From Candidatus Latescibacterota bacterium (lineage in GTDB: Bacteria > Latescibacterota > UBA2968): a stretch of 64,000 nucleotides of DNA. Position 1 is the stretch's first letter; every line of letters begins with the position of its first letter. The stretch spans positions 1,152,001 to 1,216,000 of the forward strand of contig OZ220741.1 of assembly GCA_965116885.1 (NCBI GenBank). Reading direction: 5' to 3'. The position numbers and the translations under genes are program-made. The notes under the pieces were generated by a model. The model did not search any database. It was not told where the DNA came from and saw only the letters and a list, made by a program, of their open reading frames with translations. Positions 1-64,000 of this stretch are shown here, in pieces.

Positions 1-148
1 AAATAGTCGCCGCGGCTGCATCGGCCGCATTGCCCCCCCTATCCAAAATCTCAACACCCGCTGCCACAGCACCTGCGCCGCCCGCAGCCACAACACCCGT
101 CTTGCTCTCAGCCTTCCATCCGATCTGTCCCACATCTATACCAGACAT
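1..148 (-). CDS. ggt: Gamma-glutamyltransferase family protein, N-terminal part (runs off window)
   Basis: Own translation from ATG at 148: MSGIDVGQIGWKAESKTGVVAAGGAGAVAAGVEILDRGGNAADAAAATI, with the GGNAxDAA motif of GGT; AAGGAG RBS upstream. Confidence 0.8.
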   Translation of the reverse strand, partial: MSGIDVGQIGWKAESKTGVVAAGGAGAVAAGVEILDRGGNAADAAAATI

Positions 149-277
149 AACGTTCTCCTTTTCGCCCTTGACGCCACGCAAAACACTGACTTTATTTTTA
201 TTATAGCATGATCTTTTTATGAAGACAAAACAATCTGTATTCCTTCCGTACGTCTTTATCTGCGAGAAAACGAATTA

Positions 278-1339
278 ATGAAATTATCAGAACCCATCAC
301 CGATATCGAGCAACTGACGCCTGAGCTACTAACGGATCGATTTGGTCGCAACGGATTCCTGAAATCGGGTTCGGTCACATCCATCGAAAAAACGGACTCA
401 TTCGGATCGTCGTGCGCGGAATGGGACAGGCTCTCGCTGACATTTAGCGATAACTACGTGGGTGATATTCCAGATGCGATTGTGTTGAAGGTCTATCGAA
501 AGGGATGGTTTGGAGGCGGAGTCATCGAATGGACATTTTACAATGAACTCGCGCCAAAAACGCCGGACGCATCTGTCTGTCCCATTTTTGACTGTGGATT
601 CGATCACAATGAGAAAAACTGTCACTATCTCATGCCAGACCTATCGGTAACACATAAAGACGGGCCAAAGGAGGCCACCGAACAACTTCACAAAGCCGTA
701 ATTGAAGAACTGCTCAAATATCACATTCGATGGTGGAATGATCCACGTCTGGACGAGTGGCCATTCATGATGCAAGCCGGTGGTCCACTCCGAATGGCTC
801 AGGCAATAGCTGAGCAAGACGTACGCGATAGCTGCGCCAGCTTTGAAGAAGCCCTGAAGCCACTGGCAAAAGAACTGGGCGACGACCTCGACCCCGCTCA
901 CATCGAGATAATGGAACGCGTGATTCAGGGATATCCCGATATATTCCTGGCGCGTGTCACAAACGAAAAAAATATCACAATGCTACACGGCGACGCGCAC
1001 TTGTGGAACCTCTTTTACCCGAAAAATCCCTCAAAGGACCGGATCATCCTCTTCGATTGGGAAACCTACAAGCGAGGGCTTGGTGCTTACGACCTCGCCT
1101 ACATGCTGATCCACGGAACATCCGAACGAAAAGCACTCGAACGCCCACTCATGGATTTCTATTTTCAGAGGCTCATAGCTGGCGGCATCGAAAATTGCAG
1201 CCGAGACCAATTCGAGTACGATTATCGGCTATCCGTGCTATCGTGTGTCTTCTGTCCGATCTTATGGAAGCGCGCATTCTCCGTTCGGAATGCAATGAAA
1301 GCGTATCAGGACTGGGATTGTGGTGCGCTGCTCGAATAG
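278..1339 (+). CDS. Aminoglycoside phosphotransferase/choline kinase-like (APH/EcKinase) family protein
   Basis: Brenner motif LHGDAHLWN followed by LFDWE. Confidence 0.8.
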   Translation: MKLSEPITDIEQLTPELLTDRFGRNGFLKSGSVTSIEKTDSFGSSCAEWDRLSLTFSDNYVGDIPDAIVLKVYRKGWFGGGVIEWTFYNELAPKTPDASVCPIFDCGFDHNEKNCHYLMPDLSVTHKDGPKEATEQLHKAVIEELLKYHIRWWNDPRLDEWPFMMQAGGPLRMAQAIAEQDVRDSCASFEEALKPLAKELGDDLDPAHIEIMERVIQGYPDIFLARVTNEKNITMLHGDAHLWNLFYPKNPSKDRIILFDWETYKRGLGAYDLAYMLIHGTSERKALERPLMDFYFQRLIAGGIENCSRDQFEYDYRLSVLSCVFCPILWKRAFSVRNAMKAYQDWDCGALLE

Positions 1340-1399
1340 ACTAAATTCTCGATAAAATAGACAGGCACTCTCCTGTCCTAAAGAACGGGTATCAAACAC

Positions 1400-1430
1400 G
1401 CCCTCTGTGCGATGCAGAGGGCTTTTTTTT
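1400..1430 (+). terminator. Rho-independent terminator
   Basis: GCCCTCTG-7nt-CAGAGGGC followed by T8. Confidence 0.8.
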
Positions 1431-1488
1431 ATGATAAATTTTGACCACAACAAACAGACAGTCTCTCACCCTTACAGGAGGATTTAAC

Positions 1489-2190
1489 ATGTCCACCCAA
1501 ACAGCTCTCATCACTGGCGCATCTCGCGGACTGGGCCTGGCTCTCGCGCAAGAACTCGCACAGCAAAACTGGCGACTGATCATCAATGCAAGGGGTGCAG
1601 ACGCACTCGAACACGTGCGCAAAGAACTGGCCAAATGGACCGAAGTCATCGCCATAGCCGGAGACGTAACAGACCCCCAACACCGGAAAGCACTGGCGCA
1701 CGCAGCAAAAGAAATAGGGGGCCTGGACGCCGTAATCAACAACGCGGGCATATTGGGACCGAGTCCCCAGCCCGAACTGCTCGATTACCCACTCGATATA
1801 TTGGCAGACGTCTATCGCGCCAACGCAATCGCGCCCCTGGGGGTGCTCCAGGCGCTACAACACACCTTAAAATCAGGCGCCCGCGTAATCAACATCACCA
1901 GCGATGCCGCTCGCGAGCCGTACCCCGGCTGGGGCGGATACGGCTCATCGAAAGCCGCGCTTGAACAACTCTCACACGTACTCGCAGCAGAACGTCCCGA
2001 CTGGCACATCTACTGGGTAGATCCCGGCGACATGCGAACGCAAATGCACCGTGAGGCATTCCCCTTTGAAGACATCAGCGACCGCCCCTTGCCGGAAACA
2101 AGTGTACCGGGATTTATCGAACTCCTGAACAGCAATTACCCCAGTGGACGCTATGCCGCACGCGAACTACTCACCGCCCTCGCAAAATAG
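1489..2190 (+). CDS. Short-chain dehydrogenase/reductase (SDR)
   Basis: TGASRGLG, NNAG and YGSSK motifs; start moved to ATG 1489 behind AGGAGG. Confidence 0.9.
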   Translation: MSTQTALITGASRGLGLALAQELAQQNWRLIINARGADALEHVRKELAKWTEVIAIAGDVTDPQHRKALAHAAKEIGGLDAVINNAGILGPSPQPELLDYPLDILADVYRANAIAPLGVLQALQHTLKSGARVINITSDAAREPYPGWGGYGSSKAALEQLSHVLAAERPDWHIYWVDPGDMRTQMHREAFPFEDISDRPLPETSVPGFIELLNSNYPSGRYAARELLTALAK

Positions 2191-2204
2191 AAAGGAGACA
2201 TCTC

Positions 2205-3314
2205 ATGTCCATGATACCCAACACAGTACTCCCTATCACAATGATGGACTCAAAACTGGACTCTCTAACATTTGACCTGCCATCCGACCTGGAAGCGGGT
2301 GAACCGCCCGAAGCGCGTGGACTCAGCCGGGACCAGGTCCGGCTGATGGTCTCCTGGCAAAAAAATGATGCGATAGAACACATCGCATTTCGCGACTTAC
2401 CCGACGTGCTACAGGCGGGCGACGTCGTCGTCATCAACACCAGTGGCACGCGCAAAGCATCTCTGCCCATCATTAGGCCCGACGGAACAGAACTCAGACT
2501 ACATCTATCAACGCAACTGCACGCCGACATGTGGGCAGTTGAAATACGCCAACCCAATGGCATCGCAACGCAGCCTTTTTACCACGCACAGGCAGGCGAA
2601 ATCTTCACATTACCCGGCAGTGGATCAGCACAACTGCACGCCCCCTATCGCCCCGAACTGCGGCACAACCCCGACGCCCCTGTTCGCCTGTGGATTGCAA
2701 CCCTGAACCTGCCTTATGACCTGGACACCTACCTGGACATATACGGCATGCCCATCCGGTATGGCTATGTGCAAAACGACTGGCCCATCGACTATTATCA
2801 AACCGTATATGCAACAGAAGTGGGCAGCGCTGAAATGCCATCAGCAGGCAGGGCATTCACACCCAAAATCATCACAAAACTGGTCGCAAAAGGCATACAA
2901 ATTGCCCCCCTGATCTTACACACAGGCGTGGCGAGTCTGGAAGCTGATGAACCGCCTTACGAAGAATACTACCGCGTACCAGCCGAAACAGCGCGGGTAA
3001 TCAACAACGCGCGAAAAAACGGCGGACGGATCATCGCCGTTGGCACAACAGTCGTGCGCGCACTCGAAACCGTAGCCGACAAAACCGGACAAGTCTCTCA
3101 GGGCGAAGGGTGGACATCCCTGATAATCTCACCCGGTCACACCATGCAGACCGTAGATAGCTTACTCACCGGAATGCACGAACCGAGTGCCACACATCTA
3201 TCCATGCTCCAGGCATTGGCGGGATTAGATCACCTCAAACTGACTTATGAAGCCGCACTCAACAAAAATTATTTGTGGCACGAATTCGGCGATCTACATT
3301 TGATTTTACCCTGA
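2205..3314 (+). CDS. S-adenosylmethionine:tRNA ribosyltransferase-isomerase family protein (divergent QueA paralog)
   Basis: QueA architecture (FDLP, GDVVVIN, YQTVYA, IIAVGTTVVRALE) with altered motifs AEMPSAGRAF and YLWHEFGD. Confidence 0.8.
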   Translation: MSMIPNTVLPITMMDSKLDSLTFDLPSDLEAGEPPEARGLSRDQVRLMVSWQKNDAIEHIAFRDLPDVLQAGDVVVINTSGTRKASLPIIRPDGTELRLHLSTQLHADMWAVEIRQPNGIATQPFYHAQAGEIFTLPGSGSAQLHAPYRPELRHNPDAPVRLWIATLNLPYDLDTYLDIYGMPIRYGYVQNDWPIDYYQTVYATEVGSAEMPSAGRAFTPKIITKLVAKGIQIAPLILHTGVASLEADEPPYEEYYRVPAETARVINNARKNGGRIIAVGTTVVRALETVADKTGQVSQGEGWTSLIISPGHTMQTVDSLLTGMHEPSATHLSMLQALAGLDHLKLTYEAALNKNYLWHEFGDLHLILP

Positions 3315-3370
3315 ACACGCGGTATATTGAGCCACTACCGATAAGGAGAACCGTCAAAATAGGAAAACAA

Positions 3371-4447
3371 ATGTTCATAATTCACGAAATAGACGACAAC
3401 ATCCGCAGCGCCTATGGCATGACAGTCGCCGATATCACAGACAACGGACACCTGGACATCGTAGTCGGTTCTATGGGAACCTCGATGATCGCCCTGTACG
3501 AAGGACCTCATTTTGAAAAACAGATCATATCAGAAGCGCACCCCGGCACCATCGCACTATCGGTATTCGACGTCACGGGTAACGATCAAAAAGACATCAT
3601 TGCGAGCAGCGGATTTGGGCGAAGACAGCGGATCCCGCCGGAGTACTTGCACTGGTTTCAAGCACCTGCCTGGACACAGCACTTCATCGACTGGGTACCC
3701 TATTCACACCGCATTGCAATGGTAGAAGTCAACGGTCAACCCCTGCTATTTGTCGCAACACTGCAAGGACCGGGAAGCCAGATCAACGACTTTGATGCGC
3801 CGGGTGAACTGTGGTGTTACCGCATACCACAAGACCCGGTAAATGAACCGTGGGAAAAGCGATTAATCGACGGGCAGTTGAGACTCAACCACGGCCTGAG
3901 CGTATGCGACGTAGATGGCGATGGCCGCATGGACTTACTGCTCGGCACACGCGACGGCCTGATCTGGTTTGAGCCGCCCAAAGGGGACGGATTCGCGGAA
4001 AAATGGAACCGATGGACCATAAGCCCCCGCGAAAGCAGCGAAACCTTTGCCGTAGATATGGATGGGGATGGCATCAATGAAATACTCTCCATCGAACCCT
4101 GGCACGGCAATGAACTCGTCTGGTACAAAGCCACTGGCGACATCCGAACAGGCGCGTGGGAACGCCATCTAATCAGCGACAAACTCAACCGCGGACATTC
4201 GCTCTGGTGTGGCGACATAGACAGCGACAACGCACTGGAAGTCATCGCCGGATACAACGGACCCGGCACAGCCCTCCACATCTATCGCCCAGAGAATTTA
4301 GAAACAGACACCTGGCACATTGAACAAATCGACAACGGCATTGGCATGGGGCAAATGGCAATCGAAGACCTCAGCGGCAACGGCAAATTAGACATCGCCG
4401 CAAGCGGCATGTCCACGGGTAATGTGCGGTGGTATGAACAAATTTGA
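3371..4447 (+). CDS. FG-GAP/VCBS repeat beta-propeller protein
   Basis: Repeated DxDxDGxxD motifs (DVDGDGRMD, DMDGDGINE, DLSGNGKLD); start at ATG 3371. Confidence 0.75.
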   Translation: MFIIHEIDDNIRSAYGMTVADITDNGHLDIVVGSMGTSMIALYEGPHFEKQIISEAHPGTIALSVFDVTGNDQKDIIASSGFGRRQRIPPEYLHWFQAPAWTQHFIDWVPYSHRIAMVEVNGQPLLFVATLQGPGSQINDFDAPGELWCYRIPQDPVNEPWEKRLIDGQLRLNHGLSVCDVDGDGRMDLLLGTRDGLIWFEPPKGDGFAEKWNRWTISPRESSETFAVDMDGDGINEILSIEPWHGNELVWYKATGDIRTGAWERHLISDKLNRGHSLWCGDIDSDNALEVIAGYNGPGTALHIYRPENLETDTWHIEQIDNGIGMGQMAIEDLSGNGKLDIAASGMSTGNVRWYEQI

Positions 4448-4470
4448 ATCGTCTCAAAAAAAGGAAGACA

Positions 4471-4698
4471 ATGGACTATCAAGACATCATCACCATTGAA
4501 CCGGGCAAACGCAGTGGAAAACCGTGTATTCGCGGCATGCGGATCACCGTTTATGACGTACTTGACTATCTTGCCTCAGACATGTCTGTTGAAGAAATAT
4601 TGAGCGACTTTCCCGAACTTACACGAGAAGACATCCGCGCCTGCCTGGCATTCGCCGCAGACCGAGAGCGCAGGCTTATGTCTGTTTCTTCGACATGA
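4471..4698 (+). CDS. DUF433 family antitoxin
   Basis: ITIEPGKRSGKPCIRGMRITV...EEILSDFPEL signature. Confidence 0.9.
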   Translation: MDYQDIITIEPGKRSGKPCIRGMRITVYDVLDYLASDMSVEEILSDFPELTREDIRACLAFAADRERRLMSVSST

Positions 4699-5027
4699 GA
4701 TTCCTCTTCGATCAAAACCTCTCTTACAGATTGGTTACAGACTTGAAGGACCTGTATCCCAATTCTTCACACATCCGAGATATAGGCATGGAAGAAGCGG
4801 ATGACTCGGATATTTGGGATTATGCAACCCAAAATGGCTATGTCATTGTTTCCAAAGACTCGGACTTTCACCAAAAAAGCTTTCTATACGGTCATCCGCC
4901 CAAAGTCATTTGGCTTCGCGTAGGCAATTGTTCAACGAACACAATTGTATCTCTTCTTCGCACACAATACGATGCAATTTTGAGATTTGAGCAAAGCGAA
5001 ACCACATCTTTTTTTATTTTAGAATAA
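4695..5027 (+). CDS. DUF5615 PIN-like toxin
   Basis: MRFLFDQNLS...DSDIW...VSKDSDF; ATGA overlap with DUF433 gene. Confidence 0.85.
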   Translation: MRFLFDQNLSYRLVTDLKDLYPNSSHIRDIGMEEADDSDIWDYATQNGYVIVSKDSDFHQKSFLYGHPPKVIWLRVGNCSTNTIVSLLRTQYDAILRFEQSETTSFFILE

Positions 5028-5076
5028 AGAGTCTCATTATTCCTATCGCAACACTCAACTCACAAAGGAGAAAAAC

Positions 5077-5397
5077 ATGTTCTTCGAACTACGTCAATAT
5101 CGCACCCAACCTGGAAAACGCGAAGAATGGGTTGCATTTATGGAGAGTGAAATCATCCCATTTCAAATATCAAAAGGCATGGTCGTTATCGGCAGCTTTG
5201 TCGGCGAAGAAGAAGACGATCTCTACGTGTGGATCCGTCGATTTGAAAGCGAGGAACAAATGGAGCAACTCTACAAAGCCGTCTATGAAGACCCGTATTG
5301 GACCGATACGCTGAGCGATCAAGTAGGCGCATTGATCGACCGGGAGCGCATCGTCGTAACGCGCCTCAATGCAACACCGAGGTCTGTCATACAATAG
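5077..5397 (+). CDS. NIPSNAP family protein
   Basis: FFELRQYRTQPGK...VIGSF...YVWIRRF pattern; AAGGAG RBS. Confidence 0.85.
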   Translation: MFFELRQYRTQPGKREEWVAFMESEIIPFQISKGMVVIGSFVGEEEDDLYVWIRRFESEEQMEQLYKAVYEDPYWTDTLSDQVGALIDRERIVVTRLNATPRSVIQ

Positions 5398-5400
5398 GAC

Positions 5401-7182
5401 CTACCAAAAACTGACAAACCCCGTGAGTTCAAGACGGCGTTTCACGCGCTGGAGTTTGTGTGTTGAGCGGGGATATGTGGCATCGCAAAAAGCGATCAGC
5501 GCGTCCAGCAAACCGGCGAGTTCATCTCCCGCGCCGGACAGGCGTGGGAGAATCTTTTGTAAAATCTGATAATCAAAAGCATCTCGGGGCGTAAACGCTG
5601 GCGCATTTGAAGGCAACCCCTCAATCAAATCGAGCGCATACGCCATATAGATGAGAACCTCATCGCGGATGCGATAGCCAAAATGCAGATCCTCTTCCGC
5701 GAGCATCGCGTTAATCTCCTCCAACGGCTCATTCCACGCAACAACCTCATCGCGGTGGCGAACATCTTCCAACTGCCGATAGGGACGGTCAATAAGCGCT
5801 GCACCCAGAGCGCGCAGAGCCGTCGAATCAATCTGCACCTCGGGATCGTAATCCGACAACCCCAGATCAACGCGATCAAAAGCAACCGTATTCGCCCTGT
5901 CCAGCACCTTGGGACTAAACGCATACGTCGTCTCATCCATATTGACCGTACCTGCCACAAACAAATTGGGTGGAATGGGCAAACGCGAAGGCACATCTCC
6001 CATCTCATCCGTTGACACCACATCCCCACCCTGCGCCAATTCAATCGGATCTGTCGTCCACGCCCCATCGGGCGTGCGCCTCGCCGTCTCCATAACACTC
6101 AAAAAATCGGCAAAATAGTGTTCTACGCGAGCGAGATTCATCTCGTCCAAACACACAAAATAGGGACGGTCCGGATCGTCCTGTGCCTCGCACATCGCCT
6201 GAAGCAACGCACCCGGGCGAAACACCCCCGTGAGCAAATTTTCAAACCCGAGCAAATCGCGCACATCATTCCAATCCGGACGCACGGGAATCAGGCGATA
6301 CCCTCTCGCTCGCCCCTCATCGAGACCATTGATCGCCTCGGCCAAAAGCCGAATCACCGTACTCTTCCCCGTCCCGGATATCCCCGCCAAAATGAGAAAA
6401 GGTTTGGTCTTCAAACACAAATAGAGATTGAACAACATCCCCGCTTCAATATGGAAATTCTTCAGCGCCGTGAACCTGTAAAGATCGCACAAAAGCTCTG
6501 CCTCCACAGGCACAAGCGCATCTCGCACAACACCGGCTTCTGCGGGATCGGGCATATTGTACACGACACTGCTTTTAGAGGTCTGGTATCTCGCGCTTGT
6601 AAACACTGCATACAGCGCGTAGAGATCCCCTATCACTGTCTTAATATCCTCAACAAGAGTCGGCACCGCAGCTTCATCCGGCGTGAGAATCGAACCGACA
6701 AACAGCGAGCGATCAACCCCCTCGAGCCTGGATGGCGACCAGGGCACGGAACGACCGGGTGACGCCACAATAATATCACCCGCCAAACAGCGATATCCCT
6801 TGCGCGGCACCAAACCGCGAAACTTCTTGCGGTCAGCAATCGCCGTTTGCATCGCCTCGGCAGTCCACCAGCCAGAGTAAAAACCTATAGCCACGGCATT
6901 GTGATGCAAATAAATACCCAGTTGGGGCAACCGGGGAAACGCGCTCTTCTTCAGTTTGCGATCTACAAAATAGAGACACGCGTGATCCCGGGGCCGATCG
7001 GGATTGGAGCGAAAATTAGTCGTCGTGTAAACAGGTGAGATAACAGCGGTGAGGTCTGGATGCTGTTTCGTCAGAACGGGTTCGATCTCATCGCGCAGGA
7101 CTCGCATGCGCCCATGCAGATGCTCAGCACCGATGCGCGTGCCATTACAGGCGAGAAAATCGTTGGGAGAGAAAGAGAACAT
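5401..7182 (-). CDS. McrB-family AAA+ GTPase with N-terminal putative recognition domain
   Basis: GISGTGKS Walker A, VRPDW, LDEMNLARVEHYF, GTVNMDE (McrB NxxD), LQKILPRL; start uncertain (7182 preferred). Confidence 0.85.
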   Translation of the reverse strand: MFSFSPNDFLACNGTRIGAEHLHGRMRVLRDEIEPVLTKQHPDLTAVISPVYTTTNFRSNPDRPRDHACLYFVDRKLKKSAFPRLPQLGIYLHHNAVAIGFYSGWWTAEAMQTAIADRKKFRGLVPRKGYRCLAGDIIVASPGRSVPWSPSRLEGVDRSLFVGSILTPDEAAVPTLVEDIKTVIGDLYALYAVFTSARYQTSKSSVVYNMPDPAEAGVVRDALVPVEAELLCDLYRFTALKNFHIEAGMLFNLYLCLKTKPFLILAGISGTGKSTVIRLLAEAINGLDEGRARGYRLIPVRPDWNDVRDLLGFENLLTGVFRPGALLQAMCEAQDDPDRPYFVCLDEMNLARVEHYFADFLSVMETARRTPDGAWTTDPIELAQGGDVVSTDEMGDVPSRLPIPPNLFVAGTVNMDETTYAFSPKVLDRANTVAFDRVDLGLSDYDPEVQIDSTALRALGAALIDRPYRQLEDVRHRDEVVAWNEPLEEINAMLAEEDLHFGYRIRDEVLIYMAYALDLIEGLPSNAPAFTPRDAFDYQILQKILPRLSGAGDELAGLLDALIAFCDATYPRSTHKLQRVKRRLELTGFVSFW

Positions 7183-7385
7183 AAACGTGGTCAGTTGTTT
7201 GTTGTCTGTCGTGCGTACATTCGCACAACAGATGGACGATGTCAAGGACTTTCAATTTTTGGGATAAGCTCACTGTAAAAAGCATTCATCACCCCTATGA
7301 GTTTAACTTGATTTCAAAAAAAAATAAATTATATTGTGAATTTGTCACTATTGGACCATTGTGACGAGCGGATCGGTCTGGGCTG

Positions 7386-7536
7386 GCATTAGCCCAGACG
7401 TTTGCAATTATTGTGATGGTAAGGTGCAATCAGCGGTGGGCATCTCAACCCGGCCGTTGCCATTGGCGCGTTTTTAGCGGGAGCACAGGCAGTGGTAATC
7501 CTATTAAATACATTGTCTTTTGTCTGTCAATGGTGA
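7386..7536 (+). pseudogene. Aquaporin/MIP channel remnant
   Basis: 7423-7482 translates GAISGGHLNPAVAIGAFLAG (MIP signature); the preceding ALAQTFAIIVMV helix is in another frame; stop at 7534-7536. Confidence 0.75.
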
Positions 7537-7577
7537 TGGTGAAAAATATGTAACGCTACACAAAATCAATTCTTTAT

Positions 7578-7611
7578 AAAGCGCAGAGAACAGCATTGTT
7601 CTCTGCGCTTT
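7578..7611. terminator. Hairpin, probable bidirectional terminator (copy 1)
   Basis: AAAGCGCAGAGAACA-GCAT-TGTTCTCTGCGCTTT perfect stem. Confidence 0.7.
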
Positions 7612-7864
7612 GTATTTATACGGGAAATTTTATGGCCAGATAAGCGAATTTTTTTCCTGAGCGAGTGGGAATTCTCTTGACACTGCCACTTTGTTTACAT
7701 TTTTTAACATAATAGCATAAGAAATTCTACATCTTAAAATAAGAAAAAAAAAGGGGTTCGCCTTTTTCATGATAGGGATGGTGCATTCTGTAGCATTCCT
7801 TCGGTAACCGTTGCGGCTGCGTGATAGCGCAAACCGTGACACAACCACATTCTGGGAGGTAGAA

Positions 7865-8191
7865 ATGGCAAGCAGAAATATTATTGTCCTGGTCATCATC
7901 CTCGCGATTGTGCAGGCCCTGGCGCCCGACGCAATCCCTGGGGGACTTGTGCCACTCGCACTGGTGATACTGGGACTACTCTACGCGATAGTAGCGGTCG
8001 ATGCTGAGGACTCGACGGCCTACCTGGTCGTTGCGATTGCGGTCGGCGCTGCTGCAGGTGCGGATGTGTTGAGCAACATCCCAGGGGTAGGCGCTCACCT
8101 GGACGCCATTGTCGATCCGATCGCCACCGCCCTGTATGCCGGTGTCATAGCCATACTCGTGGAGAGGGGAATAAACCGCATCAAGAGTTAA
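7865..8191 (+). CDS. Small hydrophobic membrane protein, tandem paralog 1
   Basis: About 4 hydrophobic segments; GGGAGG RBS; near-identical motifs to the next two genes. Confidence 0.85.
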   Translation: MASRNIIVLVIILAIVQALAPDAIPGGLVPLALVILGLLYAIVAVDAEDSTAYLVVAIAVGAAAGADVLSNIPGVGAHLDAIVDPIATALYAGVIAILVERGINRIKS

Positions 8192-8261
8192 AGATGACTG
8201 GCGGATCAGCGACCTGTAGCCACAGGTCGTGACACACCAACCTATTCTGGGAGGAAGAAAT

Positions 8262-8588
8262 ATGGCAAGCAGGATTATTGTTAGCCTGATCGCTGCTCTG
8301 GCGATTATTCAGGGCCTGACGCCCGACGCGATCCCTGCGGGACTTGTGTCCCTCGCGCTGGTGATTCTGGGTCTGGCCTACGCGGTGGTAGCGGTCGGCG
8401 CTGATGACGAAACAGCCTACCTGATCGTCGCGCTTGCGGTCGGCGCTGCTGCAGGTGCGGATGCGTTGAGCGGCATCCCGCAGCTTGGCGCCCACCTGGA
8501 CGCCATCGTCGATCCAATCAGCACCGCTTTGTACGCCGGCGTCATAACCATACTCGTGAAGACACTAATAAATCACCTCAAGGGTTAA
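8262..8588 (+). CDS. Small hydrophobic membrane protein, tandem paralog 2
   Basis: Shares LALVILGL.Y, AVGAAAGAD.LS, LDAIVDPI..ALYAGVI with neighbours. Confidence 0.85.
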   Translation: MASRIIVSLIAALAIIQGLTPDAIPAGLVSLALVILGLAYAVVAVGADDETAYLIVALAVGAAAGADALSGIPQLGAHLDAIVDPISTALYAGVITILVKTLINHLKG

Positions 8589-8658
8589 AGATGACTGGTG
8601 GTTCACCTTGTAGCCCTATACGGCTACATCACAACTAACTTAATTCTGGGAGGATGAA

Positions 8659-9027
8659 ATGGTAGTCAGAATTATTGTTGGCCTGATCGTCGTTCTGGCC
8701 ATTATTCAGGGCCTGGTGGCCGGCGCGATTCCTGAAAATATTGTGTCGATCGCGCTGGTGATTCTGGGCCTGGTGTACGGGGGGATGGCGCTCGACGCTG
8801 AAGATGCGACATCCTTCCTGGTCGTTGCGATTGCGGTCGGTGCTGCTGCAGGTGCGGACGTATTGAGCAACATACAGGTAATAGGCGAGAAACTGGACGC
8901 CATCGTCGATCCGATCACTATCGCTCTGTATGCCGGCGTCATAACCGTATTCGCAAAGAGGGTATTAAATCGCGTCTTGGCGTCTGGTGATGGTGGCGGT
9001 GAAAGTGCTGGCGGCGGTGAAGAATAG
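8659..9027 (+). CDS. Small hydrophobic membrane protein, tandem paralog 3 (Gly/Glu C-terminal tail)
   Basis: Same motifs plus SGDGGGESAGGGEE tail. Confidence 0.85.
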   Translation: MVVRIIVGLIVVLAIIQGLVAGAIPENIVSIALVILGLVYGGMALDAEDATSFLVVAIAVGAAAGADVLSNIQVIGEKLDAIVDPITIALYAGVITVFAKRVLNRVLASGDGGGESAGGGEE

Positions 9028-9058
9028 TTAAAAGTTGCACAGAATTTTGTTATATTAC

Positions 9059-9092
9059 AAAGCGCAGAGAGCAATACCGTTCTCTGCGCTTT
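9059..9092. terminator. Hairpin, probable terminator (copy 2 of 7578-7611)
   Basis: AAAGCGCAGAGAGC-AATACC-GTTCTCTGCGCTTT. Confidence 0.7.
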
Positions 9093-9110
9093 CTTAATAC
9101 AGGAGACTTT

Positions 9111-9647
9111 ATGGGTATAGATACTCTGAGATCGGCAATGCCCGACTATGCGCGGGACATTCGGTTGAACCTGGGATCGGTCATATCTGCGTCGCGTCTC
9201 GACCCGGCAATGGCCTGGGGATCGGCACTTACAGCAGCACTGGTGTCAAAAAATGCACAGGTGATTCAGAACATCACCGAAGACGCACAGGCTGTTATGG
9301 ACGAACAACACATAAAAGCCGTGAAATCTGCCGCCGCCATGATGAGCATGACCAATGTGTGGTATAAATTCACCGATCTCATTCGGGACAACGAAGTAAA
9401 AAAACAGCCTCCCAAATTGCGAATGAATGCCGTGCTGACCCACGGCGGTGTCGATCGCGCATTGTTCGAAGCGTGGAGCCTCTCGGCAAGTGTGGTAAAT
9501 GCGTGTGGTATCTGCGTCAACGCACACGCATCGCAATTGAACAAACTGGGCATTGACGCCCAACAAATCGCAGACATCGCCCGCATTGCCACCGTCATAA
9601 AATCAGTGGCTGATACGCTATCCTTTGAGGCACTATCCAATGGTTAA
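9111..9647 (+). CDS. ahpD: Alkyl hydroperoxide reductase AhpD / carboxymuconolactone decarboxylase family
   Basis: PDYARDIRLNL, MSMTNVWY, LRMN, FEAWSL..S.VNACGICVNAH (CxxC). Confidence 0.85.
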   Translation: MGIDTLRSAMPDYARDIRLNLGSVISASRLDPAMAWGSALTAALVSKNAQVIQNITEDAQAVMDEQHIKAVKSAAAMMSMTNVWYKFTDLIRDNEVKKQPPKLRMNAVLTHGGVDRALFEAWSLSASVVNACGICVNAHASQLNKLGIDAQQIADIARIATVIKSVADTLSFEALSNG

Positions 9648-9649
9648 AT

Positions 9650-10894
9650 ATGTCTATACAAAAACGCGCAAAATACGGTGCCGAAGCATTTGATGGACTC
9701 GCGGGCAGCTTGCCCCAACCCTTTCCGCGCACCATGGGTCCAAACTGTCAGACATACCTTCAGGAAGTCGTAACATCGGGCCTGCAATGCGACATGGTTC
9801 GGCGATTTGAAGCCGCTTTCGAAAGCGAAATGGGCATCAAACACTGCATCGGCACGCCCGGATGCACCGCAGCACTCAACATCCTCGCAGCCGCGCTCAG
9901 TCTCGAACCCGGCGATGAAATCATCGTATCGCCCATCACCGACTACGGCACGGTCATGGGCCTGTTAAAAGAAAACTACATCCCGGTCTTCCCCGACACC
10001 GAACCCGGCACACCGCTCATCAGCGCCCAAACCATCGCACCGTGTATCACCAACCGCACGCGAGCCATCCTCGCCGTCCACATAACCGGCCTCATCTGCG
10101 ACATGGACCCCATCCACGCCCTGGGGAAAAAACACGGCCTGACCGTCATTGAAGACGTATGCCAGGCCGTATTTGGCACGTACAAAGGCCGCCTTGCGGG
10201 CACCCTCGGCGATGTCGCCGCCTTCTCATTCGACTCCGAAAAAACACTCGGCTCTGACGTTGGCGGCTGTGTCATTACCGACGACGATGAACTCGCCGAA
10301 CAAATTCGGTTCGTCGGTCAAAGCAGAGGCGGACAAATGGTTGAAGGACTGGGGCGCGTCCACGCCGTAAATGGATACGCCCTCCGCATGACCCAATCGA
10401 CCGCAGCCATCACCCTTGCACAACTCGAAATCATCCGCCCGACCATTGCGCATATCGACCGCATGATTCGCCTCATCACCGACAAACTCGCCGAAATTCC
10501 CGGCATCATCCCACTATCCATACCAGATTACATGGAAACCTATTCCTGCTGGATGGCCGGATTCAGCATCGACCCCAATGCCTTTACATGCGACGCCGAA
10601 TCCTTTGCACAGCAAGTCGCCGAAGCGGGACTCACTGGAGCGGGACTCGGCAAATACTACCTCATGCCCGCCGCACTGCCCTTTTTAACGGACAAAGCCG
10701 AAAAACACCTCTATCCCTTCTCCATACCCCCGGCCTCCCACACCTACACATACAACGCAAACACCTGTCCCAATGCCCGGGACTTTCTCGACAATTTCAT
10801 CCGCTGGACCACCATCTGCGAAAAATACCAACCCCAACACTGCGACCTCGTCGCCCAAATAGTCGCCACCGTCGCCGACCAGAACCGAGTTTAA
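9650..10894 (+). CDS. DegT/DnrJ/EryC1/StrS PLP-dependent aminotransferase
   Basis: GCTAAL, PGDEII, VIEDVCQA, FSFDSEK (PLP lysine). Confidence 0.85.
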   Translation: MSIQKRAKYGAEAFDGLAGSLPQPFPRTMGPNCQTYLQEVVTSGLQCDMVRRFEAAFESEMGIKHCIGTPGCTAALNILAAALSLEPGDEIIVSPITDYGTVMGLLKENYIPVFPDTEPGTPLISAQTIAPCITNRTRAILAVHITGLICDMDPIHALGKKHGLTVIEDVCQAVFGTYKGRLAGTLGDVAAFSFDSEKTLGSDVGGCVITDDDELAEQIRFVGQSRGGQMVEGLGRVHAVNGYALRMTQSTAAITLAQLEIIRPTIAHIDRMIRLITDKLAEIPGIIPLSIPDYMETYSCWMAGFSIDPNAFTCDAESFAQQVAEAGLTGAGLGKYYLMPAALPFLTDKAEKHLYPFSIPPASHTYTYNANTCPNARDFLDNFIRWTTICEKYQPQHCDLVAQIVATVADQNRV

Positions 10895-10900
10895 TACACA

Positions 10901-11659
10901 ATGCCACACACCTGTTCTCTAAACACCCGGTATTATCGCGCCCTGCCCATCGACGCACCCGGTTACGAGTCCATCAGCCTCGAATTACCCATTGCAAAAA
11001 CCGCCCTGATCGGCCTGCACTGCTGGAACATCGGCTGTCCAGATGGTCCGGCAATCGCCCCCAACTACTGCGTGGGCATGGGCTGGCCGCAAGCAACCGC
11101 CGAGGCTGCGCGCATCATGGCCGAAGTCATACGCCCCGCCATGGACCTCGCCCGCAAAATCGGAATGCCCGTCTGCCATGTCGAAACCGATTGGATGGCG
11201 GATCAGTATCCCCACATCCCCTCCCGCCGCAAAGAAACAGCACAACCAGAACCCGCAAACCGCGCACAAACCATGCGAAACCGCGCGCACGGCCCGAACT
11301 ACCTCACAAAATCGCCGCTTGCAAACATGAAACGGGCCGCCATCGTCTCCCCAATACAAGACGAACCCCTCGTCTTTTACACCGACGCACTCGACACCTA
11401 CCTCAAAACGCGCGACATCACAACCCTCATCTACACGGGATTTGCAACCGACATGTGCATCCTCGGTGCCGAAGGCGGAGCCAGAGACATGCTCGCCCGC
11501 GGTTATCAATGCATCCTCATACGCGACGGAACCGTCGGCGTGGAAACCCCCAGCACCTTTCCCGAAAAATTGGCTACCCGTTACGGCACGCACATCTTCG
11601 AGTGGCAACTGGGATACAGCACCACCTTTCGAGATTTCATCCAAGCGTTTTCAGCCTGA
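10901..11659 (+). CDS. Isochorismatase-family cysteine hydrolase
   Basis: LIYTGFATDMCI catalytic motif; ARGY..ILIRDGT. Confidence 0.75.
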   Translation: MPHTCSLNTRYYRALPIDAPGYESISLELPIAKTALIGLHCWNIGCPDGPAIAPNYCVGMGWPQATAEAARIMAEVIRPAMDLARKIGMPVCHVETDWMADQYPHIPSRRKETAQPEPANRAQTMRNRAHGPNYLTKSPLANMKRAAIVSPIQDEPLVFYTDALDTYLKTRDITTLIYTGFATDMCILGAEGGARDMLARGYQCILIRDGTVGVETPSTFPEKLATRYGTHIFEWQLGYSTTFRDFIQAFSA

Positions 11660-11673
11660 CACTGGAGAGAAAC

Positions 11674-12693
11674 ATGGCCCTCACAATATGTCCGTGGAAA
11701 TACAACAAAACCTGGGTCTATTCCATCACATACGACGAAGCCCTTGTTGACCTGCACCAATTCGCAATCCCCATCCACGAAGAACACGGCATCCCGGGAC
11801 ATGTAGAAGTCGTCGTCGGACAACTGGGCGAAACGCGCAATCTCGGCAACTCCAGCTACAATGGCTATCGCCACATGAACGCCGACGAACTCAAAGACCT
11901 CCTCGCCCGGGGCTGGGGGATTGGCAATCACTCCTGGAGCCATGAACTCATACAGCCCGACATGGTTGACCTGGAAATTGGCCGCGCAAAAGACGTACTC
12001 GAAGCCGCCATTGACGCACCCGTCGATCTCTACTGCGCCCCCGGCAACAATTCCAACATGTCAGACCACGTCCTCAAAGCCTGCCGCAAATACGGCTACC
12101 TCGGCGCCATGAGCCTGACCGACGCCCTCAACCGCCCAAACACCCCGCTCTTCTGGATCAACCGCACGGCATTGCACGAACAGTATTACGCGCCATTCTT
12201 CAGCGAATACGACCCATTCCGCAACATCCGCCATGCACAAGCGCAAAACGGCTGGATCATCGATTACTGCCATTGCCCATTGGAAAAACCCATCCACCCC
12301 AACAAAGACTGCTCGCATCCACAACTCAGAAAAAGATTTGAAACCATCCTCGCAGAAGGCGGAGACAAAGTCTGGTGTGCCGTACCCGAAGAAGTGCTCT
12401 TCTACCACCAGACCAGACGCCACACACAAATCGAAACCATCTCCGACACAAAAATCCAAAAGCGCTACCGCCTCCACCTCAACAACCTGAGCGACCGCGT
12501 CACCTGCCGCACGCTCACCCTCCACGCCGACGTACCCGCCCCCTATTGTCGCCATCCCAACGTATGGATCAACGGACAATCCCACCCCGCACATCTGATA
12601 GAACCGAGAAAATTGCAAATCACGATCACTGTTACAGACGGCATGGAACTCGTATTTCAAGACCCGGGCGCAATTAGTCAAGCCTCACCCTGA
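11674..12693 (+). CDS. Polysaccharide deacetylase (NodB-like) family protein
   Basis: SITYDE, MNADELKDLLARGWGIGNHSWSH; start at ATG 11674 behind GGAGAG. Confidence 0.8.
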   Translation: MALTICPWKYNKTWVYSITYDEALVDLHQFAIPIHEEHGIPGHVEVVVGQLGETRNLGNSSYNGYRHMNADELKDLLARGWGIGNHSWSHELIQPDMVDLEIGRAKDVLEAAIDAPVDLYCAPGNNSNMSDHVLKACRKYGYLGAMSLTDALNRPNTPLFWINRTALHEQYYAPFFSEYDPFRNIRHAQAQNGWIIDYCHCPLEKPIHPNKDCSHPQLRKRFETILAEGGDKVWCAVPEEVLFYHQTRRHTQIETISDTKIQKRYRLHLNNLSDRVTCRTLTLHADVPAPYCRHPNVWINGQSHPAHLIEPRKLQITITVTDGMELVFQDPGAISQASP

Positions 12694-13531
12694 CCCCTCT
12701 CTCCCGAAGCACCGGAACATGCTTGTTCAGCGATGTCTCGCTCAGAGGATTATCCCTCAAATCGATCAAACTGTTTTCGCCACGCAACTCAGCATTCTCC
12801 ACCAGAGGCGATAAATCCGAAACATCGCAATCCCAACCATGCACCCTTCGCAGCCTGGGCAAACCCGACAGAGGCGAAAGATCCGAGATCGCATTGTTAT
12901 TCAGAGCCAATCCCCCCAACTCGGTCAAACCCGACAGCGGAGAAATATCCCAGATCAGATTATTACTCACATCCAGCCACCTCAACGCGGTCATATCCGA
13001 CAGAGGCGAGAGATCCGAAACATCGTTGGTATAGAGATGCAGCGTTCTCATCCTGGTCAAACCCGACAGCGGTGAAAGATCCGAAATATAGGAATTCCCA
13101 CTAATATCCAGTACTCTCAGTTCTGTCAAATTCGACAGCGGCGATATATCAGCTATTGTATTGCGAAAAAGGTTCAACTCCGTCAGCTTGATCAAACCCG
13201 ACAACGGAGAGAGATCCGAAATACCATTGCTATTGACGCGACCGCCATTCGTCAATACATAGCCGAGATTCAGCACCGTCAGTTCGGTAGCGTATTCAAT
13301 CCCCGTCAAATCGCGAACCCTTGAATTCGGTGCTTCAAGGCGCGTCAACGTCGCCATCTCAGCCGCAGTAATCGCCTCACCCCTCGCCTTATTCAGAGAA
13401 TCCTCAATCACCGCGCGCAGGTAGATATCCGGAATCGTTATACCCTCACCCTTCTTATGAGCACCTGCGTCGCATTCACCATAAATGACGAGACAGACAC
13501 CGAGAATAATCAAGAGATACCGGTAGATCAT
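12674..13531 (-). CDS. Exported internalin-like leucine-rich repeat protein
   Basis: Signal-like N-terminus, IPD..LRAVIE cap, about 7 repeats of N.ISDLSPLSGLT.L..L.L; GGAGGA RBS. Confidence 0.9.
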   Translation of the reverse strand: MIYRYLLIILGVCLVIYGECDAGAHKKGEGITIPDIYLRAVIEDSLNKARGEAITAAEMATLTRLEAPNSRVRDLTGIEYATELTVLNLGYVLTNGGRVNSNGISDLSPLSGLIKLTELNLFRNTIADISPLSNLTELRVLDISGNSYISDLSPLSGLTRMRTLHLYTNDVSDLSPLSDMTALRWLDVSNNLIWDISPLSGLTELGGLALNNNAISDLSPLSGLPRLRRVHGWDCDVSDLSPLVENAELRGENSLIDLRDNPLSETSLNKHVPVLRERGVRVRLD

Positions 13532-13553
13532 GGAAACAGTCCTCCAATAAGCG

Positions 13554-15383
13554 TCATATAACCCCATACAACGGCCCGCCCGACGCCCCGAGTGCCTCTA
13601 CCTTTTTTGTAATATTGGGATCTTCAACAAGCGGGGGCGCGTGGTGGGGCTTGTGGCGCGCATCAACAATCAGCGACCCGTTACAGCCCCAGTGTTTGTA
13701 TTCAATAAAGCTATCAACACCGTAAATATCATGCGAGGGATTGGAACGCGTAAACGCAACCCAGAGAAAATTATTGAGCGTGCGCGAACTAAACGCGCTG
13801 TCATCGACAATAAGGACAAGCGGCAACCCATCAAGGGACTGAGACACGAGCGCCTCGGCAAGACGAACTGCATCCTTACCCCCCTGATCGGCGTCTTTGA
13901 AATCGGGACCCTCAATAGCTGCGATACCGGGCAGGGCAATCGCGGGATTCTTAAAACCATCAGGCAGAGCCAGATCGCCCGGAATCTCGCGCCACAAATC
14001 GCGTCTCTTCGCACCGGCTGCGGCGATCACGACCTTGGAACCCTCATTAAATCCCGTACCCGAATAATCCAACGTATCAATCGTCGTACGGGTTTGAAAG
14101 TGGAGATCGCGCCGCCAATCCACCCGTTCGAGAACGTGTATAAAATAAGCGCCGATATCGTGCGTATTCAGATGGGGATTATCTTCCCCCGCACAAATAA
14201 AAAGGTATTTCGCCAAAGAGCACGCGCCAAAACCGAGCAATGCATTGGCCAGCGTGAGAATCTCCTGCGGCTGTCGCTCGCGGTAGGGCACATAGCGTTC
14301 CGAACCAATGGCAATGAGCAAAGGGTGAACACCCGCCGCATCCACAGCATTAATAGACTTAAGACCGGGAATCTCAACGGGAACCATCGGACCAGTAATC
14401 TCGTGAATAAGCAAACCAAATGCCGTATCTTCCTGCGGGGGACGACCCACAACAGTAAAGGGATAAATAGCGTCTCTCCTGTGCCAAACATCTTCCACCT
14501 GGAGAACGGGAAACTCATGCGCCAGACTATAATACCCCAGATGATCGCCAAACGGACCCTCGGGTTTGGTCTCTCCTGGATGCACGGTACCCGTGATAAC
14601 AAAATCTGCCTCAGTAGAAATGACGTGGGCATTCCTGCGGGCATAGCGAAACCGGCGCCCGGCCAGACCCCCGGCAAAAATAATTTCGGACAAACCCTCG
14701 GGCAAAGGCATAACAGCAGAAAACGTATGCGCGGGCGGTCCCCCGATAAAAATACTCACGCGCAAAGGCTCCCCGCGCTTGAGCGCATTCGCATGGTGAA
14801 TCCCAATATCGCGACGGATCTGGTAGTGCAGACCAACCTCTTCGTTCTGCATATACTCATTACCCGAAAGCTGGATGCGATACATCCCCAAATTGGCATT
14901 CATAACACCCGGCTGATCGGGATCCTCTGTATAAACCTGGGGCAAAAGAACAAACGGACCGCCATCGTCGGGCCAGCATTGAATCTGAGGAAGCTGATCA
15001 ATAGTCGTACTGTTTTTGAACACCGCGCCAAAACGCACCTTTCTCGGCAACGTATTAAATGCAATCCTCGCAATCCCCATTGCGCGCCAGGGCGCGCGAA
15101 GAAACGCAACCGGATCTGCTTTGGCTTCGACAAGGCGTTGTACCCATCTCAGAGTTGACCGAAACAGAAAACGCGAGCGATCGAGCGTGCCAAAAAGATT
15201 GGAAACCGCCGGAAACGGACTATCTTTCACATTCGCATAATAAACAGCCGGACCATTAGCCTGAAAGACGCGGCGATGGATCTCCGCCATCTCCAGATAG
15301 GGATCCACCTCCTGGTCAATGCGGATGAGATGACCATTGCGATCGAGATCGTCAACGCACTGTTTGAGGGACTTGTATCGCAT
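13554..15383 (-). CDS. UbiD-family (prFMN-dependent) decarboxylase
   Basis: NLGMYRIQ, EGPFGDHLGYY, VVGRPPQED, DTLDYSG. Confidence 0.9.
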   Translation of the reverse strand: MRYKSLKQCVDDLDRNGHLIRIDQEVDPYLEMAEIHRRVFQANGPAVYYANVKDSPFPAVSNLFGTLDRSRFLFRSTLRWVQRLVEAKADPVAFLRAPWRAMGIARIAFNTLPRKVRFGAVFKNSTTIDQLPQIQCWPDDGGPFVLLPQVYTEDPDQPGVMNANLGMYRIQLSGNEYMQNEEVGLHYQIRRDIGIHHANALKRGEPLRVSIFIGGPPAHTFSAVMPLPEGLSEIIFAGGLAGRRFRYARRNAHVISTEADFVITGTVHPGETKPEGPFGDHLGYYSLAHEFPVLQVEDVWHRRDAIYPFTVVGRPPQEDTAFGLLIHEITGPMVPVEIPGLKSINAVDAAGVHPLLIAIGSERYVPYRERQPQEILTLANALLGFGACSLAKYLFICAGEDNPHLNTHDIGAYFIHVLERVDWRRDLHFQTRTTIDTLDYSGTGFNEGSKVVIAAAGAKRRDLWREIPGDLALPDGFKNPAIALPGIAAIEGPDFKDADQGGKDAVRLAEALVSQSLDGLPLVLIVDDSAFSSRTLNNFLWVAFTRSNPSHDIYGVDSFIEYKHWGCNGSLIVDARHKPHHAPPLVEDPNITKKVEALGASGGPLYGVI

Positions 15384-15490
15384 TGTGTTATACTATTGTT
15401 TGAGATTGGAGTTGTAACGTGTAATATAGTGTACTGAATACCTCATTGAGAGACAAATCTTAAATTAGACTAAGGAGGAAGACTTCATAG

Positions 15491-15574
15491 GACCTACCCC
15501 CTAACCCCCTTCCTAAGAGGAAGGGGGAACCAAGTCTCCCCTCCCCGTATCGGGGAGGGGCCGGGGGAGGGGTC
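15491..15574. repeat. GACC...GGTC palindromic REP/MITE-like element (family 2)
   Basis: Internal hairpins CCCCCTTCC-TAAGA-GGAAGGGGG and CCCCTCCCCG-TAT-CGGGGAGGGG; related copy at 39756-39886. Confidence 0.75.
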
Positions 15575-15605
15575 AGAATTAATTTTAAAATTAATGTAAG
15601 GAGGG

Positions 15606-16598
15606 ATGTTAATGACATCATTTCGAGCACTCGTCGTACGCGAAGCAGAGGATCAATTCTTAAGATACGTAGAAAAACGACAGATAGATGAACTACCCGA
15701 AGGCGAAGTATTGATCCGCGTGCGCTACTCCTCGCTAAATTACAAAGACGCCCTATCCGCAACCGGGCACCGCGGCGTAACGCAGGCGTATCCGCACACA
15801 CCGGGCATAGACGCAGCAGGAGAAATCGTCGAAAGCGCTGTCGCCGACTACAAACCTGGCGACAGCGTATTGGTCACGGGCTATGATCTGGGCATGAATA
15901 CCGCGGGTGGATTTGGACAATACATCAGAGTACCCGCGCATTGGCTGGTCAGACTCCCCGAAGGATTGGCCCTGAAAGAAAGCATGGGATATGGAACAGC
16001 GGGATTTACAGCAGCACTATCAGTCCATCACATCATCGAAACAGGTATAAAGCCAGACCAGGGCGACATCGTAGTAACCGGCGCAACCGGCGGCGTGGGC
16101 AGTCTGGCAGTAGCGATATTAGCCAAAAACGGATTTCGAGTCGTAGCAGCCACGGGAAAAGCATCAGAAACGGATTTCCTGAAAGAACTCGGCGCTTATG
16201 AAGTCATAGACCGGCGCACATTGGACGACGAGTCCGGACGGCCCATCCTATCGGGCCGCTGGGCAGCGGCAATAGACACCGTTGGCGGAAACATCCTGTC
16301 AACACTCATCAAAACAACGCAATATCACGGTGTAATAACCTGTTGTGGCCTGGTCGCATCCCCCGAACTACACACCACAGTATATCCATTTATCCTCCGC
16401 GGCGTCAAACTAATCGGCATCGACTCCGTCCTATGCCCCACGGACCTCAGACTAAAAATCTGGCAACGTCTCGCCACAGATTGGAAAATCAACACCCTGA
16501 ACAACATAATCGCAGAATGCGACTTGTCAGACCTGAATGCCCAAATAGACCGCATCCTATCCGGACAAATGCGCGGACGGATCGTGGTCGGCCTATAA
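15606..16598 (+). CDS. YhdH/YhfP (AcuI-like) NADPH quinone oxidoreductase / acryloyl-CoA reductase family
   Basis: YSSLNYKDAL, GTAGFTAAL, VTGATGGVGS, PFILRGV.LIGIDSV. Confidence 0.9.
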   Translation: MLMTSFRALVVREAEDQFLRYVEKRQIDELPEGEVLIRVRYSSLNYKDALSATGHRGVTQAYPHTPGIDAAGEIVESAVADYKPGDSVLVTGYDLGMNTAGGFGQYIRVPAHWLVRLPEGLALKESMGYGTAGFTAALSVHHIIETGIKPDQGDIVVTGATGGVGSLAVAILAKNGFRVVAATGKASETDFLKELGAYEVIDRRTLDDESGRPILSGRWAAAIDTVGGNILSTLIKTTQYHGVITCCGLVASPELHTTVYPFILRGVKLIGIDSVLCPTDLRLKIWQRLATDWKINTLNNIIAECDLSDLNAQIDRILSGQMRGRIVVGL

Positions 16599-17342
16599 AT
16601 TCTCAGTCACAATCCCCCGACTCCTCTTCAGCGCGTCGAGAGGATCTGGAATATCCGACTTCAGCTCCAGACTCATATTCCCGGTATAATTGACCGAAAG
16701 AAGCGCGGCGAATGTAGATTGCAGCACCTCTCGCGTCAGCACCCCATCGCACAGACCCAGGTGCAGATCCTCCTCCCCATCATTGTCATCGAGATGAACA
16801 TAACCCAGACGGTCCCCTGCCAGCGCGATCATATCCGCGGGATCTTCATTCGCCATCTGTGCGTGCCCAATATCAAAAAGCAGATACAGATTGGAATGAC
16901 CAATCTCCTCGAGATAATCGAGCGTAAACGGCACCGTCGGCAAAAACGTACCCGGAAAGTGTTCAACAGCGAGCTTGACCCCCGCATCTTGCGCCTGATC
17001 AGCCAACACACTCAAAGACTCGGCAAACAGGTCGGCATCATCGCCCTGGGGCACCAGGTATGCCGTCGTTGCGCCGAGCCGAGCGCCGTGTTCAAATGCC
17101 CGATTTATATGATCGCGTGCAGATTGTAAATTATCCCCTGCAAGGGACACCCCCTCGGGCATATCGGCAGAAGCGGCAATACACGAAACCGAGAGACCGA
17201 GATCCTTTGCCCGTTGTTGAAGATCGGAGGTCTGAAGCCAACCCGGACGAATATCAATATGCGTAAACCCCGCATCGGCAACTTTCTCCAACGCGATCTC
17301 CTCGGCACAGGTCAGTGCCCATATACATGCAGCGAGCGACAT
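16593..17342 (-). CDS. Sugar phosphate isomerase/epimerase (xylose isomerase-like TIM barrel)
   Basis: LAVEH, FDIGH, VHLDDN, SLE metal ligands. Confidence 0.85.
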   Translation of the reverse strand: MSLAACIWALTCAEEIALEKVADAGFTHIDIRPGWLQTSDLQQRAKDLGLSVSCIAASADMPEGVSLAGDNLQSARDHINRAFEHGARLGATTAYLVPQGDDADLFAESLSVLADQAQDAGVKLAVEHFPGTFLPTVPFTLDYLEEIGHSNLYLLFDIGHAQMANEDPADMIALAGDRLGYVHLDDNDGEEDLHLGLCDGVLTREVLQSTFAALLSVNYTGNMSLELKSDIPDPLDALKRSRGIVTENL

Positions 17343-17371
17343 GGTGGACTCCTTTTAAAAAAATAAATATC

Positions 17372-17402
17372 AAACCCCAGGCGAAAATCGTCTGGGGTTT
17401 TT
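17372..17402. terminator. Hairpin terminator
   Basis: AAACCCCAGGCGA-AAA-TCGTCTGGGGTTT with A/T-rich flanks. Confidence 0.6.
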
Positions 17403-17430
17403 GCGTGTAATAAATGGGAGCGTCGAACGG

Positions 17431-17811
17431 TTAATTATCGGCGGTTTCGGCCACAGAGACACTCTTTGGTTTGCGGCGCATCTGTGCGTAGGTTTCTGCC
17501 AGAAGATCGCGCAATTCCTCGGCAATCTCTGGATGAGGATCGCCAGCGAGGGCTTTGCTCGCCAACTTCTCGGCCCGACGAAACTGATTGCTATTAAACG
17601 CCATCCATCCGGCACTGCGGTGTAGCACAGACCAGGTTGGCTCGGCTTGGTCGCCGCACTCATCCAATTCCCTAATGGCAGCAAGCTCCAATTCCAACGC
17701 TTCGGCATAAAGCTGGATAGCCTTTTCCTCATGGCCGCGTGTTCGTTCCAGAATAGCTGTTTCCACGAGATCCATGGCCTGATTGTGAGGGTTGGGCGTG
17801 GTGGCACTCAT
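17431..17811 (-). CDS. Hypothetical helical (TPR-like) protein
   Basis: HNQAMDL, EPTWSVLHRSAG, EIAEELRDLL; helical pattern. Confidence 0.65.
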   Translation of the reverse strand: MSATTPNPHNQAMDLVETAILERTRGHEEKAIQLYAEALELELAAIRELDECGDQAEPTWSVLHRSAGWMAFNSNQFRRAEKLASKALAGDPHPEIAEELRDLLAETYAQMRRKPKSVSVAETADN

Positions 17812-17927
17812 TTTTCATTTACCTCGGCAAGTGGGCGGCTAAACTCGACTACGACGACATAAGCGGGCAACTGACTATCCATAAAATTAACTTGATCTAT
17901 TTTCTCGCGCAACCGTCTTATGTACCG
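17808..17927 (-). pseudogene. 3' remnant of the gene normally coupled upstream of the TPR-like gene
   Basis: Reads RYIRRLREKIDQVNFMDSQLPAYVVVVEFSRPLAEVNEK*, ends in an ATGA overlap with 17811, has no 5' part. Confidence 0.5.
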
Positions 17928-18623
17928 CTACCTCGCGCCTCCCAACCCCTGATTCTTTTCCCTCAGCGACCAGGACTTATCCGGATTGTCATATAACCAT
18001 TCTTCCATATTCTCTTTAATCCGGGACCATTCCGTATCCAGCATAGCAAACCATGTCGTATCCCGGTTGCGGTCTTTCACAATCATATGCTGGCGAAACA
18101 ATCCTTCATAAGTGAACCCCAGGCGGAGCGCGGCAGACCGCGAGCGTTCATTGAGCGCATCGCACTTCCATTCCACGCGGCGATAAGCCATACAATCAAA
18201 CGCCTCGCAAAGCATGAGATACGCCGCCTCGGTATTCGCACACGTATTTTGTGCCTCCGGACCATACCAGATATTCCCAAGCTCCAACCGCCGCGCATCG
18301 GACGCAATATTCAAAAAACTCACCATCCCAACAGGCCGATCAGATACTCTATCCCGAACACTAAAAAAGAGCGGATCCTCCGAATCTTCAATCCCCTCAA
18401 GCCACGCCTGCATGTCCGACACATCTTCAAAAGGCCCATACGCCATATACGTCCACAACTGCTCCACGAGTTCCGTCCCGTGCGAACAGGCGAACAACCC
18501 GGGCGCCTCCCTTTCGGGATCGAGAGGTGACAGCGCAATATACTCACCTTCATAAACCATTCGTCGCGGGGTATGCACTTCAGACACAGACGGCACAAAA
18601 TCGCCAACGGGAAGAGATGACAT
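17928..18623 (-). CDS. RimJ/RimL-family GNAT acetyltransferase
   Basis: LWTYM.YGPF, YRRVEWKCDALN.RS..AA.RLGF.YEG.FRQH, RNRDT.WF; GGAGG RBS before ATG 18623. Confidence 0.9.
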   Translation of the reverse strand: MSSLPVGDFVPSVSEVHTPRRMVYEGEYIALSPLDPEREAPGLFACSHGTELVEQLWTYMAYGPFEDVSDMQAWLEGIEDSEDPLFFSVRDRVSDRPVGMVSFLNIASDARRLELGNIWYGPEAQNTCANTEAAYLMLCEAFDCMAYRRVEWKCDALNERSRSAALRLGFTYEGLFRQHMIVKDRNRDTTWFAMLDTEWSRIKENMEEWLYDNPDKSWSLREKNQGLGGAR

Positions 18624-18728
18624 CTGTTTTGCCTCCATAAGCTATAGTTGATGTGATATTCTGACTTTTCTGCCTATTCTTTGACAAAATCGAAACATTC
18701 GAGGTTTCCCCAAAACATCGTCCCAGAG

Positions 18729-18759
18729 ACAAAAAAAGCCCGTCCAAAAGGACGGGCTT
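18729..18759 (-). terminator. Terminator after purA (also matches a repeated palindromic motif)
   Basis: Minus strand AAGCCCGTCC-TTTT-GGACGGGC followed by T7. Confidence 0.7.
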
Positions 18760-18778
18760 CTCAGATAAGGAATCACAC

Positions 18779-20056
18779 TTACATCTCAATAATATCCTCC
18801 CGCCTCGGACCCACGGAAATCCACTTCACCGGAACCTCGAGCCATTCTTCGATATGTTTCACATAGCTCTGTGCATTTGCCGGCAGATCCGAGAACTCGC
18901 GCACCGATGAAATATCTGTTCGCCACCCCGGCAACTTTTCCAACACAGGCGTCGCACGGTCAAGCAGCGATGGAACCGGAAAAATCTCTGTCTTCTCCCC
19001 ATCGATCTCATAAGCTGTACAAACGGGAATCTCATCCAAATAACCCAACACATCGAGCAGCGACAACGCAACCGCCGTCGCCCCTTGCATGCGACATCCA
19101 TAGCGCGTAGCAACCGCATCGAACCAGCCCATCCTGCGGGGACGCCCCGTCGTCGCACCGTATTCCCCTGCATCGCCACCCCGCTCGCGAAGCTCCTCTG
19201 CCTCCTCGCCGAAAATCTCAGAAATAAAAGGACCTGCCCCCACGCAAGAAGAATACGCCTTCGCAACAGCGACAACCTGCGTAATCGAATGAGGCGGAAT
19301 ACCCGCCCCAATCGACGCAAAACCCGCCAACGTGGAAGAAGACGTCGGATAGGGATAAATACCGTGATCCGGATCGCGCAAAGCACCCAACTGCCCCTCC
19401 ACGAGAATCTTCTTATTCTCCTTCAACGCATTGTGAAGCAACAACGACGTATCGCAAACATAAGGCGCAATCTGCTCTCCGGCCGCCATCAAATCCGGCA
19501 CAACCTCCTCCAGAGACATCAGCGGCTTGTGATATAAATGCTCAAAAAGCACATTTTTCACCTCCAGAGCGCGCGCAACGCGATCGCGCAAGCGTCCCTC
19601 ATCGTACAAATCGGCAACCTGAACCCCCACCTTCAAATACTTATCCGAATAAAACGGCGCAATACCCGACTTGGTCGAACCGTACTTTCGATCCCCCAAC
19701 CGCTCCTCCTCGTACACATCCATCAGAAGATGATAGGGAAGCAACACCTGCGCGCGCTCGGATATACACAGATTCGGTTTCGGCACACCCCGGGCAATGA
19801 GATCATCTACCTCCTCTATAAAAGCCGGAATATTCAACGCGATCCCCGTACCGAGAATATTCGTCGTATGCGGATAAAACACCCCCGAAGGCAAAAGGTG
19901 AAGGGCAAATTTCCCATACTCATTAATAATCGTATGCCCGGCATTATTGCCACCCTGAAAGCGAATAACAAAATCGGAATCCCGAGCCAGAACATCCGTC
20001 ATCTTGCCCTTGCCTTCATCACCCCAATTTGCACCTACAATAGCTGAAACAGACAT
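18779..20056 (-). CDS. purA: Adenylosuccinate synthetase
   Basis: WGDEGKGK, QGGNNAGHT, EYGATTGRPRRMGWFD. Confidence 0.97.
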   Translation of the reverse strand: MSVSAIVGANWGDEGKGKMTDVLARDSDFVIRFQGGNNAGHTIINEYGKFALHLLPSGVFYPHTTNILGTGIALNIPAFIEEVDDLIARGVPKPNLCISERAQVLLPYHLLMDVYEEERLGDRKYGSTKSGIAPFYSDKYLKVGVQVADLYDEGRLRDRVARALEVKNVLFEHLYHKPLMSLEEVVPDLMAAGEQIAPYVCDTSLLLHNALKENKKILVEGQLGALRDPDHGIYPYPTSSSTLAGFASIGAGIPPHSITQVVAVAKAYSSCVGAGPFISEIFGEEAEELRERGGDAGEYGATTGRPRRMGWFDAVATRYGCRMQGATAVALSLLDVLGYLDEIPVCTAYEIDGEKTEIFPVPSLLDRATPVLEKLPGWRTDISSVREFSDLPANAQSYVKHIEEWLEVPVKWISVGPRREDIIEM

Positions 20057-20069
20057 TTTTTTTCCTTTT

Positions 20070-21656
20070 TTACAATTTCACCTGTTTAACCCAGTTCACA
20101 AACTCCTGAGACACAATATCGGCCAGCACCTCATCCTGCACCGGCGTATCAATATTAAAAACCATAATCGCATCGCCACCCTGGCTCCTGCGCCCCAGCG
20201 CCATATCGGAAATATTGATCCCATTTACCGCAAACAAATTGCCCATATGCCCCACCACACCAGGCACATCCCGATTGCCCAAAACAATCATATTCCCCTC
20301 GAGCTTTGCCTTCACCTCAATATCATCTATGCGAACCAACCGCAAATCTCGGCGCCCAAAAACCGTCGCCGAAATCGATGTCGTCTCTTCCGAAGTCTCG
20401 ACATCTATCGTAATCAAATTGCTATAATCCGCGTGACTGCTCTTGGACTCTTCAACCCGAATGCTGCGCGCCTTAGCCCATAAAGGCGCGTTGACCAGCG
20501 TCACCGGCTCCTCAGCCTGATATTCAAAAATACCTTTCAAAACCGCAGCCGTAAGCGGCGCCGTAGCGTATTCCTGAATCACACCCTGATAGCGATTAAT
20601 CACCCTGTGCAAATGCCCACCCATAAGTTGCGCGTGCAACGCCCCCACCTTTTCTGCCAGCGACAAATAGGGACTAATCGCATCGAGATACTCCGGATCA
20701 ATCGGTGGCAAATTGATACCACTTTGAACGGGCTTACCCTGCAGTGCATCGCGCAAATCCACGGCAATTTGCCGCGCCACATTTTCCTGTGCCTCGAATG
20801 TCGAAGCCCCCAGATGAGGCGTAGAAACCACCTCTGGCCTTTTAATTAACGGATGATCAACTGCAGGGGGTTCTTCACCAAACACATCCAATGCAGCTCC
20901 TGCGACCTTACCCGCCTTAATCGCCCTATCAAGAGCTTCCTCATCCACAAGCTCGCCCCGGGCACAATTGATAATACGCACCCCATCTTTGCACCTTGCA
21001 AGCGCCGATGCAGAAATGAGATGATGGGTCTGATCTGTAAACGCTGCGTGCAACGTAATATAATCCGCCCTGGCAAAAATCTCATCGTAAGAAGCCTGCT
21101 GTATATGCAACTGTCTCGCCAGATCATCCGACAAAAAAGGATCGGCACCCAACAACGTCATACCAAACGCATGCGCGCGTCGCGCCACCTGCTGGCCAAC
21201 GCGCCCCACGCCAATAATACCCAAAATTTTGCCGTATAATTCAACACCCGTATATCTGCCGCGCTCCCATTCGCCAGCTTTAAGCGACGCCGTCGCCTGG
21301 GGAATATTGCGCGATAGCGCCATCATCATAGCCATCGCGTATTCGGCGGCAGATATCGTATTGCCGCCCGGAGCATTCATCACCACAATCCCCCGCTCAG
21401 TCGCGGCTTCCACATCGATATTATCCACACCAGCGCCCGCTCGACCAATCGCACGAAGATTCACACCCGCCTCAACCATCCGTCGCGTAACCTCCGTTGC
21501 ACTGCGCACAATCAGCCCGGCATAATCGCCAATAATCTCGCACAACTCATCTTCAGACAACCCCGTATTCACATCGACTTTTATATCTGAAGAAGCAAAA
21601 ACATCCTGCCAGCCATCGGCCAGAGAATCGGCAATCAGAACCTTTTGCACTTTCAC
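20070..21656 (-). CDS. serA: D-3-phosphoglycerate dehydrogenase
   Basis: RAGAGVDNID, GVGRVG, NCARG, TPHLGAST, C-terminal ACT domain. Confidence 0.95.
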   Translation of the reverse strand: MKVQKVLIADSLADGWQDVFASSDIKVDVNTGLSEDELCEIIGDYAGLIVRSATEVTRRMVEAGVNLRAIGRAGAGVDNIDVEAATERGIVVMNAPGGNTISAAEYAMAMMMALSRNIPQATASLKAGEWERGRYTGVELYGKILGIIGVGRVGQQVARRAHAFGMTLLGADPFLSDDLARQLHIQQASYDEIFARADYITLHAAFTDQTHHLISASALARCKDGVRIINCARGELVDEEALDRAIKAGKVAGAALDVFGEEPPAVDHPLIKRPEVVSTPHLGASTFEAQENVARQIAVDLRDALQGKPVQSGINLPPIDPEYLDAISPYLSLAEKVGALHAQLMGGHLHRVINRYQGVIQEYATAPLTAAVLKGIFEYQAEEPVTLVNAPLWAKARSIRVEESKSSHADYSNLITIDVETSEETTSISATVFGRRDLRLVRIDDIEVKAKLEGNMIVLGNRDVPGVVGHMGNLFAVNGINISDMALGRRSQGGDAIMVFNIDTPVQDEVLADIVSQEFVNWVKQVKL

Positions 21657-22757
21657 TCAATGCCCCCTCGCATCCACTGCCCATGTCTCTACAAACATCC
21701 CATTTTCATCAATCACGCACACCTCATCCCACAAATTCACAGTCGTACACACATGGCGCGGCACCAGATAAAATTGATCGCCCACACGCGGCCGCGGTGT
21801 ACCCTCCGGCAGTTGCAACAATTGGTGTTCCTCATTGCGCCGCACAAACACAATATCATCTGGCAACCCCATCGCTCGAAAATGGGGCGCAGGCGTATCT
21901 GGCGCAACCGACTTACTGCCCGCATCCAGCGTAATCAGATGATCAGCAGTCGTACTGATCACACTGGACAAAACCAGCGCCGCCCATTCAAAGGGACCCT
22001 GCAACTTGTCACCATACCCCATATCCCAAAAAATCCACGTACCCGGCGAAACCTCATCCACCCCATCCACCCGTTGCGTATGCTCAAAGCCCGGCGACCC
22101 CGAAGCCACCATTTTTTTCATCTCAATCCCAGAACGTTCTATCAGACCTCGGGTCTCAACAGCCCGCTCAATCGACTCAATCGCTGTCTTCTGACGCATA
22201 TCCCCATCGAAATCACCCACATGCCCATCATACACATGCAAACCCGCAAAACACAACCCCGGCGACTGTGCAATCTGCTGCGCCAGAGCCAGCGAAGGCG
22301 CGCCGGGCAATGCCCCCGTGCGATTCATCCCCGTATTGACATCCACCATAACACCTATACGTACATCCGCCGATGTGCAAGCATCGGATAAAGCCTGAAT
22401 ATTATCCGCATCATCCGCAATAACTTTCAAGTCGGTATCGGGATATAACCGCTTCAAATCCACCACGCGCCCGATATTTGCCCCCACGATATGATAAGAA
22501 ATCAACACATCGGTCGCACCAATCGCAACGAGCATCGCCGCCTCTTTGGGCGTTGCACACTTAAATTTATCTATTCCCTCATCCATCTCCATACGCGCAA
22601 TCTGCGACATCTTATGCGTCTTGATATGCGGACGCAGACGCGCATACCCCCCCATCATATCTCCAATCGCGCGAATATTATGCGCCACCGCCTCCTTGTA
22701 AACCAACAGCGCAGGCGTGGGAATCTCCTCGACATTCTTTACCCGATAGTCAAGCAT
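21657..22757 (-). CDS. D-threonine aldolase/DSD1-like PLP enzyme (alanine racemase fold)
   Basis: TPALLV, LRPHIKTHK, GMNRTG, HVYDGH, EEH, PRHVC. Confidence 0.88.
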   Translation of the reverse strand: MLDYRVKNVEEIPTPALLVYKEAVAHNIRAIGDMMGGYARLRPHIKTHKMSQIARMEMDEGIDKFKCATPKEAAMLVAIGATDVLISYHIVGANIGRVVDLKRLYPDTDLKVIADDADNIQALSDACTSADVRIGVMVDVNTGMNRTGALPGAPSLALAQQIAQSPGLCFAGLHVYDGHVGDFDGDMRQKTAIESIERAVETRGLIERSGIEMKKMVASGSPGFEHTQRVDGVDEVSPGTWIFWDMGYGDKLQGPFEWAALVLSSVISTTADHLITLDAGSKSVAPDTPAPHFRAMGLPDDIVFVRRNEEHQLLQLPEGTPRPRVGDQFYLVPRHVCTTVNLWDEVCVIDENGMFVETWAVDARGH

Positions 22758-23337
22758 TCAGCACCTCTCCAATCCATCGCCAAACCGCGTCCTTGCCGCG
22801 ACCCGTCGTAGCGGAAAACGGCAACAGATCAATATCCCCGTGCAGAGCGAGCATGCGTCGCGTTTGATCCAACCGACTTTTGAGCTTATGACCCGACAGC
22901 TTATCGGCCTTGGTGGCAACCACCAAAAACGGCTTGTTGCCGTGTACCAGCCAATCGACCATCTGCAAATCATCCCGGCTCGGATCGTGCCTCGCATCAA
23001 TTAACTGAACAAAACCCCTGATTGAAGGCCGATCCCGCACATACCCCTCAATCAGCTTTCCCCACGCCTGACGCTCTTCCCAACTGCGCTTTGCATAGCC
23101 ATAACCGGGCAAATCGACAAAATAATACGCCTGGTTTACACGGTAAAAATTCAGCGTTCGCGTCTTCCCGGGCGTGCCACTGGTCTTCGCCAAATTTTTC
23201 CGATTGAACAGCCGATTGAGCAACGACGACTTGCCCACATTGGAACGTCCCGCAAATGCAATCTCAGCCATCCCATCGCGGGGCAACTGCCACAAAAAAC
23301 CAACACTCGTAACAAATTCGGCAGAATGGAATTGCAT
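22750..23337 (-). CDS. engB: Ribosome biogenesis GTPase YihA/YsxC
   Basis: GRSNVGKSS, DLPGYG, TKADK; directly downstream of clpX. Confidence 0.95.
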   Translation of the reverse strand: MQFHSAEFVTSVGFLWQLPRDGMAEIAFAGRSNVGKSSLLNRLFNRKNLAKTSGTPGKTRTLNFYRVNQAYYFVDLPGYGYAKRSWEERQAWGKLIEGYVRDRPSIRGFVQLIDARHDPSRDDLQMVDWLVHGNKPFLVVATKADKLSGHKLKSRLDQTRRMLALHGDIDLLPFSATTGRGKDAVWRWIGEVLNA

Positions 23338-23354
23338 GATTAGCTTTCACACAA

Positions 23355-23388
23355 ACGAAAACCGGGGTCCAATTCGGCCCCGGTTCCC
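23355..23388 (-). terminator. Hairpin/terminator after clpX
   Basis: Minus strand AACCGGGGCCGAATTGGACCCCGGTTTTCGTTT. Confidence 0.55.
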
Positions 23389-23412
23389 CATCTTTGGGAA
23401 ATATCTATCTCT

Positions 23413-24660
23413 TTAAGCGCGTTTTTGGGTCGATTCGAGAACTTCAATACGCGGCTTGTTGCGGTTTTGAACCATATCGCAGGTCACTGTGACCTCGGTC
23501 AGGTCCTCATTGGTGGGTATATCGTACATCAAATCCGTCATAACGACTTCGAGAACGGACCGCAACCCGCGCGCACCTGTACCCTTTTCCTGCGTAATGC
23601 GAACAACCTCGCGCAGCGCGTCATCCTCAAAAGTCAGCTCAACCCCATCGAGCTCAAATAACTTTTGATATTGCTTAGTAATCGCATTTTGCGGTTCCGT
23701 CAAAATCTGCAACAGTGCAGCCTCGTCCAGATTGCCCAACGCACACATTACGGGCATTCGCCCAACCAGTTCTGGAATCAAACCGTACTTTATCAAATCT
23801 TCCGGCTCGGCATGCTGGAAAATCTCACCGGTATTTTGCTCTTCCAAATCGTTCGAATCGGACCCAAAACCAATGGTCTTCTTGCCGATACGGGTGCTAA
23901 TAACGCTTTCCAAACCGTCAAATGCACCGCCACAGATAAACAGAATATTTTTTGTATTGAGCTGAATCAGGGGTTGCTCGGGATGCTTGCGCCCCCCCTT
24001 GGGTGGAATACTCGCCACCGTACCTTCCAGAATTTTCAACAAAGCCTGCTGAACACCTTCCCCAGACACATCGCGCGTAATAGACGGATTGGCCGACTTT
24101 CGAGAAATTTTATCGACCTCGTCCAAATACAAAATACCCATCTCTGCCTGCGCCACGTCGTAATCCGCCGCCTGAAGCAGACGCACCAGGATATTCTCAA
24201 CATCTTCGCCAACATATCCCGCTTCGGTCAAAATAGTGGCATCTGCAATTGAAAATGGAACCTGTAAAATGCGCGCCAGTGTTTGCGCCAAAAGCGTCTT
24301 GCCAGTACCCGTAGGCCCCATAAGCAAAATATTGCTCTTATCGAGTTCGACATCATCCGCAGACTGATTGGACCGAATGCGCTTGTAGTGATTATACACC
24401 GCAACCGAAAGAACGCGCTTGGCGCGCTCTTGACCAATCACATAATCGTCGAGACGGGCCTTAATCTCCTGCGGCTTGGGCAACCCTTTGTGAAGCGTCA
24501 CGGGCTTTTTGAGATCGTCCTCTCGCAAAACCTCATTGCACAGCTTGATACACTCACTGCAAATATTCACGCTCGGGCCAGTGACGATCTTATCGACCTG
24601 ATCGGCACTCTTACCACAAAAAGAACAGCGAATTTCTGTTCTGGAAGTCCGTCGTTTCAT
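23413..24660 (-). CDS. clpX: ATP-dependent Clp protease ATP-binding subunit ClpX
   Basis: CSFC/CSEC zinc finger, [26 protein letters not shown] loop; start set to ATG 24660. Confidence 0.97.
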
Positions 24661-24673
24661 AACGCCCCACTCC

Positions 24674-25291
24674 TCATAACAAGGCTTCGTCGATATCGGG
24701 GTTAGAATTTTGATCGGGAATGAGCACTTCGTCAATCAAGCCATAATCCTTTGCCTCATCAGCCGACATAAAGAAATCGCGGTCCGCATCCCTTTCTATG
24801 CGCTCAATACCCTGACCTGTACATTCGGATAAAATGGCGTTCAAACGGTCGCGATATTGCAAAATCTCTTCGGCATGTCGCTCGATATCCGAAGCCTGAC
24901 CGCCTGCGCCACCAATGGGTTGATGCAGCAAAATGCGAGAATTTGGCAATGCGCGGCGCTGCCCCTTTGTACCCCCTGCAAGAAGCACCGCGCCCAGCGA
25001 AAAAGCCTGACCTACACAAACCGTTTCAACATCGTTGGGCACGTATTGCATCGTATCGTAAATCGCCAAACCCGCCGTAATACTACCGCCGGGAGAATTG
25101 ATATACAGCCGAATAGGCTTCTCGGGTGTTTCAGACGTGCAAAACAACATCTGAGCAATCACCAGATTGGCAATCGTATCGTTAATCGGCGTACCAATAA
25201 AAATAATATTATCGCGCAACAGCCGCGAAAAAATGTCATAAGCGCGCTCGCCACGCCCTGTTTGTTCAAGAACTGTAGGAACCAGAGCCAC
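24674..25291 (-). CDS. clpP: ATP-dependent Clp protease proteolytic subunit
   Basis: [27 protein letters not shown] (Ser), LHQP (His), DRD (Asp). Confidence 0.97.
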
Positions 25292-25324
25292 ATTAAACTC
25301 CGTTTTATTGTTTAAATGAAAAAA

Positions 25325-26662
25325 CTATTCGCCTTCAATTTCCTCAACATCTTCGACATCTGCGTTATCGATGAGAAAATCAAACGTCTTCTGCGTTTTA
25401 ATCTCCGACTCAATCTGATCGAGTTGTTCGGTTCGGCTCAAAATCTGACGCAGACGCGGCCCCTCAATATTGTGTCGTTGCGACATCTCTTCGAGATGCT
25501 TGTCCAGATCGTCATCCGTCACCTCAATATCTTCCTGATCGGCAACAGCATCCAGCAACAAAAAGCGTTTAACACCGCGCTCGGCTTGATCGCGCCCTTC
25601 CTCGCGAAGCGCATCTTCGTCAATCCCGTGATCGTGACCCGCGTGCTCTTGCTTGTACGACTCAATCATACCATCGAGATAGTTTTCGACCATGCTATCG
25701 GGAACCTCAAAAGGATTACCTTCAATCAGCGCATCCATCAAATTTTCCTCAACGCGCTGGCGAATCATTTGATCGTACTGCGCCTGCATCTCATTGCGAA
25801 TCTGCGTCTTGAGTTCGTCCAACGTCTCCACGCCGCCGACATCCTGAGCCAACTCGTCATCCAACTCGGGCAACTCGCGCTCGCGTATTTCTTTCGCCAT
25901 CACGCGAAACATCACAGTCTCTTCTTTCGGTCCTTCGTCTTGATCCTCATGCTCATCGTGGTCGTGATCGCAATCCTCGTGATCGTGCTCATCCTGAACG
26001 GGCCGCGTAATTTTAATCTCACGGGACTCACCAGCCGAAATGCCCATCAATTGCTCTGCCAAATCAGTCGGCTTATCGTCTTCCGTCTTAAACAGCCGAA
26101 TCGATTGATCTTCTGACCTGTGATCGGCCACGGGACTGCCGCCCTCATCGAGCTCTTCGACATCGGCAAAAACCACATCGTCGAGATCGGCAGCGCGCTC
26201 CACGACCTGCTCGGTCGCACTCTCCTCTTGCATATACCGCAGCCGACTGTCAACATGCTCGTCTTCAACCGCAAACACGGGGCGCGTCACCTTTAGCCCC
26301 TTATAGGTCTCCACGGTTATCTCTGGACGGACATCGACAGAAGCTTTGAACACCAGAGGCTGTCCCTCTTCAAAATTGATATCGTCAATACTCGCCTGAG
26401 AAACGGGTTGAATCCCTTCGGCCTCGCTCGCCTCCCGGTAAAATTCCTCGACCATCTCCTGGACAACCTCGCCCTGGATAGCCGGCCCAAATTGCCGTTT
26501 AATAACACTCAGGGGAATTTTACCCTTGCGAAAACCCGGCAAATTAAGGGTCTTGCTATATTTCCTGTAAGCATCATTGAGACGCTTATCCACATCTGCC
26601 GCCGGGGCTTCAATCTCCAATGTTCTACGCCACGTCCCCGACTCGGTCACCTGCACATTCAT
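25325..26662 (-). CDS. tig: Trigger factor
   Basis: PGFRKGKIP ribosome-binding motif, LPELDDE; tig-clpP-clpX synteny. Confidence 0.95.
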   Translation of the reverse strand: MNVQVTESGTWRRTLEIEAPAADVDKRLNDAYRKYSKTLNLPGFRKGKIPLSVIKRQFGPAIQGEVVQEMVEEFYREASEAEGIQPVSQASIDDINFEEGQPLVFKASVDVRPEITVETYKGLKVTRPVFAVEDEHVDSRLRYMQEESATEQVVERAADLDDVVFADVEELDEGGSPVADHRSEDQSIRLFKTEDDKPTDLAEQLMGISAGESREIKITRPVQDEHDHEDCDHDHDEHEDQDEGPKEETVMFRVMAKEIRERELPELDDELAQDVGGVETLDELKTQIRNEMQAQYDQMIRQRVEENLMDALIEGNPFEVPDSMVENYLDGMIESYKQEHAGHDHGIDEDALREEGRDQAERGVKRFLLLDAVADQEDIEVTDDDLDKHLEEMSQRHNIEGPRLRQILSRTEQLDQIESEIKTQKTFDFLIDNADVEDVEEIEGE

Positions 26663-26761
26663 CGCGTTGGATAATCCTTTCTTTATAATACTTCACTAAC
26701 TAACTGGCCCAACGTGCAATAATAAACAAATGAAATCGCTTTGTCAATTATTAGCGGTCAG

Positions 26762-26854
26762 CGGGCGACCACAGGGGGTCGCAGGACAACCACAGGGGGT
26801 TGTCCCTACAACAAACCACAATGTCATCGTAGGGGACGGCCCCTGTGCCGTCCC
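26762..26854. repeat. GTAG-type REP cluster (BIME-like, family 1)
   Basis: GGGCGACCACAGGGGGTCGC / GGACAACCACAGGGGGTTGTCCCTAC ... GTAGGGGACGGCCCCTGTGCCGTCCC. Confidence 0.85.
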
Positions 26855-26858
26855 AGCC

Positions 26859-27581
26859 TCACCCATACCCCAACACCTTCAAATACGCCTTCACCGTATT
26901 CTCCAACCCCATAAAAACAGTATCTGCGATCAGCGCGTGACCAATAGACACCTCGAGAATCCCGGGAATCGTCACAAACTCACCCAAATTATCGAGATTG
27001 AGATCGTGCCCTGCATTAACCCCCAGCCCCGCATCTTGTGCCGCGCGAGCCGAATCCGCGTACTGCCGAAAAACAGGTCCCACATCGCCCCCGTCACAAG
27101 CAGAAGCGTAAGATTCCGTATAAAGCTCAACGCGATCCGCACCCAGAGCCTTTGCCAGAGCCATATCTTCCGGCACCGGATCCATAAACAGAGAAACCCG
27201 AATCCCCAGACCTTTCAACTCCGCAATAATCGGCACAAGCCGCTCGCCATCCCGCCTTAAATCCCAACCGTGATCGGACGTACTCTGATCGGGTTCATCC
27301 GGCACCAGCGTACACTGATCTGGCACCACATCCCGCACCATATCCATAAAATCGGGAAAGGGATTGCCCTCAATATTGTACTCCACCCCCGAAATCATTT
27401 CTTTCAGTTCATAAACATCCGTCCTGCGAATATGCCGCTCATCGGGCCGGGGATGCACCGTAATCCCATGTGCCCCCGCATCAATACACACCTGCGCCGC
27501 CCTTGTCACACTGGGAAAAGTAAGCGGCCTGCTATTCCGCAACAGTGCCACCCGATTCAAATTCACACTGAGTTTCGTCAT
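26859..27581 (-). CDS. pdxJ: Pyridoxine 5'-phosphate synthase
   Basis: LSVNLN..ALLRN.R, ITVHPRPD.RH, NIEG, NAGHDL, SIGHALI. Confidence 0.96.
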   Translation of the reverse strand: MTKLSVNLNRVALLRNSRPLTFPSVTRAAQVCIDAGAHGITVHPRPDERHIRRTDVYELKEMISGVEYNIEGNPFPDFMDMVRDVVPDQCTLVPDEPDQSTSDHGWDLRRDGERLVPIIAELKGLGIRVSLFMDPVPEDMALAKALGADRVELYTESYASACDGGDVGPVFRQYADSARAAQDAGLGVNAGHDLNLDNLGEFVTIPGILEVSIGHALIADTVFMGLENTVKAYLKVLGYG

Positions 27582-27599
27582 TGTAATTCCTATAAAAAA

Positions 27600-27667
27600 C
27601 GTGAAACGTGAGACGAAAGACGTGAGAGGGGTAGGGTCGTCTCACCTCTTGCCTCTTACCTCTCACC
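27600..27667. repeat. Short heptamer tandem repeats in inverted arrangement
   Basis: GTGAAAC GTGAGAC GAAAGAC GTGAGAG ... GTCTCAC CTCTTGC CTCTTAC CTCTCAC. Confidence 0.6.
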
Positions 27668-27671
27668 GCCT

Positions 27672-28253
27672 TTAAGGTGCCAGCAAAGCGCGCTTCCACG
27701 CGCCATCACCTTGCCGAACATACAAAAACCGATCATGCAACCGATCATCCCTATTCACCCAAAATTCAAACTGATCGGGAACCACCCGATAGCCCCCCCA
27801 AAACTCCGGCAGCGGCACATCCTCTCCCGGATATTTCCGTTCCAACTCTGCCACGCGACCTTCCAAAAACGCCCGGTCGGGAATAGTCTCGCTTTGAGGT
27901 GAGGCCCAGGCACTCAAACGACTACCTCGGGGACGCGAATCAAAATACGCCCTGGACACCGCGTCCGAAACAGCCTCAACCCGTCCCTCAATACGCACCT
28001 GCCTGACCAGCGACTTCCAGTGAAACAGCAAAGCGGCTCTGGGATTCTCCGCCAACTCATCGGCCTTGCGACTCTCCAGATTTGTAAAAAACACAAATCC
28101 ATCCCGATCGCACTGCTTCACCAGCACCATACGCACCGAAGGCTTTCCATCGCGCGTCGCCGTAGCCAGAGCCACGGCCTCCGGCAGCGTCAACTCCGAA
28201 GCTCTCGCCTCTTCAAACCACACATCAAACTGAACAAAAGGATCTGGATTCAT
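27672..28253 (-). CDS. pdxH: Pyridoxamine 5'-phosphate oxidase
   Basis: RMVLVK, FFTN.ESRK, RQVRIEG, YF.SRP.GS, WGGY, EFW...RLHDR. Confidence 0.96.
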   Translation of the reverse strand: MNPDPFVQFDVWFEEARASELTLPEAVALATATRDGKPSVRMVLVKQCDRDGFVFFTNLESRKADELAENPRAALLFHWKSLVRQVRIEGRVEAVSDAVSRAYFDSRPRGSRLSAWASPQSETIPDRAFLEGRVAELERKYPGEDVPLPEFWGGYRVVPDQFEFWVNRDDRLHDRFLYVRQGDGAWKRALLAP

Positions 28254-28272
28254 ATCTGCCTTTATTGGTCAA

Positions 28273-28338
28273 CGGGCGACCACAGGGGGTCGCAGGACAA
28301 CCACAATATCATGTAGGGGACGGCCCCTGTGCCGTCCC
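28273..28338. repeat. GTAG-type REP cluster (family 1), overlapping 3' end of GNAT gene
   Basis: Near-identical to 26762-26854. Confidence 0.85.
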
Positions 28339-28860
28339 AGCGGTCAACACAGCCCCTCGCTTCTTTAATGATTTAATCAAATAAACGCGCGTCTCTCGCC
28401 AGTTACTCTGCCCGCCATTGGCATCAGTATAAACACCCCGTGCCAAATACGGTTCCCATCCCGCATCTCTGTACCCGCGGCGCGCGTACAAATTCAGCGC
28501 CGGATGATTCTTCACGTAAACGCACAGACCAATATTCTCATAGCCCCGCTGAAAAGTAATCCGCTCACACACATCTAACAACCGCGACGCAATACCCATC
28601 CGCCGATAATCTGGATGCACAAAAAGCGACGACGCCTCGGGCCATGGTCGCACTTGCGGCGGCACGCCAGCGGCATCGCCACCTTCCCAATTGAGCAACA
28701 CCTGAGCCACTGGCAAATTGCCCCGCCATGCCACGAAAAAAATGAGCCTGCCGGATTCCTGTAGCATAAACCGCCGCCGCTGCGTTTCTTTACGACCAAA
28801 CGGCAAATACCGAAGCCGAACCACCTCAGACGATTTAAGAGACCGAATATCAATTTCCAT
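28309..28860 (-). CDS. GNAT family acetyltransferase
   Basis: LFVHPDYRRMGIA (motif A), N.PALNLY.R.GY. Confidence 0.85.
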   Translation of the reverse strand: MEIDIRSLKSSEVVRLRYLPFGRKETQRRRFMLQESGRLIFFVAWRGNLPVAQVLLNWEGGDAAGVPPQVRPWPEASSLFVHPDYRRMGIASRLLDVCERITFQRGYENIGLCVYVKNHPALNLYARRGYRDAGWEPYLARGVYTDANGGQSNWRETRVYLIKSLKKRGAVLTAGTAQGPSPT

Positions 28861-28968
28861 AAAAGTAAATTATACCGAACACCGCCCCAATACGCAAGAC
28901 ACTGCGACGTACAATTTTCGCCCGCTCAGTCTAAGTCATATATGCCAACACGTAACCGGAGCACTTTC

Positions 28969-29532
28969 ATGAACCATCTCATCTTAATCAAACACGCGAT
29001 GCCTCAAATCGACGAAACAAAATCCGCCCCAGACTGGCACCTATCGGACAGCGGACGCGCAAGTTGCATCCCTCTCGCCGAAGCGTTGCGCCCCTATAAA
29101 CCAGACCTCCTCATCACAAGCGAAGAACCCAAAGCACGAGAAACGGGTCAACTCGTCGCCGAACACCTCCAAATCCCCTATACATCAGCACCCAATTTTC
29201 ACGAACACGACCGCAAAGGCGTCCCCTTTATCCCCCCAGAAACATGGCACACCACCGTAAAAACCTTCTTTGCACATCCCAACGACCTGATCTTTGGCAA
29301 TGAAACGGCACATCAGGCCCGCACGCGATTCACCCGAGCTGTTGAAAAAGCAGTAAAAACACATCCGCACAACACCATAGCCATCGCCACCCACGGCACC
29401 GTCATCTCTTTATTCGCGGCTCAAAAAACCCAAACAAATGGCTTCGACCTCTGGCAACAACTAAACCTCCCATCTTATGTGGTATTCGACCTGCCGGATT
29501 ACAACTTGAACACCATTGTAACACAAATATAA
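28969..29532 (+). CDS. Histidine phosphatase (phosphoglycerate mutase-like) family protein
   Basis: LILIKHA, S.E.KA.ET, GNET, ATHG. Confidence 0.85.
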   Translation: MNHLILIKHAMPQIDETKSAPDWHLSDSGRASCIPLAEALRPYKPDLLITSEEPKARETGQLVAEHLQIPYTSAPNFHEHDRKGVPFIPPETWHTTVKTFFAHPNDLIFGNETAHQARTRFTRAVEKAVKTHPHNTIAIATHGTVISLFAAQKTQTNGFDLWQQLNLPSYVVFDLPDYNLNTIVTQI

Positions 29533-29640
29533 AGATGTCGCAGTCTAAAACCGGACTCCCCCGTATTTGGCTTGTTTTTTCTCTCTTTTACATTAAGTGA
29601 TTTGCCATCGGTGTAACCACAAAAGGTCCGGAGAATTTTT

Positions 29641-30147
29641 ATGTCTGATCATAGTAATCCACCTATTGGGGAAGCAGTCTGTGAGTTTCGTTTCAAACCG
29701 GATCGGGATGAGGAACGCAAACAAGCGCGACTTACAAACAAATTGCACGCGGCCTTTGAAACCGAGCCTCTTGAAGACGGTATGCACCATCAGGCTGAGG
29801 ACATTATAGAACAGGCATTGCAATCCGGGGAAGACGAGCGTATTCTCGAGTGGTTGAGAGATTTTTCCTTAGATGCTACACAACCGGTCTTCGCGGCGTC
29901 TGTTCTGCGTTGTCTTGGTCGCCAAGAACATTTAGGAACAAGCTCATGGCGTTCCGAACTCGTGCGTGATGCGTTAGCGTTAGATGATGTGGAGATTAGA
30001 GATGCCGCTGTTCAAGCAGCGGAATTGTGGGGCGACCATGAGATTCTGCCAGTTCTGAAATCGCATTCTGAGCCAGAATCGTGGCTGCGAGATTATATTT
30101 CTGACGTCATTGACGACCTTGGGAAGGAACTGGTCTGTCCCGTATAG
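29641..30147 (+). CDS. Hypothetical protein with C-terminal HEAT-like repeat
   Basis: ORF with GGAG RBS; DDVEIRDAAVQAAELWG...EPESWLRDY. Confidence 0.6.
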   Translation: MSDHSNPPIGEAVCEFRFKPDRDEERKQARLTNKLHAAFETEPLEDGMHHQAEDIIEQALQSGEDERILEWLRDFSLDATQPVFAASVLRCLGRQEHLGTSSWRSELVRDALALDDVEIRDAAVQAAELWGDHEILPVLKSHSEPESWLRDYISDVIDDLGKELVCPV

Positions 30148-30244
30148 AACCATTACGGAATGACGCGACCTGTTCTGCTCTAATTACGCCAAAGCCCTAC
30201 TTACTTGAGCAGAGTATTTAATGAAGAATTATGAGTTGCTTTTT

Positions 30245-30262
30245 ATTAACAAATTTGTTAAT
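30245..30262. promoter_or_regulatory. Perfect 18-bp palindrome, probable operator of downstream HTH protein
   Basis: ATTAACAAATTTGTTAAT about 30 bp upstream of the XRE gene. Confidence 0.6.
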
Positions 30263-30294
30263 TTTTGATATGAATTGGAAAAAAGAGGTTAAAA

Positions 30295-30585
30295 ATGAAA
30301 ACACATCGAGAAATGATTGACGAATGGATGAAAGATCCAGGATTTGTCGCTGAATACGACGCGCTTGCAGACGAATTTGCGCTTTTTGATGAAATGCTCA
30401 GAGCCAGAAAAAATGCAGGTTTAACTCAGGCTGATGTGGCTAAAAAGATGGGCACCAAAACGCCCGCAATTGCACGTCTTGAAGCATCGGGACGCCACAA
30501 AAAGCATTCTCCTTCTCTTGCCACTCTAAAAAAATATGCAGAGGCTGTCGGCTGTCGGCTGGACATTCGGCTGATACCTCGTTAG
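30295..30585 (+). CDS. XRE-family HTH regulator / HigA-like antitoxin (no toxin adjacent)
   Basis: ARKNAGLTQADVAKKMGTKTPAIARLE...PSLATLKKYAEA. Confidence 0.85.
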   Translation: MKTHREMIDEWMKDPGFVAEYDALADEFALFDEMLRARKNAGLTQADVAKKMGTKTPAIARLEASGRHKKHSPSLATLKKYAEAVGCRLDIRLIPR

Positions 30586-30638
30586 TCGCATCTCATCGCC
30601 ATTATGCTATCCAGAATGGGAAAAACGAGGATTAAACT

Positions 30639-30986
30639 ATGATGCTGAATACATCAGCAGTAGAGATTGATGAAAGTGGGATATCTATAAGCAAGATAGA
30701 CAATACTGTTACTGTCAGAGGATCACTACAGAACCACCACGCTAAAAAGGTTAAAGTCATATTTTCCGCTGTTGTATTCTTAGCGGATGTGCGTATCGCC
30801 GATAAGGGTGACAGAAATTTTTCTTTTGGCAGAAACGATATTCTTCATGAATTCTACCTTTCAGAAGAACTCGATGCACAAGAGCACAAACCATTTGAAT
30901 CTATCCCTTATGAAATTGCTGAATCGGACGCCGACAACGCCATGCTGGCGTATTATACCACAGTGCTTGCGGTCTCTGAGTTATGA
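30639..30986 (+). CDS. Hypothetical protein
   Basis: 115-aa ORF with GAGG RBS; no motif recognised. Confidence 0.55.
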   Translation: MMLNTSAVEIDESGISISKIDNTVTVRGSLQNHHAKKVKVIFSAVVFLADVRIADKGDRNFSFGRNDILHEFYLSEELDAQEHKPFESIPYEIAESDADNAMLAYYTTVLAVSEL

Positions 30987-31007
30987 AAAGCGGGAAAGGG
31001 TTTCGTC

Positions 31008-31925
31008 ATGATACGAGCGCAATGGTTACTCTTGATCTATACTGCTATTTCTCTAAACAGTACCTTTGCAGAAGAACACGCGAAGAACACACCATCCTCC
31101 CTCATGTCTCGGTTGGCGATTCCCGATTCCACTCAAATTCAGGTACTTGAAACAACCGATGGATCGACAAATATCGGACGCATTGTGGAGATTGGTACTG
31201 AAGAGATCGCATTTAAGACAGACCTGGGCATTATCCACATCCCCATTTCAAAAATCAAACACATTGAAACAGTGTCTGCCGACTTAATACGAAAGGGAGA
31301 ATACTGGTTCCCAAATCCCAATATAACGCGCCTATTCTTTGCACCTACGGCGCGTATGCTGAAACAGGGCAAAGGTTATTTTTCTGATTATTATATTTTT
31401 TTTCCAGGCTTTGCTTATGGGATCACAGACCGATTTACTCTGGGAGGAGGACTCTCCATCTTTCCCACCGTAGATATAAATGATCAATTATTTTTTGTTA
31501 CACCAAAATTCGGATTAGTACAGGAAAAAACTTTCTCTTTTGCCATGGGCGCACTTCTCGTGCGTATTCCCAATTATGAGGATGAGGACATTCAAGATGA
31601 CCCTGAAGTCGCGGGCATATTGTATGGTGTAACAACATTTGGGCAACCCGATGCCAGCCTGACTGCGGGACTCGGTTATGGTTTTGTGGAGGGAGACCTC
31701 GCAGATCGCCCTATGGTAATGATCGGGGGAGAGAAGCGCTTGACGCGACGGACGGCATTTGTTACAGAAAACTGGATCTTTCCCGGCATAGACGAACCCT
31801 TGATCTCTTATGGAATAAGATTTTTTAGCAAACGATTAAGCGTAGATCTGGGACTGATCAATACGATAGGAGAAGGCACAATCTTTCCCGGCGTTCCGTA
31901 TATTGATTTTGTCGTCCAGTTTTGA
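31008..31925 (+). CDS. Exported, probable outer-membrane beta-barrel protein
   Basis: Signal peptide, alternating beta-strand pattern, C-terminal YIDFVVQF. Confidence 0.6.
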   Translation: MIRAQWLLLIYTAISLNSTFAEEHAKNTPSSLMSRLAIPDSTQIQVLETTDGSTNIGRIVEIGTEEIAFKTDLGIIHIPISKIKHIETVSADLIRKGEYWFPNPNITRLFFAPTARMLKQGKGYFSDYYIFFPGFAYGITDRFTLGGGLSIFPTVDINDQLFFVTPKFGLVQEKTFSFAMGALLVRIPNYEDEDIQDDPEVAGILYGVTTFGQPDASLTAGLGYGFVEGDLADRPMVMIGGEKRLTRRTAFVTENWIFPGIDEPLISYGIRFFSKRLSVDLGLINTIGEGTIFPGVPYIDFVVQF

Positions 31926-31989
31926 TTACGCACTTTTTGCCGTACCCCGTGACGTACAATTTTCACCTATCCGGTCTAATATACAGGCT

Positions 31990-32015
31990 GGGACGGCAAG
32001 AGGGACGGCCCCTAC
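31990..32015 (-). repeat. GTAG-type REP (family 1)
   Basis: GGGACGGCAAGAGGGACGGCCCCTAC. Confidence 0.7.
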
Positions 32016-32094
32016 GATGACATTGATCGTCCCCTGACCGCCGCCCCGCCTCATTTTCCAAAAAATAATATTTTTGTATGGTACAGATTTTTTC

Positions 32095-32123
32095 TTGCAC
32101 AAAAAAACAGAACGGGCTATATT
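32095..32123 (+). promoter_or_regulatory. Sigma-70-type promoter
   Basis: TTGCAC-17nt-TATATT. Confidence 0.5.
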
Positions 32124-32307
32124 GTCCAGTCCCAAAAACAAAAGCCCTCTGCTTGTAGGAGACAACTACCTGAAATTACATACATTTAGGTAAAATCAAA
32201 TGGTCTATTCACACTGCCATTATCCCTCCAGGAGGCGGCGATTATGCCCTGGAGACTAAAATTTTGCCAACCCCTGAGTGGGGTTTTTGGTGCCTACACC
32301 CTACGTG

Positions 32308-32345
32308 CCCGACATCGAGATAGATTCGATGTCGGGTTTTTTGTT
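32308..32345 (+). terminator. Intrinsic terminator in leader upstream of ECF sigma gene
   Basis: CCCGACATCGA-7nt-TCGATGTCGGG-TTTTTTGTT. Confidence 0.8.
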
Positions 32346-32436
32346 GCCCTTCGCGGACCACCCCAAACACCCATGGGTGCAGAACACAGTAGATGAGCAA
32401 AAAAACAACATGACCTCACGACACAAGAGGAGTATC

Positions 32437-33069
32437 ATGGCACCGAACGAAGAACAAACAATGGTACTAAAAGCGCGGATGGGTGATGGGATTGCATTTG
32501 GCAAACTGTACAAAGCAAACGTAGCTCGAATTTATGCAATCGTAGCCAGCCACACAAAAAACAAGGACGACATCGACGACCTGGTTCAAATCGCATTTAT
32601 AAAAGCATACCAGGGACTCAATCGCTTTCGCGGTGACGCGGCATTCTCAACCTGGCTGACCCGCATAGCCATGAACGTATGCCTCTCGCACTGCGAATCG
32701 CAATCCGTGCGGCGCAAATGGACAACCTATTTTCAGACGCCAGAAGGCATAGAAAAAATCGCCCCATCCTGCACACAAGACCCGGAAACCACCCTGCACA
32801 CACGAGAAAGCCAACACCTCGTACGCAAAAGCATACAAACACTGCCACAACAATATCGCGAAGCCATGCGCCTGCGTTATATCGAGGACTATTCTTATGC
32901 CGAAATCGAAAAAACCATGCAAGTGCCCATAGGCACAGTAAAAACCTGGCTATATCGCGGAAGAGTCCTGCTTCGGAAAACCATTGAAGAGAACGAATCA
33001 ACGAACCCCACCCAACCACCCAACGGGCGGGCACAGGGGCACCGCCCCTACATTGATGAGCTGGCCTGA
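32437..33069 (+). CDS. ECF (sigma-70 group IV) RNA polymerase sigma factor
   Basis: GD..AFGKLY, DDLVQIAFIKAY, FRGDAAFSTWL.RIA.N, SYAEI...M.VPIGTVKTWL.RGR; GAGGAG RBS. Confidence 0.92.
   Translation: MAPNEEQTMVLKARMGDGIAFGKLYKANVARIYAIVASHTKNKDDIDDLVQIAFIKAYQGLNRFRGDAAFSTWLTRIAMNVCLSHCESQSVRRKWTTYFQTPEGIEKIAPSCTQDPETTLHTRESQHLVRKSIQTLPQQYREAMRLRYIEDYSYAEIEKTMQVPIGTVKTWLYRGRVLLRKTIEENESTNPTQPPNGRAQGHRPYIDELA
33024..33051 (-). repeat. GTAG-type REP inside 3' end of sigma gene
   Basis: CGGGCGGGCACAGGGGCACCGCCCCTAC. Confidence 0.7.
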
Positions 33070-33105
33070 ACCAGTTGCACACCGTCCCGTTTTTCGGAGA
33101 ACACC

Positions 33106-33498
33106 ATGACCAACTTCAGCACAAAACGCCTGCCCCAAAAACCCGACATCACCGCACCCGATGGATCTGACGTCCGCATACTCCTCGAACTCAAAAGCGG
33201 CGGCATGGCCCACTTTGAACTCTCCCCGGGAAAAACATCCATCGCCGTCGCCCACCGCACCGTCGAAGAAATCTGGTACATCATCAGCGGACAGGGCGAA
33301 ATGTGGCGCAAACAGGACAACCGAGAAGAAATCGCCTCCCTCGCCCCCGGCGTAACCCTCACCATACCGCAAGGCACACACTTCCAATTTCGCACCCACA
33401 ACAGCGAACCTCTCTGCGCCATCGCCATCACCATGCCCCTGTGGCCGGGTCCTGATGAAGCCTACCGCGTAGAGGGAAAATGGAAACCGACTAAATAA
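33106..33498 (+). CDS. Cupin domain protein
   Basis: APDGSDVR.L, HRTVEEIWY..SG.GEMW, IP.GTHFQFR. Confidence 0.88.
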   Translation: MTNFSTKRLPQKPDITAPDGSDVRILLELKSGGMAHFELSPGKTSIAVAHRTVEEIWYIISGQGEMWRKQDNREEIASLAPGVTLTIPQGTHFQFRTHNSEPLCAIAITMPLWPGPDEAYRVEGKWKPTK

Positions 33499-33501
33499 AC
33501 A

Positions 33502-33532
33502 AAAGCCTATACCGTTTGTGGTACAGGCTTTT
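33502..33532. terminator. Probable terminator between convergent genes
   Basis: AAAGCCTATACC-GTTTGT-GGTACAGGCTTTT. Confidence 0.55.
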
Positions 33533-33573
33533 GTAATACCTGTCTGTGTGATCTGGAATCATCTATCCCGCCA

Positions 33574-33657
33574 CGGGCGGGCACGGGGGCCCGCCCCTAC
33601 AACACGCTCAAAATCATAGCCTGCCCCTGCATGCTTGAAGCAGGGGCCGTCCCCTAC
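33574..33657 (-). repeat. Two GTAG-type REPs (second degenerate)
   Basis: CGGGCGGGCACGGGGGCCCGCCCCTAC and CAGGGGCCGTCCCCTAC. Confidence 0.7.
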
Positions 33658-33658
33658 A

Positions 33659-35425
33659 TCAAACCTCCTCATCCGGATCCTCTGCCGAAAGATCCTCTCC
33701 CCGATGGAGTCGAAGCGCCAAATTCGCCGTCTGTCCCAACGCCCGCGCCGTTGGTGCATGCGCTGCCAGATAGCGCGCCGCGCCCACCAGCGTAATCCAT
33801 GCGCGCTCCTCATCCAACTCCTCTGCCTGGCTAAACGCCGACTCCAGCATCTGAAACGAATGAAACTCCGCATCTTCTCGCAGCAACACATGGCCCAACC
33901 GCTCGCACAAAGCACCGCGCGGATGCCCCAGCGACAAATACCGATACGCAATCCGCCCTGCCTCATCCACCTGTGCCTGTGTATCGAGCAACGCCACAAA
34001 AGAATCCAGCAACTCATCCGCATCCTCTGGCAACTGCTGGGTCGCGCGCTGATCCTGCGGCAATCGGGCTGCCGGCTTATTAAACCACCGATCAAAATAC
34101 AGCGCCATCGCACCGTGAAAAATCCCCCGCGCCAGATCCAGAGACGGCGCGCGCTTTGCACATTGATGCAGCGCATTTGCCGCCGAATGCGTATGCAACA
34201 CCGCAATCCAATCGGCAAACTCATTCTTAACGTGAAACCGCGCAATCCGCAAAGCCGCTGCATAAGTCAGCGTCTGAGTCAACTGCGTCAGCGTCGCCCC
34301 TCCGGCAAATGCCGCCTTCAACCCATCCACAATCGCGTGCGGATCATCACCTGACAAAACCGCCGTCAAAGCATCCGCATCGTCCCACGTCTTCCCCTCG
34401 CCCTCTCGCACCAGATCCTCAAGCTCATCAAACGCGCCGTGTAACAACGCCACCAGATCAACGGGACTGCGCCACCGATTCAACTCCTCACTTCGCTGAG
34501 AACCCGAAAGCACACCCACCAGAGAAGGCAAAATCTCATCGGCCTTGTCCCATCCAATGCGCTCGAGCACCTCAAAACCCTTATTGATAAAATCCAGCAC
34601 ATGCCCGCCATCGCGATAAAAGTGATCTGTCGCTGCAGCCACCAGCATATCGCACATCTCCGAAGGCGTTGCCCCCATCTGGATCGCCGTCAACAGCGCG
34701 CGTTCTGCACCATCGGCATTCCGCACCTCAATCAAATAGCGGAACCACTCCTTGATCCGCGCCAGCGTCAGATCCTCCGTCTCCAGAGGCGTAAAAACAA
34801 TCCTCGGCGCTGCATTGCTCGTCTCGCTCGCCACATGCAACAACCCCTGATACAGCGCCAAAACCTGATCCTCGGGCGCCAGCTTCGGCACCACATTGGC
34901 CATACACGTCAAAATCGTCAACCCCGGACCCCATCCCTGGCGCCGCCTCAACGCACCATACCGCGCGCCAATCTCTGCAATCTCATCCCCATCGATCCGC
35001 TGACCCCGAAGCGCGATCACCGACTTGGCAATCACCAGATTGATATTCTGCTCCAAACTCTCGCTCAACCGCCGCTTCCAATGTCCCACCGGATCGGGAT
35101 GCGTGGCATGCACATTGACATAAATCTCCCCATCCTGCACATCCACCGGATAACTGCGAACATCATCCGCAAATGGATCAAACGTACACCCACTCACCAG
35201 ATCAAACCGCGCGTGATGCCAGTGGCAAATAATCAACCCATTGTGAATCGACCCCTCACTCAGCGGATACCCCATATGCGGGCACCGGTTATCCACCGCC
35301 CGAATCTCGCCATCCGACTTTGCCAGCGCAATCGCATGACCCTCCACATTCACCGCCATAATCCCACCCTCGGGAATATCTTCCACACGCGCGCAGGGCA
35401 CATAATCAAGTGTCGTCACAGCCAT
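33659..35425 (-). CDS. Rieske (2Fe-2S) domain protein with long helical C-terminal region
   Basis: NRCPHMG and CHWHHARFD Rieske ligands; AGGAGG RBS. Confidence 0.88.
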   Translation of the reverse strand: MAVTTLDYVPCARVEDIPEGGIMAVNVEGHAIALAKSDGEIRAVDNRCPHMGYPLSEGSIHNGLIICHWHHARFDLVSGCTFDPFADDVRSYPVDVQDGEIYVNVHATHPDPVGHWKRRLSESLEQNINLVIAKSVIALRGQRIDGDEIAEIGARYGALRRRQGWGPGLTILTCMANVVPKLAPEDQVLALYQGLLHVASETSNAAPRIVFTPLETEDLTLARIKEWFRYLIEVRNADGAERALLTAIQMGATPSEMCDMLVAAATDHFYRDGGHVLDFINKGFEVLERIGWDKADEILPSLVGVLSGSQRSEELNRWRSPVDLVALLHGAFDELEDLVREGEGKTWDDADALTAVLSGDDPHAIVDGLKAAFAGGATLTQLTQTLTYAAALRIARFHVKNEFADWIAVLHTHSAANALHQCAKRAPSLDLARGIFHGAMALYFDRWFNKPAARLPQDQRATQQLPEDADELLDSFVALLDTQAQVDEAGRIAYRYLSLGHPRGALCERLGHVLLREDAEFHSFQMLESAFSQAEELDEERAWITLVGAARYLAAHAPTARALGQTANLALRLHRGEDLSAEDPDEEV

Positions 35426-35492
35426 GGTATGCCTCCTATTAATTGGAATGATCGTTTACACCCCAAAAATACGCCATCCGAAATCCCGAAAC

Positions 35493-35534
35493 ACCGTCCC
35501 CAGGGACAAAAACAACCTGTCCTTTTGGACAGGT
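35493..35534. promoter_or_regulatory. Tandem CCYGTCC-N4-GGACRGG palindromes (candidate response-regulator site and/or terminator)
   Basis: ACCTGTCC-TTTT-GGACAGGT perfect at 35515-35534; ACCGTCC-CCAG-GGACAAA 23 bp away. Confidence 0.5.
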
Positions 35535-35563
35535 CGCGTTGCATGGTAGCGTTATGCTGATTG

Positions 35564-36178
35564 TTATATCAACCCCTTCTGCGTCGCAACAGCCACTGCC
35601 TCTGTGCGATTGCCCGCGCCGAGTTTGGCCAGTATTTCGCTCACATGAAATTTCACTGTGCGTTCGGCAATATCGAGTTGATCGGCAATTTCTTTATTCA
35701 ACAAACCCGTTGCCAGCAGTTTGAGCACTTCCTTTTGTCGCGCGGTCAACGCATCCGGATTGTTTACACTGTCCAGCAACTTGGAAGCAACAAGAGGTTC
35801 GAGCAATGACCCGCCCTCATTGACCACGCGCACAGCGCGAAACACCTCGTCTCTGGGCGCGCCCTTGAGCAAATACCCTTTTGCTCCGGCCTGCATAGCC
35901 GATACAATGCGCTCATCCGTATCAAAAACTGTAAACACAATGACCCGCACCTGCACCTTTTCCTCTTGCAATCGCCGAAGCGTTTCAACGCCATCTACAC
36001 CCGGCATCTCCAGATCGAGCAATAGCACATCGGGATTGCGTTCTTCAACTTTCTGCAATGCTTCTGCTCCATCGCCTGCTTCTCCCACCACCTCAAAATC
36101 GGACTGCGTATTCAACATTGCAATAAGGCCATCGCGCACAACCGGATGATCATCTACAACCACAATGCGAATTTTCAT
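35564..36178 (-). CDS. NarL/FixJ-family response regulator
   Basis: VVDDH, LLDLEMP, GYLLK, LuxR HTH LTARQKEVL...NKEIA...TVKFHVS. Confidence 0.95.
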   Translation of the reverse strand: MKIRIVVVDDHPVVRDGLIAMLNTQSDFEVVGEAGDGAEALQKVEERNPDVLLLDLEMPGVDGVETLRRLQEEKVQVRVIVFTVFDTDERIVSAMQAGAKGYLLKGAPRDEVFRAVRVVNEGGSLLEPLVASKLLDSVNNPDALTARQKEVLKLLATGLLNKEIADQLDIAERTVKFHVSEILAKLGAGNRTEAVAVATQKGLI

Positions 36179-37335
36179 ATTTTGCGCTCCAAAGGAATGC
36201 GGATATCCAAACGCGTACCGCGCTCAGGCGCGCTTTCAATTGCAAATGCCCCCCCGAGCAAATGCGCCCGCTCATTCAGCCCAACCAGGCCATATCGGCC
36301 TTCTGACACGTTTTCGGGATCAAATCCGCACCCGTCGTCTTTAACCACGAGTTCTACGTATTCGGACGTTGAGATCAGTTCAACCAGGACCTCTCTGGCT
36401 TTTGCGTGCTGCACAACATTATTCAACGCCTCCTGAGCCATGCGATACAAACCCGCTTCGATCCGCACGGACAAAGGGTGTCCGCCAATACGCTTTACGC
36501 GTATATCCAGATTTGTCTCGTCTCCTATTTCGCGCCCCAGATCTTGCAAGGCTTCGACCAATGTGCGATTTTCGAGCGGTGCAGCGCGCAAATCCAGCAC
36601 CGTGCGACGCGCTTCTTCCAGATTAGCGCGCGCCAGGGCCATGGCATCGCGCACTGTTTCAGACAGCTTCTTGCGATCCGTATTATCTTCGAGCAACGCA
36701 TCCAGGGTTTCCAACCGCATTAAGATCGCCGCGAGATTCTGACCCAGTGTATCGTGTATTTCTCGGGCGACGCGGAGACGCTCATCTGCAGCGCCAATTT
36801 CAACGCTTTTTTCGTACAAACGCGCCCGTTCAATAGCAATACTCATCAAATCACCCACCGTATTGAGCAAACGCAAATCCTCATCCGAAAGCTCGCGCCA
36901 TTCGACACTGCCCACATTCAACACCCCCACCTTTTTTTTCTGGGCATACAGTGGAATGCTCGCATGGTACTGCACCCCATCTGTTCCTTCTACGAGTCCT
37001 TTCAATCGGCTGCACGTCACGACATTCACATTTGCAGCCCCCTTCAAATCGCCTTTCTGATAGGTATCCAGGCAATAGCACCAGCCGCCCATTCTGTCTG
37101 GATTGTCGCGCAATACAGGGGGTAAGTTTTGTGCTGCAGCCAGATAGGGTTCGCCCGTCTCTTCGTGCATAAGCCATATCCAGCTGGTGTTCAAATCGAG
37201 CAGTGCAGCTACTTTTTTAAGTGCTGTCTCCAGGGCTTGATCGAGATCCACAGACTGGTTGAGTGCATGGGCGATCGCGTTGAGGATAGAGAGTTCGCGA
37301 TTGCGTTGTTTGAGCTGATCGGTCTGCATTGGCAT
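36175..37335 (-). CDS. GAF-domain HisKA_3 sensor histidine kinase (YhcY/AirS-like)
   Basis: GAF with WCYC...C; ERLRVAREIHDTLGQ; QEALNNVVQHA; DDGCGF; no TM segment. Confidence 0.92.
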   Translation of the reverse strand: MPMQTDQLKQRNRELSILNAIAHALNQSVDLDQALETALKKVAALLDLNTSWIWLMHEETGEPYLAAAQNLPPVLRDNPDRMGGWCYCLDTYQKGDLKGAANVNVVTCSRLKGLVEGTDGVQYHASIPLYAQKKKVGVLNVGSVEWRELSDEDLRLLNTVGDLMSIAIERARLYEKSVEIGAADERLRVAREIHDTLGQNLAAILMRLETLDALLEDNTDRKKLSETVRDAMALARANLEEARRTVLDLRAAPLENRTLVEALQDLGREIGDETNLDIRVKRIGGHPLSVRIEAGLYRMAQEALNNVVQHAKAREVLVELISTSEYVELVVKDDGCGFDPENVSEGRYGLVGLNERAHLLGGAFAIESAPERGTRLDIRIPLERKI

Positions 37336-37343
37336 AACTGCTC

Positions 37344-37775
37344 CTACACCGGCGTCACACCTTTTTTTAAAATAACATTGCCATATTTTGCCGTCTCCCC
37401 AGTCATAACAACCGCAAAAGCATCTCTTGCCTGTTCGTAAAACGCAAAGCGTTCAACGCGCGCGATAGGGGGCGTATCTGGCCATACCCTGTCAATAGCC
37501 GCTCGATAAGACGCCTCAACTGTGGGATCGAGCGTATCGCCCGGCACAGCATCCATCATAAAAACCGGGCTATCCACATACGTATCCAGAACAAACAGCG
37601 GCAAAATTGCTTCCAGCAACTCCGCAACCCCCAGACCATCTGCCCGCAGCGTATTGGCATTCACCGAATGCCCGGGAAAATGTGCATCTGCCAGAACAAT
37701 CTCATCTCCGTGTCCCATGCGATAAATCGCAGCCAACAACTCGGGACTGAACAGCGGGGATATACCAACGAGCAT
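37344..37775 (-). CDS. fucU: RbsD/FucU family fucose mutarotase
   Basis: [35 protein letters not shown]. Confidence 0.9.
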
Positions 37776-37794
37776 AGTGATCTCCTGTCTCCAA

Positions 37795-38535
37795 TTACCT
37801 GAAATGCGCATCCGCCGCATGGGCTGATTTAAGCCCCTTGCTCATCCGCATCAATTGCTTTTGTCTTTCCGTAAGCCCGTCAAACCACTCAGGCGGAAAA
37901 CCATCGTGGGGATCCACCTGAAACATACACATCCGTTTGCGATAGTGCCCAAACAACGCATGGCGATTCGTCGTCCCTGTATTCGCGCCGCCAGCATGCC
38001 ATATTTGACCGTTAATAACAATAACACTACCTGCAGATCCCTCGGGTTGTGCAATATGCTTAACAGACACACCCTCTGGCGGGATAGCCAATCCGCTCTT
38101 ATGCGACCCCGGCACCACGCGCGTACCGCCATTTACCGGCGAAAAATCATCCAGCATCCAAATCGTATTCATCATAACTGGCGAACTAAAATTGAGCATC
38201 TCCAATGGAATATCACTATGCAAACCTTGATCTGGATCCCCCGGACGCACAATGCGGGCATTGAGACTACCCAGAATAAGCGACTTATCGAGATAATGCT
38301 CCAGCAACGGAAGTATCCGCGGATGGTCAATAGTCTTGTGAAAAACGCGATCCTTCACCGGCAAATTGGCGACATGCCGAGCGGTTCCCCGATTTCTGGC
38401 CTCCGTGCCAAATTCCTTCTCACAGCGCATAAGCGCCTCGCGCATCTCCTTTGCTTCTTCAGTCGTCAAAACATCTTCAACAACCGTAAAGCCATAAACA
38501 TCGAGTTCAAACAAATGCTGTTGATTATTCTCCAT
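37795..38535 (-). CDS. Phytanoyl-CoA dioxygenase (PhyH) family Fe(II)/2OG oxygenase
   Basis: [21 protein letters not shown]....R. Confidence 0.9.
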
Positions 38536-38544
38536 ATTGTCCTC

Positions 38545-39732
38545 CTACCAATTCGCATTCCCCTTATCCCAGGGATGCGCTTTGAGTACCTCTTCAACCA
38601 TCTCAATACCCCATCCCGGACCTGAGGGAATCGTCAAATATCCGTTCTCAATTTCTGGCAAATTAGTAACCATATCTTCGCGCCAGGGCACATCGTCAAC
38701 ATCAATCTCCATAATACGCACATTGGGCAAAACCGCGCACAGACTCGCACTAATACACGTCGAAAGATGGCTATAATAATTGTGCGGCGCAACATTGAGT
38801 TGATACGCCTCGGCCAAATCCCCCACCTTTTTCGACTGCGCAAACCCATTCCACGGCACATCGATCATAAATACATCCGCAGACCGCGCCTGGAAATAAG
38901 GAATAAACTCGCGCATATAAAACAAATTTTCACCCGTACAAATTTTAGTACGCGTCGCATCCTTAATCTGCCGAATCGCATCTGGCTCGTACATATCGAT
39001 CTCCAGCCATAGCAAATCAAATTGTTCCAGCACCTGAGCAATACGCATACACGACTCGGGCTTAAAATTAAAATTCAAATCCAGATTGATATCGACATCC
39101 GGACCCACAGCATCTCGAAACGTCCCAATAAGCGTCTCAATATGTCGGAGAATCTGCCGCGAAACCACGCCATCCGTCGTCCCCGGTTCGCCGCCAAAAC
39201 CCCCAAAATACACACTGGCCGGATCCCCCGGTACCACAATATTCGTCTTCAGCGCCGTATAGCCCTTCTCCACAACCTCCCGCCCCAGCGCGGCAATATC
39301 ATCCATCGTGCGAAGCGGTGGCGTATTGAGCAAATCGCTATTGCGCGCACGCGAAGTACCGCAATGCGACCAGTAAACCCGAACCCGCTCGCGCGTTGGA
39401 CCCCCAAAAAGCTCCACAACAGAAATACCGAGCGCACGCGCCTTAATATCAATAAGCGCGAGCTCAACACCCGCAATCGCCTTCGCCGCAATACCTCCCG
39501 GACTCTGCCGCGTCCCCCGCAACATATCCCAAAAACGCATCTCATAAGCGCGGGGATCCTTGCCGAGGAGCAAAGGCGTCAAATCGCGCACCGTACCCGT
39601 AACCCCATAGGGACTGCGACCATCGCTACACTCCCCCCAGCCGCTAATACCCTCATCTGTATCCACCCGAACAAATATCCACGGGCGCCAACCCGCATCC
39701 ACAATAAACGTCTCAATATTGGTAATCTTCAT
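38545..39732 (-). CDS. Mandelate racemase/muconate lactonizing (enolase superfamily) acid-sugar dehydratase
   Basis: V.TDEG..GWGE, ALIDIKAR.LG, GYTALK, TGEN, APHN, P.GPGWG. Confidence 0.9.
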   Translation of the reverse strand: MKITNIETFIVDAGWRPWIFVRVDTDEGISGWGECSDGRSPYGVTGTVRDLTPLLLGKDPRAYEMRFWDMLRGTRQSPGGIAAKAIAGVELALIDIKARALGISVVELFGGPTRERVRVYWSHCGTSRARNSDLLNTPPLRTMDDIAALGREVVEKGYTALKTNIVVPGDPASVYFGGFGGEPGTTDGVVSRQILRHIETLIGTFRDAVGPDVDINLDLNFNFKPESCMRIAQVLEQFDLLWLEIDMYEPDAIRQIKDATRTKICTGENLFYMREFIPYFQARSADVFMIDVPWNGFAQSKKVGDLAEAYQLNVAPHNYYSHLSTCISASLCAVLPNVRIMEIDVDDVPWREDMVTNLPEIENGYLTIPSGPGWGIEMVEEVLKAHPWDKGNANW

Positions 39733-39755
39733 ATAATAGTTTCCTCTGTTATATA

Positions 39756-39886
39756 GACCTACCCCCAACCCCTTCCTAAGAGGAAGGGGAGCCAAGCAGA
39801 TTGGCATAATGGCCTGTTTAAATGTTAAATCTGATCGTGCTACACTCCCCCTTTCCTTTCAGGAGAGGGGGCCGGGGAGAGAGGTC
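39756..39886. repeat. GACC...GGTC REP/MITE-like element (family 2), longer spacer
   Basis: Left and right arms match 15491-15574. Confidence 0.7.
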
Positions 39887-39892
39887 GCTCCC

Positions 39893-40636
39893 TTATACCG
39901 GCGGTTGTGTAACGCGATTAAACCCCATCGGATCCTCACCGTGAATAACCGGAAGCGCGTGATCTTCGGAATCGTACCTGAGAACATGGACAATCGGAGG
40001 AATCGCCCGCACCGCCAGACCAATGCGCCGCAAATCCGAGAAATTGGCTTTCGAATGATGCAACGTGCGCTCATTAAACAAAATAAACTCGCCGGGCTGC
40101 ATCTCCAGATCGACCAACTCATCCGGATCGTAATACCCCGCATCGGCCATCTCCTTGAACTGCACATCTGGCGTGGCTTTGATATGGGGAATAATTTTGC
40201 GATGTGAACCGGGAATAAGCTGCAAATTCCCATTCTCCTTTGTCGAAGCATCCACCGCAATCCACGCCGAAACAATAATCGGCGGCTCGAGCGGCCAATA
40301 GTTGAAATCCTGATGCCAGGGAATCGCCTTCGTACCCTTGTATTTGATAAAAAAATTCGTGCGCCACAACAACAAATCTTCGCCGTACAAAGCCACCATG
40401 CGACTGAGAATCTCCGGATGCGTTGACAAATCGTAAACCGCGCGACTATCCAGATGCCGGTTGTGAATGCGATTCTTACCATTCGGCGGATCTGTCTCCA
40501 GCACCTCTTCAATCGCCGGACGAAGCTCTGCCATCTCCGCCTCAGAACACAGCGAATACGGACCCAGATAGCCCTTCGTGCGAAAATGCAGCATCTCCTC
40601 TTCCGTCAGTACCGCAGGTACTTCAGCTATAGCCAT
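39893..40636 (-). CDS. Phytanoyl-CoA dioxygenase (PhyH) family Fe(II)/2OG oxygenase
   Basis: IPWHQD, ENG.L.LIPGSH, TLHHS..N....RR. Confidence 0.9.
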   Translation of the reverse strand: MAIAEVPAVLTEEEMLHFRTKGYLGPYSLCSEAEMAELRPAIEEVLETDPPNGKNRIHNRHLDSRAVYDLSTHPEILSRMVALYGEDLLLWRTNFFIKYKGTKAIPWHQDFNYWPLEPPIIVSAWIAVDASTKENGNLQLIPGSHRKIIPHIKATPDVQFKEMADAGYYDPDELVDLEMQPGEFILFNERTLHHSKANFSDLRRIGLAVRAIPPIVHVLRYDSEDHALPVIHGEDPMGFNRVTQPPV

Positions 40637-40647
40637 CTCATATCTCC

Positions 40648-41808
40648 TTATACAATATCCCCAACCTCAATCCGATACATCTGCCGTCCATCGCCCATAT
40701 GTGGCGAATCAATCACCACAAACTGCCCATCGGGACTAAAGCGCGGATGCAAATCACAGCGCCACTCGCCCGTATAAGGCTCCGGCGACGGGAAAACGCC
40801 CAGATCGACGCGCTTGCCAGTCGCAACGTGATAAAGATACGGAACTTGATTCCGATCACCCTGTGAAGGATACGTATCATTGAGAATCCACTCACTGCCC
40901 GGCAAATACGTACAGTGCCCATTAACCGTCATAACCCCATCGCCAATCACCTCTGGCTCCGCATCGGACAGATCCCGATAGTGATAAAACTTATTCCCAT
41001 GCGACGGGTGATACGCCCACCCCAGAATCGTCTCTGGATCGCGCCAGATAAAATGCGACATCTTGCCGTAATCATCAACCACATGCAAACATGACCCATC
41101 GGCATTTGCCGTCATCATCCGCGTATCAAAACCGCCCTCGCCAAATCGCCAGCGATGCAAAAAAATGAACCGCGACCCATCCGTATTAAACAGCAAATGA
41201 TTAAAATAATGCCGCGCCCCGGAAATATCGCCATGCGGATAGGGAATCGCAGCAACCTCGGCAATCGCAACAACAAGCCTTGATTCGCCCGTCTCCAGAT
41301 CCACAGAATAAACACCCACATCATCCGGCGCACGCACATCGCGATTGGGATCGGGAATCCCCGCATACCCATACCCGGGCCGCATGTGATTAATCCGGCG
41401 AAAATCAGCACCAATCGCTGTCTTCCCATCCGGCGAAAGCGTATAAATCGCGTGCGGAAGCGTGCGAATCGCCCCCGTTCTCACATTGTATATCCGCGAG
41501 ACAAACGCATCCCCTTCGCGATCATTAAAAATAACATCCGTATCCGAATTGGGAATCCACTGCAACATACACCCCTGTTGCCAGCACCAGGCCCGCGTGC
41601 GCCCGAACTCATACCACGTATCCCCATCCGCCATATCAATAATACCCAGCGCAACTGTATCATCCGCCTCAGGCGACCGGTGTTCAAAATCCACCGCCAT
41701 ACCGAGCGCGTACCGACCCGAAGGATCTATTTGCCACTTGTCGTAATAACCAAACCAGTGGTACTCAGGTCCCCGAGTAATCGCGCGAATGGGGGGATAA
41801 TCAGACAT
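40648..41808 (-). CDS. TolB/oligogalacturonate lyase-like beta-propeller protein
   Basis: HWFGYYD, WCWQQG, YFNHL.F, GHCTY, RCDLHPRFSPDG. Confidence 0.7.
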   Translation of the reverse strand: MSDYPPIRAITRGPEYHWFGYYDKWQIDPSGRYALGMAVDFEHRSPEADDTVALGIIDMADGDTWYEFGRTRAWCWQQGCMLQWIPNSDTDVIFNDREGDAFVSRIYNVRTGAIRTLPHAIYTLSPDGKTAIGADFRRINHMRPGYGYAGIPDPNRDVRAPDDVGVYSVDLETGESRLVVAIAEVAAIPYPHGDISGARHYFNHLLFNTDGSRFIFLHRWRFGEGGFDTRMMTANADGSCLHVVDDYGKMSHFIWRDPETILGWAYHPSHGNKFYHYRDLSDAEPEVIGDGVMTVNGHCTYLPGSEWILNDTYPSQGDRNQVPYLYHVATGKRVDLGVFPSPEPYTGEWRCDLHPRFSPDGQFVVIDSPHMGDGRQMYRIEVGDIV

Positions 41809-41839
41809 ATAATAATCCTTTATAATAATGGGCAACCCG

Positions 41840-41907
41840 CGGGCGACCACAGGGGGTCGCCCCTACAAACAAACCGTCATCGTAGGGGACGGCCCCTGTG
41901 CCGTCCC
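41840..41907. repeat. Inverted pair of GTAG-type REPs (family 1)
   Basis: CGGGCGACCACAGGGGGTCGCCCCTAC ... GTAGGGGACGGCCCCTGTGCCGTCCC. Confidence 0.85.
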
Positions 41908-42071
41908 AGTCCCTAAATTATGTCCCCAAATGTATTCCCGCAACCCTAAGAAACAGTGCTGAACTTAGCCTATGGTGAAATAGTCGATAGACCATTGACT
42001 TTTTGCTGTGATAGCATATCTTGTTTATATGACTCCGCCCCCTCTCTCGAAAGAGAAACAGGAGATCTATC

Positions 42072-42269
42072 ATGGCCGAAACCACCGAATCTCAAGCGAC
42101 CACATCTGACGATAATACCCATTGGGGCATTGCGTATCTACGCGAAGACCTGCAAGACATACGCCTGCAGATAATCGAGACGAATAAGCGCATTGATTCC
42201 CGTTTCACCTATCTCATCACGACCATGGTCGCAATAGCGGGCATTCTCATCGCCGTCATCAAACTGTAA
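42072..42269 (+). CDS. Small coiled-coil protein with C-terminal membrane anchor
   Basis: AGGAG RBS; LREDLQDIR..I.ETNKRIDSRF then hydrophobic tail. Confidence 0.7.
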   Translation: MAETTESQATTSDDNTHWGIAYLREDLQDIRLQIIETNKRIDSRFTYLITTMVAIAGILIAVIKL

Positions 42270-42278
42270 GACCTGCCC

Positions 42279-43442
42279 TTGTCCTCAAATAGCAATAACA
42301 GCCGTTTTCAGACCCGCGACGTAATCACCCTCTCCGGTGGGCATGCAGTACACGATACATACAGCGGATTCTTACCGCCCTTACTCCCCATCTTTATACA
42401 AACCCTATCCCTATCCAAAACCGAAGCCAGCTTGTTAATGGTCGTCAGGCAGGCACCCTCGGTATTTCAACCCATCATCGGACATCAGGCAGACCGCTTG
42501 AACTTGCGATCTCTCGTAATCCTGGGACCTGCAATAACGGGCATCGCCATGAGCTTGCTCGGCATAGCGCACGGTTACCTCGCCCTCGTCGTCCTATTAT
42601 TAATCACGGGATTTAGCTCCGCGGCATTTCACGCCGTTGGACCCGCAATGGCCGGAACGCTCTCGGGTCCCAACCTGGGTCGCGGAATGGGCATCTGGAT
42701 GTTGTGCGGTGAACTCGGTCGCACCCTGGGACCTATCTTAATCGTAAGCGTCATCGGCCTGTGGGGAATCGTCGGAATGACCTATCTGATACCCGCCGGT
42801 ATATTGGCCTCACTGATACTCCTATTGCGGATGAGAAGCGTTGCAAGCCGCGTCATATCCGCATATAAAGCACTAACCTGGCAGGCCGCCTTAAAACGCA
42901 TGGCACCGGTCATGATACCTCTATCGGGCATTGTATTTGTCCGCGCATTCATGATGGCCTCTCTAACCGCATTCCTCCCCACCTTTTTGACCGAAGAAGG
43001 CGCCAGCTTGTGGCTATCGGGCGCATCTCTCTCCGTACTGGAAGGTGCGGGCATTGGCGGCGCGCTAATCGGCGGATGGGTAAGCGACCGATGGGGGCGC
43101 AAACAAATCCTCGGCTTCTCCATGATCGCAACCCCCCTCCTCCTATTTGTCTTTCTCGAAACCCAGGGCTGGGCCTTATTTCCCATTTTAATCATCCTGG
43201 GCTTTGTCGCCCTCTCCACCGGTCCCGTGGTCATGGCAATGGTACAGGAAAGCTGCCCAGAAAACCGGGCATTTGCCAATGGCCTTTACATGGGCGCGGG
43301 ATTCGCGCTTCGCGGTGTCGCAATGTTGCTCCTCGGCATCATGGCAGACGCGTATGGCCTGCGCCGGGCTTTTGAAATCAGCGCGATCTTGATGTTGCTC
43401 GGCGTTGTGCTGGTATTTCGAATACCGGGTAAAAGCACCTGA
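42279..43442 (+). CDS. MFS transporter (Fsr-like)
   Basis: HAVHD.Y, QPIIG..ADR, AAFH, GGWVSDRWGRK; about 12 TM. Confidence 0.9.
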   Translation: MSSNSNNSRFQTRDVITLSGGHAVHDTYSGFLPPLLPIFIQTLSLSKTEASLLMVVRQAPSVFQPIIGHQADRLNLRSLVILGPAITGIAMSLLGIAHGYLALVVLLLITGFSSAAFHAVGPAMAGTLSGPNLGRGMGIWMLCGELGRTLGPILIVSVIGLWGIVGMTYLIPAGILASLILLLRMRSVASRVISAYKALTWQAALKRMAPVMIPLSGIVFVRAFMMASLTAFLPTFLTEEGASLWLSGASLSVLEGAGIGGALIGGWVSDRWGRKQILGFSMIATPLLLFVFLETQGWALFPILIILGFVALSTGPVVMAMVQESCPENRAFANGLYMGAGFALRGVAMLLLGIMADAYGLRRAFEISAILMLLGVVLVFRIPGKST

Positions 43443-43486
43443 TTTACGCAACAAACTCCCTCTCTCACCTCCCATCCCACCTTTCA

Positions 43487-43608
43487 TAAGTGTTCATTTT
43501 CGGACACTACTGTATCAAAATCGGACACTTTCTAAACTGCTAATTTCAAGCGATTTTTCATAACTTATTGTTATTTCATCATTTAAGTCTTTTGGCACGA
43601 TTATTGCA
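43487..43608 (+). promoter_or_regulatory. Sigma-54 promoter with upstream enhancer (copy 1)
   Basis: TGGCAC-GATTA-TTGCA at 43593-43608; 45-bp block with two ...CGGACAC sites at 43487-43531. Confidence 0.85.
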
Positions 43609-43715
43609 GTAAAATCGGGACAAAGAACACGCACCGCAAAGAGGCGTCGCCTAAAATTGTGTAGATTGGGGTATCCTCGCAGATCCTACAGCCGTAAAAT
43701 CCTCAGGAGGAAATC

Positions 43716-45140
43716 ATGATTTCCATCAGCCCGATTTTTCGAAAGAACAGTATTTTTGTTTGTCTGCTTATACTCTTCTCACTCTCTGTCCATTCCACAC
43801 TCTTCAGCCTTTCCAAGAACGCCCAGGATTCCTCTGTTGCGCGATTTGACTCAGCTAATATGGATGAAGTTGTGATCCCCCTGGAGCGTGTACCTTTAAG
43901 CTCACAAGCATTATCGAGATTCAGGTCATCATCAATTGACTTTCACGATCACGATTGGATAAGTCGAAAACCGCTCGAGGAGGGTCTGCGAGGATTTCCA
44001 CCGGGAATGACCATAGAATTCTATGGTGTATTCGAGTTGAGTGCCCTACAGTTGTGCATTCTTTATTATCAAGAAGAGACCGATCGAAAACTCTGGGAAC
44101 CGTATGACTTAGGAGTACCTGTAGATAGCAAAGTATCCTTTGTGAATGGCCGGGATCGGAATGGAAATGCTGTTTTCCTTTTTGATACCAACAACAATGA
44201 AGACTTCTCCGATGAACATGCGATATATCCAGAGAACTTCGGTACAGTATTTCGTCTGCTGAGCTACATTCTACCCTGGAGACTTACTTATGGGCAGAAG
44301 GCAAATGCCACCGTTGAATTTGAATATAACGATGGTAGAATCGCCAAAACCCAAAAGGTGGGCGTGGAGGTTCATAGATATACGCAATATGTGAAAAAGC
44401 AGAACGATCCAACCTTCCCAAAATTCAGGGGAAGCGTGACTGAATACAGAAAAGGACGAGTGAAAATAGATGGTCAATTATACGACCTGGCGATCTACAA
44501 CAAAGGACGTTTCGCGACCTACTCTACCAAAATTTATAACAGAATACTATGGGATCTCAATCACGATGGCATATTCGGGAATGAACGCGAATCAGCGGAA
44601 TATTACGACGCCGACAAACCCTTTAATATCGGTGGTACCACATTTGAAGTTAAAAGCATCTCAGCCTCTGGTGATGAAATTATCCTCAGAAAATCAGATG
44701 TCTCCGTCCCAACAAAGGCTGAGATCAAACGAGGTTCTGTGGCACCGGATTTTGCAGTTACCGATATAAATGGAAAGAATCTTCAACTTTCAAATTTCAG
44801 GGGTAAATACGTTTTGTTGGACTTCTGGTACACCGGGTGCGGGCCATGTATCAAAGATACCCCCAGATTGAAAGCACTATCTGAAAAATTCGACCGGGAT
44901 AATTTCGAGATTATCGGCGTTAGTGCCGATATTAGAAGAGACAAAGTCGAGAATTATGTGGAGAAGTCTCACATTGGATGGCCCCAAATCCTGGACACTA
45001 TAGACAACAATAACAAGGTGTCAAAAATGTATAACATTGGAGGCCATCCGCACTATGTCCTGATTGACCGGGAAGGGAAGGTTATGATGACGAATCGTTC
45101 TTTTCGAGTCACCCTCACTCTCATCTCTCCACTCCTTTAA
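43716..45140 (+). CDS. Exported TlpA-family thiol-disulfide oxidoreductase with large N-terminal domain
   Basis: Signal peptide; APDF.VTD..GK...LS.FRGKYVLLDFWYTGCGPC. Confidence 0.85.
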   Translation: MISISPIFRKNSIFVCLLILFSLSVHSTLFSLSKNAQDSSVARFDSANMDEVVIPLERVPLSSQALSRFRSSSIDFHDHDWISRKPLEEGLRGFPPGMTIEFYGVFELSALQLCILYYQEETDRKLWEPYDLGVPVDSKVSFVNGRDRNGNAVFLFDTNNNEDFSDEHAIYPENFGTVFRLLSYILPWRLTYGQKANATVEFEYNDGRIAKTQKVGVEVHRYTQYVKKQNDPTFPKFRGSVTEYRKGRVKIDGQLYDLAIYNKGRFATYSTKIYNRILWDLNHDGIFGNERESAEYYDADKPFNIGGTTFEVKSISASGDEIILRKSDVSVPTKAEIKRGSVAPDFAVTDINGKNLQLSNFRGKYVLLDFWYTGCGPCIKDTPRLKALSEKFDRDNFEIIGVSADIRRDKVENYVEKSHIGWPQILDTIDNNNKVSKMYNIGGHPHYVLIDREGKVMMTNRSFRVTLTLISPLL

Positions 45141-45184
45141 GACAAGCTTCGTCATGACTGCCTGAGACAGCCAGAGAGAATAAA

Positions 45185-47641
45185 ATGCTCCGCAACTATC
45201 TGACAGTAGCATACCGAAATCTCGTCCGTTACAAAGTGTATTCTGCGATCAATATCACCGGCCTGGCAATCGGCATTGCGTTTTGCATCTTGACATTCCT
45301 GTACATACATCACGAGTGGACCTATGATGCGTTTCACAAGAATGCCGACCAAATTTATCGGGTATATACCGAATTCCGTGGACCAGATAACAAATTTTAT
45401 CGCACGCCTACGGTCCCAACCGCTTTGCGCAATGAATTAGTCCAAACTGTAACAGGCGTGGACCAGACTGTGCGATTGGTTGCCGGACGAGGAGACGATC
45501 CCGATGATCAAGAGATACAGGTTACGTACGGAAATCAGATCTTTAAGTTGCCTTTTCTGATCGTAGATCCCGAATTCTTAGACATGTTTTCGTTTCCTCT
45601 TCGCTCTGGCGATTCGGAAATTGCCCTCAAACATCCGCAATCTGTTGTATTGAGTGCTGAAACAGCAAAGAAAATTTTCGGAAATGAAAATCCAATCGGA
45701 AAACAACTGACACTGCGATCTCTATGGAGCCACGAACGCGCTGACTTCACAGTAACCGGCGTTGCCGAACCCATACCCGACAACTCATCGCTTCAGTTTG
45801 ATATGTTGCTACCATATCAGCATCTATGGTTCTTGCTTTACGAGGAAGCAGATGATTGGAACCTCTTTTCCAGATGTGGTACTTACGTCCAACTAAGTGA
45901 AAATACAAAATCCACAGATATAGAACCGGCGATGCACGCGATTGTAAAAGCGCATATGCTGCGACCAGAGATCTCAGCGGCCAACTTACAGTTGCGACTT
46001 CAGCCGCTGACAAATCTGCACCATCGAATAGATCTTATAGACTCCACTTACCGCAATATGAAGGCACCCCGGGATCCAATGAACGGGTATGGACTGATCT
46101 GTCTTTCGTTGTTGGTTCTGGTCATGGCTTCCATCAATTTTGTCAACCTTGCGGTGGGTCGGTTGGTCACCCGAACAAAAGAAGTGGGCATTCGCAAAGT
46201 TGTAGGCGCGGTGCGCCCTCAACTGATTCGGCAATTCTTAAGCGAGTCGATATTACTGAGCCTTGTGGCCGTAGTTTTAGGTCTGTCCCTTGCAGAACTG
46301 GTGCTACCGTTTTTCAATGAATTTATGCACCAGAACCTGTCCTTCGAAAATATTTTTACCTGGCCTACTCTTGTCTTTTTGATCGCTCTGGTCGCAGTCG
46401 TCGGTCTCCTGATTGGCAGCTATCCCGCATTTATGATCTCCGGGTTTAATCCGGTTCGCATTCTCACCGGGCGGTTTAAGCTGAGCCATCGCAATCTGTT
46501 TGGTCGCGGACTCGTCTTCGGACAGCTTGCCGTGTCGAGTGCTTTGATTACCTGCACGCTGATCATGGTTTATCAACTTCAATTTGTAAAAGAAAAAGAT
46601 CTTGGTTTTAACAAGGAATTTGTCATTGACATTAACACAGACAGTCTTCACGATTTTAGCGGGCAGCACGATTTGCTCAAGAACTATTATTTGCAACATC
46701 ACAAGGTGGTTGGAGGCACGACAGTGGGAAGACCACTGTTGGGTTGGCAAAGTAGATACGAAGGGACAGGAGAACAGGAGCAATCTCTGTGGGTAAGCCG
46801 TTTCTATGTGGATTACGATTTTGTAAAAACGCTCGAAATGAAGGTGCTATCGGGACGAGATTTTAACTCTAATGTGAATGATCAAGCACAGGGCAACATT
46901 CTCGTAAATGAAGAACTGGTCAAACAGATGGGATGGGACGACCCGATTGGACAGACCATCACATTTGAGGGCAGAGGAGGACGCTCCTTGAGAGAGTCAA
47001 AAGGGGTTACCCGGGTCATTGGCGTGGTGCAGGATTTCTATTTAATGCCGCTCCAGCAAAACGTTCAACCCGCGATGCTTTTACTGAGTCCTATAGGAAA
47101 TTCAAGAAATTTCTTAGTGCGAATCAAACCTGGCGATGTTGCCGAAACTTTGAAATACCTGGAAACAGGATGGAAAGAAATCGCGCCCGCTGGCGAGCCA
47201 TTTTACTTCACGTTTGTGGACGAGGATATTGAGAATTATTACCGGAACTTTTTAAGTTGGAGCAGAATCGTGGGCTATGCAACGATTCTGGCTGTTTTTA
47301 TCGCCTGTCTGGGTGCATTTGGGCTAACGGCATTGGCCGTGGCAAGGCGAACCAAAGAAATAGGCATTCGAAAAATTATGGGCGCTTCGGTTTTAAATAT
47401 CGTATCGCTGTTATCGCGTGAATTTGTAATACTGGTTATAGTCGCAAATCTATGCGCCTGGCCCCTGACTTATCTAATAATGATCTGGTGGTTACAGAGT
47501 TTTGCCTACCGCATTGGACTGACAGCCGGGGTATTTGCACTCGGCGCCTTGCTGACCCTATTGGTCGTAATCGGAACAGTGAGCCTACAAGCCGTGAAAG
47601 CAGCAAAAATGAATCCCGTGGAAGCGTTGCGGTATGAGTAA
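45185..47641 (+). CDS. MacB/FtsX-type ABC transporter permease (duplicated two-domain), array member 1
   Basis: NYL.VA.RNL, two R.KE.GIRK..GA motifs, NPVEALRYE end. Confidence 0.93.
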   Translation: MLRNYLTVAYRNLVRYKVYSAINITGLAIGIAFCILTFLYIHHEWTYDAFHKNADQIYRVYTEFRGPDNKFYRTPTVPTALRNELVQTVTGVDQTVRLVAGRGDDPDDQEIQVTYGNQIFKLPFLIVDPEFLDMFSFPLRSGDSEIALKHPQSVVLSAETAKKIFGNENPIGKQLTLRSLWSHERADFTVTGVAEPIPDNSSLQFDMLLPYQHLWFLLYEEADDWNLFSRCGTYVQLSENTKSTDIEPAMHAIVKAHMLRPEISAANLQLRLQPLTNLHHRIDLIDSTYRNMKAPRDPMNGYGLICLSLLVLVMASINFVNLAVGRLVTRTKEVGIRKVVGAVRPQLIRQFLSESILLSLVAVVLGLSLAELVLPFFNEFMHQNLSFENIFTWPTLVFLIALVAVVGLLIGSYPAFMISGFNPVRILTGRFKLSHRNLFGRGLVFGQLAVSSALITCTLIMVYQLQFVKEKDLGFNKEFVIDINTDSLHDFSGQHDLLKNYYLQHHKVVGGTTVGRPLLGWQSRYEGTGEQEQSLWVSRFYVDYDFVKTLEMKVLSGRDFNSNVNDQAQGNILVNEELVKQMGWDDPIGQTITFEGRGGRSLRESKGVTRVIGVVQDFYLMPLQQNVQPAMLLLSPIGNSRNFLVRIKPGDVAETLKYLETGWKEIAPAGEPFYFTFVDEDIENYYRNFLSWSRIVGYATILAVFIACLGAFGLTALAVARRTKEIGIRKIMGASVLNIVSLLSREFVILVIVANLCAWPLTYLIMIWWLQSFAYRIGLTAGVFALGALLTLLVVIGTVSLQAVKAAKMNPVEALRYE

Positions 47642-47688
47642 GCTACAAGGTCGCCCGAATTCTCTCATTCTTTATGCAAGGAAATAAA

Positions 47689-50055
47689 ATGTTCCGCAAC
47701 TCGAATCTAACCGTAGCATACCGAAATCTTGTGCGCTACAAAGTGTATTCTGCGATCAACATTACTGGACTGGCAATCGGCATTGCGTTTTGCATCTTGA
47801 CCTTCTTGTATGTGCGACACGAATGGTCCTTTGACGCATTCCACGAAAAAGCAGATCGAATTTATCGCGTTTACAATAGAGGAGAAGTGGGAGAAGGCGG
47901 CGATGCCTCGGCTGCTATGCCGGGTCCTCTCGGTCCAAAGTTGGCAGAAGCATTCCCCACACAAATGCAACATGTCGTGAGAATTAACACCTCTTCTCGC
48001 ACACTCCAATACGGCGACCATGCATTTCAAGAGCGCGTAATTTACGTCGATCCGGGTTTCTGGGACATCTTTTCATTTCCCCTGATAAAAGGCGACCCCG
48101 CAACAGCACTGAATAGCAAAGACGCCATCATCATATCAGAAACATCCGCTCAAAAGTTCTTCGGCAACACCGACCCAATGGGGAAATCTTTCTCTTTCAC
48201 CCGAAACTCAAAAATCCATCAAGCTCTAATCACGGGCATAGCGAAAGACATCCCCGAAACATCCAGCATTCAATTCGACTGCATCCAGTCCTATGGGAAT
48301 GTCGAAGACGCGCTCAACTCGTGGAATTACACAGGCAACACCAGCACTTACGTCTTGCTCCACGATCAGATCCGCGCCGAAGACATAGAAAAATTACTTC
48401 CGCGTTTTATAAACTGGTCGTGGCCCATCACGGGGGAAAACCAGGAACTGAAATTGCAGCCCCTTGCCGATGTGCATTTCAGTCCAAATATCCGCGCACC
48501 CGAACCCGCCACTGACCCGGCATACAGCTACATCCTGTTGTGCATCACAGCCCTGGTACTCTTTGTCGCATGCGTGAACTTTATGACCCTCGCACTGGGA
48601 CGGTCAGCCTCTCGAGCGCGGGAAATCGGCATCCGCAAAGTCGTTGGCGCACACAAGCCCCAGGTCATCGTGCAATTCCTCACAGAATCCGTGCTCTTAA
48701 GCCTCGTAGCATTTGTAATCGGACTCGCACTATCAGAACTTTTAATGCCATTGTTCAACAACCTCATGGCGCAAAAACTATCCATAGTTGCACACCTGGA
48801 TGGTCCGGCATTTGCCTCGCTAATGGGTCTAACTCTAATTGTCGGCCTCCTCGCAGGGACCTATCCAGCCTTTGTCCTGTCCGGCTTTATGCCAATTCAC
48901 GTACTCAAAGGCAGATTGAAAATTGTCAGCGCGGGATTATTCAGCCAATTTCTCGTGGTCTTCCAGATCGCGATGTCTGCGGTCCTCGTCATCAGTGCCC
49001 TCATCATGACCTCTCAACTCGACTATTTGCGGACCAAACCCCTGGGATTTGACAGCGAACATCTGATAGCCGTCAGTCGCCTCAGCAAACTGCGAGGCCT
49101 GGGACCAAAAGGCATTGAAACCTATCGAGACGCCCTCTTATCCCATCACGCAATTCTCGGTGTAACCCAGATATACCACATGATGCGCAATGGATACCAG
49201 TCGCGCGGGGCTGTGGTACATGACGGAACAACCTTAAAAGGCGTGGAGATATTCTTTGTCGATTACGACTTTGTACCAACGCTCGACATCAAATTGATCG
49301 AAGGCCGAAATTATTCACGAGAACTTGCAACAGATCCCACCGCGTCTGTAATCATCAACCAAACCCTGGCCAAACAACTGGGACCGGGACCACCCCTCGG
49401 AAAAACACTGAAATTCTTTGATGATATGACAGTAATCGGCGTGGTAAACGATTTTCATTTTCGCTCTCTCCATCACAAAATTGGCCCCGCATTCCTGAAA
49501 TGCAATCCAGAACATCAATTTAGCCGATTGCTGGTTCGGGTGCGTGCCAACGATATCCCCGGCACACTGTCATTTATGAAAGCGCAATGGGAAGCCATAA
49601 CACAGTCCTCTGGATTCCGCTATTCGTTTCTCGACGAAGGCATCGATCGCCAATACCGAACCGAAGAGCGGTGGCATCGCATGATCGGATACGGAACCCT
49701 GTTTGCCATTTTTATCGCGTGCTTGGGCGCATTTGGATTGACAGCACTCGCCGTGACCCGGCGCACCAAAGAAATCGGCATTCGCAAAATATTGGGCGCC
49801 AGCGTCACAAACGTGGTGCGCTTACTATCGCGTGAATTCGTTCTGTTGGTCGGCATAGCAAATGTACTCGCCTGGCCAGTCGCCTATTGGGCAATGAGCA
49901 AATGGCTATCGGACTTCGCGTATCGAATTGAACTGGGCATCGGAGCATTCGCGCTAGGCGGTGTACTGACACTCTTAGTCGTAATCGGAACAGTGAGCCT
50001 GCAAGCCGTGAAAGCGGCAAAAATGAACCCCGTGGAGGCATTGCGATATGAATAA
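47689..50055 (+). CDS. MacB/FtsX-type ABC permease, member 2
   Basis: Same motifs; 5' and 3' DNA closely match member 1. Confidence 0.93.
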   Translation: MFRNSNLTVAYRNLVRYKVYSAINITGLAIGIAFCILTFLYVRHEWSFDAFHEKADRIYRVYNRGEVGEGGDASAAMPGPLGPKLAEAFPTQMQHVVRINTSSRTLQYGDHAFQERVIYVDPGFWDIFSFPLIKGDPATALNSKDAIIISETSAQKFFGNTDPMGKSFSFTRNSKIHQALITGIAKDIPETSSIQFDCIQSYGNVEDALNSWNYTGNTSTYVLLHDQIRAEDIEKLLPRFINWSWPITGENQELKLQPLADVHFSPNIRAPEPATDPAYSYILLCITALVLFVACVNFMTLALGRSASRAREIGIRKVVGAHKPQVIVQFLTESVLLSLVAFVIGLALSELLMPLFNNLMAQKLSIVAHLDGPAFASLMGLTLIVGLLAGTYPAFVLSGFMPIHVLKGRLKIVSAGLFSQFLVVFQIAMSAVLVISALIMTSQLDYLRTKPLGFDSEHLIAVSRLSKLRGLGPKGIETYRDALLSHHAILGVTQIYHMMRNGYQSRGAVVHDGTTLKGVEIFFVDYDFVPTLDIKLIEGRNYSRELATDPTASVIINQTLAKQLGPGPPLGKTLKFFDDMTVIGVVNDFHFRSLHHKIGPAFLKCNPEHQFSRLLVRVRANDIPGTLSFMKAQWEAITQSSGFRYSFLDEGIDRQYRTEERWHRMIGYGTLFAIFIACLGAFGLTALAVTRRTKEIGIRKILGASVTNVVRLLSREFVLLVGIANVLAWPVAYWAMSKWLSDFAYRIELGIGAFALGGVLTLLVVIGTVSLQAVKAAKMNPVEALRYE

Positions 50056-50629
50056 ACGATCAGAAATAGAAAACGACGTACAATTGATCCACATGATCAA
50101 AGCCGGCGACAAAAGCGCGTTTGGCAAACTCTACCATCTGCACCAGAATCGCGTACGCGCCATTGTCGGGCGATATGTGCAGGACCGCGACGAAACCGAA
50201 GACCTGATGCAGGTGGTATTCATGAAAGTCTTCCAGAGCCTGCGCCATTTTCGCGGCGAATCGGCATTCACAACCTATCTGACGCGCATTGCCATCAACG
50301 TCGGGCGGTCACACCTTCGGTCCCGGCTATCCCGAAAAAACGGCATGGAAACAGCAGCGCGAGACATGCCCGAACCCATTACCCTGACAACGCCAGAAGA
50401 TAGCATCATAAAAAAAGAACGCCATCAACTCTTAACACAGGGCCTGCGCACATTGCCTAAAGTGCAACAACGCGCAATGTGGCTTCGCTACATAAAAGAA
50501 CTGTCCTACCGCGAAATCGTATGGGAAATGCAAGCACCCCTCGGCTCCGTGAAAATCTGGCTCCACCGCGGGCGCCATCAGCTAAAACGCGCGCTGGAAA
50601 AACAAGAGGTCGGAGGTTGGGCGGGCTAA
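50048..50629 (+). CDS. ECF sigma factor embedded in permease array
   Basis: GDKSAFGKLY, EDLMQVVF, FRGESAFTTYLTRIA, LSYREI...GSVKIWLHRGR. Confidence 0.9.
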   Translation: MNKRSEIENDVQLIHMIKAGDKSAFGKLYHLHQNRVRAIVGRYVQDRDETEDLMQVVFMKVFQSLRHFRGESAFTTYLTRIAINVGRSHLRSRLSRKNGMETAARDMPEPITLTTPEDSIIKKERHQLLTQGLRTLPKVQQRAMWLRYIKELSYREIVWEMQAPLGSVKIWLHRGRHQLKRALEKQEVGGWAG

Positions 50630-50657
50630 CTGCTGGGACGTCACAGGAGATAAGACC

Positions 50658-53159
50658 ATGATCAAAAATTATCTAACCGTTGCGATCCGCAATCTGATGC
50701 GGCACAAATTGTACACCTCCATCAATGTACTGGGACTCGCCATCGGGCTGGCATGTGGCATTTTGATCCTGTTGTACATCCAACAGGAATTTGCAGTAAA
50801 TCGCGCCCACACACTGGGCGACCGCATTTACAAAGTGATTCGAGAAGAGCGCAGCACACAAACAACTTACAGCAGCGGCACATCAGGCGCACTCGGTCCC
50901 GTATTAAAAGAAACATTTCCCGAAGTAGAAACAACTGTGCGTATCTGGCGATGGACTGTATCTGTACAATACGGCGAGCGCAAGGATCGATATCTCCTTG
51001 CGCTGGTAGATGACAACTTCCTGGACGTATTCGATTTTCCCCTCATAAAAGGCGACTTAGAAACCGCGTTTCGCACACCCTACTCTGTGGTCATTACCGA
51101 CGACATGGCGCAACACTTGTTTGGCGATATTGATCCGATGGGGCAAACACTTTCAATCGACAGTCGCAGTTTCCCAGGCGAGTACACAGTTACCGGCATC
51201 GTAAAAGCACCACACCTCTCATCTGGCTTTTATTTTCAAATACTCTCAACCACAATACCCTCCGTAGAAGAAACGCAAGAGGTGTGGACAATGTGGCGCC
51301 CCACGCAATCGTGGCGTCCGGTAAACACCTATGTGCTATTAAAAGTGGGACAAAACGCAGAAAGCCTACAAGCGAAAATGCAGTCGTTGATCGTGCAGTA
51401 TCTGGGGGATGAAGTCGCGGCTGAAAATAAGTCTCGTTGGCCTCATTATCCCCTTCAGCCATTGATCAAACAGCATATAGGGAATGACGTTGCCTCAAAA
51501 AACACCTACCATCTACAACCTCTGCATCGCGTGTACCTGTATGGCGAATCCGATTTTAACCCAACTGCCGACAGCCCCGTGCAACACATTTACATGCTGG
51601 CAGCTATTGGGCTGATCCTCGTGGTCATTGCCTGCGTGAACTTTACAAATCTGGCAACTGCACGCGCTGTCACCCGCAAGCGCGAAGTCGGCGTGCGAAA
51701 AGTCGTTGGCGCGCATCGTCCACAACTGATGGTCCAATTTTTGAGCGAATCCCTGCTTTTAACCTGTTCCGCCCTGCTGATTGCCCTCGCACTGGTCGAG
51801 CTATGCCTGCCCTTATTCAACCAATTCGTGCGCGGCGATCTACACCTCAACGCGGCTACAGTAATAATAGGTACACCGGCAGTACTGGCACTCACAGTGT
51901 TGGTCGGACTGCTGGCGGGATGGTATCCGGCGTTTTTCCTCTCATCCTTTCGCCCGGTAACAGCATTAAAAAGCAGTGCGTCTTCCTCCCCGGGTTCCAC
52001 AGGACTGAAGAAAGGACTCGTGGTTTTTCAGTTTGGCATGTCCATCTTACTGGTGATCTGTACCCTGGTGGTTTATCAGCAACTGAAATTTATAGAAACC
52101 AAAGACATGGGCTTTGCACGCGATCACATTGTGAGTTTACCCATTTTTGTCCCTGACTTTTCCGGAGAGCCAAACCCACAAAAACGCCTTTCAGCACGCC
52201 ACCAAATGGTCAAACAGGTCTTTCTCGAACACCCCAATATCCTCAGCGCATCGGCTCTGCGATACGAAATCACGGGATACAGCGGACGACTGCGACTCGC
52301 CTGGCCCGATGGGGACCGAACAAAAGAACAGACATTTCGCATAAACGAAGTTGATGATTCATTCTTTGAAACATTTGAAATCCCCGTGCTTCGCGGTCGT
52401 GCCTTTTCAGCCGATGTTGCCAGCGATACATCTCAGGCAATTATCTTAAACGAAACAGCCGTGCGACTCCTCGGCTGGGAGGACGACCCGATTGGCAAAC
52501 AGATTGTGTTACCAGCGTATGACAACCTATCCTTGACAGTAATAGGCGTCGTAAAAGATTACCACAATTTGACACTAAGAGAAGAAATCGCCCCCATGGG
52601 ATTTTTGGCCCGCTGGAAGATGTTTTATTCCCTGGCTTTACGCATCCGACCGGAAAACACCGCGCACACCCTGTCCTTTCTCGAAACCCAGTGGAAACAC
52701 TTTGTGCCAGACGCGCCCTTTGAGTATCACTTCCTGGACGAACTCATAGATTGGATCTATTTCAACGAACAACTCACCGGCAAAATGCTCGGGATATTCT
52801 CATTGCTGGCAATTTTTGTCGCGTGCCTGGGACTGTTCGGACTGGCCGCATTCATGGTTCAATCTCGCACCAAAGAAATTGGCGTGCGGAAAGTACTGGG
52901 CGCATCCACACCGCATCTGGTCATGCTGCTCTCCCGCGAATTTATATTCCTCGTTCTACTCGCCAATCTCATCGCCTGGCCAATCGCCTACTATCTCATG
53001 CGCGACTGGCTCTCCGGGTTTGCCTATCAGACAGATTTAAATGTCTTGCCATTTGTCGCAAGCGCGATAATGGCCCTGATCATCGCCTTTGGCACCGTGA
53101 GCATGCAAGCCATTCGCGCAGCGCGATCCAATCCAATTGATGCCTTGAGATATGAATGA
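50658..53159 (+). CDS. MacB/FtsX-type ABC permease, member 3
   Basis: Same motifs; AGGAG RBS. Confidence 0.93.
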   Translation: MIKNYLTVAIRNLMRHKLYTSINVLGLAIGLACGILILLYIQQEFAVNRAHTLGDRIYKVIREERSTQTTYSSGTSGALGPVLKETFPEVETTVRIWRWTVSVQYGERKDRYLLALVDDNFLDVFDFPLIKGDLETAFRTPYSVVITDDMAQHLFGDIDPMGQTLSIDSRSFPGEYTVTGIVKAPHLSSGFYFQILSTTIPSVEETQEVWTMWRPTQSWRPVNTYVLLKVGQNAESLQAKMQSLIVQYLGDEVAAENKSRWPHYPLQPLIKQHIGNDVASKNTYHLQPLHRVYLYGESDFNPTADSPVQHIYMLAAIGLILVVIACVNFTNLATARAVTRKREVGVRKVVGAHRPQLMVQFLSESLLLTCSALLIALALVELCLPLFNQFVRGDLHLNAATVIIGTPAVLALTVLVGLLAGWYPAFFLSSFRPVTALKSSASSSPGSTGLKKGLVVFQFGMSILLVICTLVVYQQLKFIETKDMGFARDHIVSLPIFVPDFSGEPNPQKRLSARHQMVKQVFLEHPNILSASALRYEITGYSGRLRLAWPDGDRTKEQTFRINEVDDSFFETFEIPVLRGRAFSADVASDTSQAIILNETAVRLLGWEDDPIGKQIVLPAYDNLSLTVIGVVKDYHNLTLREEIAPMGFLARWKMFYSLALRIRPENTAHTLSFLETQWKHFVPDAPFEYHFLDELIDWIYFNEQLTGKMLGIFSLLAIFVACLGLFGLAAFMVQSRTKEIGVRKVLGASTPHLVMLLSREFIFLVLLANLIAWPIAYYLMRDWLSGFAYQTDLNVLPFVASAIMALIIAFGTVSMQAIRAARSNPIDALRYE

Positions 53160-53188
53160 TCAGTTCCCGTCCTGCAAAGGAGAAACCC

Positions 53189-55513
53189 ATGTTCGGTGAA
53201 ATATCTCTACTCAGCAGCTATCTGAAAACCGCGATCCGCAACCTCGCCAGGCACCGCATTTATTCGGTCATCAACATCATCGGCATTGCCATTGGCCTCG
53301 CTTTCTGCATCCTCACCTACCTCTTTGTCCAAAACGAATGGACCTACGACACCTTTCACGAAAACGCCGACCGCATCTATCGGGTTTCTGGTACGACACC
53401 AGAACCTCTCGGACCCGCAATAGCAGAAGCATTCCCAGACATGCAGACCGTTCGTTTCAGCAGTAGCGGGGGAAAAATTGGTACAGAAGACCGCGCTTTT
53501 CAAGCAACTTTGGGTTTTGTTGATCCCAAATTTCTCGACATTTTTTCTTTTCCAGTTATTCACGGCAATCCCGCTCAAGCACTCCAGGACAAGTATTCTG
53601 TAATCATAACAGAAAAAATCGCCCTGAAATATTTCAACAACGCCAACCCCGTCGGGGAACAGCTTCCCATTCAGTACTTTGGGAAAGAAATTCAAAACTA
53701 CACCATCACGGGCATTGTAGAAAACGTGCCCAAAAACTCCACACTTCAATTTGACATACTACTGCCTTTTGAACCAAATCCCATGATGCGTGCCCCGAGC
53801 CGATGGAATGTATATTACCTGGATACGTATATGATGCTCCCTCCGAATGTATCCCCAAATAGTGTCGAACAGCAATTTCCCAGATTGACCAAGATCTGGT
53901 GGGGCGACGAGAAAGAACTCGAACTCCTGCCGATCACCCAAATGCATTTTGCTCAAAACATGGGGGTACGCAATAGCAGTAATCCCATTTATTCATACAT
54001 CCTATCGGGCATTGCACTCCTCGTGCTATTTATCGCCTGTGTCAACTTCATCACCTTAACCCTCGGACGGCAGGCAACGCGGGCGCGAGAAGTCGGCTTG
54101 CGAAAAGTCGTCGGCGCGGGGCGCATGCAGATTGCTAAACAATTTATCGGCGAATCGCTCTTACTCATCACCATCGCGCTCATCGCTGGCATTGCCATCG
54201 CAGAACTCACCTTACCAACATTCAACAACCTGGCCGGAAAATCCCTATCCATGAACGACGGCCTTAACACCACAACACTCGCCTTTCTCATTCTCCTCGT
54301 CAGCCTCGTCGGCATCACAGCAGGGGGTTATCCCGCTTTTATCTTATCCCGATTGCAGCCGACCCAAATCATAACAAGCCGATTGCAAATCAAAACGAGC
54401 AATCGTTTCGGCAAGATATTAGTCATCTTTCAGTTTGCCCTATCCATATTCTTCATCATCACCACCTTAATGATGGCCCAACAACTCACATTCTTGAGAA
54501 CCAAACCCCTGGGGTATCAAACCGAACACGTTGTCGCTATTCAGACTCAGGCACTGCAAAGAGAAGGCAAAACCCTGCCAACCGTTTTTCGGGATGCCCT
54601 GCTGTCACATCCCTCAGTCATAAGCACGACCTGGCTTGGTCACAGATTAAACAACAATATGAGTTCCCGGTCTGGTGTAACTTATGAAGGAAGTCCTACG
54701 CAATACGTTGAACGCATCTCGATTGATTACGATTTGTTCAAAACGCTCGACATGAAACTCGTTGCAGGTCGAGAATACAACAGAGAATTCCCAACAGATG
54801 CCAAAGAATCAATCCTTGTCAACGAAGCACTCGTCCAAAAACTCGGTATAGAAGACCCTGTTGGCAAAACAATCGAACATGGACGAGACAAGACCATCAT
54901 CGGAGTTGTTCAAAATTTCCACTTTCGCTCCCTGCATCACAAAATCGAACCCGCCATTCTGCCCCTCTCTACGAGTCATTGGTCCTTGTGGGTTCGCATT
55001 CACCCCGAAAACGTGCCGGGCACCATGGCTTTTATAAAAGAAAAATGGGCAGAAGTTGCCCCCAATCAGACATTCAGATTTTCATTCATCGACGAAGACT
55101 TAGACAAACAATACAAAAAAGAAGAACGCTGGAATCAAATGATCCAATACGCCACAGGATTCGCCATCTTCATCGCCACACTCGGCGCATTCGGACTGGC
55201 TGCTCTCGCCACAACCAGACGCACCAAAGAAATCGGCATTCGCAAAGTATTGGGTGCATCCCAAACGCAAATCCTGTCTCTACTCTCACGGGAATTTGTC
55301 CTCTACATCGCCCTATCGAGCCTCATCGCATTCCCCATCGCCTATTACGCGACCAATCAATGGTTACAAACCTTCGCCTACCGCACCGAGTTAGGTATTG
55401 GCGCCTTCTTACTCGGCAGCGTAGCCATGTTCCTCGTCGTAATCACAACCGTCACGACCCAGACCCTCAAAGCAGCCCGCGCAAACCCGGCGGATGCTCT
55501 GCGGGATGAGTAA
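53189..55513 (+). CDS. MacB/FtsX-type ABC permease, member 4
   Basis: Same motifs; start ATG 53189 behind AAGGAG, matching member 7. Confidence 0.93.
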   Translation: MFGEISLLSSYLKTAIRNLARHRIYSVINIIGIAIGLAFCILTYLFVQNEWTYDTFHENADRIYRVSGTTPEPLGPAIAEAFPDMQTVRFSSSGGKIGTEDRAFQATLGFVDPKFLDIFSFPVIHGNPAQALQDKYSVIITEKIALKYFNNANPVGEQLPIQYFGKEIQNYTITGIVENVPKNSTLQFDILLPFEPNPMMRAPSRWNVYYLDTYMMLPPNVSPNSVEQQFPRLTKIWWGDEKELELLPITQMHFAQNMGVRNSSNPIYSYILSGIALLVLFIACVNFITLTLGRQATRAREVGLRKVVGAGRMQIAKQFIGESLLLITIALIAGIAIAELTLPTFNNLAGKSLSMNDGLNTTTLAFLILLVSLVGITAGGYPAFILSRLQPTQIITSRLQIKTSNRFGKILVIFQFALSIFFIITTLMMAQQLTFLRTKPLGYQTEHVVAIQTQALQREGKTLPTVFRDALLSHPSVISTTWLGHRLNNNMSSRSGVTYEGSPTQYVERISIDYDLFKTLDMKLVAGREYNREFPTDAKESILVNEALVQKLGIEDPVGKTIEHGRDKTIIGVVQNFHFRSLHHKIEPAILPLSTSHWSLWVRIHPENVPGTMAFIKEKWAEVAPNQTFRFSFIDEDLDKQYKKEERWNQMIQYATGFAIFIATLGAFGLAALATTRRTKEIGIRKVLGASQTQILSLLSREFVLYIALSSLIAFPIAYYATNQWLQTFAYRTELGIGAFLLGSVAMFLVVITTVTTQTLKAARANPADALRDE

Positions 55514-55549
55514 GTCATATACTTGTTTTTTGCCCCTCGCCTGAGCATA

Positions 55550-55873
55550 CTAAACAGCAACAACTCGCTGTTGTCCCTGTCTATCCTTTGAGGGAATAAT
55601 GCGGATCTCAATATCGCGATTTAGTCGGTTGAGAAATGTCATTAATCGCGCAACGCTGTAATGATTAAAATTCCCGTTCTTTAGTCGAGATATTTCAGGT
55701 TGCTTCACGCCTAAAATATTCGCTGCCTCTGTCTGCGTCAGCTTCCGCTCTTCTATAATCTGAAACACTTCAAATCCAAGCGTTGCCTTGATAAATAATT
55801 CCTCCGCATCTGGCAAGTCCAAGTCCCTGAACACATTGCCCGAACTCTTCTCAAATTTAATTTTTCTGTTCAT
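55550..55873 (-). CDS. XRE HTH antitoxin (HigA-like)
   Basis: SSGNVF.DL, LTQ.EAA.ILGV.QP.IS.L, YSV.RLM.FL. Confidence 0.88.
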   Translation of the reverse strand: MNRKIKFEKSSGNVFRDLDLPDAEELFIKATLGFEVFQIIEERKLTQTEAANILGVKQPEISRLKNGNFNHYSVARLMTFLNRLNRDIEIRIIPSKDRQGQQRVVAV

Positions 55874-56231
55874 AATTCGCCTCCAGTTCCAGAGCCAATC
55901 TCAAACGTCTCCTGATAAGGGCGACATCCCTCTTGGAAGTTTTAATTCCACGCCTTGATTTTTTTTGAAAACAATGCAGTATATAAACCCTCTCTCCAAT
56001 TTTCACCGCATACACGGCGCGATAAGTGTCCGTTCTATAATCCGCCCGTATTTCAAAAACCCCTGAACCAACGCCCTTGAATGGTTTGGCTGCCGGAGAC
56101 ATGCTTCCCGCTTGTGCAAAAAATAAAGCGTCTCCTATATCTTTTTGAACGGACTCCGGAAATTTCTTCAACTCTGTCTTAGAATCTCCGATCCATATAG
56201 CTTCTTTTAAGTTTAATCTGTTGTAATTCAT
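55857..56231 (-). CDS. RelE/ParE-superfamily toxin (Gp49/DUF891, HigB-like)
   Basis: WIG.S...L..FP, GVFEIR, YRAVY, YILHCFQKKS; toxin precedes antitoxin. Confidence 0.88.
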   Translation of the reverse strand: MNYNRLNLKEAIWIGDSKTELKKFPESVQKDIGDALFFAQAGSMSPAAKPFKGVGSGVFEIRADYRTDTYRAVYAVKIGERVYILHCFQKKSRRGIKTSKRDVALIRRRLRLALELEANYEQKN

Positions 56232-56236
56232 AAAGA

Positions 56237-56265
56237 ATTATAGCCAAATGGATATATATTGTCAA
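56237..56265 (-). promoter_or_regulatory. Consensus sigma-70 promoter of TA operon with overlapping palindrome
   Basis: TTGACA-17nt-TATAAT exactly; TATATCC-ATTT-GGCTATA imperfect palindrome. Confidence 0.85.
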
Positions 56266-56338
56266 ATATCTTAACCTTTGTATGGAACACTAAGCATGTC
56301 CTGAAAAGGAGGTATTACAATGTGCCTGTTTTTGTTTT

Positions 56339-56460
56339 TAAGTGTTCATTTTCGGACACTACTGTATCAAAATCGGACACTTTTTGAACGGCGCTCATGG
56401 CTCAAATTTTCATAACTCCCTGTAAAACATAGAAAAGAAGTTTTTGGCACAAAAATTGCT
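56339..56460 (+). promoter_or_regulatory. Sigma-54 promoter with upstream enhancer (copy 2)
   Basis: TGGCAC-AAAAA-TTGCT at 56445-56460; 45-bp block identical to 43487-43531. Confidence 0.85.
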
Positions 56461-56543
56461 TACTATTTTCATACGTCCACTCTACCTGAATGATGAATGG
56501 CTGACCGCTGACCAATAAAGGAGAGCGAACAGGAGATAACGTC

Positions 56544-58895
56544 ATGATCAAAAATTATCTAACCGTTGCGATCCGCAATCTGATGCGGCACAAATTGTAC
56601 ACATCCATCAATGTACTGGGACTCGCCATCGGCCTCGCCTTCTGCATCCTCACCTACCTCTTTGTCCACAATGAATGGACTTATGACACTTTTCACAAAA
56701 ACGCCGACCGCATCTATCGGGTTTGCGTAAAGGGGCAACAGGGGCAACAGGGGCTACACGAATGGATTACCGGTACGACATCAGACCCCCTCGGACCCGC
56801 AATAGCAGAAGCATTCCCTGACATGCAGACTGTTCGTTTCATATCTCGCAATGAGAAAATTGGTACAGAAGATCGCGCTTTTCGGGCACAGTTGGGTTAT
56901 GTTGATCCCAACTTCCTCGACATTTTTTCTTTTCCAGTTATTCACGGCGACGCTACGAATGCCCTTAAAGACAAATATTCCGCACTCATAACAGAAAAAA
57001 CCGCACAGAAATATTTCAACAAAGCCAACCCCGTCGGGGAACAGCTTCCAATTCAGCGCGGGAAGGAAATTCAAAACTACACCATCACGGGCATTGTGCA
57101 AAACGCGCCCAACAACTCCACACTTCAATTTGACATACTATTGCCATTTGAACAAAGCGAGTTCGAAGACAAATGGTATTCCTCTCTGGTTTCAACTTTT
57201 ATGATGCTCCCTCAAAACGTACATCCCAACAGTCTCGAACAACAATTTCTCAGATGGACCAAAATCTGGTGGGGTGAAAAGAGCGAGGAACAAATCAAAC
57301 TTCAACCACTCACCAAAATGCACTTTGATCAAAACGTGTGGGCAGACGGTCGTAGTAATCCAGTTTATTCATACATCTTATCGGGCATTGCAATCCTCGT
57401 CCTGTTTATCGCCTGTGTCAACTTCATCACCTTAACCCTCGGACGACAGGCAACGCGAGCGCGAGAAGTCGGCTTGCGAAAAGTCGTTGGTGCGAAACGC
57501 TTACAGATCGCAAATCAATTTATCGGCGAATCGCTCTTACTCATCACCATTGCACTCATCGCTGGCATTGCCATCGCAGAACTCGCCTTGCCAACATTCA
57601 ACAATCTCGCTGGGAAATCTCTGTCCATGGGCGATGGCCTCAATCTCACAACACTCGCCTTTCTCATTCTGCTGGTCAGCCTCGTTGGCTTCACAGCAGG
57701 GGGCTATCCCGCCCTGATCCTATCCCGATTGCAACCAACCCAAATCATCGCGAGCAGATTGCAAATCAAAACGGGCAATCGTTTCGGCAAGATACTGGTC
57801 ATCTTTCAGTTTGCCCTATCCATATTTTTAATCATCACCACCCTGATGATGGGCAAACAGCTTGATTTTTTGCGAACCAAACCCCCGGGATATCAAATCG
57901 AACACGTTATCGCCATTCAGACTAATGACCTGCGAAAAGAAAACAAAACCTTACCAACTGTTTTTCGGGATTTGCTGCTGTCTCATCCCTCAGTGATCAG
58001 CACGACATGGCTTGGTCACAGTTTAAACAGCAACATGGGCTCCCGAACTTATGTAAGTTATGGCGGAAGTCCAGAGCACCTCGTTGAAAACATTTCAATT
58101 GATTACAATCTGTTCAAAACACTCGACATAAAACTCGTCGCAGGTCGAGAATACAACAGAGAATTTCCAACCGATGCCAGAGAATCAATCCTTGTCAACG
58201 AAGCATTCATCGAAAAATTTGGCATAGAGGATCCCATTGGTAAAACAATCAAACGTGGAACATCATGGTCCCAGACCATCATTGGCGTTGTCCGCGATTT
58301 CCATTTTCGCTCCTTGCATCACAAAATTGCACCTGCCATTATGCCCCTCTATACAGGTCATTGGTCCTTGTGGGTTCGCATTCACCCCGAAAATGTACCC
58401 GGCACCATCGCATTCATCAAAGAACAGTGGGCTGAAGTCATCCCCAATCATGCATTCAACTTCTCATTCATCGATGAAGACCTGGACAAACAATACAAAA
58501 AAGAAGAACGCTGGAATCAAATGATCCAATACGCCACAGGATTCGCCATCTTCATCGCCACACTCGGCGCATTCGGACTGGCGGCACTCGCCACGACCAG
58601 ACGCACCAAAGAAATCGGCATTCGCAAAGTATTGGGTGCATCCCAAACGCAAATCCTGTCTCTACTCTCACGGGAATTTGTCCTCTACATCGCCCTATCG
58701 AGCCTCATCGCATTCCCCATCGCCTATTACGCGACCAATCAATGGTTACAAACCTTCGCCTACCGCACCGAGTTAGGTATTGGCGCCTTCTTACTCGGCA
58801 GCGTAGCCATGTTCCTCGTCGTACTCACAACCGTCACCACCCAGGTCCTCAAAGCAGCCCGCGCAAACCCGGCGGATGCCCTGCGAGATGAATAG
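56544..58895 (+). CDS. MacB/FtsX-type ABC permease, member 5 (chimeric 5' end)
   Basis: Same motifs. Confidence 0.93.
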   Translation: MIKNYLTVAIRNLMRHKLYTSINVLGLAIGLAFCILTYLFVHNEWTYDTFHKNADRIYRVCVKGQQGQQGLHEWITGTTSDPLGPAIAEAFPDMQTVRFISRNEKIGTEDRAFRAQLGYVDPNFLDIFSFPVIHGDATNALKDKYSALITEKTAQKYFNKANPVGEQLPIQRGKEIQNYTITGIVQNAPNNSTLQFDILLPFEQSEFEDKWYSSLVSTFMMLPQNVHPNSLEQQFLRWTKIWWGEKSEEQIKLQPLTKMHFDQNVWADGRSNPVYSYILSGIAILVLFIACVNFITLTLGRQATRAREVGLRKVVGAKRLQIANQFIGESLLLITIALIAGIAIAELALPTFNNLAGKSLSMGDGLNLTTLAFLILLVSLVGFTAGGYPALILSRLQPTQIIASRLQIKTGNRFGKILVIFQFALSIFLIITTLMMGKQLDFLRTKPPGYQIEHVIAIQTNDLRKENKTLPTVFRDLLLSHPSVISTTWLGHSLNSNMGSRTYVSYGGSPEHLVENISIDYNLFKTLDIKLVAGREYNREFPTDARESILVNEAFIEKFGIEDPIGKTIKRGTSWSQTIIGVVRDFHFRSLHHKIAPAIMPLYTGHWSLWVRIHPENVPGTIAFIKEQWAEVIPNHAFNFSFIDEDLDKQYKKEERWNQMIQYATGFAIFIATLGAFGLAALATTRRTKEIGIRKVLGASQTQILSLLSREFVLYIALSSLIAFPIAYYATNQWLQTFAYRTELGIGAFLLGSVAMFLVVLTTVTTQVLKAARANPADALRDE

Positions 58896-58917
58896 GGAAC
58901 AATGACAGGAGCTTCTC

Positions 58918-61293
58918 ATGATCAAAAATTATCTAACAGTTGCCATCCGCAACATCGCCAGAAACAAAACATTCTCTGCCATCAACATCCTCGGTCTCGC
59001 GATCGGCATGGCCTGTTGCATCCTCATCCTGCTCTATGTGCAAGATGAACTGAGCTATGACCAGCATCACGAACATGCACACCGAATCTATCGGCTCGCT
59101 GAAGAAGCACATATAGCAGGACAAACGCGTCGAATTGCAATTACATCATTCCCGATGGGACCGGCTCTCGTTCAAGATTATCCCAACGTTGTAGATGCCG
59201 TCCGATTTTACAAAAATGATGAAAAAACGCCTGTTGCAAACCAGCAGAATCAATTCTCTGAGAAAGGCGTCTTATTCACCGAGGCAAGTGTCTTTCAGGT
59301 CTTTGATTTTCCACTCAGTAAGGGAGACCCCAGGACAGCACTCCAGGAACCCTATTCTATTGTTCTGACAGAAGAGATGGCTCGGAAATATTTCGGTGAC
59401 CAGGATCCGATGGGACAGACACTTTTGGTGGGCGAGGCGGAGTGTAAAATTACGGGTATTTTAGAAAACCATGCCCACAATACCCATTTACAGTTCAATT
59501 TTCTGGTCTCATCCATGAGGCGTAGTGATTGGGTCGATCACAGCTATTATACCTATCTGCTCTTACAAAACACCCAGGCTGCGGACGAGTTAGAAACAGA
59601 GTTACCCAATTTTATCGAAAGACACATAGGGGAACAACTCAAAGCATCAGGGATCCAGCTCAAGCCTTTTCTACAGCCATTAACCGATATTCATTTGCGT
59701 TCCCACCTGGAATCTGAAATAAGTCCCAACGGCGATATTCGGTATGTCTATCTCTTCCTGATCATTGCCCTTTTCGTACTCATACTCGCCTGTATCAACT
59801 TTATGAACCTCTCAACGGCTCGCTCTGCGACGCGATCAAAAGAAGTCGGCATGCGAAAAGTCGTTGGCGCAAACCGATCACAGCTAATCTGTCAGTTTAT
59901 GGGCGAATCCATATTGCTGGCTTTGATGGCACTATTTCTGGCCGTTGTTGTAGCTGAAGTCTCACTCCCCGCGTTCAACGCCTTTATCCAGCGCGAATTG
60001 GTATTGGATTACGCGGGCAATTGGCAGGTCGTATTAGCCCTGCTCAGTGTTGCCTTATTTGCGGGGATGCTCTCGGGAATCTATCCCGCCTTTTTCCTCT
60101 CGGCGTTTCAGCCAGTAGAGGTCTTAAAAAGCACGCTACGGCGAGGATTGAAGACCTCCAGTTCCCGCAAAACGCTCGTCGTATTTCAGTTTGTCATTTC
60201 GATCATTCTCATCATTGGGACAGTTGTCGTTTACCATCAATCGGATTACATCAAAAACAAGAAACTGGGCTTCAATAAAGAACGGGTAGTGGTCATGCCG
60301 ATTGATAGACAATTGGCGAAGCGATATAAACCCACAGTATCAGCGCATACATCAGTATTAAATGTATCGGCGTCTTCCACCGTACCAGGCCGAGAACTTG
60401 CCGCCCATCTTTTCCGCCCTTCTCTGGATTCCGCACACAAAGATGCTTTACTGATAAACGTGATGTATGTAGATCACGAGTTTATTCAGACTTATGATAT
60501 TGGAGTTTTAGAGGGCCGCGCCTTTTCAGAGGATATTAGAAGTGATCGAAATGGCGCATTTATCCTCAATGAATCTGCTGTGCGAAAATTTGGATGGACT
60601 TCACATGCCAATAGAAAGCTTGAACGGGTTTATCCAAAAGGGAATATATTGAATGTGGAGATTCAGGGAGATGTGGTGGGCATTGTGAAGGACTTTCACT
60701 ATCAGTCCCTGCACCATGAAATTGAACCGCTTGTGCTCATGATGGGAGGAAGTTGGATAGAGTATCTTTCCATCCGGATCCGCTCAGACGATATTGCTGC
60801 CACACTGGACTTTCTTAAAACCCAGTGGCACGAGGTCGTATCGGACAGGCCATTCGACTATTTCTTCCTCGACGACGATTACGACAAACTCTATCGCACA
60901 GAAGAACAAATAGGCACACTCTTTGGCCTCTTCTCCATCCTCGCCATATTCGTCGCCAGCCTTGGACTGTTCGGACTCGCATCCTTCACTGCACAACGGC
61001 GCATCAAAGAAATCGGCATTCGCAAAGTCCTGGGCGCATCCGTTTCCAATCTCGTACTCATGTTGTCAAAAGAGTTCGCCATACTTGTCGGCATTGCCAA
61101 CCTCATCGCCTGGCCAATCGCCTATTACGCGATGAACAGGTGGCTACAGGATTTTGCCTATCGCATTGACCTGGAGATATGGGCGTTTGTATTGAGTGGT
61201 TTTCTGGCGTTGTTAATTGCCTTGGCCACAGTGAGTTATCAAGCGTGGAAAGTTGCCCGCACCAATCCCGTGGATGCCCTGCGGTATGAGTAA
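58918..61293 (+). CDS. MacB/FtsX-type ABC permease, member 6
   Basis: Same motifs. Confidence 0.93.
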   Translation: MIKNYLTVAIRNIARNKTFSAINILGLAIGMACCILILLYVQDELSYDQHHEHAHRIYRLAEEAHIAGQTRRIAITSFPMGPALVQDYPNVVDAVRFYKNDEKTPVANQQNQFSEKGVLFTEASVFQVFDFPLSKGDPRTALQEPYSIVLTEEMARKYFGDQDPMGQTLLVGEAECKITGILENHAHNTHLQFNFLVSSMRRSDWVDHSYYTYLLLQNTQAADELETELPNFIERHIGEQLKASGIQLKPFLQPLTDIHLRSHLESEISPNGDIRYVYLFLIIALFVLILACINFMNLSTARSATRSKEVGMRKVVGANRSQLICQFMGESILLALMALFLAVVVAEVSLPAFNAFIQRELVLDYAGNWQVVLALLSVALFAGMLSGIYPAFFLSAFQPVEVLKSTLRRGLKTSSSRKTLVVFQFVISIILIIGTVVVYHQSDYIKNKKLGFNKERVVVMPIDRQLAKRYKPTVSAHTSVLNVSASSTVPGRELAAHLFRPSLDSAHKDALLINVMYVDHEFIQTYDIGVLEGRAFSEDIRSDRNGAFILNESAVRKFGWTSHANRKLERVYPKGNILNVEIQGDVVGIVKDFHYQSLHHEIEPLVLMMGGSWIEYLSIRIRSDDIAATLDFLKTQWHEVVSDRPFDYFFLDDDYDKLYRTEEQIGTLFGLFSILAIFVASLGLFGLASFTAQRRIKEIGIRKVLGASVSNLVLMLSKEFAILVGIANLIAWPIAYYAMNRWLQDFAYRIDLEIWAFVLSGFLALLIALATVSYQAWKVARTNPVDALRYE

Positions 61294-61322
61294 TCAATTC
61301 CCATCCTGCAAAGGAGTAACCA

Positions 61323-63683
61323 ATGTTCGGTGAAATATCTTTATTCAGTAGCTACCTGAAAACAGCAATCCGCAACCTCGCCAGGCACCGCATCTACTCG
61401 GCCATCAACATCATCGGTATTGCCATCGGTCTCGCCTTTTGCATCCTCACCTACCTCTTCGTCCAAAACGAATGGACCTATGACACTTTTCACGAAAACG
61501 CCGACCGCATCTATCGGGTTTATATAAAACATATAAAAGGACGAAACGAGCGCGTTCACGGTGTAACACCCGGTCCTCTCGGACCCGCATTAACAGAAGC
61601 ATTTCCCGACATGCAAACGGTTCGCTTCACATCTCGCATGGGGAAAATTGGCACAGAAAATCGCGCTTTCCGGGCACAGTTGGGATTTACCGATCCCAAC
61701 TTTCTCGACGTTTTTTCTTTTCCAATCCTTCGAGGCGACCCAGCGAATACACTCCAGGACAAATACGCCGCACTCATAACAGAAAAAACTGCGCAGAAGT
61801 ATTTCAACAAAGCCAACCCCATCGGAGCAGTACTTCCAATTGAATACAAAAATGAAATCCAGGATTACACCATCGCGGGCATCGTGAAAAACGCGCCCAA
61901 AAACTCCACAATTCAATTTGACGTACTACTACCCTTTGAACAAAGCAAGGTCGAAGACAGATGGAACTCCTACAGCATATTTACTTTCATGATGCTCCCG
62001 CCGAATATATCTCCAAACAGTCTCGAACAACAATTTCCCAGATGGACCAAAAACTGGTGGGATGAAAAGAGCGAGAATCAAATCAAACTTCAGCCACTCA
62101 CCAAAATGCACTTCGATCAGACCATGTACGTAAGCCATCGCAGCAATCCAGTTTACTCATACATCTTATCGGGCATTGCACTACTCGTCCTATTTATCGC
62201 CTGCGTCAACTTCACAACCTTAACTCTCGGACGACAGGCAATGCGAGCGCGAGAAATCGGCTTGCGAAAAGTCGTTGGCGCAAAACGCTCACAAATCGCA
62301 AACCAATTTATCGGCGAATCGCTCTTACTCATCCTTATCGCGCTCACAGCCGGCATTGCCATAGCAGAACTCGCATTACCAACATTCAACGATCTGGCCG
62401 GGAAAGATCTGGCCTTGATCGACGGTCTCAACACCACAACACTCGCTTTTCTCATTCTGCTGGTCAGCCTCGTCGGCATCACAGCAGGAGGCTACCCCGC
62501 CCTGATCCTATCCCGATTGCAGCCAACCCAAATCATCGCGAGCAGGTTGCAAATCAGAACGGGCAATCGTTTCGGCAACGTATTGATCATTTTTCAGTTT
62601 GCCCTATCCATATTCTTCATCATCACCACCCTGATGGTAGGCAAACAACTCACCTTTTTGAGAACCCAATCCCTGGGGTATCAAACCGAACACGTTGTCG
62701 CCATTCAGACCCATGACCTGCGAAAAGAAAACAAAACCTTACCAACTGTTTTTCGGGATGCCTTGCTGTCTCACCATGCTGTGATCAGCACAACATGGCT
62801 TAACCATTCACTAAACAACGACATGCGTGTGTCAACCTATGTAACATACCGTGGAAGCCCGGAGCAACCCGTTGAAGGTATTGGTATTGACTACGACCTG
62901 TTCAAAACGCTCGACCTGAAACTCGTTGCAGGTCGAGAATACAACAGAGACTTTCCAACAGATGCCAAAGAATCAATCATTGTCAACGAAGCACTCGTCC
63001 AAAAATTCGGTATAGAAGACCCCGTTGGCAAAACAATCACATACAGCAACTCAAAAGAAAGAACCATCATCGGCATTGCTCAAAATTTCCATTTTCGCTC
63101 CCTGCATCACAAAATTGAACCCGCTGTTCTACCACTCAGCACATACACCGGACGCTTGTTGGTTCGTATTCACTCCGAAAATGTGCCCGGCACCATCGCA
63201 TTCATCAAAGAACAATGGGAAAAAGTCGCTCCCAATCAGACATTCAACTTCTCATTCATCAATGAAGACCTAGACAAACAATACAAAAAAGAAGAACGCT
63301 GGAATCTCATGATCCAATACGCTACAGGATTCGCCATCTTCATCGCTGCACTCGGCGCATTCGGACTGGCTGCTCTCGCCACAACCAGACGCACCAAAGA
63401 AATCGGCATCCGCAAAGTCCTGGGCGCATCCCAAACCCAGATTTTATCCCTGCTCTCACGAGAATTTGTCCTCTACATCGCCCTATCAAGCCTCATCGCA
63501 TTCCCCATCGCCTATTACGCGACCAATCAATGGTTACAAACCTTCGCCTACCGCACCGAATTGGGTATTGGTGCCTTCTTACTCGGCAGCGTGTTCATGT
63601 TCCTCGTCGTACTCACAACCGTCACCACTCAGACCCTCAAAGCCGCACGCGCAAACCCGGCGGATGCCCTGCGAGATGAATAG
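61323..63683 (+). CDS. MacB/FtsX-type ABC permease, member 7
   Basis: Same motifs; close paralog of members 4 and 5. Confidence 0.93.
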   Translation: MFGEISLFSSYLKTAIRNLARHRIYSAINIIGIAIGLAFCILTYLFVQNEWTYDTFHENADRIYRVYIKHIKGRNERVHGVTPGPLGPALTEAFPDMQTVRFTSRMGKIGTENRAFRAQLGFTDPNFLDVFSFPILRGDPANTLQDKYAALITEKTAQKYFNKANPIGAVLPIEYKNEIQDYTIAGIVKNAPKNSTIQFDVLLPFEQSKVEDRWNSYSIFTFMMLPPNISPNSLEQQFPRWTKNWWDEKSENQIKLQPLTKMHFDQTMYVSHRSNPVYSYILSGIALLVLFIACVNFTTLTLGRQAMRAREIGLRKVVGAKRSQIANQFIGESLLLILIALTAGIAIAELALPTFNDLAGKDLALIDGLNTTTLAFLILLVSLVGITAGGYPALILSRLQPTQIIASRLQIRTGNRFGNVLIIFQFALSIFFIITTLMVGKQLTFLRTQSLGYQTEHVVAIQTHDLRKENKTLPTVFRDALLSHHAVISTTWLNHSLNNDMRVSTYVTYRGSPEQPVEGIGIDYDLFKTLDLKLVAGREYNRDFPTDAKESIIVNEALVQKFGIEDPVGKTITYSNSKERTIIGIAQNFHFRSLHHKIEPAVLPLSTYTGRLLVRIHSENVPGTIAFIKEQWEKVAPNQTFNFSFINEDLDKQYKKEERWNLMIQYATGFAIFIAALGAFGLAALATTRRTKEIGIRKVLGASQTQILSLLSREFVLYIALSSLIAFPIAYYATNQWLQTFAYRTELGIGAFLLGSVFMFLVVLTTVTTQTLKAARANPADALRDE

Positions 63684-63705
63684 GGAACAATGACAGGAGC
63701 TTCTC

Positions 63706-64000
63706 ATGATTAAAAATTATCTGACCGTTGCGATTCGCAATCTGATGCGGCATAAACTATACACATCCATCAATATATTGGGACTTGCCATTGGATTGGC
63801 GTGTGGCATTCTGATCCTGTTGTACATCCAGCAGGAATTTGCAATAGATCGCTCCCATACTCTGGGCGACCGCATTTACAAAGTAATTCGGGAACAACGC
63901 GGCAGTACGCAAACAACGTACGAAGAAGGGACATCAGGCGCACTCGGTCCTGTATTGGAAGAAACATTTCCCGAAGTAGAAACAACCGTACGTATCTGGC
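63706..64000 (+). CDS. MacB/FtsX-type ABC permease, member 8 (partial)
   Basis: Own translation MIKNYLTVAIRNLMRHKLYTSINILGLAIGLACGILILLYIQQEF..., close paralog of member 3. Confidence 0.9.
   Translation, partial: MIKNYLTVAIRNLMRHKLYTSINILGLAIGLACGILILLYIQQEFAIDRSHTLGDRIYKVIREQRGSTQTTYEEGTSGALGPVLEETFPEVETTVRIW

Follow-up and report, generated by a model that had tools for sequence, protein, structure and literature searches.

Introduction

The c subunits of F/V-type ATPases (ATP-synt_C) are very small and very hydrophobic proteins with conserved carboxylates, which pack as a parallel oligomer around a Gly/Ala-rich inner helix and can be encoded by multiple tandem paralogs. AtpI (UncI), a four-helix membrane protein of about 110 to 130 amino acids, aids c-ring assembly. 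Acidic rings at the pore mouth are a feature of small oligomeric cation channels such as Orai, MCU with its DxxE motif and channels with CorA-type loops. Holins are small proteins with several hydrophobic helices and a charged C terminus, and prophage moron proteins can also be small multi-helix membrane proteins of this type.

To our knowledge, sponge symbionts are not culturable, and most proposed sponge "symbiosis factors" are eukaryote-like repeat proteins. Here we describe three tandem genes (the triplet) in a 64,000-nucleotide stretch of a Candidatus Latescibacterota genome, the whole of which is called the window. The triplet is another kind of symbiosis-factor candidate: a compact, confidently modeled, predicted membrane oligomer without known relatives, with RNA cover in the host in four independent studies, whose family occurs in at least three phyla and was amplified twice independently. 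With 108 residues, the protein should be easy to express, purify and image, and what is now a "hypothetical protein" could turn out to belong to a novel family of small channels or proteolipids or to act as a new kind of phage barrier at the membrane.

The triplet proteins share with ATP-synt_C their size, hydrophobicity, carboxylates and tandem paralogs and, in our predictions, a Gly/Ala-rich inner helix in a parallel oligomer. However, no Pfam match to ATP-synt_C was found in any of 38 family members, the proteins have four helices of 15 to 32 residues, their carboxylates are placed by the model at helix ends and loops and not in a mid-membrane helix, and the triplet is an accessory gene set about 325 kb from the atp operon. 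The resemblance lies in how the proteins may work and is not one of homology. By analogy with Orai, MCU and CorA-type channels, the acidic residues found at either end of the innermost helix would line up as carboxylate rings on a ring model, but no match to a known fold went beyond generic helical hairpins, and the acidic residues are not conserved throughout the family. Like holins and morons, the triplet proteins are small multi-helix membrane proteins with a charged C terminus, one lineage sits in the accessory slot of a myovirus-type prophage, and the distribution is patchy and crosses phyla; most copies, however, are chromosomal with stable lineage-specific synteny, and the family has no match in PHROGs, Pfam or PADLOC.

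Three tandem paralogous genes for small hydrophobic proteins

The genes and their ribosome-binding sites are as follows.

7854-7859, + strand: GGGAGG ribosome-binding site of gene A, 5 nt 5' of the ATG (sequence and direct-repeat family D2)
7865-8191, + strand: gene A (P0001), 108-aa hydrophobic protein with four predicted helices (ORF listing and translation)
8249-8254, + strand: GGGAGG ribosome-binding site of gene B, 7 nt 5' of the ATG (sequence and repeat family D2)
8262-8588, + strand: gene B (P0003), 108 aa, 72% identity to A (ORF listing and translation)
8648-8653, + strand: GGGAGG ribosome-binding site of gene C, 5 nt 5' of the ATG (sequence and repeat family D2)
8659-9027, + strand: gene C (P0002), 122 aa, 60% identity to A (ORF listing and translation)

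The original prediction had described three tandem paralogs of 108 to 122 amino acids that are very hydrophobic, share several motifs and an acidic loop, and are each preceded by a strong ribosome-binding site. All of these features were recovered from the ORF listing and the translations. The GRAVY values of the three proteins are 1.19 to 1.36, and their Lys and Arg residues are confined to the N and C termini, so that trypsin would have almost no cleavage sites from R4 to R101. AVGAAAGAD, LDAIVDP and ALYAGV each occur in A, B and C, the acidic loop reads DAED in A and C and GADDE in B, and 57 of the 108 positions of A are identical across the three. Gene C encodes an additional Gly/acidic C-terminal tail, ASGDGGGESAGGGEE, which is encoded in part by an 18-nt tandem repeat (D3, 8987-9021); the length of paralog C varies with this tail from 116 to 124 aa in relatives.

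The triplet genes are real, conserved and under constraint and did not arise by chance, since their DNA forms a 397-nt tandem repeat, A, B and C represent three orthologous groups that recur in related genomes (clade support of 97/94 for A, 100/99 for B and 96/88 for C), and dN/dS was 0.13 to 0.46 over the cleanly alignable ortholog pairs (0.13 to 0.34 for A and 0.14 to 0.46 for B). Paralog C versus L004, L006, L007 and L008 was left out of the dN/dS analysis because indels or wrong-paralog pairing spoil the ungapped comparison.

Putative transcription signals and RNA cover of the triplet

Contigs assembled from the sponge metatranscriptomes of four studies span the triplet, mostly at greater depth than in the flanks: triplet contigs had depths of 149.5 (X15), 19.7 to 46.7 (X16), 17 to 35.6 (X19) and 11.5 to 17.7 (X20) compared with 2.8 to 12 for most flanking contigs, the depth being a single figure per contig and a poor proxy for expression. 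The exceptions were the X19 contig of the downstream genes, which had a similar depth of 29.2, and the X16 upstream bin 5034-5300, with a mean of 35.1. Flanking stretches without RNA contigs were not counted as silent. Neither of the outcomes named as refuting the original prediction (a confident match to a characterized family, or no predicted oligomer together with no expression) was therefore seen, the triplet being present in RNA-library contigs of all four studies.

The following elements lie before, between and around the genes.

7573-7614, no strand assigned: upstream 42-nt palindromic hairpin with 18-nt arms and a 4-nt loop (inverted-repeat pairs I1 and I2; -28.3 kcal/mol, z -9.4)
7744-7864, + strand: putative 5' leader of the triplet transcript, a weak hint (RNA contig starts; folding z -2.3)
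8210-8229, + strand: A-B intercistronic stem-loop with an 8-bp stem (fold of 8189-8264, -22.3 kcal/mol, z -2.9)
9056-9097, no strand assigned: second copy of the 42-nt palindromic hairpin, on the downstream side of the triplet and shortly before the CMD/AhpD-like gene (-24.4 kcal/mol, z -8.3)

RNA contigs begin at 7744 (X15), 7749 (X16) and 7760 (X20); the end of a contig is no proof of a transcript start, and the 7744-7864 stretch contains an A9 run. The fold of the B-C spacer was insignificant (z -1.1), a scan of 7000-9700 against Rfam gave no match, and a scan for consensus promoters and terminators gave nothing convincing for the operon. The hairpin pattern occurs twice in the 5.56-Mb genome, and both occurrences bound the triplet. 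The upstream hairpin looks like a bidirectional terminator, and the downstream hairpin is likely the terminator of the triplet.

Searches for a named family or fold

The original prediction could assign no named family, and sequence-library, profile and fold searches likewise returned no confident match to a characterized family. In Pfam, hmmscan gave no significant family match for A, B and C (E ≤ 10) or for the 38 family members (E ≤ 1), the best among the matches listed being TagF_N in one member (E 0.0031); no holin family was among the 25 of 33 weakly matching families listed for the 38 members. NCBIfam returned nothing usable for A, B and C, with weak rows for an ammonium transporter and an MrpC-like protein at E 1 to 2.6, and the small 4-TM transporters (SMR, Fluc/CrcB) were not among the Pfam or NCBIfam results listed. 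For the 38 members, the best PHROGs match was to an unnamed phrog in one member (E 0.0067), with no holin match, and PADLOC gave no defense-system match (best E 0.0042, SAVED_TM, one member).

A profile search of PDB sequences and a search of the ESM Atlas (all clusters, and named clusters separately) gave nothing usable. Foldseek found nothing in the PDB at E ≤ 0.001 (best E 3.9). With VIA-align, the best of 48,161 chains reached a Z score of 7.7 over 63 residues, and the matches were two-helix hairpins (residues 1-45 or 46-108) below the level that the tool considers meaningful for helical proteins. The family is also rare, with 75 representatives among 1.84 billion. Judged from their sequences, A, B and C are small, probably integral membrane proteins of an undescribed family that is matched by no library searched.

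JGI labels one distant member "ATP synthase protein I," and AtpI (PF03899) resembles the triplet proteins in helix number and length. We rejected this identity. An hhalign comparison with 23 AtpI proteins of the phylum gave a probability of 0.25% (E 0.25, 24 columns), hmmscan gave no AtpI match for A, B and C or for the 38 members, and the triplet lies outside the atp context and does not take the first-gene position of an atp operon. The canonical AtpI of the genome (25.3 bits, above the cut-off) adjoins AtpZ at C1:1486387-1486880, and the triplet is at C1:1159865-1161027.

Predicted fold and self-association

The AF2 model of the A monomer (pLDDT 95.4, pTM 0.84) has four helices, at residues 2-19, 28-44, 51-65 and 76-107; helices 1 to 3 have only 15 to 18 residues, which is short for membrane spans. 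When four copies of paralog A were predicted together, the ipSAE values were 0.84, 0.81 and 0.80, compared with 0.00 for the best of three controls, although hydrophobic helical proteins may score high together generically and the unrelated controls were possibly not membrane proteins. The prediction had 129 to 134 contacts, at least 96% contact agreement among three runs and a partner pLDDT of at least 84. In the calibration of the tool, 20 of 30 proteins whose solved structure is a pair and 1 of 23 whose solved structure is a single chain scored this high, counts that are only rough here because they are based on two copies and the present job used four copies and a custom alignment.

The four predicted copies pack head to tail, and one copy contacts two others through different faces. 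The Gly/Ala-rich helix 3 is innermost and part of both contact faces. Contacts between neighboring helices 3 are predicted to be parallel and in register, and those between helix 3 and helix 4 of the next copy to be antiparallel. The original prediction had proposed subunits of a hetero-oligomeric ring or channel. The oligomer part of this proposal gained support from the predicted self-association of A, for which the controls were passed; ring closure and a pore stay conjectural. Both the four-helix fold and the self-association are model predictions, and we infer membrane insertion, topology, ring closure, hetero-oligomer formation and any ion role. Since most lineages have a single copy, the ancestral state, if oligomeric at all, would have been a homo-oligomer.

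It could be argued that Sec-dependent export removes helix 1 as a signal peptide and leaves a mature three-helix protein that is periplasmic or extracellular, as the N terminus (MASR, about 15 hydrophobic residues and then Q-A-L-A/P-D) is superficially similar to such a peptide. However, A and B have a Pro right after the putative cleavage site, B has no A-x-A, and the remaining 85 residues are still strongly hydrophobic. The model also places helix 1 confidently in the bundle, with residues 3-11 within the predicted interface. A cleaved signal peptide is therefore highly improbable.

Conserved packing residues and acidic residues

Among 38 diverse members, the near-invariant columns are small packing residues: G37 (38/38), G76 (37/38), A14 (36/38) and A59 (35/38). 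The acidic residues are kept less widely (D46 in 24, D67 in 22, D80 in 25 and D84 in 24 of the 38), and a prophage-borne copy lacks D67, D80 and D84. In the AF2 model, positions 46-49 form the loop between helices 2 and 3, position 67 is just past helix 3, and positions 80 and 84 are in the amphipathic start of helix 4. The suggestion that conserved Asp residues could bind ions is thus weakened, as these residues are conserved only within the core bacterial subfamily. An ion role would not be general to the family, because the acidic residues are found in just 22 to 25 of the 38 members and three of them are absent from the prophage copy.

These data bear on the view that the proteins are an abundant structural or accessory membrane proteolipid without a transport role, such as a scaffold, a membrane-packing protein or an assembly factor comparable to AtpI. 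The columns conserved family-wide are small and uncharged, the tight packing of helix 3 in the prediction may leave no pore, the depth of the RNA contigs is high, and there is the JGI label on the distant member. That label, however, is unsupported (0.25% in hhalign, with separate AtpI and AtpZ genes in the genome), neighboring genes encode no partner complex in any lineage examined, and an essential structural role is hard to square with the lack of the triplet in 4 of 21 same-genus genomes. We regard a purely structural proteolipid as unlikely.

Our preferred, still tentative explanation is that A, B and C could well be paralogous subunits of an undescribed oligomeric membrane proteolipid that possibly binds cations. 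Each subunit would have four short hydrophobic helices with both ends in the cytoplasm, as suggested by the positive-inside rule, and the subunits would stand side by side in the same orientation, head to tail. Helix 3 (AIAVGAAAGA, with its small residues) would be innermost, helices 1, 2 and 4 would provide the two lateral faces, and the result of this packing would be a ring or arc like that of a proteolipid. Within the core bacterial subfamily, both ends of helix 3 would carry a cluster of carboxylates, with D46, E48 and D49 on one side of the membrane and D67, D80 and D84 on the other. Because of these carboxylate clusters, we prefer a cation-binding or cation-conducting oligomer as the mechanism; any ion role is inferred. 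Strong terminator hairpins would bound the operon, whose own promoter would drive strong transcription within sponges, and the gene would be accessory and pass among sponge-associated bacteria belonging to several phyla.

Distribution, genome context and a prophage-borne copy

The taxonomic distribution and copy number, also checked as the original prediction had proposed, showed a patchy family: 61 of 168 Latescibacterota genomes carry the gene, the triplication is restricted to this genus, and the family is single or paired in one acidobacterial order and one gammaproteobacterial order, the latter with tandem pairs in 9 of 20 positive genomes. The gene is accessory, with a patchy occurrence that spans at least three phyla. 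Two lineages, the triplet genus and the gammaproteobacterial order, gained tandem copies independently of each other, which fits an advantage of dosage or of a hetero-oligomer.

Genes for an AAA_5 protein, a CMD/AhpD-like protein and a DegT aminotransferase neighbor the triplet in the window. No conserved neighbor common to the lineages, and no pointer to a pathway, was found in the window, six distant loci and 10 further loci. A PQQ-dehydrogenase gene divergently adjoins the gene in 4 of 7 acidobacterial loci, and ispG and acs flank it in all four gammaproteobacterial loci whose neighbors were scanned (L012, L093, L096 and L097); we read both neighborhoods as lineage synteny. Transposase-type genes were found near 2 of 7 further acidobacterial loci.

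In two Bryobacterales MAGs with an identical protein, the gene is inside a myovirus-type prophage, directly downstream of the late transcriptional activator and in the same orientation, in a slot between the CI-like repressor/Mu Gam-like region and the tail genes (gpD-like, gpU-like and sheath). These two related MAGs were the only prophage cases among 9 acidobacterial loci, and no Latescibacterota or gammaproteobacterial locus examined was in a prophage. A tblastn search of 50,697 phage records gave no match, a search that detects close relatives only and leaves room for phage carriage. Neither IMG/VR, with close-relative patterns, nor a plasmid collection searched by tblastn yielded a locus, and both searches likewise detect close relatives only. 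A foreign-DNA signature in GC content was absent, with 0.53 to 0.61 over the genes and 0.51 to 0.60 in the flanks.

The prophage copy raises the question of whether the gene is a mobile prophage-type "moron" that guards against phages, for example by blocking DNA entry, and was spread by phage pressure among sponge symbionts. The patchy occurrence across at least three phyla, the nearby transposase-type genes and constitutive transcription would agree with this idea. Against it, a single prophage lineage was seen among those examined, no match came from PADLOC, PHROGs, the phage records, IMG/VR (close-relative patterns) or the plasmids, the gene has a stable chromosomal place between ispG and acs in the gammaproteobacterial order, and its GC content is no different from that of the flanks. 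We consider a moron quite unlikely.

A holin-like or other membrane-permeabilizing protein for lysis, release or regulated leakage would share with the family its size, hydrophobic helices, charged C terminus and occurrence in one prophage lineage. But no holin family was matched in PHROGs or among the Pfam matches listed, and no endolysin or lysin-type domain adjoins the gene in the window, the six distant loci, the prophage locus or the 10 further loci. The steady high RNA representation in healthy holobionts and the three constitutively arranged copies also suit a lethal lysis protein poorly, which makes a holin very unlikely.

A more far-reaching form of the preferred cation-binding proteolipid is that A, B and C represent a new class of ring-forming proteolipid or cation pore that is shared horizontally, partly via prophages, among unrelated sponge symbionts. 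The genes would rank with the more strongly transcribed ones of these symbionts in the host, would have undergone separate amplification in two phyla and would serve as a symbiosis or persistence factor specific to the habitat. That all of this would hold together is improbable in our judgment.

The aquaporin site

At the place of the triplet cassette, the same-genus genomes without the triplet have an intact aquaporin gene, while in the triplet-bearing locus an aquaporin remnant adjoins the triplet. In all four same-genus loci examined that have no credible triplet, a single hairpin copy is found at the site of the downstream hairpin. The upstream hairpin is probably the former terminator of the decayed aquaporin gene. 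The footprint of the cassette (a duplicated hairpin, a decayed aquaporin gene, and an intact aquaporin gene in triplet-less relatives) shows how accessory genes settle in symbiont genomes.

We also considered the triplet as a functional substitute for the decayed aquaporin and rejected this idea, as an MIP match is present elsewhere in G000 and in the other triplet-bearing genomes. In G082, the MIP match is split into two partial matches.

Three tandem membrane-protein genes in a hairpin-bounded cassette

The original prediction described three tandem, very hydrophobic paralogs with shared motifs, an acidic loop and strong ribosome-binding sites, and our analysis confirmed this description in full. 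The genes and the hairpins on either side are:

7573-7614: 42-nt palindromic hairpin, upstream copy (fold -28.3 kcal/mol, z -9.4)
7865-8191, + strand: gene A, 108 aa
8262-8588, + strand: gene B, 108 aa
8659-9027, + strand: gene C, 122 aa
9056-9097: 42-nt palindromic hairpin, downstream copy (fold -24.4 kcal/mol, z -8.3)

Protein A shares 72% identity with B and 60% with C; at 57 of its 108 positions, all three proteins have the same residue. The motifs AVGAAAGAD, LDAIVDP and ALYAGV occur in each protein; the acidic loop is GADDE in B and DAED in the other two. The proteins have GRAVY values of 1.19-1.36, contain no Cys or Trp, and carry all Lys and Arg at their two ends. The triplet DNA is a 397-nt tandem repeat with copies 75-81% identical, and GGGAGG (repeat family D2) lies 5-7 nt ahead of each ATG.

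These three are the only family copies in the 5.56-Mb genome. In a maximum-likelihood tree, A, B and C were resolved as orthologous groups in related genomes (support 97/94, 100/99 and 96/88, respectively); the triplication is therefore older than the species of the genus. Every copy of this genus fell in a single clade (support 90/78, not starred). Against orthologues, gene A had Nei-Gojobori dN/dS values of 0.13-0.34 and gene B values of 0.14-0.46; gene C gave 0.37 in two pairs, and four further C comparisons were left out as invalid owing to indels or wrong pairing. A, B and C are real genes.

One copy of the 42-nt hairpin lies upstream of the triplet and one downstream, and the genome has no other. 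We compared the cassette site with four same-genus genomes, three with no family match and one with a dubious match only. In all four, a single hairpin lies directly upstream of the CMD/AhpD-like gene. Two of the four, G087 and G081, have an intact MIP aquaporin (217 or 222 aa) that ends at the hairpin, and G087 retains the upstream AAA_5 gene, as in the window. Window positions 7423-7518 (wider: about 7390-7570) encode GAISGGHLNPAVAIGA, including an NPA motif, a MIP/aquaporin remnant whose DNA is 78-90% identical to the intact aquaporin genes at the corresponding site of two triplet-less same-genus genomes (L080 and L081). Read from its upstream end, the site therefore consists of the AAA_5 gene, the decayed aquaporin, a first hairpin, the putative promoter with A-B-C, a second hairpin and the CMD gene. 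Two hairpins here and one in the triplet-less relatives suggest that a terminator hairpin was duplicated at cassette insertion, or that recombination occurred at the hairpin. The GC content of the triplet is no different from that of its flanks, giving no sign of foreign DNA by this measure.

The genome has another intact MIP gene (C1:231359-232027), and other triplet-bearing genomes also have a MIP match elsewhere (in G082 split into two partial matches); functional replacement of the aquaporin by the triplet is therefore not implied. The upstream neighbor conserved in the genus (5401-7245, - strand) encodes a protein of 614 aa whose ATPase domain is of the AAA_5 (dynein-related/McrB-like) type.

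Expression of the triplet in RNA libraries

Among the 24 public runs listed, 20 contained the triplet stretch and 12 were labeled "sponge metagenome." Six of the runs containing it are RNA libraries, from four studies. We aligned the RNA contigs of four runs, one per study, to window positions 4500-12500; the runs were chosen because they contain the triplet stretch, and depth is a single figure per contig.

Contig depth in four sponge metatranscriptomes
X15: triplet 149.5 (single contig 7744-9413); listed flank contigs 4-20.4
X16: triplet 46.7, 19.7 and 36.1; listed flank contigs 3.9-6.3
X19: triplet 17-35.6; listed flank contigs 3.6-11.7
X20: triplet 11.5 and 17.7; listed flank contigs 2.8-4.5

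The uneven contig depth argues against mere DNA carry-over in the RNA libraries. Two of the depths speak against a simple reading of higher depth over the triplet: the upstream bin 5034-5300 averages 35.1 in X16, and an X19 contig (8883-10686, depth 29.2) extends across the downstream genes. Contig starts at 7744, 7749 and 7760 in three studies hint weakly at a transcript start, which an A9 run adjoins.

One X19 contig fuses gene A straight to gene C, skipping 794 nt (8088-8883), and one X20 contig has 72 other letters in place of 34 nt of the B-C spacer (8608-8643). Both may reflect strains with fewer copies or a collapse of the repeats in assembly.

A family with a patchy distribution and no named relative

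The triplet proteins had no match near threshold in Pfam or NCBIfam. Of 1.84 billion representatives searched exhaustively with HMMER, only 75 matched at E<=0.001, and this search yielded a 38-member alignment (A2); a word-indexed search gave 153 family proteins out of 637 candidates, any source name being "hypothetical protein." None of the 38 members had a significant match in Pfam, PHROGs or PADLOC scans, and the family profile matched no PDB sequence. ESM Atlas matches were to unnamed clusters only, bacterial and Nanobdellota archaeal. These searches agree with the original prediction that no named family could be assigned. With neither a name nor an annotated relative, and with no fold solved or matched, the family is new with respect to the sequence and fold databases searched. 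The kind to which it would belong, small oligomeric membrane proteolipids and pores, is already known.

One distant member carries the JGI label "ATP synthase protein I." This identity was not supported by hhalign of A2 against 23 AtpI proteins of this phylum (probability 0.25%), and the genome's own AtpI and AtpZ sit elsewhere. The family failed all membership tests run for AtpI, holins, defense proteins and small transporters. In its predicted working the family is most like c-subunit-type proteolipids, but it failed the tests for their family profile, for a carboxylate in the middle of a membrane helix and for a place in an ATP synthase operon.

Within the phylum the distribution is patchy, with matches in 61 of 168 genomes (family f1, 16/30; f2, 16/22; f4, 28/76; eleven others, 0/39). 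Among the 21 genomes of this genus, including that of the window, 14 have three copies, two have two, one has only the dubious match (E 7.4e-4, within a 585-aa frame) and four have none; three of these four are assembled as a single contig and are 97-98% complete. Elsewhere in the phylum, genera carrying the family have one copy. Named MAG records give relatives with 54-57% identity in Gammaproteobacteria, Acidobacteriota and Bryobacterales, and order sampling outside the phylum found 26/101 acidobacterial and 20/101 gammaproteobacterial genomes positive. Nine gammaproteobacterial genomes have a tandem pair, an independent amplification. Run labels and MAG names suggest that the family may be sponge-specific. 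Second divergent or partial copies occur in two genomes outside the phylum (G169:C1:768710-769003 and G171:C1:1014582-1014770; E 1e-12 and 3e-19).

Predicted fold and self-association

AlphaFold2 with A2 predicted protein A with a pLDDT of 95.4 and a pTM of 0.84, with helices at residues 2-19, 28-44, 51-65 (plus 68-71) and 76-107 (H1-H4). Foldseek found nothing in the PDB at E<=0.001 (best 3.9). Among 48,161 chains compared by VIA-align, the best Z was 7.7, under the tool's meaningful level for helical proteins, and came from generic two-helix hairpins over residues 1-45 or 46-108.

The original prediction put forward subunits of a hetero-oligomeric ring or channel, or an abundant structural proteolipid; for A, self-association was predicted. 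Four copies folded with A2 reached ipSAE values of 0.84, 0.81 and 0.80, versus a best of 0.00 for three controls with unrelated proteins, with 129-134 contacts, at least 96% of them common to three runs, and partner pLDDT of at least 84. In calibration, 20/30 proteins solved as pairs and 1/23 solved as single chains reached the mark, counts that are only rough for this prediction, which used our own alignment and four copies.

In the model, one copy contacts two others, each via a different face. Face 1 comprises H1 residues 3-11, H3 residues 51-66, loop 68-73 and residues 83 and 86; face 2 comprises H2 residues 27-34, H3 residues 51-61 and H4 residues 87-108. The H3 helices meet one another in parallel and in register, and H3 runs antiparallel to H4' where the two touch. 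Such packing corresponds to a cyclic or helical oligomer, joined head to tail, in which the Gly/Ala-rich helix 3 would lie innermost. By the positive-inside rule, both termini and the DAED loop would be cytoplasmic, and D22, D67, D80 and D84 would face outward. A periplasmic product left after signal-peptide cleavage would lack H1, which contributes to face 1 of the model, and is highly improbable.

The conserved Asp residues of the original prediction hold in the core bacterial subfamily but not family-wide. The family-wide conserved columns are small residues (G37, 38/38; G76, 37/38; A14, 36/38; A59, 35/38), while among the 38 members D46 is present in 24, E48 in 22 (plus 8 Asp), D49 in 23, D67 in 22, D80 in 25 and D84 in 24; the acidic positions are typical of the core subfamily only.

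We tentatively favor an undescribed accessory small membrane protein whose copies would join head to tail and form a proteolipid-like ring around helix 3. Carboxylates of the core subfamily cluster at both ends of this helix, and a cation-binding or cation-conducting role of the putative ring is favored from this; incomplete acidic conservation weakens this role. That conservation pattern would also suit a purely structural or assembly-helper proteolipid, a reading that is unlikely.

Genomic context and a prophage-borne copy

Gene neighbors differ from lineage to lineage, and none is shared between them:

This genus: AAA_5 protein; CMD/AhpD-like; DegT
Other Latescibacterota: RecG and ankyrin-repeat protein
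Gammaproteobacterial loci: acs and ispG
Acidobacterial loci, 4/7 (L085, L086, L087 and L088; order of genome G170): divergent PQQ quinohemoprotein dehydrogenase
Acidobacterial loci, 2/7: transposase-type genes nearby

The PQQ-dehydrogenase neighbor may be lineage synteny only, or a lead to periplasmic metal-dependent dehydrogenases. Three of the four PQQ dehydrogenases have a cytochrome c domain.

In two Bryobacterales MAGs with an identical family protein, the gene lies inside a myovirus-type prophage, directly after a late transcriptional activator and in the same orientation, with a CI-like repressor and a Mu Gam-like gene on one side and tail genes (gpD-like, gpU-like, sheath) on the other. 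This prophage is one route of mobility for the family. No other examined locus has a prophage context, and searches reaching close relatives in reference phages, IMG/VR and plasmids were negative. A prophage-type membrane barrier against phages would suit the Bryobacterales location and is, given this single context, quite unlikely; a holin-like permeabilizer, which the prophage location would suit and the failed holin tests speak against, is very unlikely. The prophage (L014 3492-12057; also L015) is Mu/P2-like, includes a head-closure/tube protein and has a single family copy.

Eukaryote-like repeat proteins, typical of host-associated bacteria, are encoded near the family genes: LRR and FG-GAP proteins in the window (12674-13567, - strand, and 3275-4447, + strand) and an ankyrin-repeat protein at L010/L011 (4355-5377). 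According to the ORF list, window positions 43716-63683 (+ strand) hold a 474-aa ORF followed by seven ORFs of ~780-830 aa, with a 193-aa ORF between.
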